A DNA stretch of 63,994 nucleotides, the filler included, from Basidioascus undulatus (taxonomy: Eukaryota), in the NCBI GenBank assembly GCA_000826855.1. It is 4 parts of 4 records of this genome, joined end to end, with 100 filler letters (N's around TTAATTAATTAA, not from the genome) between each part and the next. Parts side by side here need not be neighbours in the genome. Positions count along the whole stretch, not along the records: positions 1 to 31,103 come from JTLS01000106.1; 3 more parts are not named here. One strand, written 5' to 3'. Each line of letters starts with the position of its first letter. Position 1 is the stretch's first letter. The position numbers were made by a program, and so were the translations under genes. The notes beneath the pieces were generated by a model that was not told the DNA's origin, searched no databases, and saw only the letters and a program-made list of their open reading frames with translations. Below, in pieces: positions 1 through 63,994 of this stretch.

Positions 1-2177
1 CGCCGCTCCTGGACGAGTCGCCCGACGAGCTGCGCGGCAAGGCCGTGACGCGCAGAGCGGAGAGCGCGCGGGCACGCTCCTTGCGCGTCTCATCGGCGCC
101 GGGCCCGACGGACTCGGAGCGGGACGTCGCGCGGGAGGCGGCGGCGGAGGTGTCGGTCGAGGGCGGGAGGGGGACGCTCTCGGGCTCGGGCTCGGGCGGG
201 GGCTCGCAGAGCTCCGGGTGGGACTTGACGAAGAGGCGGAAGGACTGATCTGTGCTCGGTTCGGGGATCTTCCACGGAAAGCGGCGGAGGATCATGCACA
301 TGAAGATGATGCCAACGCTCCAGACGTCCGTCAGGCGCGGGTCGTACGACTTTGCGCTGAGGACCTCGGGCGCGAGGTACGGGTCGGAGCCGACGATGCC
401 GGTCGCGTTGACGTGCGCCTTGCCCGGGTACTGGAAGACGGTCGCGGTGCCGAAGTCGATGAGCTTGACTACGTTGTCCTTGGTCATGACGCAGTTGTCA
501 AGCTTGAGGTCGCGGTGCGCGAGCCCCATGTTGTGCAGATAGTCGACGCCGTCGACGATCTGCCGGAACACGCAGTAGATCTCGGCCCGCGACATCTTGC
601 CCGACATGACGACCGTGAAGAGGTCGTACGGCGCGTACTCCATGATCTGCCCCGACCCGCCCAACGACATCAGCAACGCGCAACACGACTCGAGAAGACA
701 GTCGGGCCAACGAGGACGGCAAGGCAACGCACCTCGTAGTAGTGCCCCTTCTCCGAAACGATATCGATCGTCTCGATGATGTTGCGGTGCTTGAGCGTCA
801 CGCCGACGCAGAACTCGGCTGTGACCTTTTTGATGTACTCCTTTTCGTTCTCGCCCGGCCTGCGTGCGCGGAACTCCTTGACCGCGTACGTCGTCTTGCC
901 CTCGTGGATATGGGGCGTGCTCGTGCCGTTCACGCTGGCCGCGGCCGGGGAACCCCCAGCAGACACCTTCTTCGCGATCAGGCGCACCGTCCCGCCCGCA
1001 CCCGAGCCGAGCACGCGCCCCCACTTGCCGTACTTGCGTGATAGGTGCGCGTGCTCCTCGCCGAGCGGCGGAGAGTCCCCGCCGTGCCGGCTAGGCGCGA
1101 GCGACGACGCCCCCGAGTGGTGGTGGTGGTGGTGCAGGCTCGGGAAGAGGTGGCGGCCCGACTCGCCGCCGGGGGTCGAGAAGCCCTTCTCGTGCCCAGG
1201 CGTGTGAAAGCCGCTGACGCCCGCGCCCCCGGCGCCGTGGTGGAGGTGCGAATTGAGGAAGCGCCGGAGGTCGTGCAGCTTGGATGACTTGACCGTCCCT
1301 AAGCGGCTCGCCGTGGACGCTGCGGTCACGTTGGACGAGTTGGAAGGGGTCTGCGAGAGCTGGTTGCGCGCCGATGACGACCGCCGCGGCGTGCCGGGCT
1401 TCGCGAAGACGAAGCGCGGCGGCGTGGGCGTCTCGGTCGTGGACTTGTCGCCGCCAGCGGACGCTTCGGGCGTTTTGTGGCCTGGCGTGGTCGGGGAAGA
1501 GCCCTCGGGTGAAGAGCCGGAGGACGTGTCGCGGAGGGGGGAAGGGTTACGGGAGGGAGATCGGGAGAGGGTTTGCTGGAAAAGGATCGCAAATCGGTCA
1601 GCATGCTCCCCTGTGTTCGTCGATCTCCTCTAAACCCCTCGCAGCCCGTCTGGCGCAGACGCGATAACGGGATGAGATAGAAACGACGACTCACTTGGTG
1701 GCCGCTCTTGATCTCCTCTACCGGCTCCGGCACCCGTGCCGCCCCAACGGCGGTGAGCTCTCCCACGGGCGCCGCCTTCCTGCGTTCACCACCCACGCCT
1801 CCGGCCGCATCATCCCCGCTCCCGCTCGTCTGCGGCTCGCTGGTTGAGGACGTTGCGCTCGGCTGTGAGCGCGTGAGAGAGGGTGTGCGCGAGCGGTTAT
1901 CGCCGCCGAGATCGCGGGTGGGCGAGTGTGTGCGCTCGCCGAGGTGGAGATGGGGCGGGAGAGGGGGCGGAAGCTCGCTGTCGGGGGTGTATCCCTCGCC
2001 TGCTGCGAGGCGCGGGATGTGCGCCGAGGTGTGGAGGACGTCGCCGTCGCGGGTTGTGAGGTGGAGGATCTTGCGCTCCGAGTCGGGCGGGGCTTCGTGC
2101 GGCGGGGTGTGGGAGGGCGAGTGGGCGGGGGTGTGCATGGAGAGGGACACGGGGACCATCGGGCGTGGGGAGAGCAT
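1..2177 (-). CDS. HAL/SAT4/NPR1-family Ser/Thr protein kinase (3' end runs off the window)
   Basis: Spliced translation gives [76 protein letters not shown] and YDPRLTD. Introns at about 1576-1694 and 647-732. Long S/P/H-rich N-terminus. Confidence 0.9.
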
Positions 2178-5100
2178 CGTGGGCGGCGGGGGAGGGGGAT
2201 GCGATAGGGAGTGTGGTCGGGGGGAGGTGGTGATCAGGGATGGATGGTGAGATGGAAGATGGCTGTGGAATTGGGATGAAATAGGCGTAGGACGGGGAGG
2301 AGGGACAGTCGCCGAGTAGGGGGACGGAGTCTACTGACGCATGAGGTCGTTATCGGGCGGCAAGAGAGGGGCGGCGGGCGAGGAGGGGGAGAGTTGATTG
2401 GGGATCGCTATGGGTGCCCTGATACAGAGCTGGACACTGCCAAGCTACGAAAGCGAGTAGAATTGATCGTCAGCGGTTGCACGCCATTATTTTTCGCGTG
2501 TCTGAGCCATGCCAGGGGGCGAGGGGAGGGAAGGGAGGGACAAGGGCAAGGGCAAGACTGTGACAGAAGACTGGAAGGGAAGGAGCAGCGCAAGGGGCAG
2601 GGACTCACGGCCGCTGGATGGTGACACCAACTGAGTGACCCAGCGCAAGCTGGCCAGTCTCACCGCGTCGTCCTCGTCGTCTGGACGTCGATCTCGTCGA
2701 TGGAGTTCTCGTCGGTTGTATGCTGCATGCGCCAAGGGAGGGGGTGGATGGTGGGGATCGTGATGGATCGAGGCAGTGGGGGCAGCCTGGGGCCGACAAG
2801 CGAGAAGCGCTGTGCTGCGCGGGGAGGAGGCCGCCGAGAGAGGCTCGGCAACGGCAATGGCGGTCAGCTTGCGATTATTCCAATTCGAACCGTATTTCCC
2901 GGCCGTTCGCTTGCTTTTCTTGACGCACAAGGCGCCGGACGGCATCGCATGCTCGCCTCAACCTCGGGCCCCGAACCACTCAGCCGAGGCCGATTATTTT
3001 CTCACTCTTTCTCCAACCCTTTTTGCAACTCTCTCTGCTCAGTCATCCGCCCAGAATGCATCGGTCGGAGACCCGAAAGATACACATGTACACTTCACTC
3101 TTTCCTACTGAGCACGCTACACCTGCATGATCCTGCGCAGCCAACGCTTTGCTCGCTGAGTCCAACGTGAACAGCCCACAATCATATACGTCACTGACAG
3201 CCGACGTCCCGTCCGGCTCCGATGCCTCGGGCCGGCCTCCGTCTTCCCCTTTTCTCATCCCTGCAGCAACACAACGAACCTGCATGCATTTTCTCAACCC
3301 CTCAAGCTCCTCACTACTGCATCATTTCATTCTCTTCGCGCAGCCCAGCAGTTCCCACAACCTACGTATGAAAGCAACCAAGTAGTTTTTCGCCGCCGCC
3401 CAACTCCCGAGCGCCCGGTCCCGACCCACCACGTGCCGCCGACCGACGGCTCGCACGATCAGCTGCCTCCTTCCCAAGACCCGTCTTCTTGAAATCTCAA
3501 TCTCACCCCCAGGCCCCCAGCACGGCCCCCCCCTGCCGAGCCCTCTCTCGCCGTGAGCCTGACCCATTTGGGCGTTTCCGTGACTCCGTCTCACTCGAAT
3601 TCCTGTAGATCGCCCCCCAGTGCCACCCTTGGAGGAGGAGCCAGGCGGGCCGGGCCGCGAGCGCCGGTTTACGATGGGGGGCGGTCGATCCCAAGCCCGT
3701 CATTATTCCCACGTGGTATTTGCCGCAGCGTTCACTTCTACATTTTCAGTTCGATCGACCGAATGGAAGCTGCTCAGTGATGCTGAGCCCGCCCTGGCCC
3801 GCCCCAGATGGGCGCGGCAAGCGACGGCCCCCGCGTCCTCGAACGCTCGCGGGCGATCTCCGGGCGGACCGGTCATATCATCATAACGGATCTGGGGGAA
3901 AAGGTGAGGAAGTGATATAAAGAGAGAAGACGTTGGAAGACGAAGTGTTTGTGGATACGGTGGGATAAGCCAAGCTGTCTGCACCGCCGGCGCGGGGGGG
4001 GCATAACGAGCTCGAGAACATCATGCTGTCGGTCTAGGATGGCAGTGTCGTCAGGAGGAGAGGAGGAAGACGTAAGGAAGCAGTGGGAGCTTGGTGGGAG
4101 CAACTGGGAGACAAGGGGAGTCCGCCGACGGCGCGGACAGGAAGCATACGAAGAGAGGTGATAGGTGCTCTTTGCAGCGGGCACGCAATTGCTCTGAATT
4201 GCATCAGGGGAAAAGAGTGGGTTGACAGACAGGAAAACAAACGGAGAGGGAGTCCAAACAAACAACTTCATGTAAGATGCGTATGCAGTTTGTAGACAAG
4301 TTTACCAGCAGCGCGAGAAGTAGAACGCAGCGCGTCAAGGGTTTCCTCCCCATGCACTTGAGGCCAGCCGCCAAAGAGCGAGCGGGTATGTGGAAGTATC
4401 GTCTCACTCACTGAGAGAAGTAAAGCGGGTGGACCGGACAAAGACAGACGTGTGTACTGCAGTGAAAGCGTAGATGAGCTTCGACTGCGAGCTGCCAGAC
4501 CGTATTTCTCGCAAGTGGGCGCCCAAACTATTCTACTTCGACCATGGACACCAGTCCAAGAAACAGACCATATGCTTAGAGGGGTGTCCCCTCTCATCAG
4601 CTCGGTGAAGTGCGTGATTTGAGCGGTGCTTGCGGGTTTCGAGCTGCAGTGCACGCATGCCTAGGCTTGCACCAGAAAAAGCATCGCTCTGAGGGGAAGT
4701 TCGCAAGTTTAGACTTTTAATAAGTTCCTAGTTGCGTACACAGGCCCAGGTGGGTTCCTGTGTGATATCCACACTCGGCTCAGGCCGTGACGATCTGCTC
4801 CTGCCGAGGAGACTATCATCCATCGACATTAGACGCAGTCGAGCTCTATCCCAGCTCCTTGTGTACCCGTATTTTTTGACGATCTTTTTATATTAGCCGC
4901 TACAGTGTTTATCCAAGACAGCATTATCCAAGGCCACTACATCTTTTCAACCCCTTCATCGTGAGTGAACCCATCGAAAGTGATTGTCAGCAGCAGCTGT
5001 GGTTTCAGCATAGATTTCGAGTTCGTGTCGAATAGAGTAGGCCCATACCAGTGCTCTGCTTTCGGAGGTTGCCCGCACTTTTTTCTCGCCGTCGCCAGCG

Positions 5101-5517
5101 CGACCCCAGAAGCCCAAGAAGGCAGTGCGATGCATAGTGGAAATGAACCAGGTCCCCCATCGAAAGCGCTGAGTGCACGAGGAAGTCGAAGTTGTCCCGT
5201 AATCCGGCAGAGGAAGAAAGACCGCCCGTTCAGTGGGAGTGACCGAATCGCGCAGTTTGAGTGAGAACCTCGAAATTGGAAGCTTGCAAGTATGAGAAGC
5301 CAGACGTATTCTCACTAGCATTAGAGACTTCAAAGGCTTATGAGCGACGCTTTTCAGTGCTCCCTGCCCGGTCTATTTCTGACTCGTAAGCAGAGCACAT
5401 GCATTAACCGTGGATATGAGATTTACTATTGCTGTTGTACACGGGTCAGACAAACGAGAAAACATGATGCGGGGTGAAATGCAGCAGCGGCAGCAGCGAA
5501 CGATCCCAGCCGCGAGT

Positions 5518-6464
<947 letters not shown>

Positions 6465-7498
6465 GGCTGTGATGTTGTGGTGGGTGGGTAAGAAGGAAAC
6501 AGCGGTAGAGTGTAGTGTGAGTGGAAGAGTGAGGTGCGCGTGCGTATCAAGGTGACGCGGGCCCTAATATATCAACTACACTACGGCTGAAGCCACACTT
6601 TAGGGTCGGTTCGACACGCGAAGCAGGGTGGGCCCCGAGGCTGTGTGCCCCTTTCACACAACCACCCTTACAACAACACTTCTTCCCTTAAATATTAAAA
6701 AAAGCTCTGGACGAAGTCAAATATTTGGGCTCAACATGTTAGCAAGGCCGAGTGAACGTCCGAACCTACTGACAGCCGAACCAGTCAAAGACGGGCTGGC
6801 AGCGCTCGCAGCCCTTTGTCCAGGCTTGCAAGTACACCTGGCAACGAACAAAGCGAGCAGAATACATACTGTCAAGCATCTATGACATCGTGAACCTTCG
6901 CATCCGTTTGGGAGTGCGCGCACAAAGCACACAAAACGAGCGTCGCAACCGAGGAATCACACAGCTCAGTGCAGCGGCTGAGGTGCTCGTTTCTGCACAA
7001 CAGTCCTCGGTGGGTAGCGAAGACAGATTCCCAAGTGTTTAGTTCAAAGTGCGCTTACACGGCTTAAGACTCACACTCGAGTTCAACTATCGAGAAAAGG
7101 ATGCAGTAATAACTTTTCCCATAGCTTGAAGCCTTGAGTGCGTGCCAGCAGCTTGTGCTGCACCGCTTGCCCAGCCTATACCCTGCTGCCCACCTGTCGA
7201 CCCGTGGCCCTCAAACTTTCTTATGTACAATACTGTGGGCTTCCATGCATGAACGTGCTACCCTGCAATTTTCTCAAGTTGTACGAAGTTGTAGCAGTCG
7301 CTTGAGCTGCGTTTCGCAGTTCAGGCACGTTTTAATGACGTCCTATCAACCGGCAAGATCGCGCCGAAGCCGAGCTGGCTTCAACACGTTCGCCTGTTCG
7401 CCTGTGCACGCCATCATCTGCCCCTCCTCCTTTTCTTCATAGACCTTTTTGTCCATCGTGAACGCACTCAAGTTCTATACCTGTCTACACACCCGAGA

Positions 7499-8623
7499 AT
7501 GGCCACTTCCAAGATCCTCCACCTCACCCGGCACGCCGAGGCCGAGCACAAGTGCGTCTTCCTTTTCCCCTGTCCGCGAACAGCGAAGATGCTGATGCAC
7601 CTCTATCCTTCCCAGCGTCGCCGAGGACTACTCCAGTCCGTCATAATGATGCCTGGGGTGTTGGGCAGATGTCGCTGATGAGAATGCGGCTTGACCTTGC
7701 AGTCCTCGATGCTCCCCTTACCGCTCTGGGCCGCTCGCAGTCCCAAGCTCTGCACCAGGCGACCAAGGACAACATCCAGAAGTCAGCGGAGCTCCTCGTG
7801 TCGTCTCCTGTCCGTCCCCCACTCCTTCTTTTCACTTATGTCTCCGTGCATTAAATCTTCGTCTCCTCCCAGCTCCGCCGCCCGATGCAGACGTTCCTGC
7901 TCGGCTACCCGGACCTCAAGGCCCGCCTCGAGAAGGAGGGCCAGCCCGTTATCCTCCTCACGCGCCTTCAGGAGGTCAACGACTTCCCCTGCGATACCGG
8001 CTCGGTGTTTCTGCTCCTCCCGTACTTCCCTCCCCACGCCGATTGCTCATGAGAAGACGGTGCCGGACACAGGACCCGGCCAACCTCAAGGCGGACCCTG
8101 AGTTCGTGTCGCTGGACTTCAGCGATGTTGAGGAGGGCTGGAACAGCAAGAAGGGGAACTACGCGCCTGTCAACGCTGCGAAGCGCGCGCAGTGGGTGCG
8201 GCGGTGGCTGAGGGAGAGGCCGGAGAAGGAGATTGTCGGTGCGTCGTATGCCTTATCTGAGCAGCCCGGTCTTTCGCATGATCCTGACGGGTAGGACATG
8301 ATACACAGTCGTCGCACACGGGGACATTCTGCGCTATGTGACGGATGGCCAGAATTCAACCAAGGTCTGACACACCTTTGACTTACGGCGACGAGGGGAG
8401 GGAAGGATGAAGCTCACCGCTCCTCCTCTCGGACCCCCGCCCTCGCCCTCCCTCCCCTCCCCCTCCCTCCTTGTTACTCACTCGCACTTCCATTATAGCC
8501 CTGGAGTAACGCTGAAGTTCGCAAATACACATTCGCCTCCGACTCGGACGAGGAGGCCCTCCTTGTCCCGCTCGGCACGGAGGCCCAGATCGGCGAGAAG
8601 GAGCCGACGAGCTCCTCGCATAA
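7499..8623 (+). CDS. Histidine phosphatase / phosphoglycerate mutase-like protein
   Basis: MATSKILHLTRHAEAEHN (RHxE motif), DAPLTALGRSQ, LLVSSP(L)RRPMQT, LQEVNDFPCDTG, RAQWVRRWLRERPEKEIV, VAHGDILRY. About 9 short exons. Confidence 0.88.
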
Positions 8624-9066
8624 GTTCCAGCAGTAGAAAACCGCTGTCGTGCAGGATAGAGGTGGAATGTTGATGATAGATGATTTCCGTTCGGGACTGT
8701 GTGTTGCTGAATGTCTGGCACTCCTTGCGTGCAGTGTTTCCTTGAGGAGAGCTTCGCCATCTCGTCTTTTTTCTGCAATGCCTCTTTGCGTATTCAAGGA
8801 CATCAGCCGCGGTGATGAGGCTGTTCCGAATCGAAAGGGCATATATCAACAGGAAAAAGTGGCATCCAAAGTCTCCGCCGGCCGGAGTAAGTGCATCACA
8901 CAGCGTGCACGAGGCGATGCCGAAGAGCGAGTTGGAGAGGTTCGAGCGCGAGCACCGCCTCCAGGTTCGGCCGGACTCGTGTTGTTTCCAAGTCCGGCAG
9001 CGCGACAAGTTCATAAAAGATCAACGCCGAGCTTGCCTTCCTGTTCCTCTGTTCTTACTTCTACGC

Positions 9067-9440
9067 TTGTCCCATCCAAACACGCAACAGATCCTCTCTG
9101 CCGAGGCGGAGGACACGCACCTCATCTCCTCGATCTCGCAACTCGACTACGCACCTTCCGCGCTTCAACAGCAGACTGCATACCTGCAGGGCCTTAAGGT
9201 GCGCATTGCCTCTTCCTTTTCCACATCCGAACCATCCCGCATGTCTCCTGACCGCTGAGTGGAATACGTCCCGCAACCAGACCAACCTCTGGGAATGCAA
9301 AACAAAGCTCGCGGAGCTTGAGAAGCGGACGAAGAAGGAGCGCAAAGAACACGAGTCGATCCAGAGTTCGACCGCGCGCCGGCTGGCGTACAAGCTTGTG
9401 GGAAAGCGGGAAAAGTTCGAGAGCAAGCAGAAGAAGAAGT
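9067..9440 (+). pseudogene. Truncated N-terminal relic of a conserved fungal coiled-coil hypothetical protein
   Basis: QQILSAE...SQLDYAPSALQQQTAYLQGLK, then an intron, then LAELEKRTKKERKEHESIQSSTARRLAYKLVGKREKFESK, which resembles a recalled fungal family. TTG sits where ATG is expected, and similarity stops abruptly. Confidence 0.5.
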
Positions 9441-9603
9441 GCGGGATGACCCACGGGAGTCCCTCGAGGCCAGTGATGGCACGTTATCGCAGGATGAAAT
9501 AGCAGTTCACAAGCATCCTAAATAAATTTTGGATAGAAAGTGAATATCACTGATCAACGGCTATGAAGATGCTCGAAACGCGCGGTGTCGCCAAGCTGAC
9601 GAG

Positions 9604-10972
9604 CTAGATCGGGAAGCGAGAGGATGAAAGGCGCCTGCCCCCTAAGCTACTCGGGGCGGCGGGTAGCGGCACATCGTGGCCCTCCATCTTTCGAGGCGAG
9701 CCCGGCGAGCAATAGACGTTCGCCTGGTTGTCCTCCACCGAAGTCGGCTGCTCGTCGTATTGCTCCATCGCGCTCGACTTGGGCTGCCAGTCGCCGTCCG
9801 CGAGATCGTTGGGAGGGTTGTACTCGTGTTCTCGAATATCGGCGAAACTCGCCCTGTCCCGGTGGAACGCGAAGACAGTGACGCTCGGCGTGTAGCTGCT
9901 AGGCCGAAGACCAGCAGGAGGTCCGAGGGTGAAGCAGAAGGGTGAGCGCGTGAGCAACCAATAACTGGCAGCACATCAGTCCATGAGTCTACCTGAACTT
10001 GCCATCCGCATTCGCGCCGTGCTTGATAAGGATCGCAATGCACTGTGATGACAAGTCACTCCTGTTCAGTCAGCTGCCACAGAACTTATCCACCGCTTGC
10101 AGCTGAGTCGCAGCCTAGCTGCCCTGCATGCCCTGCCATTTACTCACATGCACACCAGCGGTGTTCCAGAGCTGCATTTCCTTGAGGAGAACATCACGAC
10201 CCTCGTTCCTGTATGCTACTCCCACTGTCCAATGCAGCTAAAGTGAGCAGAATGGCCTGCTACGGGAATCGGATGTCAATTGCGCACGAGCAACGTGCAT
10301 CTTGCGAGTTTTCGGGTCGGCCCATGCCGCGCCGGGTTCCTTCCTGACAGTGCGCTCCAGGGTTTCCAGCCTATGCGTCAGTGACGGAGGAGCTTCAGCC
10401 AATCCTTCAGCTGGCGACAGTTTGGGCGTGCTCACCACGAGGCGTTCTATCCTTGACCCGACAGACAGGACGTAGTCTCTAGCATGGAACTCGGTGCCCT
10501 GTGCTTCCTTACTCAATACTAAAAGATAGTGTAAAGTCTCTTCCTTGACGTAGCTTGAAGCCTCCTCGTGCGGCCCGCTAGGATCGCCGAACAAGAAGAC
10601 TTCGACGTGGGTTGGGTCCTCTGCCGAGCAGGACCACATGAACTTCCACCTGGAAGTATCCGACAAAGAGCGTCATAAGCGTTGGGACCCAAAGCCATAT
10701 AAGGTCAACTGCGCACCTGGGATTGGATTTCATCCAGACATTGAATGCCGCTTCCGGGCACCGGTCGTGGAGGCGAAAGGGCCCGGCGATGCCTTGCTAA
10801 TACATGGTAATCGCAGATCTGAGCTTGGTGTTCAGTATCTCGATCATTTTCCCATAAGGGGAATCAACGGGATAGGGACACGACTGGCAGTCGAGGAAGG
10901 GATAGCACCCGTGGGTGAGGTGTTGGCGGAGAGAGCAACGTCGACAGCCGAGGACGTAAAGGGTGTGGGCAA
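9604..10972 (-). pseudogene. Decayed Uma2/PD-(D/E)XK-like nuclease-fold gene, copy A
   Basis: Segments QGIAGPFRLHDRCPEAAFNVW, VFLFGDPSGPHEEASSYV, RKEPGAAW, VGVAYRNEGRDVLLKEMQLWN and WQPKSSAMEQ...RKMEGHDV. In-frame TAG at 10797-10799, TTG start, and the putative catalytic D and E are replaced by G. Confidence 0.6.
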
Positions 10973-11431
10973 TGTGCGGATGGTTACGCATTGAGAGATT
11001 GCTGTAGCGAGCCCTGACCGGGCTGAGCGGATGGGGAGTAGGTGTGCGTAAGCGTTCAAAGGGACGAGCGAAAATGCAGGGGACATCAACAGCAGATGGG
11101 AGCGAAGCGATATGTCGCGGCTGCGGGTGCAGTCTCAAATGCAAGCGCGCGGCGAAGCGCACCACTCGTGGTCTCGGATTTCCTGAAAAAACCTTCTGGT
11201 ATGAAAGTTAGAAAGCTGTGTGGGCAAGCTAGAGCTAGTCGTGGGTTTCTATCGGTCGAGAGACAAGAGTTGCGGCGAGACTGCACAGTACCGTCTACCC
11301 TCTTACCACCCATTCTCACTTTCCGCACCATCACTCCGCCTTTTGTATCTCCATCCATAATCCTCAACAAATTTGAAAAACTCAGACGGCTTTCACTCAA
11401 CACTTCAAGCCCTCGCACAGCTCTTCCTCCC

Positions 11432-12687
11432 ATGTCAACCCCCTTCACCCTCTCCGCCGTCGACGTTCCTCTCCCCCCCCAACACTGCCACCTAAAGAAT
11501 CATACATCTCTCCTTCCAGTCCATGCTCATCCGACCCTCTCACGTTTCCTCACGCCGAAGTGTTCGCTCTCCTCAATTCGAAGTGCATATCTGCACTCGC
11601 GCTGCACGCCCAAGGCGTCGCGGGGCCGTTCCTCATCCGCGACCGCTGCCCAGAAGCGGCATTCGACACCTGGGCTATGCATGAATCACCCAGGTGCGGC
11701 CCTTTCCTCTTTCCCTCAGTGTCGCATTCCTTACACAGAGAGTCAGTTGGAGATTCGAGTGCCACAGCTCCCTCGATGGACCCATCGCACGGCGAAGTCC
11801 TCCTCTTCGGGGATCCGAGTAAGGTGCACGAAGTGGCAGCGGCGTATGTCGAGGCAGAACTGCACAGGCAGTTTTTCGCCCGGGGATGGCAGTTCTGGGG
11901 CCGGACTTCGAAATGAGGGAATATATCGCGACCTTGAGAGCAAGCCAGCAAGTTCTTGCGGTGAGAGTGTCCGACCCATCTTGACTGCTAAGGCAGGGAG
12001 ACGCTGACGGGCTGTTTTGATACTGCAGGTCGGGACCCTGGATGCTGCGTAAAGAAAGAGCCGGACGGCTCGTGGGCCTACCGGAAGACATCTGAGAACC
12101 GGGCGTCGGTGAGCAGTCCATCTGAACATGGCAGTGCCTGAGCGTCTCTGCTCATAAACGAAACAGTGGAAGTCGCATTATAGGAACGAGTCCCGGGAGG
12201 TGCTTCTTAAGGAGGCGCAGCTCTGGAACGCTGCTGACGTGCATGTGCGTGGAAGTGCGGTGCGCTGCAGGCTCGCTGACCTTGGCCGACACGCCGATGC
12301 AGTGCATCGCGATCCTCATCAAGCACCGCCCCAACGTACTCAACAAGTTGACGTTCACGTACGCGCACGCCCAACGTCCCATGCCCCTCCAACCACCGTC
12401 GGCTCACCCTCCTCCCGTCCCTGAGCTGCAGCTCCACCCCCGCACCTAACCGTCTCCCTCTCCCCCCGCTCCAGCTCGAACCTCCGGGTACACGTACGCT
12501 CCCCCGAAGACGAGGAGTGGCAGCCGAGGCCGAGCGCCATCGAGCAGCCGACTTCGACGGACGACGAGGTCGACTGGGAGTGCTTAGGAAGATGGAGGGC
12601 CACGACGTGATGATCGACCCTCGAGTGGTTCTGCGGGACGGCAAGGCCGGAGTGGCTCGGGAGGGAGCCGCTCATGCTCTCGCTTAA
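11432..12687 (+). pseudogene. Decayed Uma2/PD-(D/E)XK-like nuclease-fold gene, copy B (inverted paralogue of copy A)
   Basis: MSTPFTLSAVDV, QGVAGPFLIRDRCPEAAFDTW, LLFGDPSKVHEVAAAYV, KKEPDGSW, VEVA/YRNESREVLLKEAQLWN (1-nt frameshift near 12178), CIAILIKH and WQPRPSAIEQPTS...RKMEGHDV. Several frameshifts. Confidence 0.62.
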
Positions 12688-13285
12688 GAAGTTCGCGCGG
12701 TATCTGGGGAGGGCTGCGCGGCCGGAGAGGTAGATGTGAAGGGGCGTGGGCTGAAGCTGGAGCTGGAGCTTGGGATGTAGGACGATGAAGAGAAGACGAG
12801 CCGCGTGACCGCCGAGTTGGAAGTGGTTAGAGGACTTCAGGCCGGTCGCCGCCGCGAAGCGAACGATCGGTCGACCAGACCGGTCCTGCCTCCCGCTCCC
12901 ACCCATCCTGTGCAGCGCTGCGACGCCCCTCTCCCTTCAACTCGGCAGCGGGAGGTGCTGGGCACTCCTTGCGTGCCCCATGCCTGACCTGCGCGCCCCC
13001 GGCGCCCCCGTCTGTGCTTGCGAAGGCGGGAAGCGGGCGAATGTACGAAGCGATCAGGGAGAGGCAGAATGATGTGGGAGTTGGGAATGAGTGGTGTGTG
13101 TACGAAGTGCGTGAGTGAAAGCAGCAATGGCGGGAGTTCGATCGATTCCCCAGGGGCGCCGGTAGATCGAGCAAGGCCCACGAGCGTGAGCAGGCCGACA
13201 AGAGAGGTGAGCTTCCCCACTGCCTCACCATCGCACACCCCGCCAGCGAACGAAACAAAGTGGTGCATCGCGCCAAACAGAGCAT

Positions 13286-13937
13286 CTATGCGTCCCCTGC
13301 CCCCGCACTCGCATCCGGCGCCCGTCGCCGCCGGGACTTGGTCGCGCGGATCTCGTCGAGCGAGGGCGCGGGCTTGGGGCTCTTAATCGAGTGGTTGTTG
13401 CCGAGCTAGGGGGGGCGAGGAGGGGGTGAGGAGGGGCAGAGAAGAGGCAAGGCGGGGGAGTAGAGGAGGGAGGACGGACCTCGGTGTGCTGCGTTATCCG
13501 GATGCCTGGAGATCGGGGGTTGTCAGTACGCCGGGGGATAAATAGCGAGGTAGGGGGGAACATGGTGGGGAGAAAAGAAGGACGGAAAGCAGGGAGGAAG
13601 CGAGGAAGAGCAACGCACCGTACGCCCCCCTCTGGTCGTCCCACTTGCCCTGCACGACGTTCTCCCTCAAAAGCCTCGCCACATCCCTAAACATCTGCAC
13701 GCCCTCGCTGTACTTGTCCGCATCCGTCTCGCCCCGCTGCTTCTCGAACGTATCCCGGAACTTTGCGCGCGTGGTGAGGATCGCGTGGGCGTCGCCTGCG
13801 CTTGTCGGGAGGGTCAGCGAAGCTAGGATGGGGGATGGAGGGGGGATGGAGGGACCTCGGAATGTGTGGGCGCAAGTGCGGAGAAGGTCCCGGTAGGCGT
13901 GCGTGGCTTCGCGCTTGAGAGAGGCTGGGATCGACAT
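13286..13937 (-). CDS. MZM1: LYR-motif mitochondrial complex III assembly factor (Mzm1/LYRM7-like)
   Basis: MSIPASLKREATHAYRDLLRTCAHTFR(G)D, DVARLLRENVVQG, IRITQHTELGNNHSIK. Three introns. Confidence 0.85.
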
Positions 13938-14315
13938 TGCAGATGCAGGGGGAGGCGGGGTGAAGGTGCAAGAGAGAAGACGCGCTGAGGCGGGCCGGAC
14001 TTGGCCGGAAGCGAGCAATTACAAGCGTCGCAGTACGAAGACCATTCCAAAATGGTGCATTATTAATAAAGTTTGCCTACATTCTGTTGCAGAAACTGAA
14101 TGCCCACGCTGCCGACGGCGTGGCTGACCAAATCGGCCTGAAGCGCGAGGCCGAATCGCGAAATCGCTCGACCGCGCGCAAGTCGCTTGCCCTGCTGCCA
14201 CTCTCGTCTCAACGTCCTCAACACCTCGCCCCCAGCCTGCGCCTTTGACCCCTTTGCCTTGCCCACCCACCGCACGCCCACACCCCATCCTCGTGTACAC
14301 CAGCAGGAGCCCGGC

Positions 14316-18033
<3,718 letters not shown>

Positions 18034-18764
18034 ACTTCGGATCGCTCGCCCCGCTGCCGCGGCCGTCGCCTACGTTTATGGACCCTTTTCTTCTTCTGTT
18101 CGTCTCTTCCTCCTACCCTAGTATACCATCCGCCCACCCATCCACACCCCCACACACGCCGCTTCGCTCACTTGTCGCTCGCATGTTGTGTTGTCCTGTC
18201 TCTGCTCGTGATTCCCCGTGTTCTCTTCTCTATCTCTGCTTCGATCCGTTCTCTGTTCCTTTCTTGCCTCTCGCCTCGTACACGGCTTGTAATTATGGTT
18301 CCTCCTCTGGGCTTTTGCTTTCGCTTCCAGCCCGCTTGGTTACGCTCTGATCGTGTCCTGCTGCTTTTCCTCGTCTTTTTTCCCTGTGCTTGTGCGCTAT
18401 GCATTCCTCGAGTGAATGTAGCTAGAGTATGGTATGGTGCGAGTGGCGAGCGTGGGAAGACCCGGCAGGGGGTGCGAATCCGACCGCCGTGCATGATCGC
18501 GAGGCGAGGCGCGAAGAACCCCGCCCGGATGCAAACGTGGACGGGCTTGGGACAGGCTGCTGTGCTTTCGCTTTCTCGCTCCTGGCCTGCACTCGTATCG
18601 CCATCTTCTCCTTGCATTGTCCAATCGTCCACATCAGCGGAAACCCTTGGAGGCGTCCGCCCTTCCACCTACAGTGCCTACACAGCCGCTCGCCTGTCGC
18701 ACGGTGCCACCTCCCGAACCCCGTCCGCTCCGAAGGGATCGCCTGGCCGGTCGAGATCGCCACG

Positions 18765-20544
18765 ATGGACCGACATGTTAAGGGCCCTGTGCACAGGCTA
18801 CAGGACTATGCGACGCGAGGTGGGTCCTTCACCCTTGTTCGTTTGCGGGGAGATGGCGAGAGGCGAGATGGCGAGAGGCGAGATGGCGAGATGGCGAGAT
18901 ATAGACGGGTGCTGATCCTCGGGTGGGCGGAGCAGCTATCACGCTCAATATCGGATGTGCGTCTCTCATCGTTGGGAAGGCGTCATGCATCGTTGAGGTT
19001 GGGAACTGATGGGAGGACGTGGGTGGTGCGGCTTGGCGAGAACAGATCTCACGGACTTGGGGGATATGGAATACCGGCTCGTACGTCTTCCTTCACATCT
19101 TGCGCCGAAGGAACTGCCATTAATGGAGGACCTATTTTTGTGTTTATTTCCACAGGTCAAGGACCTGCTCATGGCGTGCAAGGTCCCGGGGCAGCTGCTG
19201 GAGATTGAGGAGAACTCGCCGGTGCGTTCCCCCTTTGGGTGGGAGGCGTGAGGGGTTGCTGATGGCTCGGATAGGGAGATATAGCATTTGAGGGAGGCGG
19301 ATCAAGGTGCGCTGGTTTGTTCTTGAGGTGTGAATGAGGGAAGGCGGTAGCTGACGAGGTAACGGATACGCTGAGGTAGAGGTGTGGCAGCACCATGTCC
19401 TGCGCGACTTTGGGCACATCATGAACGCCTGGACGAACGACGAGATGGACGAGCCCGAGTCATGGCGGACATTGTACCTCGTGTGTCGGCCCTCACACCT
19501 CCCGCCCCCCTCGCCTCATGCTCGGAGACTGATGCCTGGAGGGAATGGGTAGGACGAGCGCGAGAAGGAGCAGCGCCGGATGGAGGACGCCGCGGGCCGC
19601 CTGCGCGAGAAGTTGCAAGGTCTGAAGGAGGCGAAGCAGGCTAAGCGCACGGTCGTCACCGACGCGCTGGCCCCGCCGCGGAAGAAGGCGAGATGGGGCG
19701 CTGGCTTGGCGTCTTCGTCTGGGTCGTCTTGTGCGTTGGCGTTCTCCTTCCTCTATCTCCCCTGTTACCCGGAGTGACTCCCCTCACCTTTGCGTACACA
19801 GCGGCAAGCAGCATCCTGGCGCGTGCAAAAAACGAAGCGCGCTCGTCGCTCACGGCGCGCAACGCCCGTCTGACAAGCGGCGGCGTCAGCCGGCCCAGGT
19901 CCTCCGCCTCGTTAGGGGGAGTATCGACCAACCCGCGCCTGACACGAGCCTTCCCGCCTATCCCGAGCGAGATGCGCACGCTCGAGCGTCCGTCGCTAGC
20001 GTCCAGCACGTCCGCCGCCGCGAGCCGCAGCCACTCGATGCCCATCCTCTCCGCGAAATCCGCAGGGTCGTCACCCGCATCCTTCCTCCCGCCTGCGTCA
20101 CCAACGCAGTCGAGCTTCGCTTCGCTCGTGCTTCGCCGCCCGTCGACTGGCGGGGGTGCACTCTCTCCTCCCCCGCATTCCCCATCCTTCACGTCGAGCT
20201 CCTCCGCGCTCTCCCCCCCGCCCTCGCACGCCATGTCCCGTCCCGTCCCGCCCCAGCCGATCAACTTCTTCGGCGCCGCTCCTACCAAGCCGCCAGCGGC
20301 CAAGGCCATCACGACTGTGCGGAAGGTCCTCCGTCCTCCCTCGATGTCGCAAAAGCAGCCGCCGTATGCCGCGCCGCCCAAGCAATCGTCGGTCCACCCG
20401 CCCCGAGCAGCTAAACCTCCATCCGCGCCGCCTCACCATGCCCCCTCCCATCCCGCCGCCTCCGCATCAAAACCGAAAGCTTCGATCTTCATGCCCAAGA
20501 ATCGAGCGTTCTCGCAACTCCCATCTGGGCAGGTGCGACGATAG
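18765..20544 (+). CDS. Elongin A-domain protein (RNA Pol II factor SIII subunit A / Ela1-like)
   Basis: BC-box-like start MDRHVKGPVHRLQDYATR, then LTDLGDMEYRL(V)KDLL, QLLEIEENSP, VWQHHVLRDF, PESWRTLY, RMEDAAGRLREKLQGLKEAK, SILARAKNEAR, and an S/P-rich tail. Confidence 0.78.
18850..18900 (+). repeat. Short tandem repeat (GAGATGGC/GAGAGGC units) inside an intron
   Basis: gagatggcgagaggc gagatggcgagaggc gagatggc gagatggc gagat is visible directly. Confidence 0.8.
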
Positions 20545-20947
20545 CGCGGCGAGAAGGCGGGGCTCGCCTGATTTTCTTCCTTCTCGCTTGCACGGCTGCA
20601 TTTTTTACGATTTTCTTATCTTCTAGCATCTCTTCACCATCCTGTTCTTCTTTCTGCACATGTATTAGCACCCCACTGCTGCACTGCTCCTGTGAGTTTT
20701 GCCTGTGCACCGCATGCCTGCTTTCTGACATAAACACGCTCACGCCACTGTCTCGACTCAAGCATGACATTCAGTATACAGCTGCTGGACCTCAATCATG
20801 TCGGCAGTATACATCCCGCAGGCATCGTGAAGGCAAGCCAAGAAATAAGTGCGAAAGTGTGCGTAAGCCGTGGTGTGACGAGAACCCCGCTCGTGAAAGG
20901 TAAGATAGCCCAAGAATGCACAGCATCTGCAGGGAAAGAAGAACCGC

Positions 20948-22208
20948 TCAGAGCGCAAGGAGTGACCCGACGAGGACTGCCCCTGCGAGAGCTGGCAGCG
21001 ACGATGCGACGAGGCCGGGCGGCGCAGCGCCGGGAACAGCCCCACAAGCTACGAGAGTTTAAATTCACCATCAGCGTCAGGGTCGGGTTGAATACTCAGT
21101 CTTCAAACACGAAACGGACGGGCAGTTGTCTCGTTCGTCGCTGCAGTACCGGGAGTGCTGGCGCCGCTGGCGGTGGTACCGTTCGTGCCCCCCGTCCCGA
21201 GCGCCATCGCGTTGGCTTTGAAGGCGCTGGGATCCGAGAAGGGTGTAGCAAGAAAGTCAGCAGCCAGTGCAGTTGTGTTAAAGCGGGGACATGACTGACG
21301 CGAACGTCCTTTCACCGGTCGTGGGCGGGTTGATCCTGCAGAGAGAGCTCCAGTCAGTCACAGTCACGGAAGGGGGGGGAAACAGGGGTGTGCGCGGAGG
21401 CAGGGGACGCACGCTGCCACCATGCCATTTGCGCAGTGCTGCCCTTGGAGACAGAAGAGCCAGATCGGGCTCGTCTGTAAGGGTGAGAAAGCGTCAGTCA
21501 CTGTCGAACCGGCTGTCGCATAACCGGCGCAGAGACGAACGTCGACGATCTGAACCGTCCAAAGCGCGAACTCCGTCGCGTTCTCGGCCACGGCGACGTA
21601 GGGGGAGGAGAATCTGCAGAGTGAATTGTAATCAACGCGAGCTCAGACGCACAAGCTTGCGCACCCCATCGTGTTGATCGTCGTGTTCAGGAGCCGTGCG
21701 CAGGGGGCCGCGAACGTGCTCTGCGTCACAGTGTGATTCCTCGCCTCGAACTGGAAGGTGACACTAGGACGGCAGAAATGATTAGTCGAGCGCTTCTTGA
21801 TCCAAGCGTTCCTAAGACACACAAATCGCCTGAGCAAGAGAGGTCACACCGGTGTGCCGGAACGCCCTGTCAAGACGAAGAAGCGCACCTGGGGCAGCCA
21901 CGAGAGTCTCTGGACAAGGCCTCTTCCCAATATGAGCGGGAAGCGTTGGGGGAGAGAGATGAATGGGTCGCACCTGGTGCAAACGCCAGACCCGCGGCTG
22001 TACAGCACCCCAGCATGGATCAGCCAAACCCGCCCGCATTCCGAAGGACGTGAAAGCACTGACAGCCCCCGACGATCATAGTGAAATTCGCCCCGAGAGC
22101 CGGTGAGGAGAGCTGGAAAGGAAATCAGTCATCAGATCAAGACCCTCGCTTTCTTTCAGCCGTTTTGAGACGCACAGCGAGAGCCGCGAATGCGAGGGTG
22201 GCGAACAT
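20948..22208 (-). CDS. Secreted, probably GPI-anchored cupredoxin-like serine-rich protein
   Basis: Signal-like MFATLAFAALA, VTFQFEARNHTVTQSTFAAPC, PIWLFCLQGQHCANGMVA (C-x4-H-C-x2-G-M), AFKANAMA, a T/G-rich linker and a hydrophobic C-terminus (LAGAVLVGSLLAL*). TATA-like element near 22461-22470. Confidence 0.75.
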
Positions 22209-22599
22209 GGCGGGGAGGCGGTTTGATCGAAAAAAAAGGGAGGCGAGTGCCCGACTCGAAGAACGAAACAGGGAAGGAAAGAGGGACTGGGAGATCTGAC
22301 GAGGACAGAAAACAGCGGCGCTGATGGACATTCGAAGGGAAGGACAGCGCAAGCAAGGGCAAGCGACTACAAAGCCAACACGGCTGAAAGGCCGCAGGAA
22401 CGTCCGCTCCTCCGTTGCCATGGCGACCGGGGTACGGAGTCGAGGGAACTCGTGCCTGCACTATTTATAATCATCAATACGAAGAAAAGCACATTTTTGG
22501 AAGAAAACTCGTCAGCAGGTGTGTGACCATAGACGAGAACGGACGCCGCAGAATGTGGCAGCCATGGTTGCATTGTGGCATGTTCATGGGGACCCTTGG

Positions 22600-23217
22600 G
22601 CAATTCTACTCACAGATTCCAATAAGTAACTGAGCATTGTAGGGCACAAAAATGCACAGAGATAATCATGCTCGCAGACGAGTCTCTCCTCAAAGTGCAG
22701 CGCTAGCATTGCTTCGTCAGATTCGACATGATCCGATAAGGGCATCCCTATCCCAGGAGAAAGGCAGATGGGTTTGTATATTTACTAATAGGATGTACCA
22801 GCTCTCTACATTCATATCAATCAGACTTGGTGCGTCGTCCTCAGCACTGAGCGCACTACTGGGCGTGCTCGACAGTTCTTCCAAACGAAGGCCAGGCAGG
22901 ATCTTGAAAAAAACATGGTCTCGGCTGACTGGGGAATCCTTTTGAGAGAAGACATATCATCAATTTGCGTCGTGTACAGTATGCGTACAGAAATGATCGC
23001 ACTCAGAACGGTAAGTGTAGAATGAGAGCCGCAGGCTGAACGTGAAACGGGGGGACTCAAAGGCTATGCAAATGTGATTTGACCGCTTCAGACGAGCTTG
23101 GGATTCTAGAGTTTCCTTCATACGGATCCTGAAGGACTTAAAATATGACCAGACTGACTTCACAGGTCCGCGACCGGCGCGGTAGGAGTTACTCTTTCTT
23201 TTCGCTTCCGGCGCCAT
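22600..23217 (-). mobile_element. Possible degenerate hAT/BED-finger transposase relic
   Basis: KSVWSYF (BED-like S-x-W-x-Y-F), then HLPFSW and RCTLRR in the order expected for hAT N-termini. Stops and frameshifts are present, and no TIRs were recognised. Confidence 0.25.
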
Positions 23218-25399
23218 GCGTCGAACTTCAGTGTGTTACTCTGGGGTATAGCCTGGTCTGCGGAATACGTCAGCTTTTACTCATAAGATGCACTCTGCAC
23301 GAACACCAGCAACAGGGGGAAAGTTCCAACTGACCCAGCAGTTATCCCATGCGAGCAGACGCGAAAGCGAGGCACTGCAGCCTACTTAGTTGAGTATCAC
23401 TGCCGGCAAATGACGCTCAAAATCATCAGAACACGACAGCTACCAAAAAGTATGCAAAGCAGGGGCACCGTTTTGTGAGCCAATGCTAGCTCTGATGATA
23501 GTCATGATTCTCGCAATCATCGCTCGAAGGCAATTTTTTCTTGAAAAATTGCTTAACGCCGGCAACCAAACCTAATGCAGGAGCACGACCGGCGAGTACA
23601 AGTTTGAGCACAGAGGAGCGCAGAGCGGGCAAAGGGGGGGCGGGGGGTTGACTGGGAGAAGAGAAAGGAAGCAAGAACCAGTACTAGGTGGAGAAGTCCA
23701 TAAAGCAGGCTGTTTCACGCAGTAGCATATCATGATTAAGAGGCCAATCGGGACAGCAGGCATGAGGGAGAACGTAAAGAGAAACATGCGGTGCGTGAAG
23801 ACGTAGCAAGATATGCGTGACGCGTCAGGGCGGTAAAATGCGTGCACAATCCAAAGTCACACTTCCAGGCTTTGCCGGTCAGGAATATTCATATACAGCG
23901 GTAGATCAACAGGGTATGAAACGGGCAATGCACTACGTGCAGTGGGGAAGACGGAGCGCGATCGGTTGTTGGCAGGTATGCGACAGTGACGGTAAGGGCC
24001 CTGCAGCGGGCACTGCACGCACACGCCCCCTGTGCTGGTCTGGTTCTTCTACTGCGACGAGGCGAAGACGTCGACAAAGGCGGCGGTGGTGAGGACGAGC
24101 ATGTGGGCGAGCATATCGAGAGAGTGATGGAAGTGGAAGCGGTTGTTGTGCGGGGGAGAGGTGAAGAGAAGAAGTGAGGAGAAGTGGAAAGCTGTTGGTG
24201 CTGGAAAGAGGGATCTGCCTGTAGTGGGGTCTTTTATATGTGATAGAGGCCTCGAAGGTAGCAATGTTTGCGGAAGGAGCAACAGGACATTTGGACATGG
24301 CAGGTGCCGCTCGCATCGCTAGCGACTGGGGAGCGGAAGAACGCTCGCTGCTTGTTCAGGCCCCCTACTTGTTTACCTTCTGTGTTTTTCTACCCTCCGG
24401 AGGCCTTGTATTGAATGTGAGCGGAATACCTGCCGGAGATTTCTTGGGGTCTGATCGCTAATGCAGGTCGCACTTGCCGGTTGGCTGTGCCAAGCGACAC
24501 CCACCTCTCTCCAAGGCTTGAATAGAAGTTCTAAATGTTGTGTGGCGCACCACCAAGCAATAAGGCTGTTGGATACCGGAGTACGGCGAAAAGGCTGGAC
24601 CTCATGCAATACTGCAAGAGACTGCTTGAGCTCCCGGAGCCGCTCTACCGCTCGCATGCCCATCAGCAGCTTATCAAGGTCTCTTCAAACCAGATGTGTG
24701 GTTTGGCCATAAAATGAACAGGAACAGAGCTAAAGAACAAGGCCGAAGGTCCGTTAGAAAAGCCTTTGCAGGAAAGAGCTCCTCCTACAACCACAGACTG
24801 CCCCATCCCCTGATCTTCCTGCCCAACATCTCACCTTTGTGATCCCAACAGGCTGCGACAACATCCGATAGTGCCCACCGCCTACGCCCGACCTCTTCTT
24901 CCCGGATAGCTGCCTAAACCCGTTCGCCGCGCAGGCCTCGAATGCATACCTTGGTCATCAGCCTAAAATAATCATGCTGCCAGTTGGGGCTGGACCAGCG
25001 GAAACGTCTTGGGTTGCTTGCTTCCTTTACGGAGGAAGAAGCATTCATGCCCTTTCACTGCCGTTTGCTATGAAGGCAGTGTAGCAGTCATCGTTCTCCT
25101 AGGTGCGATTGATGCCCCTGCTGCCAGCCCTTCGGGCGCCCCCGTACAAAAGGATGTCGGGCGAAGAAGACAAGATATGCTGGAATGAACTAGTCACAAA
25201 AGCGGCAGAGTCCGACGAAGACAGTTGTGTGGGGCGTACGATTTGTTCAGATGGGCCGAGAGCGAAAGACCAGAGGATCGAATGAGGGATTTGAGGCGAG
25301 TCAAATGTGTCGCTCAGTGCGAATGCAGAGACTGAAGGTTAAAACACAGTCCGAGTCTAGTGCGAACTTTCGCGATCCACACTTATCCCTCTGTTCCGC

Positions 25400-26289
25400 T
25401 CACGAGCTCGGCGGGTGCTCCTCCAAATGCATCTTCAGCTTCTCCAGCGCCCTATACCTACGGTTGATCCTGTTCTTATCCTCCGCCTCCATGTCGGCAT
25501 ATCTGTCCCCCATGCCCGATTCCCGATCCTCCCCAATGAGCGTCCCCGCACGCAACAAAGCAAACGGCTCACGTCTTCCCCTCCCCCTCGTCCGGCTCGA
25601 AAACAGGGTCCCACCCGAACTTCGCCCGTCCGCGCGGGGGGACCATCTTGCCCTCCGTGCGGCCCTCCAAGAGGAGCGGCTCGGCGCCGGGTCCGGGGAA
25701 GTACGCGAACTGCAGAGCGCACGGGTCGGAGCCGGAAAGCATCTTGTTGAGGCCTGTACGCAGAGCCGGGTCGTAAGAAGCGGGAGAGGAGAAGGGACGA
25801 GGGGAAGGAGAAAGAAGGAGCGCACGTACCGTCGGCTCTAGCTTTTGGAGGAACCACTTGATGTAAGGGCCCGGAAGGTCGGCCATCGCGCGGAAGCAGA
25901 GCGCCGTGTCCTCCGTGATGACCGGGCCGTTGACCTGCCTCCCACCTTACCTCTCCCATTCTGAGAACATCCTGTCCTGCCGACAGGGCGGAGAAAGGCA
26001 GAAGTGAAGAAGGAGACGCACGATCTTAGCTGCCTCCTTCACCTTCTCCAGCACGACTTCCTGCGTCGAGACGCCCTGTACGTCGGGGACTGTCCAGTCA
26101 CCATATTCAGTTCGTGGACTGCAGAAGCCGAAGCAGAAGGTCCAAGGTGAAAAAATCGGAAGCCTCGCACGGCCCAAGACTCGAGCTCGAGGGGCACCCC
26201 GTCGGAGGCGAGAATGGCGCGCACCTCGCGCAGCTTATGGCGTTGCCGGCGACGAATACTAGAGTAGTTGCGATGTTGGAATGGGTCAT
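25400..26289 (-). pseudogene. HAM1: Inosine triphosphate pyrophosphatase (Ham1/ITPA), apparently inactivated
   Basis: LVFVAGNA-[frameshift]-[52 protein letters not shown]. There is a 1-nt deletion near 26237, the SHR motif reads NRR, and a short deletion follows GLNKML. Confidence 0.82.
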
Positions 26290-26676
26290 GACAGCACCGA
26301 TTGCGCGTGGGAGAGGATGCGAGCGGTGCCGAGCAATTTGGGCATGATGGATGGGAGAGAAACGAGAAGCGACGCGGCCGCGGAATGTTGCCGCGGTTCC
26401 AACCTGCAGCGCAATGTGTTGGATGTACACGCCAAATCTGCTATTTGGTTCATCAGTATGGGGTCCAATAACAGCTGCCGTATAGTATGTGGAGCCAGAG
26501 CAGTTCTCAAAAGCATACCCATGGCGAACAAACTGTAGTATGCCTGGAATCGGCAGCTGCTCGTCGCCGCCTCTCGCTGTCATCACATTCTTGGACAATC
26601 GACTTACTGCCCCGCTTTTGAGCTCCTGCAGCACGCCCAGATCCGACCGGCGCGGGCAACAAGCTCGTCGCCGGGC

Positions 26677-27274
26677 CTAAGCACTTCGCGCCTTGTCCTC
26701 CGAAAGCCCAGCTCCCGCGCTCCTCCGCTCCTCCTCCCTCGCCCGCTCCCCATCCGTCCACGGCCTCGACCCCCACGCGCCGTCATACAATTCCTCCGCG
26801 GTGCGCGCGAGGTCGACGTCCTGCTGTGTGAGCGCGTGCCCGTCCTGCGCCGCGTGCGTGACCAGGTTGAGCGTGACGTGGTTGTAGGCGATCGTTATCG
26901 TTGGGTGATGCTACAGGATCCCCAGAGTCATTGAGCGAAAAGAGAAGAAGGGAAAAAATTTGGTGCGATGGACGGACGTCAGCAGCAATGCACGCCTCAG
27001 CGACACGATCAACAAACTTGATCGAGCCGCGGAAGCCCTTGAAGGTGAAGAGGCGTTCCATCGTCGGCGCAGAGGCGGAGGAGGACGAGGTGGATGGGGA
27101 GGGGTGCATGATGCGCCAGCTCGGGAGGGAGGCGAGTGCGCTAGACAGCTCGGAGGACGTGAGTGCGGGAGGCTTCGATATGGGCATCGCTGCGGTTGCA
27201 GGCGAAGTGGTGGTGGACATGGCTCGGATTACGGGTGCGAGAGAGCGGGTTAGAAGCGATGAGGATCGAAACAT
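26677..27274 (-). CDS. Pterin-4-alpha-carbinolamine dehydratase with a mitochondrial presequence-like N-terminus
   Basis: MFRSSSLLTRSLAPVIRAM, LPSWR, MERLFTFKGFRGSIKFVDRVAEACIAAD|HHPTITIAYNHVTLNLVTH, ALTQQDVDLA. One intron. Confidence 0.88.
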
Positions 27275-27695
27275 TGGAAAGGGACGAGAGTTGAAGGTGA
27301 GATGGTCAGTGATGATGGATGAAAAGGGTGAAGAGACGATGATGGTCGAATCGAAGCATGAGGAGGCCCACGTCGACCTTCGCGGTGTGGCTCACCCACT
27401 GCCATGGCATTTCCGCACACCCACCTGGGATCTGATACCTGCACCTTTTCACCACACGCTGAATGGCGCGCACAAGATGGATCCCCGCCGTTGGCGTTGA
27501 GAACGAGGCTGTTGGCGAGAAATGAGCTGAGCTTGAGCAGCAGTCGCGCTCTCGACGCGGGCCGCACGTGCCTCTGGCTGGCTAGGCTGCCTTCTCGCTT
27601 CGTCTTGCATTCTCCCATTGTCCTCGTCCTTGTCATTTTACTTCTTCGCACATCCCAAACTTACACTTTTAATCTCACCGTTCACTCCTTTAATC

Positions 27696-29113
27696 ATGGC
27701 CGTGTACGAAGCGACCACCTCCGCGCCCGTCAACATCGCAGTCATCAAGTGCGTCTTCCTCCCAGCTCCCACCCCCATTTCCGTCTTCCCCTCCCAGTTT
27801 GTTTAGCTCATCAAGTCGTCTCCTGCAGGTACTGGGGCAAGCGAGATGTCCCTTTGAACCTCCCGACCAACTCGTCCCTCTCCGTCACGCTCTCGCAGGA
27901 CCACCTGCGCAGCACGACCAGCGCGCGCGCCGCCCCGACCGAGGACGGCAAGGACCGCCTCTGGCTCAACGGCGAGGAGGTCGAGATCAAGGGCAGGATG
28001 GCGGACGTCATTCGCGAGCTCAGGGCTCTGAAGGGGGACGCTGAGGTAAGTCTGGGCGACGGCAAGGCGGAGCGATGGGGAGGCAGGTGGGGAAGATGGG
28101 CTTAGGAAGACGCAGAGCTGGCTGGAGCTCGGGGGACGGCCCATCTTGTGCTTGTGCATAGTGAGGGAGTGCATTGTCAGGCATGCTGACGTTTAACCCC
28201 CCAGGTCGCCCGCCTCCCCCTGCACATCGTCTCTTACAACAACTTCCCCACCGCCGCGGGCCTGGCTTCTTCCGCCTCTGGCTTCGCCGCGCTCGTCTAC
28301 ACGCTCGCGACGCTCTATGCGCTCCCGCTCTCCCCCTCCGCGCTGTCCGCGATCGCGCGGCGCGGATCCGGCTCCGCGTGCCGGTCCCTCTTCGGCGGGT
28401 TCGTCGCGTGGGAGATGGGGTCCGCCGCGGACGGGAAGGACTCGCTCGCGGTCGAGGTTGCGCCGCGGAGCCACTGGCCCGAGATGCAGGCGCTCATCTG
28501 CGTCGTCTCCGCCGCGAAGAAGGGCACGCCCTCCACCGCCGGCATGCAGGCCACCGTCGCGACCTCCCCGCTCCTCGCGCACCGCGTCGCGCACGTCGTC
28601 CCCCAGCGTATGGCCGACATGGAGGCGGCGATCAAGGCGCGGGACTTTGACTCGTTCGCGAAGATAACCATGGCGGACTCGAACCAGTTCCACGCGGTGT
28701 GCCTCGACACGGCCCCGCCCATCTTCTACCTCTCCGACGTCTCCCGCGCGCTCATCGCCCTCGTCAATGCGTACAACGACGCGTCCGTCGCCCAGGGCGG
28801 GGGGTACAAGGCCGCCTACACGTTCGACGCCGGCCCGAACGCGGTCATCTACGCCGAGAAGAAGCACATCCCCGAGATCCTCGCCCTCGTCCAGGCAGTC
28901 TTCCCGCCCTCGGAGGAGTTCACCAACCCCTTCGGCGTGGAGAGCGTCCCCTTGCCGGAAGGTGTGGATCTCGAGAAGCTCGGGAAGGGCCGCTGGGAGA
29001 AGGGCGCCGTGTCGAGGCTCATCCACACCGAGGTCGGCGACGGCCCGCGGGTACTGGCCAAGGAGGAGAGCTTGTTGAACGAGCGGGGCCTGCCCAAGAC
29101 GCTTAACCAATAG
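27696..29113 (+). CDS. MVD1: Diphosphomevalonate decarboxylase
   Basis: ATTSAPVNIAVIKYWGKRD, LPTNSSLSVTL, NNFPTAAGLASSASGFAAL, ARRGSGSACRSLFGGF, MADSNQFHAVCLDTAPPIFY, AYTFDAGPNAV. Confidence 0.97.
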
Positions 29114-29801
29114 TTGCGGGTGTACGGGCGAGGAGACGGCGGGTTTCGGTTGACAGTCGTGTGAGCAGATTTGGGTATACCACGAACGCGCTGTGCATTA
29201 TCTCGTCCTGCCTGCGTTTGACTTCCCCGTTGATGGTCGACCGTTCGAGAACTTGCAAGCTGTGCTATGGAAGTCCCTCGCTCGTTCCAGACTTTGACTA
29301 GTTTTCGTCAGTCAGTCAGCGCGGCTCCCGACTTCCCGACTGCGACTCGCTATTTCACGTGGACGGCAGATCCTCCCTCTGCCCTGCATCCCAGCCCGTT
29401 GGCTTGCGCACCTCTTATTCATGAAATAATTCCACATGCAGATGCATCTATTTCCTGGAGCTGAAGAGGAGCTCAAGGATGCTGGTCGGTGCTCATGCAG
29501 CGCCTTTTCTGAATCTTTCTCTCACAGCCGCACAGTGCCGATGTGGCGGATGCTGCGCGTTGCGGATCGTGTTTCGCTGAATAGCCTCAAAATTTCAAAC
29601 TAGAATTGCAGGGAAGCAAATTGTTATGGGAGCAGAGAATGGTGAAGGCGGTCAGCCGGTAGACAGTATGTCGAAAGCGGGCGGCAGGCGAGCGGATGCG
29701 GCTTACTTCCGACTTTCATATTCGTTGCCCTGACCGCCCTCCTCGCCTGCGCATACACCCCAAAAGCTTTACAAAAACCTTTTTAAATCCTCTATTCCCC
29801 G

Positions 29802-31001
29802 ATGTCTGAGACTCACCTCATCCACGTCTCGAGTATCGGCGTCGTTCACGCTCCAGCCGCGGCGTCCACCGACACCGCGTCCACCGCTCAGCAGTCCACG
29901 TCCGCTCCCCCTTCGGCCCTCAAAAGCGTCGGTCACCTCATCCAGAAGGAAGATCCGTCTGCTCTCCCTGACCTTGTTGGCTTGCCTGCCGGCTTCCGGT
30001 TCAAGTCCAAGAACCTCACGCCTGCCGAGTGTTCCGTGCTGGAGACGTTCTTCAGGGCGCACGGGCCGGGGACGAAGAAGCAGAGGAAGGCGCTCGCGGA
30101 AGGTAGGCTCTCCTGTCACTCTCTCTTTTCCAAGGCTTCAGCTCAAAAAAAGAGGATCCATAGAGGAGGGGATCAACTCGGTCGCGCTGGGTCGATGGTT
30201 CGCCGCTCGGCAGCGGTTCGAGGAGAGCCAGCGCTCCCCTTCGCCGCCCGCCTCGCCCAAAGTCAACGTCGAGCAGCCGAGCGCGCACACGAATCAGTCG
30301 ATCCACGCCACATTCAAACATCCCCTGCCTCCCCATCCGGCCGCTGCGCTCGGAGGACCGTCCAGCTCGCATGCCTCGCGCAGCGCAGCCGTCGCGTCGA
30401 CGTCGACCGAACAGGGCACCGCCGCCGACTTCGCAGGGCCCATCCCCGCCAGCGCGATGGAGAGGATTCCCGCAAAGGAGCTGGTCAAGGCACTCAGGTG
30501 CATTGCTGCGGCGGGGAAGCTGGCGATCTTGCCGCAAGGTGCGTGTGGGCGTTTGTCGACGGAGATGACAGCGCGCAGGCTTTCTCATCTTCCATCGCAG
30601 TCCCTCCGCCTCCCGCTCAGCCTCAGCCTCAGCCCCAGCACCCCTTCAACGAGTACCACCCCCAGAGCTTCCAGCCCTCTCATGACCCGCTCCAGCACCA
30701 GCCGCCGGGCACCTCGCAGTCACACGCTGCCGACGCAGCGTACGCTGCATCGCTCCCTCTTCAACCGACCGTATTCCACCCACTAGCGCTTCCTTCCGCC
30801 CTGTCAGGTGAGAACCTTTCCCTTCCGCTCCCCACACATGAACAGTGGACTGAAGACCCCCGCCTCACGCAGACTTTCTTGGCAAGCCCAGCGCTTCGAC
30901 CCAGCAGCCCGGCTGGCCGTAGTAGTGCGTGTCGCATGAACGTTTATCGCTTACGACTCGGTATTATTAAAGTCCGTCTTTTGCAAAATGAGTGTGTGTA
31001 G
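29802..31001 (+). CDS. Divergent homeodomain-like protein (3' end uncertain)
   Basis: After removing the intron at about 30103-30162: LTPAECSVLETFFRAHGPGTKKQRKALAEEEGINSVALGRWFAARQR. This has homeodomain spacing (L16, F20, R31, L34/A35, I40, W48, F49) and is followed by a P/Q-rich region. Confidence 0.6.
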   Translation: MSETHLIHVSSIGVVHAPAAASTDTASTAQQSTSAPPSALKSVGHLIQKEDPSALPDLVGLPAGFRFKSKNLTPAECSVLETFFRAHGPGTKKQRKALAEGRLSCHSLFSKASAQKKRIHRGGDQLGRAGSMVRRSAAVRGEPALPFAARLAQSQRRAAERAHESVDPRHIQTSPASPSGRCARRTVQLACLAQRSRRVDVDRTGHRRRLRRAHPRQRDGEDSRKGAGQGTQVHCCGGEAGDLAARCVWAFVDGDDSAQAFSSSIAVPPPPAQPQPQPQHPFNEYHPQSFQPSHDPLQHQPPGTSQSHAADAAYAASLPLQPTVFHPLALPSALSGENLSLPLPTHEQWTEDPRLTQTFLASPALRPSSPAGRSSACRMNVYRLRLGIIKVRLLQNECV

Positions 31002-31030
31002 AGTCTGCGTGTAGTGAGAAACAAAAAAAG

Positions 31031-31103
31031 TCGTAGTCAGATACTCTACCATTGAGCCAGCCGGCCGTGACCGACGCAGGGATCGAACCTGCAACCCCCT
31101 GAT
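31031..31103 (-). tRNA. Apparently circularly permuted tRNA-Arg(ACG): 3' half (nt 38-73) precedes 5' half (nt 1-37)
   Basis: The minus strand reads ATCAGG-GGGTT-GCAGGTTCGATCCCTGC-GTCGGTCA, then C, then GGCCGGC-TG-GCTCAATGGTAGAGT-A-TCTGA-CTACGA, then CTTTTTTT. The re-ordered halves give a complete cloverleaf. The element abuts a contig end. Confidence 0.65.
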
Positions 31104-31203
31104 NNNNNNNNNNNNNNNNNNNNNNNNNNNNNNNNNNNNNNNNNNNNTTAATTAATTAANNNNNNNNNNNNNNNNNNNNNNNNNNNNNNNNNNNNNNNNN
31201 NNN
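31104..31203. other. Artificial contig-joining linker
   Basis: N44-TTAATTAATTAA-N44, a six-frame stop spacer identical at three places in the window. Confidence 0.97.
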
Positions 31204-32260
31204 ATGGAGGTAGCGGGCAAGGGAGGGGTCCACCCGGGGAGGCGGTGAGTGGGCTGGGGAAGGAGGGCTAGCAGGGAACCGGTGACTGGATGTTGCGTGA
31301 CGATGCTTGCTTGCATGACATTATTGTTGTATTTCATCCTCACGGATTCGTGCTTGCCAAGTTGTCCGGGGTTTTTTTTTCGTTCTCACTCACAAGGGAA
31401 GAAGTCCACATATTCAGCTGGGAAGTCGTCAGCGGTATTGGGAGGTTCCGTGATGACCTGCCGCTGCAGGGACACCGGGCAATTGCGTTCCGCCCACTGC
31501 CATCAGCCTCCGCTCGCCTCCTTCCCATGGCCGACACCTCTATGACCAACACAGCAGTGGTACACTATCCACATGATATAACTCACCGAATGACTTTCAG
31601 ATAAGTTGAGGGGCTCGTCTGACCGGCCGCTGCGAGGCTACCGGACCCATGAGGCAACACTACGACGCAACTCGGGTATTTGGAGGACGGGTGCCTGTGG
31701 AAGGTGGTACTGCAGCCAGCCGATGGCTTACTCGGCTACCCATGAAGTACACTTGTTTTTGCGGAGCTAAATATCTATCACAAATAGCTGTACGGAAGTG
31801 ATAACGGGTCGCTGCGCCGAAGGAGGAGCAGTGCTCCCTCTCCAGGGGGCACTTGATACAGACATGGAAGTGCATCACAAACACCTCAGCAGATTGCCCC
31901 GTATACAGCTGCGTACATAAAAAAAAAGGTCTTTCCGCATCAGCGGGGCGGAGCGGACACAGTCTTCCAGGCCCCGTCCTCCTGAGTGCAGCCGTCTCTG
32001 TTCATGCGGGACCTTGCGCTTCTGCGGCTGCTTGGTCGCTCGTCATTCTAATAAAGATACCCAGGAACCCCACATATGGCTCTAGCTGAGTGCTGGGTAG
32101 AGGGGCAGCGGACGCAGTGATCCGAAGCCGAGTCCCACCGACTAGTCCCCCGATAAGCTGCACTTGCATTCCTTTAAAGACCACGCTATCGCCGTCAATT
32201 CGCTCTTGTATTCACACCCACATCACCACTTCTACACCTGCGCATTCATCCATAACAGCC

Positions 32261-32331
32261 ATGCCCGTCACTCTTGACCCTTCCAACGCCGACACTCGCA
32301 CTTTTAAGATCGCGGCTGTGCAGGCCGAGCC
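32261..32331 (+). pseudogene. Orphan first exon of a nitrilase-family gene
   Basis: MPVTLDPSNADTRTFKIAAVQAEP followed by a GTGAGT donor. No downstream nitrilase motifs (FPE, HRK, CWE) were recognised. Confidence 0.6.
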
Positions 32332-32425
32332 GTGAGTGGTCCATACTTTCTTCCTGCCGATACGTTGCCAGATGTTCTAAAGGTTATCATTCAAAGAAGA
32401 AATACTTTCTGAGGGGCTCTTTCCT

Positions 32426-34489
32426 GTGGACAGCATGCAATACTTTTTTCAACTCCCTCAGACTGCGACACCTCCCCAACTCCCTCAGCCGTTCTACCCG
32501 ACTATCCGATGGCGCAGGAGCAGCGCGAGCTCTCAGGTCCGCGGCACCTACCGGGGCCAGCTGGAGGGTCACCAGGAGCGCTTGAAAATAAAAGGGGTGG
32601 GAAGGGAAACAGGATCAGGAGCCTGGACGTGACAGACACTGATGCAGTCCGCCACCAGCCTGCCCGTCGCACCGTCTGAGCATCGTGCGTACCCTGCTTC
32701 GCTCTTCCCGACTTCCTCCTCTCTCTTTGATGACCGGGTATCACTAATTCTGGACCACGTCCTCCATGCCCAGCCTCAACCGCACATAGCAGCCCGCATC
32801 AAACCCACCTCACGCAACCCTCACTCGTCGTCGCGCCTCACAGGTCCCCCTTTGCTCAACGATCCTCCGGGAGCACGCCACTCTCATCCTGCTCCTCCAC
32901 CCATACCTTGATCCGCGCCACCGCACTCCCACTACCAGTCCGCAACCCAAACAGTCTGGATTGGCTCTCTCCCGGCACACGCGTCTCCCGCGCTCCTCGC
33001 CGCCGCCATCCGCGGCCACGGCTGCGAACCTGTCGGTAACCTCACGGCCATCAAGCGCACGCACTGGCCTTTGCGAGCTTTTCAAGCGGCGAGGCAGCCG
33101 AGACCGCTGCGGAGCGGCTCGCGGAGCTAAGTTCATGGGGAGGAAAACTCAACGTGCGGTTGAAGAGCAGGGCAAGGTCTTCGGCAGTGTTCAGGATGCA
33201 GCCAACCACTGTATGGGCATTTACTACAGCGTATCAGCAAGCGTGTTCTGAATTAAGCGGGAACGTCTTTCAGGGAGAGTCCAGTTCATCAACTACGAGT
33301 GGGCCGGGACCAGAAGAAGCGACCGTGGACTTGACGCACCAGGGCACCGGCATGCCTATCCGGTACTTCATACTGAAAGCCTTGAGTTGAATTAGTCCAT
33401 CTCATTGTCTTATTTTTCCAATAATTACATGTAGCCGGCCGCCTGTACCTGTTTCAGGTCGATATGGACGCCCCGATCGAGAGCGGTGTGTGGTCTACGC
33501 AACGGCACAACGTGGCTGCCCTCAACGCGGCTTTCGACTCGTCCGAGCTCGTCCTTCTCCTCATGTCTCCCAACAAGCAAAGGGGCTTCTACGGCTTGGC
33601 GGTAGGTTTTTTGGAGGCTACTCTATTCACTTCCCTCCAATTCACCCAAAGGCTGACGCCCAAGTCCGCCACAAAAAATGGCGGCTCGAATATCTCTGTT
33701 CTACGCCCTCATCTACGCTGACTTCTCACACGCAGACATCAGCCGACTCCCTCGAGCATCGTTCCGCGCCGACTTTGCGCATCCGCACCTCTCCACTGGC
33801 GCCGAGCGCCGCGCTTCCGCGCCGCACTGGACACTCCACAATCCACCCTCGCAATTCGTCTCATGCACCCAAATGGGCGATCATCGCTCAGCGAGCCTTC
33901 CAGTCGTCCCGAGGAGCGAGCCGCGCCACGTTCAGCCTCTGACGGCTGCAGACCCGACGGCTGGGACACCGTCGTCCGCACAGCAGCCCCGGGAACGCGA
34001 CCCCAGGACTCGGGCCTGCCCCGGGATGAGGCACCCAAAGCTGGCGTCCAGCCCGCGGATGATCAGGCCATGTCGCAAGTTGAGGAGAGCCAGGAGGAGG
34101 ACGAAGGACGTGCGGTGCTGGGACGCACAGTCTCTGCTCCCGCTAACCTCGAGCCTACGCGCGAAGGCGATGAGGAAGAGGATGGTGCATCTTCTGAGCT
34201 CTCTTGGGGTAACGTTTCCGCGCCCAGTGCTTTCTCCTCCTCCGAGATTCTCCGCATCCGCGGTACTTCGTCGTCGCACCTTCCCCCTCCGATCATCTCA
34301 TCTCGGCAGCCTGGCCTGTCGCCTGCCCTTCCATCTCCCCCAGAGCTCGAACCCTCTCCTACCCTTGAACGAGCTCGAGACAGGCGTAGGGGAGCGCATT
34401 GTGCGCGAGTTCCGTTTGGAAGGCGACACAGGCGAGAGGGACAGCGGGGGAAGGGGAGGAGAGAAGATGTAGGGGTGTTCATGATGTGA
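32426..34489 (+). pseudogene. Degenerate YTH-domain RNA-binding protein gene
   Basis: PIRYFILKALS*, IESGVWSTQRHNVAALNAAFDSSELVLLLMSPNKQRGFYGLA, a long low-complexity insert, then LPFH...ELETGVGERIV. Contains stops, frameshifts and a shortened C-terminal YTH half. The 5' boundary is uncertain. Confidence 0.68.
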
Positions 34490-35485
34490 TGAGAGGCGTT
34501 TAGCCTGCCCAATTCAAGTTTTTTCCTTGGAGTGAGGCGCTTGGTATGAGGCGGCTGGTCCATATTCCACGATTGATGTCGTGGGGAACACCGGGCAACT
34601 GCAGCACTGCATGCATTCTGCGCAGTAGTTCCGCTCGACGCCCAACGCCTGTTTGCTTTTGACACCGTCTGTCCCATCCTGGAGAGTTCTGACATAATTC
34701 AAGAGCATCAAGTAATCAACTATCTGCTGCGTCAGCGCGTGCCGGTCCGTAGAAGAAGCCTTGCAAAAGGGAAGGCGAGCCTGTTCCGAGCGTGTTGGAT
34801 CTCGTGCCTTGTGGTTCTTGTGAAATGCTTTTATGTAATCTTGGACAGATGTATGAGCGCCGACAAGAAAAAGGCGGACTAGTCTACTCGCGATGCAGCC
34901 GCAACTGAAGCAGCTGCAAGTCCAGCATCACAAGTAACGCGTGTTGGCTTCGACAGTCCTGGTATAGCACACGATTTTTTCTTGTAATGACTCTTGCTTT
35001 CCTTTAATAAACCTCCGCTAATGACCCAGATGAAATGGGCAATCCCGGCTCAAACGACCGTCATTCCGCGGCACACCAAAGCGAACGGCTCTTCCACAGC
35101 TAAGAAAAACTGAAAAGGTGCCTGAGTTTCTCAACGTTGTGTTGTTCTCCCGAGCCATACTCCGTTACCGAGCCATACTCCGTTACAGACCCCCTCACTA
35201 GTGTTCATGGCTGATGGGCCTGTCCGTACAATGAGCTGCTGTACAAGTGACAATCCGAAGCGCACTTGACGTCTGCTGACATCTCAGGGGATAACCTCAG
35301 AAATCCAAATCTCGCAGGTAGATGAATGAATTAAGTTGTAAAAGGAGTGTGATCGCTTATATTAGGTTTTTCGAATTATTCTATGGGTGCTTGTGCTTAA
35401 ACAATCGCTTCAGATGCTGCACTTCCCGTGAGCGCGGCTACCGACAAGAAAACCAGTCTTCCCCGCTTCACCAACGGAAAGAAGT

Positions 35486-36108
35486 TCAAGTCCGACCCTC
35501 TCGGCCCTCCCGGACTTGCCGCCCAAAGTCCTCCGGCTCGGGGATGGGGAACACCACGCTTGGAGAGTCATGGGGGAATGCGTGCTGAGGACTGATCGGC
35601 GTGGGCGGGGCCGAGGCTACCGACCAGACGGACGGGGCGTACACCGACTGAAAACTACCGGGGAGTGTCGTGAAGCTCCGCTGAAGGGGTGATGGGAGGA
35701 GGTCGGGTGCGGAGACTGTTTCGTGAGGGAGCTGAGAAGGGGTTGGATGTCTGCATGACCGGATCGCCTGGACCTCAGCAACGAGGGGAGGACTTCCGCA
35801 GGAGCGAGAAAGGATGGAACTTACCCGGGTGAGCCCCCCCATTCCCGTGCTCGTACAGTATCTATCTCCAGACCTGGGTTCGAGCGGCGCAACACCGCCC
35901 GTTCAATTCGGGGTGGCGTGGTGCGGTCCTGCTGTGCCTGCAGCTCGACGCCAGGAGGGTTCGACCGCTCGCGGGGTCGTTGTGCGCGGTGGGGAAGACG
36001 GGTTGGGCGATAGTAGTGGATGTAAACGAGAGCGACTATTATACCAGAGTATACGCCTAGTATGACGGCTAGACAAACAGATGCGATCACGGCGGGTGAG
36101 GGGGACAT
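35486..36108 (-). CDS. Small hypothetical single-pass membrane protein
   Basis: Hydrophobic N-terminus (AVIASVCLAVILGVYSGIIVALVYI), an intron near 35773-35825, and an S/P-rich tail. Confidence 0.55.
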
Positions 36109-37611
36109 GGTGAAGACCTGGAGACTGGCGCTGCCGTGCTGGTACGCCGCACGAAGGCGAATGCTAGGGGAGTAGAGGGGACATGCCTGCTGCCTTCTTG
36201 CCTTAAAGACTTTGGCGTGGGACAGGATCAGCGAAGGTGTCTTGGGACGCGTCGCGGGCTAGTTTGTTTTCTTGAGGCGCAGTGAATGGCACTCGCCGTG
36301 TCGGGGCTTGGAAGCCACGCAGATCGCTGCAAATGAAGTGTCTCTCTGAGAGGTCAAAGACCACGGAATTAATATATAAAGTATTTCAGGGACAGTGCTC
36401 CTTCGAAGTGGCGTCAACGCCGTCCTATACCCGAACCAGGACGGCTCAGCATTCGAGGCGTGCATGCGGAGTGGGAGGAACGGAAGTCGAAGAACGGCAA
36501 GAGTTGTATACTGCACTTGAGGTAGCCATGTGTTCGTGGAGCGTTGCGCAAGAGACTGAAACGCACCCGATACTCTCGTCCCGGCCATTGAAATATGGCC
36601 GTGGATCTGCAAGCAGGTTTGACACAGGCGAGTGAATATCGCCACCGGAACAGCAGCTGGGACAGCCAATCTCCGATGATTAACTTTCCCTTTCTGTGAG
36701 TGTACTCCTCGCTTGCTCAGCATGGTGTATATTGCAAGTTGTGGGGAAGACCGAAGACAGGCCCTCATATTCAAGAAGGTGCCTCTTGACACAGGCCGGC
36801 TCCAGCACCGCCATGAGTCTCCACCGGCTTCAGTATGGCACTCAACTGAGAAAGGGCTTTGCATCGCGACTTCGCTGCCTCGCTGACCTCTATCCACAAC
36901 CAAGTCGCAAGTGGAGATATCGGGGAATTCAACTCGAACCTAATTTTGCACAGCCATTTCATTTTCAGAACTCTCCAAGTATACTGGAGACTCTACTTAG
37001 CGTCTCTGCCAGCGTGTCCGCCGCCTCGAACGCACATGAGCGGGATCATCGTTGCAAAATGACAACTCTCGCGTGCAAGCCAAACCGCTGGGTCCGGCCC
37101 GCCGCTCTCTTTCGTGAGCGGGGTGATCTACCTCTTTCCACTTGCCTCAAGCGGTCTGCTGGAATAGCGATGCGTTTTCTCAGCAATTAGCTGTAAACCA
37201 TAGCCTAGAAACGGCAGAAAGCTGACACTCGTACAAAACAGGCAAATTGCCGCTGAATGCGTTCGTGTTGTCTGAACACTTCGACGCATGCAAAGGGGCC
37301 ACGAGGCTGTACCATAGATGACTGTTACGGAAAGCTCACATGGAACCGCTGCTTTTGACTTTCGGTTTGCAGTCCCCGTTGATGCAGATCAATGTTAATC
37401 TCTCCGACCGGCCCGCCGTTCCAGCCGTGGCGTAGTAATTTCTCCAGCATTTATCGCAGTTCAAGCTCTACCCTGGTGCCACGTTCTGCAACTCATACGT
37501 CTTAATTCTGTCCCCCATCTTTCATCCAAATTATGAGAACTCACCGCGCTGCACCACCGAGTCAGCCCGCAGTCGGGGGCAGCCATGAATCTTTTCGCAG
37601 TCCAATGGCGG

Positions 37612-38515
37612 ATGTCGATGTTCCGGACACCCAGATCGTATATGAGGCCGGTGCTGAAGGGTACGTTTATCTCTTTTGCGATGAATATCCCGTACACATG
37701 GGGAATTGATACTCTCTATCCCATCTCAATCCAGCCTTCTCACCGCTGCCGGCGTCGTGCTTGCCGGTCTGCGTCCTCCGGCAGCTTCCAATCGCTTATC
37801 CAGAAGCCTTTCCTCCTCGAACGTTCCACCTCTTCACCTTCGAGAGCCGGAACGCCTCGAAACTGCACCTCTCATTCTCCTTGCTCCTCGTTCGCCCACG
37901 TCATTGCCGGAATCGTCCTCCCCGCCTTCCACCATCGTCTCCGATCCTCCCGCGCCGCGCAAAGCTCGCACTCGGCCGCTGCCTCGTCCTCCTCCAGGCC
38001 GAGTCGACACAGAGGTTGGGATGTGGGGATACGCTGCTCCGCCTCCTCCACCTGCCGGTCCGCATGCCCAGCCGAAGCCGCCTCGCAGTGAGAGGTTCAA
38101 GGCGGAGGAAGCTGAGCGACGGGTGCGCGAGCTGGTGCGGGAGGAGCTTGAAAAGCTCGCGCTGCTCCCGGGACCGGAGTCGAATGTTCGCAGCTCACAA
38201 CAACATCCCACCTCGTCCTCGTTCTCGGCGGGCAGGGCGGCGAGCTCGAGACACAGGCCATCTACAGCCGACGCACCCTCCACCTGGCGTTCTCTCACAC
38301 CACCTCCGACACCGCCCACCCCGAAGAGCGCCCGCAGGCACTCTCTGGTCCCTATACCTACTAGTCCGTCGCGGACCACCAAGCGACCGCCCACACCGCC
38401 GTCTGATGAAGTGTCTTTCGAGGAGGGAGAGTGGCAGGACGAGCCGGCGGCGGAGAAGAAGGGTCGGGGCTGGGGGAGGTGGTTGAAGAAGGTTTTTGGG
38501 CAAGGGCGTAGTTGA
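37612..38515 (+). CDS. Hypothetical proline/serine-rich protein
   Basis: Short first exon with a GTACGT donor at about 37661, then a long GC-rich open frame ending GWGRWLKKVFGQGRS*. Confidence 0.45.
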
Positions 38516-39493
38516 TAACCTTTTTCCTCCCTTCTTTGGGATTTTAAGATGTATCACAAGCAGGCTTGATAAGGCATACTCGAATGTGATCTTTCCCAAA
38601 TTCGGACCTACGTGAGCGACGAAAGCCAGTAAACAGTTTCACTGTCTTCAAGTCAAACTTGAGGTCGAGAGGAATTACCCCATGTAATGACATGATACTT
38701 CTTTATTTTCCATCAGTCTCCCCGACCTGCAGCGCAGAGCGGCGTCTTGGCACTCTGCAGCGAACACCTGACAGTCACAGGGGTCGCAAACTTGCATCGC
38801 TGCTTCTGATTTAATCCCATAGCTAATATATCTTTGGAACAGTGAGGAATCTTCAAATACCTTATCTTCATAAAATACTCACCGTAGGAGACCTCGTGTA
38901 CAACCGTACACGACGAAGACTGGATTGAAGCCGAAAGCAACGCTCCAAGCCACTGCTGGAAATCACGGCGCGCAAACCGACTTACGACCAGTGCATCTGT
39001 AACGTAAAAGTCTGCCAGACGTGAACTCGCGTGATAAAAGAAATAAGGATATGAAAGATCCACACATCTTACCGTCTTGTGCGCTGTGTGAGCCTGTAGC
39101 GAATGGAGGACCCCGACGTTAGCACACGCAGCTGCAACATGTTTCCCTTGAACCGACTCCGTACTCTCACGTGTCTTAGAATAACCTGATTTAGGAGATC
39201 TCAGGTGCTGCAAACCCCGCAGAGCGAGTCCCGTCCGAAGAGGCGTTGATCATCACCCAACATCACCGCCCCCCAACGTCAACATTGCACACGACCGGCG
39301 CCGTCGAAACATGAGCATTTAAGGTACGTATACAGCATTCAAACCAACAATAGGAACAGAGAAAGAGAACGTAGACGAAATAGCGCCCTAACGGAGAACA
39401 AAAGACCGAGAGAAGAATACAAGGCGCGCCGGCAGCACGGACACACATGGCAAGGGCAATAGACGAAGAGTAAGGATGAGATGAGGTGGGGGG

Positions 39494-42154
39494 TCAGCGC
39501 TGGTGGTCGTCGTACGCCTCGGGCAGCTGATCGGGGATGACAGCCGTGAACCCATCCTCGGGCTCCATCTCGTAGCTGCCCTTTGACGCGCCGCCCTGGT
39601 GCGAGACCGAGTTCTTCGGGCTGGTCGGGGCGGCTGCCAACGTCCAATAACCAACCAGCACTCAGTAAGTACATCATCCGCACGAGCTTGCGACGAGAAA
39701 GAAGGAAGAGGGAGGGAGGGGGAAGAGGAGAGCGACGCACGCATCCCACGCATGAGTACCTTTGCGTCTTGCGCGCTGAGCTGGTCCGGGTTGGCGCGCG
39801 CTGTGGCGCGTTGGACGCGCGCACGGCTCGTCGGGCTCGGCGGGCGCGGGGGCGGGTACATCGCTTGCGCCTGGTTGAGCGGGATCGTGGGGATGTTGCA
39901 GGAGGAGACGACGGGGGCTGGTCGTTCCGGACCACGGCGCGTCAGCCTCACGCCGTTCGGAGTCGACGAGGGAAAAGGAAGAAGGTAAGGGAGAGAGGAA
40001 ACACCGACGCACCGGCATAGTCCCGCTGAATCGTAGCCTTCATGAGCTCCTTCATCCAGTCGCGGATGATGAGCTTGTCCTCGGACGAGAAGTAGTGCGC
40101 CCTCTCATTGTCGTGCACGAGCTTGAATCCGTACCGGCCCGGGTTCGTGTTCTCGTCCGCAACGACCTTGTACCCGACGAGGTTGATCATGCCCTTGAGC
40201 TTCGTCTCCTGCATTCCCCCACACGTCCACCATCATCAGCATCCTCCTTCTTCCCCCCCTCTCATCCCTCCCCTCCACCGCCCGAACGCACGTTCTCATT
40301 CCGCATGTAGAAGAGCTGTGGACCCTTAAGGACAAAGAAGCGCATCTTCCAGCTCGTGTACCTCTCCCCCTTCTTCTTCATCCACCCCTGATAATCAGGC
40401 ACCCCAATCTTCTGCAGCGCGGTGCCCACGCCATCGTCGAACTGGCTCGAGTCGATGAGCGTCGAGCGCCGGCTGCCCCCGCCGTAGCCGTGCAGGTTAC
40501 TCGCGACCGAGATCGAGTCAACGAGGCTGGACCCGTTCGGGGCGGACGGCCGCCGGTGCGTTGAGGGCGCTGCAGAGGACGCGGCGCTGCTCTCGCTCAG
40601 CCCGCGCGTGGACCGCTTGGGACCGAGGTGAAGGCGCGAGGAGATGCTGTTCTTTTTGGTGTTGTTCGGGTCGGGGGACGAGTCCATCAGGTCGCTCGCG
40701 CCGCTGATCACCCATCCAGATGTCAGCTGGCCATCCTACAAACCGAGGGAAGGGGAAAAAAAAGAAACAGGCAGGAGAGAGAGAAAGGGGGAGATCGGGG
40801 AAAGGGGAAGATAGGCAGAGAGGATTAGGAAGAGACGCACGAGTACCGCGGCGCCGGCTTCCGCCCCTTGCTCCCAAACCCGCCCGTAAAGAAGCTGGCC
40901 GCGCTCTCCCGTGCACCGCCCTTGGGGTCGCTCGCGCGCTTCTTGGACGACGACTTGGCGCTCGCAGACGAGGGCGTGACGGGCGAGGACGCGTGCACGG
41001 AGGTGGAGGACCGGTTCGCGCTGCTTGGGGCTGCGAGGTGCGCTGCACCGGCCTGGTGCAACCCGGTTTCCCGTCAGTAAATAATTACCCAGTGGGGAGT
41101 GGGATGGATGGGGACGGGAATGGGGATAGGGTTGGGAGAGGAAACGCACCTCCTCCGGCTCCGGCTCCTCCGGCACCGACTCGCCCAGCGTATTCGTCCG
41201 ACGGTGCCCGTTCGTCTGGTCCGCCGTCCCAAGCACGAGCGACACGGGCCTCTGCCTCCTCGGGCTCTGGTAATCCACATTTTGCTGCCCTCCCAACACT
41301 TCATCAGCCTCCCTCCTCTCCTTCCCAACAAACACCGAAAACGCACCTCCGCCGCACTCCCCTCGGTCGCTGGTGCCTCCCGCAGCCCCAAACCCTGGAG
41401 CGCTGCGCGCTCCTGCTCGTCCACCCCTGCCCCGCTGGGAGAGCGCACGACCGGGCTCCCCCCGCCGAGCTCCCCCCCACTGGGCACGCTCTCCGGGCTG
41501 AACGGGATCGCGCCCCCTGGTGCGACGACGCCGGGCACGGGGACGCTCGCGCGCGGGTCGTACGCGTACTGGTGCCCCTGTGGGTGCTGCCAGGTGGCGC
41601 TGGCGGGCGAGAGGGGCGTGTAGGGCGTCGTGGACGTCGAGGAGACGCTGGGGGCGCGCTGGAATGCGGCTCCGGCCGGCGGAGGAGGGGGAGGGAAGAG
41701 CTCCCGAATCGCGTGCGCAATCTTGACGCGCTTGCCGAAGGCTATGACGTCGATTTCTTTGAGGGTTGTGGCATCTAGTTCGGACAGGACATCACCGGAG
41801 ATCTCGTGCTCTGCCGGCGCAAACAGGGCGAGTCAGTTCTGCATTCCAACAGCCCGAAAGAGGGAGGGGGGGAAGGGGAAAGCGGTGGCGGTAGGGAGGG
41901 GAGGGGAATGCGAACGCACCCTCGAACTTCCCCAACACGCCCTCATCGAACCCCTTGCTTCGTCCCCACTCCACGACCTGCTCGACACTCCAGTTCCGCG
42001 CGTCCGGGACTCCCGCGGGGGGCGCGGACGCCGAGCCGGCGGTGCGCTGGGAGAGGGAGGAGGGCGAGGGCGTGCGGAGGGGGAGCGTCTGCTGTGGCTG
42101 CGGGATTGGGACTGGGACTGGGGCGGCGGAAGGGGAGGGGGCGCGCTGGGTCTG
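39494..42154 (-). CDS. Boi1/Boi2/Pob1-like polarity protein (SAM + PH); 5' part lost in the gap
   Basis: SAM (EQVVEWGRSKGFD, EHEISGDVLSELDATTLKEIDVIAFGKRVKIAHAIREL), PH (PDYQGWMKKKGERYTSWKMRFFVLKG, KGMINLVGYKV, RDWMKELMKATIQRD), and PVVSSCNIPTIPLNQAQAM. Confidence 0.88.
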
Positions 42155-42254
42155 NNNNNNNNNNNNNNNNNNNNNNNNNNNNNNNNNNNNNNNNNNNNTT
42201 AATTAATTAANNNNNNNNNNNNNNNNNNNNNNNNNNNNNNNNNNNNNNNNNNNN
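42155..42254. other. Artificial contig-joining linker
   Basis: N44-TTAATTAATTAA-N44. Confidence 0.97.
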
Positions 42255-42386
42255 GGGGGGGGGTTGGGACGCCGTTTGAGCCCGCGTTTGAATGGATTCT
42301 CGGGCCGCAAACAACCTTCCTCACCTCCGAAATCCCCGACTGCTTCTTCTCGGTCCGCTGACGACTCCTCCCCGCCCGTTCCACAG

Positions 42387-42992
42387 AAGATCAAGGGCAT
42401 CCTGAACTCTGCGCGCGCCGAGCACACCTCGGCCGTCACCTCGCGCATCGACTCCGTCCAGCAGCTCAAGGACGTCACCTCCATCACCAAGGACCTCTTT
42501 GCGCTCTCCAAGGTCCGTCTCGCTTCCCTCATACTCATCATCCCCCTGTTCTTCTTCTCTTCCCTTTCTCCCTCTTCTGTTTTTTTTTGTTATTTCGCTG
42601 GCTGACGCTCGCTCGAACGCGCGCGCAACAGGAGACCGCCCAGGCCGAGGCGACCGCGTTCGAGCTCCGCCAGCGCGTGCAGCTCGCCGCGGAACTCAAG
42701 AGCGTGCTCGACTCGTGGGTCCGGTACGAGGCTCAGGTGCGCGAGTCCGAGCAGAAGCAGCTCGCCGCGCACGTCGTCGCTTCCGTCCAGAAGGCCATCC
42801 AGGACGACAAGTTCCAGAAGGACGTCCTCCTCAACGCCGTCGCTGAGGTTGAGCGTGCGTCGATCCCTTCCTCTTCCCCCTTCTCCCTGCCCTGCCTCTT
42901 CCCCCCTGTCTCCCGCCTCCTCCTCTTGCTAATTCAGACTGACGATGTTTGGTGCCTATGCAACAGAGCTCGTCAAGAACAAGGCGCTCTAA
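42387..42992 (+). CDS. ATP4: Mitochondrial ATP synthase subunit b (C-terminal exons; 5' part lost in the gap)
   Basis: KIKGILNSARAEHTSAVTSRID, ITKDLFALSKETAQAEATAFEL, ELKSVLDSWVRYEAQVRESEQKQLA, LVKNKAL*. Confidence 0.93.
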
Positions 42993-43494
42993 GCGTCCTC
43001 CGTTCTCGGCGGCATGTCGGCTTCGGAACCGGTGGAGCTGGGACGGAATGGAACTTAACGACTGGGTGATTTGGGCGGAACGAGTCGGGAAGGCGGCAAG
43101 GAAGGCAACGGAAGGCGGTGGTAGGAAGGGGACAAATTAGAAGTGCGTGCGGAGTCGCTTGCGCGGATCTTTGCTCTGGATGTGAAGTGATGCGCGGGCA
43201 CTTGGCTCGCTCGACCTGATGTTTCTTGCGTGTTGGAGTGTGGGCTGGATCGCGTTGGGACGTACTGACGGAGCATTCGCTTTCCGTCGTCGATTGGCTC
43301 GCTCGGATCCTCGACCGGCAAGCATCGGCCAAGCTTTTGGCAAAGCAGAACAAGCGTGTATAGGTATACAAGGCGTCGTGGTATATAACAAACAAGCAGC
43401 TGCACTGTGAAAGGAATATTAATATGGGGCATCATCACCGTTCGACGTTCGTCTCGTTTCGTCTCGTCTTCACACAGTTCATCGGTTCCGTTCA

Positions 43495-45096
43495 CTCGCC
43501 CGGGTGCTCATCTCTGTCGCCCTGCGTCGGAGCAGTGGACGGCGGCGCAATGAGCTGTTTCCTCTCGTCCCGTCAGCTTAACGTCGACTGTCACTCCCAA
43601 AGGATGGAAGCAGCAAACGCACCACCTTCCGTCCCGTACTGTTCTGCCTCGCAATAAGCGAAGCGAGCACGTCGGTCGACGAGTTCACGTGCAGAAGTAG
43701 GGGGTGCGGGCGCCGGAGGGGCGACAAAATGGCAGGCATGGTCCCTGTCGTAGGCATGGGGGAGGGCGTGCGCGATGCCGCAGGCGGAGGTGGCGCGACG
43801 GCCGCGCCGTAGTCCATGTCCGCCCCCGGGGCTGCGCGCAGGCGCTCGGAGAGCGGGACGCGAGGGGGCGCGGACGGTCTGAGCGGGATGTCGATGATCG
43901 TGTCGAGATTGTGGTTGTGGTGAGGGTGGGGTACGTAGGGGGCCGGGACGAAGTCGTCCATTGGCTCGAGGGCGGGGGTGGGGTATAGGGAGGGAGGGTG
44001 CGGTAGGGGGGCGTAGGTGCTTGGGTGGAGGTGGGAGTGCGAGGAGGAGGAGGTCTTTTAATTCGAGTGCCACTGCGAGTTCGAGTTCGAGTGCCGCGGG
44101 GTGGCATTGGAGGACGAGGGCGCCGCCCACGACCCGCTTCCCTAGAAGCCCCACATCCGCGCGAGCCACCCTTTCAAAACTGTCCGGCACCGCATTGTAG
44201 TACCACCCTCCGTCTTCCGCTCGGCGCCCTTCTCCCCCGGCCCAAGCAGAGGGGATCAGTCGTCCTCTACCTCGGACCCCCCGTCGGACGTCGCGCCCGA
44301 GCGGGAGCCGAGCGCCGCTGGCGGCGGCGGCGGAGGAAGAATGCGACCGCGAGGAGGATCGAGGCCGTGGTGAGGAGCACGGGGAGGAGGATCGTTTTGA
44401 GGGGGGAGGCCCGGGGGTGCGGATGAAAGGGTTGGTGAGGGGCTGGAAGTGCGGACTGGCGGAGAGGAGGTGGGGGGTGGGGTGGTTGTGTGGAATGAGG
44501 AGGAGGAGGAGAAGCGGCTGGATGAAGGGTGGGTGGAAGTGGTCTTGCTGGACGAGGACGAGGAAGTGGTGCTGGAAGGCAGGGCGAGCACATGGACTGC
44601 CCAGGCGTCGTCGCAGTGGCGCAGTGGCTGTCGAAATGGTGTCCTGCACGTATCGTTTCATTTTGAGCTTTTCTCTGAAAGGTCTTTGTGACATTAAAAT
44701 TGCGTGCAAAGTACTCACTTCAGGTGCCGGCAGTCAGTCGGCAATGCCACAGCAGGCCCTGCAGTCAGAAACCACGGTTGCACAGCAGCATAAAACTCGA
44801 CGACTCAAAATCCACACAGCCCTTCCACTTTCCTCACAGCGCTCACTCTGAGCCCATCGCGCCCACAGCATTGCGGGCAAAGTATCCGCTCCAAGGTCCT
44901 GTACATCCCGATACAGGACCGTAAACTCGTCTTCCGAGAGTTCGAAGCAACCCAGCAGGACAGGCGCAGTGCCGTCGCCGCGAGTGTGGGTAGCGTCGGC
45001 GCAGCCGTCTAGGATGGGCTGGACGAGGGAGAACAAGGAGGAGCAGGGCGGGTGTGGATTTGTAGGGGATAGTGGGGATGTGGCGGGCGGTGGCAT
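43495..45096 (-). CDS. Hypothetical Ser/Thr-rich single-pass membrane protein (frame breaks at homopolymers; boundaries uncertain)
   Basis: An S/T-rich stretch (SSTTSSSSSSKTTSTHPSSS), a TM segment (ILLPVLLTTASILLAVAFFL) with a basic stop-transfer (RRRRQRR), and a P-rich tail. Confidence 0.45.
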
Positions 45097-45331
45097 GGCT
45101 CTGCTGACTGGGAGGAAGGCAAGCAGGAAGGAAGGGGCACGAGGAGATAGCAGGCTAAGCTGTCGAGATGACGTCCCGTCGAGTCGTGCTCAGAACTGCA
45201 GCCACTTGGGAGTCGAAGAATCATGCGATTCGGTATGGAGTTACGGAGTTAGATAAATCTAGAGAAATACAAGAGGGCAGTAGGGGTTCAAAGTGTGCTA
45301 CAAGGGACAGCAGAGGGCCGCGCAGCCACCT

Positions 45332-47390
45332 TCACGCGCTGAAGCCTAACCCGGACCGTAGCGCGGTGAGAAGGCTAGAGTCGGCGGTATCGCCGGTGAT
45401 GGTCCAGCTTCCGACTCCCCCAATGCCACCGCGGGCAGCAGTTTGGGCCTTGGCATCTGCAACCCCCGCGAAGACGGTCAGCGTTGTACGCATCGCGAGC
45501 AAAACTGAGGGCACGCACAGATGCTATCCGTGTCGTCGTAGGCGAAGAAGGTCGAGCCGGTGTACATATAAGGCTGGAAAGCAGTAAAGTAAGCACAGGG
45601 AAAACGATAAAGGGAAGGCCGGATGGATAGGCTACTCACAGTCGAGCTGCAGCCGTCCCATTTCCGGGTCCAGCCAGGACCGGCTTCGTACTTCCCGGCC
45701 GAGTTCTTGACGAGCGCGCCAGACTCGACCGCAACGCGGAAGTCCTGTCAAAAAAATACCAAATTTTAAGTACCTCACTGACACCTCATCGTAAACGGTC
45801 CAGCCACCCACGATCTGTCCAGGACCGCCCGGGATGGTTACCGCCTGCCGGGGGTTCAGCGTCGTGGCGCTGCTCGTCGAGAGGTAGCTGCCCTTCCACT
45901 CGCGTTGATCGGCTTGTCGCTCTACCTAGAAGGATCAAGTGTCTTAACTAACCCATAGAACGGAACCCCAAGCGTGAGGTGGCTTCGCGGCATTCCCGCC
46001 GCTGCCCACTGCTCAATGGCGCTCTCGACGTTCGCAGTTGGGTTGGCAGCCTTGCCGCAGCCGTCGCGAAGCGGGGCGTTTGCGCCGGGGTTGGCGGAGA
46101 CGCCGTTGATGTCGTACCTTCCACAAGCTTTCAGCCTCAGACAGAATACATCGGGGGTTCGGAGAGCGAGTACTCACGCCATCATGAACACATAGTCCAG
46201 CACCTTCGCAAACTCCTTCACGTCCGTAAGCGGCTGGCCGTTAGGTCCCACCCCTGCGAAGAAAGGGCATGTTCAGTGAGACCAGATAGCTCTTACCGGG
46301 TGGAGTCAGGGAAGGGGAACACACACGGCCAGACCTGCGTGGCGGAGGACAGCTTGATATCGGGGATCTGGTCCTTGATCATCTGCAGCAGGAGGAGGAA
46401 GTTGGCCGTGTCCTCGGGGCGGTACTTGTTGCCCGAGCCAGGAAGACCGGGATCTGGAGGGAAACTATTTCAACTACCTCCGCATCTCGACATTATCCGA
46501 GAGGGACTCACACTCCCAATCACTGTGCATTCCCATGCCCTGTCAGCTTCTGCAGCCAGGAGTTCTAGGGGGTTGCTTTCACTCACATGTCGAAGCCGGC
46601 AACGCCATAGTCCCGGCGGATCTGGCCGAGCTCATTCGCGAGAGACTGCCGGCCCTTCTTGGTGGTGCAGAGGTCCGAGAACGCGCTGAGCAGCATCTCC
46701 AAATCAGCATAACGTCTTACGGAAGGATTTATGAAGAGAAGGCGTTGTGACGCACCCAGAACCACCCCAGCCGCCGACACTGAGCCAGACCTCCTTTCCG
46801 CCCGGAGCAGCGCCGACAAGGTCTGTGGCAATGAAGTATCAACGTTGTTCTGGAGGTGGCGCGGGATTGCGGAAGGACCAGACTCACTTCGCAGGATAGC
46901 GGCGTTGAAGTCCAGATGGCCATTTTGATCCGGGATCGCGAATGCGAGCTTGACGGCTTTGGACGAAGGTAAATGGGATAGCTGAGCACATCTTACACTT
47001 CCAAGGTGGAAAGCAGATAAGCGCACCATCAAGTCCCCACCAGGGCAAAGTGTTCGGAGGATGATCGGCAGCCAACCACTCGCTGATATATAGAAACACA
47101 AGTGAGCAAGTCATCAAGGATACAACTGAGAGACTTCCCACTCACGGATAGTAAGTCACGACCTTAGTCTGGTTGATGGGAGCGAAGACCGTCTGGCCGC
47201 CCTGCGTGCCGAAGCTGTCCTCCCCGAAGTCGGGCTGGACAACGAGCGGCTTGTAATCGGCCGGCGGGAACTGGGTGACCCGCTCGTTCTGTAGTTGGGG
47301 CTTTGTGTGCGGGAGGCGAGGAGTGACGGCGACGGCGATCGCTGCGTTTGCAGCCAGCAAGACGCCGGCGAATGCGGTCAGAAGACGCAT
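45332..47390 (-). CDS. Secreted GH18 chitinase
   Basis: Signal peptide MRLLTAFAGVLLAANAAIA, LAFAIPD, spliced GFDIDWEYPG (DxDxE), DTANFLLLL, LDYVFMM(A)YDING, ANAPLRDGC, LTLGVPF, YDDTDS, GGVGSWTITGD. Confidence 0.88.
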
Positions 47391-48355
47391 TTTGAGGGTA
47401 GTGAGGTCGTTAGAGGCGTGAAGTTGATCGTTGCGGTCTCAGTAGTCTTGCGTGGGCATAGAGAGGATGGTCAGAGGTAAGTTGAACAGTCATTTATGAG
47501 GCTGCAGATCCACTTGGATGCAAGCTTACAGCGCACGGACAGGGGTCCAGGGCTGAAAGCCGAGGCAGGGCGCACTTGGCTGCACGCATGATCGACGCTC
47601 TTCTGGAAGATTGTGGCGTCAAAAAGTAGAGAAATGACGAGGTGGACAGAGTTCGAGCGTGCACGATAGACATGAGGAGCAATAGGCACTTGGTGGATAG
47701 CCGGAAACTCTGTCGGGAAACGCTGTAGTTGCGATCGAGAAGATCGAAGACCGTTACCGACGACCATCTGAGTCCTTTCGTATCTTTCATACGGCGAAGA
47801 AGCCTTACGTTGCTGCAACAAGCCCTGGATGCTTTCGAAGGAGACTGATCAAGATGAGGAACCGATTGGAGGATGTTGATCTTGCGGTGCAGCGTTTGGC
47901 AGTGTCAACTAGCTTGACACAACGAATAGGGGCTTCCGCGAGATACACCTGTAGCCTAAGCAGTATTAAGGGTCGATGACCAGCTGCGTATGCTCTGCGG
48001 CATAAACGCTTTGCAGGTGCTCTTGGCGGTAATATAAACCAAGCAACTCAGCATCATGGTGCACATTGGGATAGATCTTGCGGCTTGTCCGCAGCCAGAC
48101 CGAGCAAATGTATCTATCCGGAAGTCTGCACACCAGTGCTTTCGGAGTAGTCTGATAGGTGAAGATGACTGATAGATTACGATGGGTGAACTAGATTTAA
48201 AAATCTGTTGAAAGTATGCCCTCACCATAGGCTGCCTGTAGTCGTAACGGCACGCCCGCAAACCGCCACAGACAGTCGGATCCCAAGAAACCTCTAGATC
48301 GCAGTGCGCCCGTAATAACTCGGGCCGTTTTTGTTGGAAAAGAAGGCGGGGAACA

Positions 48356-51064
48356 TCAAACAAGATAGAATACGAAGAATATGCACCCTGTTCAACAAGC
48401 GGGTTGAAAACCGACCACGAGCGGATTGAGCAGACGAACGTGTGGACTCACAAGCTGCAATGATCATGCCGCTCAAAACCAAGATCCCGCTCCAACTGGC
48501 AGGCTTGCGGACGCCCCAGGTTGGAGACGCTGCCCATGTCTCCTGGCCCATCTCGTCGATCTTGGTCTCCCGTGCGCGCTCCGACATGGCGAGGACGTTC
48601 ATCAGGTAGCGCTTGTCTGCCCAGGCGTAGATGAGGCCCCAGACGACGTCAAGTGCCTATGCGCGGCTGTTGGTGATCGAATCTCGGGATATCTTCGGGC
48701 TCGGATGATACCTTGATGCCTATGATGAGATAGACTACGTTGTGATAAGTCTGCGTTGTCGGCATCGTCAACATTGCTGCCCGCGGGATGCATAAAAGGA
48801 TAAACGTCACCTGTCCAGGAGTAATGTCTTGAACGCGGCCAACGATAATGTCCATTATAACGCCTCTAAATAATGCCATCTTGATCACACGGTGGGCAGG
48901 TAGCAAGACTTCCACAAATCGGGTGCTCACCCGCAGTTGTTGAACGCCTTCCAAACACCGAAGGCGGTGCCGATCAGCAGATGATCCGGACACAGAAGGG
49001 GTATAGAAGCGATGAAGGGGCTAATTACGGGCGTCAGAAAGTTCATTAGGCGGTGTAGGTCTTGCTATCGACTCACATGGCATTAAAGGACAGCGCGACA
49101 CTGGAGAAGACCATCGGCACGAGCGGGTGAACCTGGAACAGGCCGCGGCGGGTCAGCCGTGGAGATTAACCGCATTTGAAGAAAAAGTGTGATTACTACT
49201 TGCCTCGGTAATGCGAAGGAGAGCAATGACGAGGATCCACAGCGCCGCGGTTCCCGTGATGAAAACGGTGCGCCTCCCGTATGAGTCGAAGAATTGACCC
49301 TGTACCCAAAGTTAGTACGGGCAGGAACCACTCGCGCGAGGACACTTACCAGGAAGGGCGTAAGGAAGATCGGGATGATCTGTGTAACGCTGGAGGTCTG
49401 CGACGTGATGGCGAAGAGGATGAGAAAAGCCATGCACGGAGTACACAATGAGATAAGACATACATAACCAGCCAGAGCTTCAGTAGTGCCGTGTTGCTCC
49501 TTGATTAGATCAGCCTGCACACAGAGCACTGTGTCAGTGATACCGTTCGGTAACTTCTCTAGAGCTTCGTGCCCTTACTGAAATGCTGTTGAATGCTTGG
49601 ACCGCGGAGGATTGGAAGAGCTGGGAGAGACAGAGCATCCAGAACCAAGACGGTATACCTGTAGGTCAGAGTCAGCGTTTTTAAGGGCATTTACTTTGTG
49701 CCTGATACTGACGAATCAAAGACCTAGCAGAGAAGAGGGCCCCTTTACATCCCTTCTGCAAAGCAGTGGTGCGCCCGGTTGCAACCAGACCACTCGCGGG
49801 CAGCCTGTTCTCGATGAGCACGTAGACGAGGTTGATGACTGAACCGAAGGCGTCCTCGTCAGATGGGAGAGCTCGAGACAGTAATGAGATAGTACACTTA
49901 CCGAAGGTGAATGCCGCGATAATCGCCGCGACCCTGTCGAGAAGTTCAGAGATGAAGTCGAGATCACCGGAAAGTAGGAAGAATGAGACTTACCAGAATG
50001 TCCACGCATAGCTTCCTGTTCCTTCAGAGATTGGGACGGCAGAAACTTTTCCTACAACGTTGACTATACGACCGACTTTGAAAGACAAACATGGTCAGAA
50101 ATGATGGCTGAATGTTTGCCGAGTCTTACGACTCACACGCAATGTCGAGAGCAAATACGAGTGCCATGCCACGTTTCTGTAATGTTGTAACCGATTCTGA
50201 GCATTTTAAAATCATAACGGGTTCGTAATCATAGCGTGTTCCGTACCGAAAAGTAACCGTAGTACAACTTAGATTGGGCCTAGGATTTCTCGGGTTAATT
50301 GGGTACCTGCATGTGCGAAGACCCATTTGGCGTACTGTTTGAAGACAAGTATGACCGAACCCAAAGATAATCTATCACGTACAGTCACATCGTTATCCAG
50401 GTATACCATCGCAGGAGCGTCGTTGCTCACCTTGCCGCCGACAAGCGCGTGGTATGAATCGGTGGTCGCAGCGACGCCGTCTATCACGCAGCCGATCACT
50501 ATGAAGATGCTGCTGACGATAGAGCCCCATTTCTAATACATATGGTGTGTCAGCCAAGAAGTCGGACTCGCTTTTGGCTCCTCGACTTACTGGACCATAC
50601 CAGTCAATCAAGATGCCCCCAATGATCGGCAGGACAGTGTTGACGAGATCTCCAGCCGATGCGATGACCTGCCGGGGACCAATGTCGAAACAAAGTTCTT
50701 TATACACAGCCACTGATTAGGGCACAAAGCACTTACCCCGTATTGTGAGTTGTTGACCCCAAGCTCACGCTTAAGCGTCGCCTTCAGGGGCGACGTGGAC
50801 GAAGTGGAAAAGTTGGGCCCGCTGCGCAAGCAGTGTCCTCTTGGTTAGTGGCGGGAGATAGACCAGAAGAGGTATGGCTTACAGCGTGGTGGACATCATT
50901 AGAGTACAGAGCAATATCCTCATGCGGAGGGAGAGCTCCTGGTCCTTGCCTCCGCTACCAGCCAGCTCTCCATCGCAGTCGTCCTCGACGTCACGAACCT
51001 TGTCATCCAGGCTCAATGACCGTTCTTCAACCGTTTCAATGTCGCGTGCGTCCTTGACCGTCAT
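48356..51064 (-). CDS. MFS transporter (MFSD1-like)
   Basis: TSPLKATLKRELGVNNSQYGVIASAGDLVNTVLPIIGGILIDWYG, ADLIKEQHGTTEALAGY, VTQIIPIFLTPFL, multiple TM segments and many introns. Confidence 0.8.
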
Positions 51065-52327
51065 TGTAGAACTGTGTGATGGACTCGGACGGATGGACCC
51101 GGGCGGCGGTTCGTGAGGACTGGTGAGGACGTGAGGGCGAAAAGCAGGCTCGAAAGGTGAAGATGGGAAAGACCAAGGAACGGGGGCTTACAGCAGCCAT
51201 CTTATCAATCTAATCTGAAGCCGGCTTGATCGTGCGGCTGAATAAACCGTTAGAAGTCCGAACGGTCAGTACGTGTATGTACGTTTGTGCAGCCGCGCAT
51301 GCGCGATTTGCGGGGGACAGTGCGGGGGGACGGCTGGGCGAAGACACATCAAGACACGCAATGCTGATCGATTCTTATCAGATCAAGCATCTTGCTTCTT
51401 ACCATATGTGCATAGATTGACCTACAAGACGTTCGTGCTGAGTATTCAGAGCTCCCCGTCCGCTTCGGCATCGGTTGGCATCGGTATTTTTCAGACAAAA
51501 AGCCATGGGCCATGGCTAGGCAAGGCTAACCGAGGATTATCCAATCTGTGAAAAAGATAGCGCTCCACCCCATTACACTCGTAGAACACAACCACGCCGT
51601 GTGTGTCCCGGTTGTCACCGCTCCTCCTTGTATCTCCAGTTTTTTCGATGTCCATCTAATGCCCAAGCTTAGCCAGCTTTGCAAGCTTCTCGCCTTCCGT
51701 AAGGACGCCTGGTGTACAACGTGTCAGGCCCGGAAAATGCTATTAGAGAGTATTCATTCACAGCCGGGAAAACAACAGAGATCTCTCGATAAATGAGAAG
51801 GTACTGGGTATGGACATGATGAAGAGGGCATATCGGCTGATATGTGAGGGTTCGGCGGGGGTGGGGGAGGAAGATGGCTTGGGAGGAATAATGTCTAGAT
51901 GACCACAGGCTGTTCTGAAACGAGTATTACGCGGGAGTCCACTCATAACCGCCGTCGGATAAGTGAAGACATAGAACGAGACGAAATCTCGCAATCGTCA
52001 TAGTCTCAATCGATGCTCAATTACATATGTTGACAAGCCCGCACGCTTGTAACATGAAGAGTGTCGACAGGTCACTACGGTACCTGCTGGTGGTCCGCTT
52101 CGCGCTCTTATTGAGGGTGGGGCGGTAGCTGTTATCAACGGTGGGGCGGTGGGGGACACAGTTAAACTCCAGGGCCCACGCTACCTGCCGGCCCTGTTCT
52201 CCTTCACCCTACTTGGCTTGGACACTCAGAATTTCTCCGTCTCACAACACAACCTCCGTTGTATACCGACTGCAGCCATCTGGGTTAACAGGATACCCTT
52301 CAGGATCCAGCGTCGGGTTGCCCCACA

Positions 52328-53040
52328 ATGAGCACCAACACCTCATCCACCACCCTCTCCCTCGGCCGGCACGGCTATCTGTCCGGCCTCTCCTTCTTGG
52401 AAAAAGTCCATCGCTACCTGAACGTCCCGTACGGTCTCCCTCCGACAGGCGCATACCGGTGGCGGCGCCCTCGCGCGCTCCCCGAGGACTTCACCTACGG
52501 CGAGCGAGACTGCACGCAGTTTGGCAAAATCTGCCCACAGCCCGCGCATAAGGTAGCCAAGCTCAATGGGGGAATGACGAACGACGAGGGCGTGTTCAAT
52601 GAGGACTGCCTGGTGCCCAACATTTGGAAGCCCGACGGCCGGTCTTCATCTGGCTTCACGGTGCGTCCACAGTCACCCAGGCCGAAGCTTTTCGCTGAAT
52701 AAATCCAAATCCGCAAGCGGCTTCCTTCAAATTGGAAACCTTTTACATGATGCCCTTGCTGACCCCACCGAGCTTGTGAACGAGCTGCAGGTCGTTGTGG
52801 TCGCTGTCGGTTACCGCCTGTCTGTGCTCGTCTTCCCCGCCAGAGAGCCGCTGCGCGAGGAAGCGACCGGTGACGCGAGCGAGACCGAGCACGGCGCGTT
52901 CGGAAACTACGGGCTCTGGGACCAGCGGCTGGCGATCGCAACCGTTGCCTATCCTCTACGAATACTCGTTCTCCTACGGAGAAGAGCGAAGAAAAAGCAG
53001 GAGAGGGGGAGTGAGACAATAGGCATGGTTAGGACTGGGC
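52328..53040 (+). pseudogene. Type-B carboxylesterase, truncated and frameshifted relic
   Basis: YLNVPYGLPPTGAYRWRRP, CPQP, NEDCL, GFLQIG, VVVAVGYRL, GNYGLWDQRLAI. The HGG oxyanion motif is not recognisable, and similarity ends before the G-x-S-A-G nucleophile. Confidence 0.75.
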
Positions 53041-53203
53041 TGCAGGGCAGAACGGCGGGCTGATCAGCATCAGTAGGGCTGGATGTCGAACGCGACGAGC
53101 ACCTAGGCACCAGTACGACGAATAGATCGCGACAAGTGCATGCCAGTCCAGCCGAACGACATTAGCTGGTCGTATCGGAGTCGCGGCAGAGTGGCACGGA
53201 CAC

Positions 53204-53303
53204 NNNNNNNNNNNNNNNNNNNNNNNNNNNNNNNNNNNNNNNNNNNNTTAATTAATTAANNNNNNNNNNNNNNNNNNNNNNNNNNNNNNNNNNNNNNNNN
53301 NNN
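53204..53303. other. Artificial contig-joining linker
   Basis: N44-TTAATTAATTAA-N44. Confidence 0.97.
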
Positions 53304-54183
53304 GGAGGGGGGAGAGAAGAGAAGGGGTAGGGAAGAGAGGGGGAGTGGCGGAGCGGACCTCGGGGACTGGGGGCCCAGGATGAGAGGCGGTCGCTGGGAT
53401 GGAAGGGGGGCGGATGTTGGGCATCGGGCGTGGACTGGTCTGAAGCGACTTCACAGAGTAGTTTGACTTTTGGCTAAGAGTATTGTGTTGGAAAACAATG
53501 GGAACCCGCAGTCCATTCTGCTTTGCAGGTAACATGGGCAGCTGCTGGGTGTGAGGCGTCGGGACGGCAGTGCTGCATGGTAAGCGGGGAGAATGCATGA
53601 TCTCAGGTCTGCCTGCACGTGAATCTTCTCTATGACTTGGTGGCTGATTCGGGATTTAATACTGGACACATTAGATCCAGGTCGGTGGTTCCGAGGCATT
53701 TGTATATTTGAGCGGACTGGAGAGATCCGGGAGGGCATTCAGCGGGTGTGAATGTGAATGCAGCGCTGCCATGCCGATGGCACCCCTGGAAGAAGCGAAC
53801 AGCCTACATCTCACATTAGTATCCCTTGTTTTTCTGGCTCCTGATGGAATTCTGGTTATAAGAAAGCTTTGACCCACCCCGTCTTGTACAGCGGACAAAG
53901 AACATCGCTGTCTAGGAGTGTTACGGCGGCGACGCTGCAATACGCGTACCATCCTCCTCCGCAGTGCATTCCCGAGGTTCACGCGGAACGGAGAAACTGT
54001 TCGAACTTGATCCTTTATTCTCGGAACACACACGCCCAGTTGGTTCGACGCTACATGGATCTTCGTGCATCATCCATCCCCTTACGCCTGCATTTAAACG
54101 CACACCGCTTCACTACGACGCCCTATATCATGGACTGTCCACAAACAAAAGCCATCCTCATGTTCCTTGCCTCCCCCGTTGGC

Positions 54184-55171
54184 TTACCACCTCCCATCCG
54201 GCCCTGCGAACCCAGGTCCGCCTGCGTATGGATGACTTGAGCAAAAGACCCACTTAAACAAAGGTGTATTGAGTTTCATTCACGTACCTCCCCCAGGCCC
54301 GCCGAAGCCTAAATACCAGCCGTCGTTAGCAAGCTGGTTTGGCGATACAAAGAAGCAAGCAGCGGCTTTCTTACCTCCGCCTGGCGCGCCCGGACCACCT
54401 CCTAACCCAGGCCCACATCCTGATACTCCATCATCAGTTAATAATCATAATCCTATATGCAGAAGCCAGGAAGCAGCTGGAGAACAAATCGCAGCTGCGA
54501 GTGCGACTGCGTACCTCCTCCGCCTGGGCCGCCCCAGCCGCCTGCGGGGCCCGGCCCACCTAGTGTCGTACGTCGCGATCATCAGAGGCCGAACACACCT
54601 CCGTGATGTCCATGGTGGTGCCCCTCGCCGAAACCGCCTCCAGGCGGGCCTTGGAACCCTGGACCGCCTGTAAGTGTCAAAGATGAAAAGAGCGGTAAGG
54701 CTTTGAGTATCAGCTCTCGATTTGTAACGCATCGCATAGAAACGTACCTCCGCCGGGCACGCCACTGTGGTTATGGCCAAAGTGTCCTCCCCCGAACCCG
54801 CCTGCGGGAGGTCCTCCGGCTCTCGGGCCGACTGGAAGCAAGAAGGATGCTGTCAGCGCTCGGATCTCATCTGTCAAAAGAGGTAGTACAACACACATCC
54901 TCCCGGCGCGCCACCGTGGCCATGGCCGTGCTGTCCGCCTCCGCCGTACCCTCCTAGGGGCGGTCCTCCGGCCCCCGGACCACCTGAGAGTGTCAGGGAG
55001 AAACAGTACCGGTAATTGTCTCGAGGTGAAAAGAGTATAGGAGGAAGACGCTGTCCGGGAAGTACCGCCGGGATATCCCTGGTCGTGGCCCGGTGGCGGC
55101 GTAGCGTACTGCTGCTGATTGTGTTGGTGGTGTCCTTCGACTTTGTGTACGAGCTTGCATATGAGTTCCAT
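54184..55171 (-). CDS. Small Gly/His/Pro-rich repeat protein built from repeated exons
   Basis: MELICKLVHKVEGHHQHNQQQYATPPPGHDQGYPG, then exons such as GGPGAGGPPLGGYGGGGQHGHGHGG, GGPGFQGPPGGGFGEGHHHGHHG, GGPGPAGGWGGPGG and GGPGFAGPDGRW*. Confidence 0.6.
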
Positions 55172-55613
55172 CGTGGATACCGTATGAAATGCGAAAAGTG
55201 TGTGCGGAAGCGCTGTGGGAAGGAAGGAAGAAGGCATGATGAAGTCAGGCCTGGGGTCGAGCCACAAGGTACGCAGCGGGCGTTGACGGTACCTTCCAAG
55301 GTACTAATGAGGTTACTCTTCGTTAGAGGAGGTGTGGCAAGGGAAGAAGCGAGAAAGGCACGACGTTTTGTGGGAAGGCTTCAAGGCACCCGCAGCTCCA
55401 AAACAGACTGCGGAATGTACAGAAGACGCGGCATGACGGGTGGCCGGCGGTCCGGTTGGAGTTGAAGCTGTGCCAGTCTCCGCGTTCGGCCTTTGATCTG
55501 ATATAGCGAAGGGGAATATCAAGGCATCTACTCGCTGGCGATGTATGATCTCGTGGTGAATGGCTGACTTTCTCGGTAAATTTGAGAGAGTCCCTCTGGG
55601 ATAGGCCAGCATC

Positions 55614-55685
55614 GGGGGGCTGGCGCAATGGTAGCGCGTGCGACTCCAGATCGCAAGGTTATCCGTTCAAGTCGGGTGTCCCTCA
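55614..55685 (+). tRNA. tRNA-Trp(CCA), intronless
   Basis: Acceptor GGGGGGC/GTCCCTC, anticodon arm TGCGA-CTCCAGA-TCGCA, T-loop GTTCAAG, downstream TTTTT. Confidence 0.93.
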
Positions 55686-56560
55686 GTTTTATTGTTGCGT
55701 GTTTTCCTGCAACGTTTTTATGCTATATCGATGCCCAGGAACCTTGCCATTAGCATACTCAAAAAACAAATTTGTCTGTAACACGGTTCTCGCCCTCGGA
55801 AAGGACAATTTAGGTGGCGACTGCGGGGCTTGCCGTCTGGCAGATCATCCCAAAGGCACCGAGGCTAACCGTCAAAGGGCTGGCATGATTAAGATACGGT
55901 CATCGAATGATTGGATAACATCGATGTTTTAGAACCTAACACATAGAGGGGGCATCGGTGGGACGGCCATATAACGTAGATAGGGCCAGTGTGTCGCGGT
56001 TTGCAGAGGTGTGTTATGTGGCCTATATATGGCGATATCTCTTTCCAGCGAGCCTATCGGACAAATTCGTGTCGAGATCGGTGTAAATTATGCATTCAAA
56101 CCCTCCAGTCACCCAGTCTGCCGAACGAGACCTCTGGCATTGACCAGCCACCTCCTTGTACCCCTTCCCCGCCAGCCTGAACTTCCTTCACCATTATGTA
56201 GAAAAATGATACTGATCGAGCAGCCAACATACTTAACAAGACCATGATCACGATACTTCCACCGATCCTACTTTCTTCCGGAGGCCAGCTCAGTAGTACA
56301 TGTAAGACTTCCACGAAAGGGTGCGCATTCGGATGAAGGCATCTCATAAAGGATTCAAGGGGGTTTTACATGTGACATAAGTCAAATGGCATCCAGGAGA
56401 CTGCTGTCAGTGGGCAAGACGGGTCCACAGAGCTGTACAAGCTCTGTGGGAGGTGTACTGAGTTGGGGATGGGGTACATAAAAGCAGGCATCCGATACTT
56501 AACATGTAATAGTCGAGGTGAAGGCAAAATGAAAAAATATTACAAGGGGTCAAGAACATG

Positions 56561-56632
56561 TCCTCGTTGGTGTAGTGGCTAACATCGGGTGTTCTCACCG
56601 CCCAGCCCCGGGTTCGATTCCCGGACGGGGAA
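56561..56632 (+). tRNA. tRNA-Glu(CTC), intronless
   Basis: Acceptor TCCTCGT/ACGGGGA, anticodon arm GGGTG-TTCTCAC-CGCCC, T-arm CCGGG-TTCGATT-CCCGG, downstream T-run. Confidence 0.93.
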
Positions 56633-57019
56633 GCTTTTGTTTTCCGTCATTCGGTGGGGCACAAATCATGCTTTCCCTCGTTTTTTGATCCCCACTAACT
56701 CCCTTCTTATCTCCCTGAAGCCGCTCGTTCAACAGCGTCCACCCTGGCTTAGTTACGCGGGCATGGGTCAAGGAGCATCTCTCCATTTCTCCATCAGTGG
56801 TTCGCGTTCCACCCTTCTTCTCCTAGTGAATGGCCGCTCGATCCTTCATTAAGTCTGAATTTCTACCGCATCACAATTCCATGAACCAACAACTTCGCAT
56901 TGCCCTGTGCGCATCCATCTGGCTGCATGGAATGTCAGAGCCAACGGACTGTACATGGATCAAAGCTCCTCCTGAGCGTACAACCACCTAAGTTTACGTT
57001 CAACTGAGCCCAGCATAAC

Positions 57020-59703
57020 CTAGACAGTATCTTCCGCGGTGACCATGACAGCCACGCCGGCCTCCCTGTCCTTCCTAAGGTACTCTGCGCACACCAGGCG
57101 GCTCTTGTCGACGTCCACGAAAACAGGCTGCAATACGCCATTGCAGCAAGGGCGAAACAGAATGTGAACCCGCTCTGGGTCATATTTGTGCGGTCGATGA
57201 TGGCCTGAAAGCACCAAAGCAGGGAGCGGATGTCGTCAGTGCTGTGCTGCTACAAAGGAGAAGAAGGCTTGAACCTGAGCAACGAAGGGTCCAATGAAGG
57301 AAGGCACTCGTCTTGTTGAAAATGCTCAAGACCTGTGGGTCATTTCGAGTGAGCCCGGGAGCTGAAGCGCAGGGCAAGCGATGGACGTACAGCAAACCAC
57401 AAGTACTCTTTGCCTCGAGGACAGACCTCGGACATCATGATGCAAGAGTAGGAGTAGTAGGGGCAGCTGTCAACCAAAAAAGGACAGTAAATATCAGTAT
57501 TTGATCATAAGTGATAACACTTACACAAGGAAGCCATATAAGACCTGGTAGACGTAGATCTCCCACAGTTACGGAAGCCGAACTCTGCAAGAAAGGCTTC
57601 AGTGGATGATCGCTCCAGTCAGGAGTCTATCTTACTTTCAGTCCACCATTCAACAATCCCCCAGGTCGGGAGAAATATGATGAAAGTGTTGGATATCTGA
57701 AATGCGGTCTTTGTGCGCCAGCCCAGCCGTTGTTGCACCTGCCAGAACGGGTACATCCCGACAACTGGCTGTTAATGAATGCTCGTGAGCAGGGATGCAA
57801 GACCGAGGATGATACAACTGGGAAGTAATGTACGCTGCAGCTGAATCATCAGGAGGTAGATCTGCGGCACAACAAAGTAAGACCAAAGTCGGTCATCGAA
57901 GAAATTGGCATTACGAACTAGCTGAGTGTTGTTGAACTTCGACGAGCTCATTCTGCACGGTTGAGAAAATGGTGACAGTCTGTTCGATATAACAGAGTTA
58001 GTAAGGGGCCGTTACACCTGTGAAGGCAGAAATTTACGGTATTCATAGCATCGCTGGTTGATGGAGAGCAGTTTAGAATAAAGTTTCCTTCCAGATTCAA
58101 GACGCGCTAGCTCACCCAAGCAAAAAGTATCCGAACAGATACAGAGCCGTCTGCCTGAGGATCGGGAAGCTCTTGACCGCATGGTAGACTTGCTTGCAGC
58201 TGATCGTAAGGTAATTGGATCCTGGCGGAAGGCGCTGCGTCGCGCGCCGCTGTTCGCCGAAGAACCATGGGAGAGAAAACACCAGCCACCATGCGCCGGT
58301 GAAGGCGATCACAAAGAGTTCCGCGTGGATGGCCTTGACAATGCCGAGCGCAATGCAACATGCCACAAACAATCGTTTCAATGGAGCTGTTTGGTAGTGC
58401 AAAAAGAAACGATAGAGCACTCTCTATCCCATCAATGTTGCAGATGGCCTGTTGCGGTGGATCAGAAAGAAGGACAGGCGGGCTGAGGCGGTTGAAGGTG
58501 GTTGCCGAGGACGTACAAAGGAATTGTTTGAGATCCGGTTACAATGGTGGGAGTGCAGGTAATGATGCTCCTTCTCACTCATCTCACCCCTGAGAAGCCG
58601 CCTGTGAGACTCCTTCACGTCCGGCATACACGGGCCAGTTCTGGGAATAGATAGCGATTGTCAGCACTCCCACATCAGAAGACGTCCACCCAACACTTCG
58701 TTGAGAGTCACCCACGCGGAAACTGTTGGAGAGGTATTCGAATCAGTGTGAGACAGACAACGGACGGACGACTTACTGCAGCACTCCAGAATGTGACGCA
58801 TGTCCTGTAAGATATCCATGGTCAACCTTCGTGTACCTCTGGCACTCCTTCGATCTCGATACAGACGCGAACCACTCACTGACATGCGCAGTACCCGATA
58901 AGGTACAGACCAAAGGTTACCAGCCATTTGTCTGGAATGTGCACACCCAAGAAGCCGAACGACAAGGCGTAGCCGATAAAGGGGGAAAAAATGGTGATCA
59001 GAGGACGCCTTGAGAAACCGTGTTAGATTGTTACACGGCAGTGGGCTGAGAATGACTCAACCCACCAAGAGCCGTAATCCGCAAGGCTGCCAGAAGAGAG
59101 GAAGAGGATAGACTGAATGGCGAACGAAAGGCCAGACGCAATGAGAATGACGGAGTTGGTGTTGCGGACTCGACCCATGAAGTAGATTCCGCAAGGTCAT
59201 CCGGGCAGTCTGAGCAGGGTGCTCAGCCGAAGGGCTGAATTGCCAGAGACGCTCCGGCTTGGAACATGAGGTTTTGGAACTGGGCATTGTTCGATCCGGG
59301 GTTAGCCAGTCGTTGGGAGCCATCGAAGGACAATGAGCCCACCGCTGTTGGTGCAAATTGATAGAGGCCGAACCTATGCAGCCTTTTATCAGGAATTGGC
59401 CTTTTGAGAATGTAGGGGATTATGAATATCTACCCGCAGTTTCGGACATAGTAGCTAGACGGCACTGGCGTGCACAATGGCAGTTCGCTGCGTTGAAGTG
59501 AAAAAGCAAACTCAGCAGTAGTAGCACCAGACTTCCTTCTTTCTTGTAGTTACGTCCGTTCCGGACTCAGCCACCGCAACCTTAGGATCGAAAGAGGCAA
59601 AGCTGGCGAGAGGAATAACGTTGGCGTTGGAAGAACTGCCCTTGCGGTCCTTAGCGTTGACAGTGTCCCGAACGCTTGTAGGCACTTCGTGCGGGTTCGG
59701 CAT
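57020..59703 (-). CDS. Atg22-like vacuolar MFS transporter (possibly damaged)
   Basis: VTTRKKEVWCYY, QFQNLMFQAG, NRISN, WWLVFSLPWFFGEQRR, LPPGSNYLTISCKQVY, LRQTALYLFGYFLLG, VDVDKSRLVCAEYL. Confidence 0.75.
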
Positions 59704-60927
59704 AGCCGCCCTGCGGAATGCTCGTGGTCAGGAATCATCTGGAAGTGAAAAGGGATGATTGTGGGGGATAGCTGATCGCTGGGTGCCGACTATATAAGAG
59801 ATCAAGAGCCCTGGCAACTTCGGCGCTGATAACGTGAACAAGATACTTTGCAGGCTCCAAGGCATGCCGTCGTTTCGTACTTGGTGAATGAACTGATAAA
59901 CCCATCGAACAGTCACACGACGGTGCGCTGCGAGGATTGAACGGTCTCGCCTGTCCAAGGCTTGCCCATGTGATAAGCGACTGTGCAGCGCCCCGTGGCT
60001 TCTTTATCCATCCTTACGTCTTTAACCGAGCCGAGCTGTCACTGATATATGTCGGGCAGCGCTTGACGGCGGCTGGAATAACATCAAAGATTAAGGCAAT
60101 CAAAGCAACCCCAGGCTGGTGCCGATTGCGGGTAGACGCGCTTCCTGGACATCGAGTGCTTAACTTTGAGCTTGACGTCGTTGACCTTCACCACCACTTA
60201 CCCCTACTGAACTCTCACCCGATCCGTCCTCTACAAAGTGCATTCCACAAAGTGCACGCACTTCTCAACATGGACTGGGCGGCGCTCAAGACCGGGAACG
60301 TGGCGGCTGGCACGGGGCAGGGCAGGTGAAGAAGTGGAATGTGTGAAGATGTGTAGAGGGTGGTAGTCGCTGTTGTCAGGTTTGAGAACGTATGCATGCA
60401 GTTCGGTTCTTCGATGCTTCGCCTTGGAAGCTGTGTCGACCGTTCGGCAGACCGTCAAGTTGGCCATATGACGGGACCGAAAGCGAAGCTGTGGATCGAA
60501 AAACACGTAGGAACGTCACAGTAGGTGGTCCAAAACCCATTTTAGGGACATTGTCGGACGACCTTGCTGAAGTTGAACAAGAACCCCTTTGTGCGAAGAA
60601 GCCAGTCGAAGTCGCGGCGTAGACATATTCAATTGTGCCTCGTCCTTCGATCAAAAGGCATTCTTCCATGCGTCCATTCAAAGAGTGCTGTTTCCGCTCT
60701 CCTGGCTTGATGTACTTCTAAAGCACATGGCGGCACAGCGCAGTCGGAAAGCACAGCCATATTACATAGGCTTCTTCATGGTTGTGGGTCTGAATTGTTG
60801 ATATAAGGTAAACCACCCACCTGAGTGAGTCCGAACCGGGTCTGTGATATCGACGGAATGGGAACAATTTCTATTGATGCGTCGCGGTATGGACCACCCG
60901 GTGGTATTGATTACTAAGTTCGTTAAA

Positions 60928-61000
60928 GGCCGCTTAACTCAGTTGGTAGAGTGTTTGCTTAACACGCAAAATGTCGCAGGATCGAGCCCTGCAGTGGTCA
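60928..61000 (+). tRNA. tRNA-Val(AAC), intronless
   Basis: Acceptor GGCCGCT/AGTGGTC, anticodon arm TTTGC-TTAACAC-GCAAA, T-arm GCAGG-ATCGAGC-CCTGC, downstream TTTTT. Confidence 0.88.
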
Positions 61001-61706
61001 TTGATTTTTGTACTTTCATGCACTATTCATGATGCACTTTTCAAGGGCTTGACTCCGTGGGTCGCCCTCTATTTTGCGTCTACACTACATCGTATCGCAC
61101 AGGAAGTCTCGCATCACCTCCACGACAAAGTGTATTTTCTCGTCGTACCACCCCGGCAAGGGGCGCGTTCAGGCCCTGTTCAGGTGCAGTGCGTCGAATG
61201 CCAGAGGGCGCGATCCTCTGTCGCATATAGTCGGAGACACCCCCAATGCCATTTTTACCAGAATTTTCAAGAATGTACAAGCCCCAGGGGCCCACACCTG
61301 AACCGTGTGCAATTTTGAACACTGAGAATGCGAAGCGTTGCGTCCGCACGACAGCGTCGATGGCGAATCTGCGTTACCGCCGCTAGATATCTGCAAAGCT
61401 CACTGATCTATGCCTATCTGCATCTTCCTGTAGCCTGTATGAAGCTGCAAAGGGTAGGAAAAAAATGGGAGCGCGAACATGCAGCAGCTCCACGCGTGCT
61501 CGCTGACGAGAGTGCAGCCCGGCGTCGACAAGTCCCGGGCGAGCGGTTGCCTTCGCTGACGTGCCCCTTCGACGACGCCTCCACCGACGCCTTGCCGTGC
61601 TCTGCAGCGTGGGCCTCGGACGGGTTTTCACCTTCTTCAATCATAGCCTTCCCGAACACTGTTCGTCTGCTCTTTGCTCTCTCAACCTCCTACCACCGCC
61701 CCGACC

Positions 61707-62837
61707 ATGAGCCTGCTCGACGGCCTGCCCGAACCGCCGCAACGGCCCTTCGTGAGCGCGAGGCCCTCCTACGCGGACATCCCGCCGCTCGAGGTCATTT
61801 CGGGGCTCAAGTACCCGAGCCAATGGTCTAGCAAAGGTACGCAGAGGTGTCTTGACTCTTGCTGCAGCCCTCGACTGAGGACTGGTGCTCCCGTAGGTTC
61901 AGCGGAGAGAAATAAGGACCCGATCAGAGACGCGCTTACCCCGCTCTTCACGAGCCCGACGCACCCCGCGCGGAACGTCCTCGAGCTCGCGTCCGGGTTC
62001 GGCGAGCAGGTGTGCCACGTTGCGCGGGCGCATCCGCACACGGCGTTCACTCCGACCGAATGTGACCCGCACTTGGTCGCGGAGATCAAGGCGGAGCTCG
62101 AGGAGCTGCGGGAGAAGGCCGCGCGGGACTCGCCTGGCGCGTGTGGGAAGCGCGGGCTGGAGACGGAAGAGGTGCTGCAGAATGTGAGGGAGCCGAGGGT
62201 GCTGGATGTGATGGAGGACGAGGACTGGCGAGGGGCGAGGGAGGGACTGGGCGGGCCGTTCGACGGCGTCATTGTCGGTGCGTCTTCCTTTTACCCTTGA
62301 CCGGCATTTTCGAGGTCCTAATAATCTCCCAACAACCTTCCTCCGTCCCGTGTAGCCAACCTCCTCCACTGTGCACCCTTCGAAATCACCATCTCCATAT
62401 TCCAGCACCTCTCCCCACTCCCTCACCGCGCACAGAACGGCACCTCGACCTCGCACTCCCCGCCCTCCCCGCCCATCCTCGACCCGCATCACGGCTGGAT
62501 AGCCATCTACGGAGCATTTCTAATCGTGGGTCTACGCTCAGAGTGTTCAAGGAGGCGACTTACAACTGACATTGTCTCCGCTACGACAGGACGGCCAATT
62601 CACCTCCGAAGGCGACAAGCACGTGAGTACCATCCTTGGTCGGAACAGAATCTCCTCCCGACTCTCATATCTCCCGCACAGTTCGACGCCCTTCTCCGAC
62701 AGCGGGACGATCGCTTCGGCCTGCGGGATCTGAACGCCGTCGTCCGCGTCGCCGAGGAGCACGGCTTCGTCCTCTCGGACCGACTCGCCCTGCCCGCAAA
62801 CAACCTGATCCTCTTCTTCCGCGTCGTTGGACCTTGA
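61707..62837 (+). CDS. DUF938/METTL26-like SAM-dependent methyltransferase
   Basis: SAERNKDPI, VLELASGFGEQ, ANLLHCAP, IYG, FTSEGD, FDALLRQRDDRFGLRD, LPANNLILFF. Confidence 0.88.
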
Positions 62838-63603
62838 TCTTCTCCATAATTCCCTCCCCTACCGCATCTTCTTTCCCCCCTCCTGCCTCCTTTCCTTCGT
62901 CCCTTTCTTTTGCAGCGCCGCACTTCCAACCGGATCCCGGATCTTCAATTTCTGCTTCGTACCTGATCTACCCCTGAACTCGTCCGCTCGCATCACTTGT
63001 TTCAACAACAACACACATCGTCTTCAGCAGCACATCGCTCCGCAATACAACTCTCGCACACTGCTCGGCTGTGAACTAGCGTATATTCCCAGGTGATATC
63101 GTTCCTGCGCACTCTCTTTCTTTTGGGTTCCGGAACGTCGCATCCATCGTTAAGCTGTGGCAATCAAGTGGTGTGCATGACGCAGTCTGACGAGAATAGA
63201 AAGCTGCGTGAAGCGGCTCGAAGCCCGAGATACACGAAGGACAGGCAGGCAGGCTGAAGATGCAGGGGCGAAAATCAAGAATTATAGAGACCAGGAAAAT
63301 GAGTGCGGGGTGCGCAGGGCACATCGTCGAACGAAGAAATGGATGAAGGAGTGAAGGTGCGTCGTCAGAAGTGAATAAATACGGGAGCAGGCAATGAGCG
63401 TGTGAGCAGTGGCTGCACGGAAGGAGCGAAGGAATGTCCGAGGGTGGAGAAGAAGAATCGTCGAAGGATGGTACAGCCCGAGTCCGCCAGTCTATACAGT
63501 CTAAGTCTATAGGGATCTGAGAACGGATCGGCGCGCGGCAGTCGCGCCGAAGCTGAGGCGATACAGATCGTAGACTGCAGCGGAGGGAAGCGATCAGCAA
63601 CGT

Positions 63604-63994
63604 TCAGAGCGCGAGAGCGAGAGAAGCGGACTTACCGCTCATCGTCGGGCTGTGGTACGTCGGTTCAGCCGCAAGCAGTGCGCGCTGCTTGTCCGACAGG
63701 AGGCGCTCGTCGATGATCGATCGCGTAGTCGTGCGCCCAGCCCCGCCCGCGTCCCTGCCCTGGTGCCCGTACGTCTGCGCCGGCGGACGGAGCGACTGCT
63801 CAGCGAGCGTAGGCCGCCCAACAACGCTCAGGTGGTACACGGAGGGGTTGGGCGACTCGAGCGACGGCGGGACGAGCGCGCCCGCCTCGTCGTAGAACCT
63901 GAGCATCGCGCGCGGGAACGTCGGCGTCGAGGTGGTGGACGTGTCGGATGCGGAGCGGGGGAGGGAGGGGGCATGGTGAGGCGGCGCGGATGGA
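63604..63994 (-). CDS. Part of an unidentified gene entering from the window edge
   Basis: GC-rich open frame (PTFPRAMLRFYDEAGALVPP...IIDERLLSDKQRALLAAEP) with a possible GTAAGT donor near 63635. Family not recognised. Confidence 0.4.
   Translation of the reverse strand, partial: PSAPPHHAPSLPRSASDTSTTSTPTFPRAMLRFYDEAGALVPPSLESPNPSVYHLSVVGRPTLAEQSLRPPAQTYGHQGRDAGGAGRTTTRSIIDERLLSDKQRALLAAEPTYHSPTMSGKSASLALAL

Follow-up and report, generated by a model that had tools for sequence, protein, structure and literature searches.

Permuted tRNA Genes and Similar Systems

Circularly permuted tRNA genes have been regarded either as survivors from early tRNA evolution or as peculiarities that go with streamlined genomes. 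As far as is known, those of the algae are single copies, whereas the fungal unit described here is found in tens of dispersed copies. The parts of the review literature available to us name such genes only from Cyanidioschyzon merolae, prasinophyte green algae, the Bigelowiella nucleomorph, and Thermofilum pendens (PMC3978253, PMC4033280, PMC13578239, PMC4090602). A search of titles and the beginnings of abstracts in the full-text literature, with subscription journals and supplements outside its coverage, returned no permuted tRNA gene from a fungus, and this counts against reading the fungal unit as one. According to excerpts from one of the reviews, the permuted genes of green algae are mostly broken between positions 37 and 38; the known permuted tRNA genes carry a T-stretch behind the 5' half and have TATA-like promoters upstream, and their intervening sequences range from 1 to 74 nt (PMC3978253). 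In the same partial sources, the ordinary processing enzymes are thought to be sufficient for maturing permuted tRNAs (PMC3978253, PMC4090602).

The tRNA-Arg(ACG) locus analysed here resembles the type II (37/38) genes of prasinophytes, the Bigelowiella nucleomorph, and C. merolae in the position of the break (Soma, 2007; Maruyama, 2010; both as covered in part of PMC3978253). As far as that review describes them, type II genes also share with it a short intervening sequence at the acceptor end, a T-stretch after the 5' half and reversed A and B boxes, but their hosts are algae or a nucleomorph instead of a fungus, and the intervening sequences of C. merolae are 7-74 nt long compared to one nucleotide here (PMC3978253). 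The tRNA-Tyr(GUA) gene of T. pendens likewise has an intervening sequence of a single nucleotide, and no shorter one is on record (Chan, Cozen and Lowe, 2011, via the available parts of PMC3978253). That gene is, however, archaeal, it is broken at 59/60, its CCA is encoded, and its acceptor loop is several bases longer (PMC3978253, same parts). In the fungal unit only A73 and one base bridge the acceptor ends. The differences from the known permuted cases are the host, the copy number, and a one-base spacer without an encoded CCA.

Other tRNA-like elements share some of these traits. Helenus TRIMs inflate the tRNA counts in rusts and are present in some Agaricomycetes, and like other tRNA-derived repeats of basidiomycetes they resemble the fungal unit in forming many dispersed tRNA-like copies with Pol III boxes, which may be taken for genuine tRNA genes (PMC10886601, in part). 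In the portion of that paper seen, the tRNA part of Helenus is in normal order inside LTRs, and the element has a primer-binding site, a polypurine tract, and target duplications of 5 bp (PMC10886601). The fungal unit differs from Helenus in its permuted order, in its length of about 80 nt and in that the similarity between copies ends at the T-run. While the head of a tRNA-derived SINE or a Helenus TRIM has the A box before the B box and is accompanied by a body and a tail or by an LTR, the order found here is B then A.

In the dimeric tRNA genes of yeast, for instance tRNA-Arg/tRNA-Asp of Saccharomyces cerevisiae, the 3' end of one tRNA is followed by a very short spacer and by the next tRNA's 5' end, and the two are co-transcribed. 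The fungal locus is similar in that a tRNA 3' end is followed, after a tiny spacer, by a tRNA 5' end, but here the second member stops at position 37 and meets a terminator. A dimeric gene consists of two complete genes, and downstream of the 5' half there is no second 3' half.

The unit thus matches a type II permuted gene in the order of its halves, its cloverleaf and its terminator, and that it is a functional permuted gene is plausible but unproven. Our preferred reading, to which we assign a probability of about 0.4, is that the locus is one of many circularly permuted tRNA-Arg(ACG) genes that together form a dispersed Pol III family, and that their transcripts would be matured by the splicing endonuclease, Trl1, and RNase P.

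Organization of the Locus

The window, i.e., the whole stretch of 63,994 nt that was analysed, is composed of four separate contigs (1-31103, 31204-42154, 42255-53203, and 53304-63994) connected by three identical joiners (44 N + TTAATTAATTAA + 44 N) at 31104-31203, 42155-42254, and 53204-53303. Since the contigs are artificially joined, neighbourhood across the joiners is meaningless. The tRNA-Arg(ACG) locus is found at the very end of the first contig, which stops at 31103, and the 100-nt strandless joiner at 31104-31203 takes the place of the true leader. The first-pass annotation had stated that the contig ends at tRNA position 38 and that the leader is invisible, and this is correct.

All parts of the locus are read from the minus strand. 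The 3' half (positions 38-73, 36 nt) occupies 31068-31103 and contains A38, the 3' strand of the anticodon stem, the variable loop, the T arm with the loop TTCGATC, the 3' strand of the acceptor stem and A73, with the B box at 31080-31089. A single C at 31067 constitutes the intervening sequence between A73 and G1. The 5' half (positions 1-37, 36 nt) follows at 31031-31066 and contains the acceptor strand GGCCGGC, the D arm, the anticodon stem and loop with ACG, and A37, with the A box at 31049-31059. The first trailer base after A37 is a C (31030), and it is followed by a run of seven T's (31023-31029) that resembles a Pol III terminator; at other loci, runs of other lengths are found in the same place. 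This terminator-like run is located behind the 5' half, and there is none inside the intervening sequence. The permuted order proposed in the first-pass annotation (3' half at 31103-31068, one C at 31067, and 5' half at 31066-31031) is therefore confirmed, as are a break exactly at 37/38, which follows from the layout at 31103/31031, and a B box that precedes the A box on the gene strand. The proposed T-run behind the 5' half was recovered not only here (31029-31023), but also at at least 10 other loci.

With up to three mismatches allowed, either half has a single occurrence in the window, and none of 100 shuffles gave a match. A blastn-short search for a second copy in the 63,994-nt window returned only the locus itself and a 17-nt D-arm match to tRNA-Trp. 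Neither this search nor those with the separate halves detected further Arg(ACG) sequence elsewhere in the window, and no second 3' half was found downstream of the 5' half. A scan for bacterial-type promoters and terminators, which is not relevant to this host, gave nothing. An open sense frame of 50 aa runs through the element (P0121); when it was compared with ORFs on other copies no candidate of near length was found, and among longer ORFs none scored. A reading of the element as an LTR primer-binding site was discarded: of the three bases that a CCA end needs, just one stands before the complement of the tRNA 3' end, and read-through of a tRNA primer would not leave the halves in this order.

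Folding of the Unit

The halves were put in tRNA order by slicing the window sequence in a script, and ARAGORN then identified the rejoined sequence as a tRNA-Arg(acg) of 72 nt with all four arms, in agreement with the earlier claim that the halves pair into a full cloverleaf. The acceptor stem has seven pairs, two of which are G-U, and it is accompanied by D, anticodon, and T arms and the usual T-loop. ARAGORN reported nothing for the unit in genome order, neither in linear nor in circular mode, and both ARAGORN and Rfam missed the locus when applied to the whole window. A family of such units in a fungus would illustrate that standard tRNA finders can overlook a whole isoacceptor family.

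In the predicted fold of the genome-order unit (-22.1 kcal/mol) the G1-C72 pair is opened, leaving six pairs and a 4-nt loop. The stability corresponds to a z of 0.31, and 121 of 200 shuffles fold equally well; tRNAs that fold no better than shuffles are usual, and this decides nothing. On this model the one-base spacer would prevent the 7-bp acceptor stem from closing and force the terminal G1-C72 pair open. A cut by RNase P within such a tight acceptor loop is unproven, and the modelled geometry would thus count against the unit being a permuted gene.

A Dispersed Family

Sequence from 29600-31103 is contained in three public runs (X1, X2, and X3), and k=31 contigs from these were placed on 30300-31103. 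All sampled words are contained in X1 and X2, which may be the assembly's own source; these two DNA runs are therefore independent of the assembler, but not of the sample. One single-copy contig in each of them spans 30300-31050, with a depth of 14.5 in X1 and 48.1 in X2, and the A37-C-T7 junction and its flank lie within this contig in both runs. The A73-C-G1 junction is found at far greater depth. In X1 it is present in a contig at 31045-31097 (exact, depth 298) and in one at 31042-31097 (one difference, depth 175), and the corresponding X2 contigs cover 31056-31097 (exact, depth 650) and 31042-31097 (one difference, depth 473). The first-pass annotation had suggested that reads be used to check for a misassembly at this junction, and contigs from the reads of both X1 and X2 support it. 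Relative to the single-copy depth there would be roughly 10-20 copies of the exact variant and 10-12 of the one-difference variant, depth being a rough guide.

At least 10 contigs in X1 and at least 11 in X2 represent other loci with the 5' half, the next base and part of a T-run. They diverge into different flanks at 31021-31026, and in X2 once also at 31014, so each copy has its own T-run length and its own flank, and the similarity among the copies ends right after the T-run. The permuted unit with its terminator is a dispersed family with tens of loci, of which most copies are identical and a few are decayed. What the first-pass annotation described as a single odd gene is one copy of this family, which it had not foreseen. 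Its suggestion of a retro-inserted circularised tRNA fails as a single insertion, given the tens of loci, and survives only as a possible origin of the family.

At several of the other loci a second run of 6-8 T's is found within about 30 nt of the first, as would be the case for back-up Pol III terminators; these strings are consensuses of 1-3 contigs with an agreement of 0.58-1.0. An exact 27-mer spanning the junction had no match among metagenome contigs, a collection poor in fungi, and this says little. The same applies to a degenerate junction pattern with a spacer of 0-20 nt, which gave no matches in metagenome contigs, prokaryote genomes, and viral contigs, where fungi are few.

Variation among the Copies

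Of the 44 contigs placed from X1, 29 are at least 99% alike, 11 are 95-99% alike and four are 90-95% alike; for the 49 contigs from X2 the corresponding numbers are 31, 13, and 5. One decayed-looking locus matches all of 31021-31103 (83 nt) with six differences and is seen for three letters beyond A38. Another matches 31042-31098 with five differences; upstream it has a flank of its own, unique in sequence, that joins the 3' half at around position 43. Such decayed and truncated copies, and the 15 of 44 X1 contigs that are less than 99% alike, count against the permuted-gene reading.

The distribution of the differences could be followed to some extent in the contig graph. Two contigs that both start at 31097 have to differ within their first 31 letters, and the simplest placing of this difference is the spacer at 31067. 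By the logic of de Bruijn graphs, one multi-copy variant would then have a C as its spacer and the other a different base, with identical halves on either side. In X3 one contig stops at A37 (31031) and two start 30 letters earlier, one exact and one with a single difference, and the base after A37 (31030) therefore differs between these two loci. Where the graph allows differences between multi-copy variants or between loci to be placed, they appear to lie on letters outside the tRNA, namely the spacer (31067), the trailer base (31030), and the length of the T-run. Variants inside the 5' half were placed at 31044, 31038, and 31032 (in contigs starting at 31074, 31068, and 31062, respectively), and each belongs to a single locus. 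Multi-copy differences outside the halves and single-locus differences inside them form the pattern that would be expected from selection on the halves, but the same picture might result if two master copies had multiplied in a very recent burst.

The cDNA-Like Run

One X3 contig skips a 65-nt GT..AG stretch (30805-30869, plus strand) within a plus-strand gene, and on account of this one skip X3 seems to behave as cDNA; no run is on record as RNA. The cover of the flank by X3 is patchy, and there are parts without cover. The gene that contains this 65-nt intron ends approximately 80 nt from the tRNA unit. The locus stands downstream of a gene at 29802-31001.

Six X3 contigs were placed, two of which cover the flanking gene. 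A 45-nt contig with a depth of 61 (31031-31075) contains the end of the 3' half, the C and the whole 5' half, and it stops exactly at A37. Two longer contigs, of 874 nt (depth 26) and 695 nt (depth 8), start in the 5' half, cross a T-run and end in flanks that differ between the two, which points either to leaky termination or to another polymerase. The remaining contig, of 93 nt and with a depth of 33, is placed on 31046-31103 and is the only one from X3 that is not colinear with the locus. Its last 30 letters are the same as its first 30, so that it describes a 63-nt cycle: the 3' half and the C lead into 21 letters from the start of the 5' half, and TTGAG (plus strand, CTCAA) then brings the path back to A38. 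Five letters of the D arm are exactly complementary to this TTGAG. The cycle is devoid of the anticodon arm, and is not the 73-nt circle that the maturation pathway predicts, a point against the permuted-gene reading.

The 63-nt cycle could stem from one or two loci with a tandem duplication, from a circular RNA of 63 nt, or from an abundant 63-nt RNA that reverse transcriptase copied into concatemers. The 298-deep X1 contig is unbranched where the cycle departs, between letters 21 and 22 of the 5' half. The truncated form consequently has no retained branch in X1, although graph cleaning could remove a rare one. No joint like that of the cycle is listed for X1 or X2, contig absences not being evidence in either direction. 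In the same way, the joint between 31031 and 31103 (37-38) is in none of the six X3 contigs, but contigs can only demonstrate that a sequence is present, and ordinary libraries lose small RNAs. The second spacer variant, abundant in the DNA runs, is absent among the X3 contigs; this argues against a simple carry-over of DNA, with the reservation that contig absences are weak evidence. Taking X3 as cDNA, its junction contigs indicate that the family is probably transcribed.

The Sequence in Front of A38

The only view of the sequence ahead of A38 is provided by one X3 contig, where TTGAG on the gene strand, and not the end of the 5' half, precedes it. At most five contigs per DNA run continue past 31103 (6 and 7 contigs overrun the ends, in each case counting one flank contig on the opposite side). 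Over 31083-31103 the depths add up to 1864 in X1 and 4733 in X2, and the listed contigs explain approximately 370 and 900 of this. As the few contigs that pass A38 must be deep, this rough accounting suggests that the upstream sequence is shared by many copies and exists in two or more versions. The halt of the assembler right at A38 would be explained as well. The shared sequence could be a conserved leader, it could belong to conventional genes with A37 before A38, or it could be part of a longer repeat unit. A pair between G(-3) and C32 is known to help the eukaryotic 3' splice cut. If the TTGAG of the one X3 contig is the end of a leader, it would allow a G(-3):C32 pair together with a three-pair helix between the last leader and the first trailer bases.

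A Possible Maturation Pathway

As a permuted gene the unit would consist of a short leader, the 3' half (38-73), one spacer base, the 5' half (1-37), one trailer base and the T-run. In the transcript, the halves would fold into a normal tRNA body that has a tight loop at the acceptor end and is open in the anticodon loop. The fungal splicing endonuclease, measuring the distance from the body, would cut before 38 and after 37, and the tRNA ligase Trl1 would join A37 to A38 and thereby create a 73-nt circle. RNase P would have to open this circle 5' of G1. The spacer might then be kept as nucleotide 74 or be trimmed, the CCA would be completed and A34 would be converted to inosine.

To our knowledge 37/38 is the only site used by the eukaryotic splicing endonuclease, and a clean rejoined cloverleaf with a break exactly at this site argues for the permuted-gene reading. 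The parts of a review that deal with the eukaryotic endonuclease state that it finds its sites by distance and that pairing between the intron and the anticodon loop is no prerequisite (PMC4090602). With sites set by the distance from the body, cuts before 38 and after 37 would be expected whatever the connectivity of the halves. It is also stated there that 92% of the tRNA genes of the basidiomycete Cryptococcus neoformans are spliced (PMC4090602), and the splicing machinery is thus heavily used in at least one species of the phylum. The putative internal promoter counts on the opposite side, as TFIIIC would meet the A and B boxes in the wrong order. Conventional Arg(ACG) genes may be present elsewhere in the genome, and this also counts against the permuted-gene reading. 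A further claim is that permuted genes with a one-base intervening sequence, some tens in number, are the source of all or most of the major arginine tRNA, tRNA-Arg(ICG), and that it would serve translation in this form; we regard this as possible, but doubtful.

Alternative Explanations

The copies might instead be a dispersed repeat derived from tRNA-Arg, either SINE-like or a retro-pseudogene, that stems from one permuted or circularised template and is transcribed at some loci while no working tRNA is made. Tens of loci with unique flanks would be expected of a repeat, the spread in divergence and the copy that starts around position 43 resemble decaying, 5'-truncated elements, and the 874- and 695-nt cDNA-like contigs read from the 5' half through the T-run into the flanks. 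The upstream context, which on rough accounting is apparently common to many copies, would fit a longer unit, and in the available parts of a study on Helenus, tRNA-like repeats are described as common in Basidiomycota (PMC10886601). The halves are, however, identical in most copies while the spacer, the trailer base and the T-run vary, which would fit selection better than a neutral burst, and the exact 37/38 break and the intact cloverleaf would have to be inherited by luck. We know of no SINE or TRIM that has a permuted tRNA part, or that ends in a bare T-run without a body or a tail. The ordinary enzymes should moreover process any unit that is transcribed and folds, even if it started as a repeat. 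On balance we consider a repeat without a working tRNA a rather unlikely explanation, though one to be taken seriously. More improbable is a conventional tRNA-Arg(ACG) gene located beyond the contig end, with the duplicated 5' half being a mere 38-nt trailer in front of the terminator. It is the least exotic possibility and would need no unusual promoter or processing, as the upstream A and B boxes would have their usual order and transcription would stop at T7; an assembler might well halt nearby if the 5' half is repeated internally, and the depth is higher over the 5' than over the 3' half. The latter could also be explained by overlapping short contigs. In the cyclic X3 contig that bears the junction, it is TTGAG and not the end of a 5' half that stands before A38, and one locus seen in the DNA runs X1 and X2 has unique sequence directly upstream of its 3' half. 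An unselected trailer is not expected to be identical up to A37 in most copies, and with a complete gene upstream the contig should presumably have run partly into the conserved 5' half instead of stopping at A38.

A short head-to-tail array of tRNA-Arg-derived units would also place a 3' half in front of a 5' half. The locus would then be the edge of such an array, with its last unit cut in the anticodon loop and its permuted look resulting from an out-of-register reading. The 63-nt cycle of X3 is what a tandem repeat would give, its first word has the end of the 3' half and the C before the truncated 5' part, and the junction copies number about 30 by depth compared to 12-14 distinct flanks in a rough count. 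Against this, the 298-deep X1 contig has no branch at the point where the cycle departs, with the proviso that cleaning could hide one or two loci, and a joint of the 63-nt type is listed for neither X1 nor X2. An array also leaves unexplained why the last unit should end exactly at A37, with a terminator of its own, at many loci, and it can be given only a small probability. An assembly error or a chimeric read at the contig end might be suspected from the location of the locus at the very end of a contig and from the fact that tRNA genes are repeats that break assemblies. Both junctions are, however, present in k=31 contigs from the reads of two DNA runs, A73-C-G1 at many times the single-copy depth and A37-C-T7 within the 4.5-kb single-copy contig (30300-31050), and we consider an artefact extremely improbable.

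If the family consists of functional permuted genes, these would be the first permuted tRNA genes in fungi or in any opisthokont, and the first case of a permuted tRNA gene spread as a multigene family. It would also imply that, in vivo, such transcripts can be matured by the ordinary fungal endonuclease, the Trl1 ligase and RNase P. With a multi-copy family in a fungus, it would be clear that ordinary, ruler-type tRNA splicing is no obstacle to the origin and spread of the permuted layout in a lineage, and there would be a system for studying the permuted-tRNA pathway. Even if no tRNA is produced, a permuted tRNA-derived Pol III repeat would represent a new kind of fungal repeat.

The Host and Its Conventional tRNA Genes

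The first contig also encodes the last exon of a diphosphomevalonate decarboxylase of the mevalonate pathway (28415-29113, plus strand). A search with this exon gave 3293 proteins at E <= 1e-20 among 4183 candidates; the length filter of this search may hide some groups. In the best 120 of the 3293 relatives, all 34 rows that name an organism belong to genera that we take to be Basidiomycota, which agrees with the fungal host assumed in the first-pass annotation. The identity to the best relatives among these 120 is 60-67%, with a maximum of 67%. Judged from this exon, the host appears to be a basidiomycete, with no close named relative among the matches listed.

The fourth contig contains three conventional, intron-less tRNA genes on the plus strand within 5.4 kb. 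ARAGORN identified them as tRNA-Trp (CCA) at 55614-55685, tRNA-Glu (CTC) at 56561-56632, and tRNA-Val (AAC) at 60928-61000, and of these Rfam, at the gathering score, reported only tRNA-Trp and tRNA-Val. Each is followed by a run of four to five T's that starts 1-4 bases past its 3' end, and the ordinary tRNA genes of this genome thus look ordinary.
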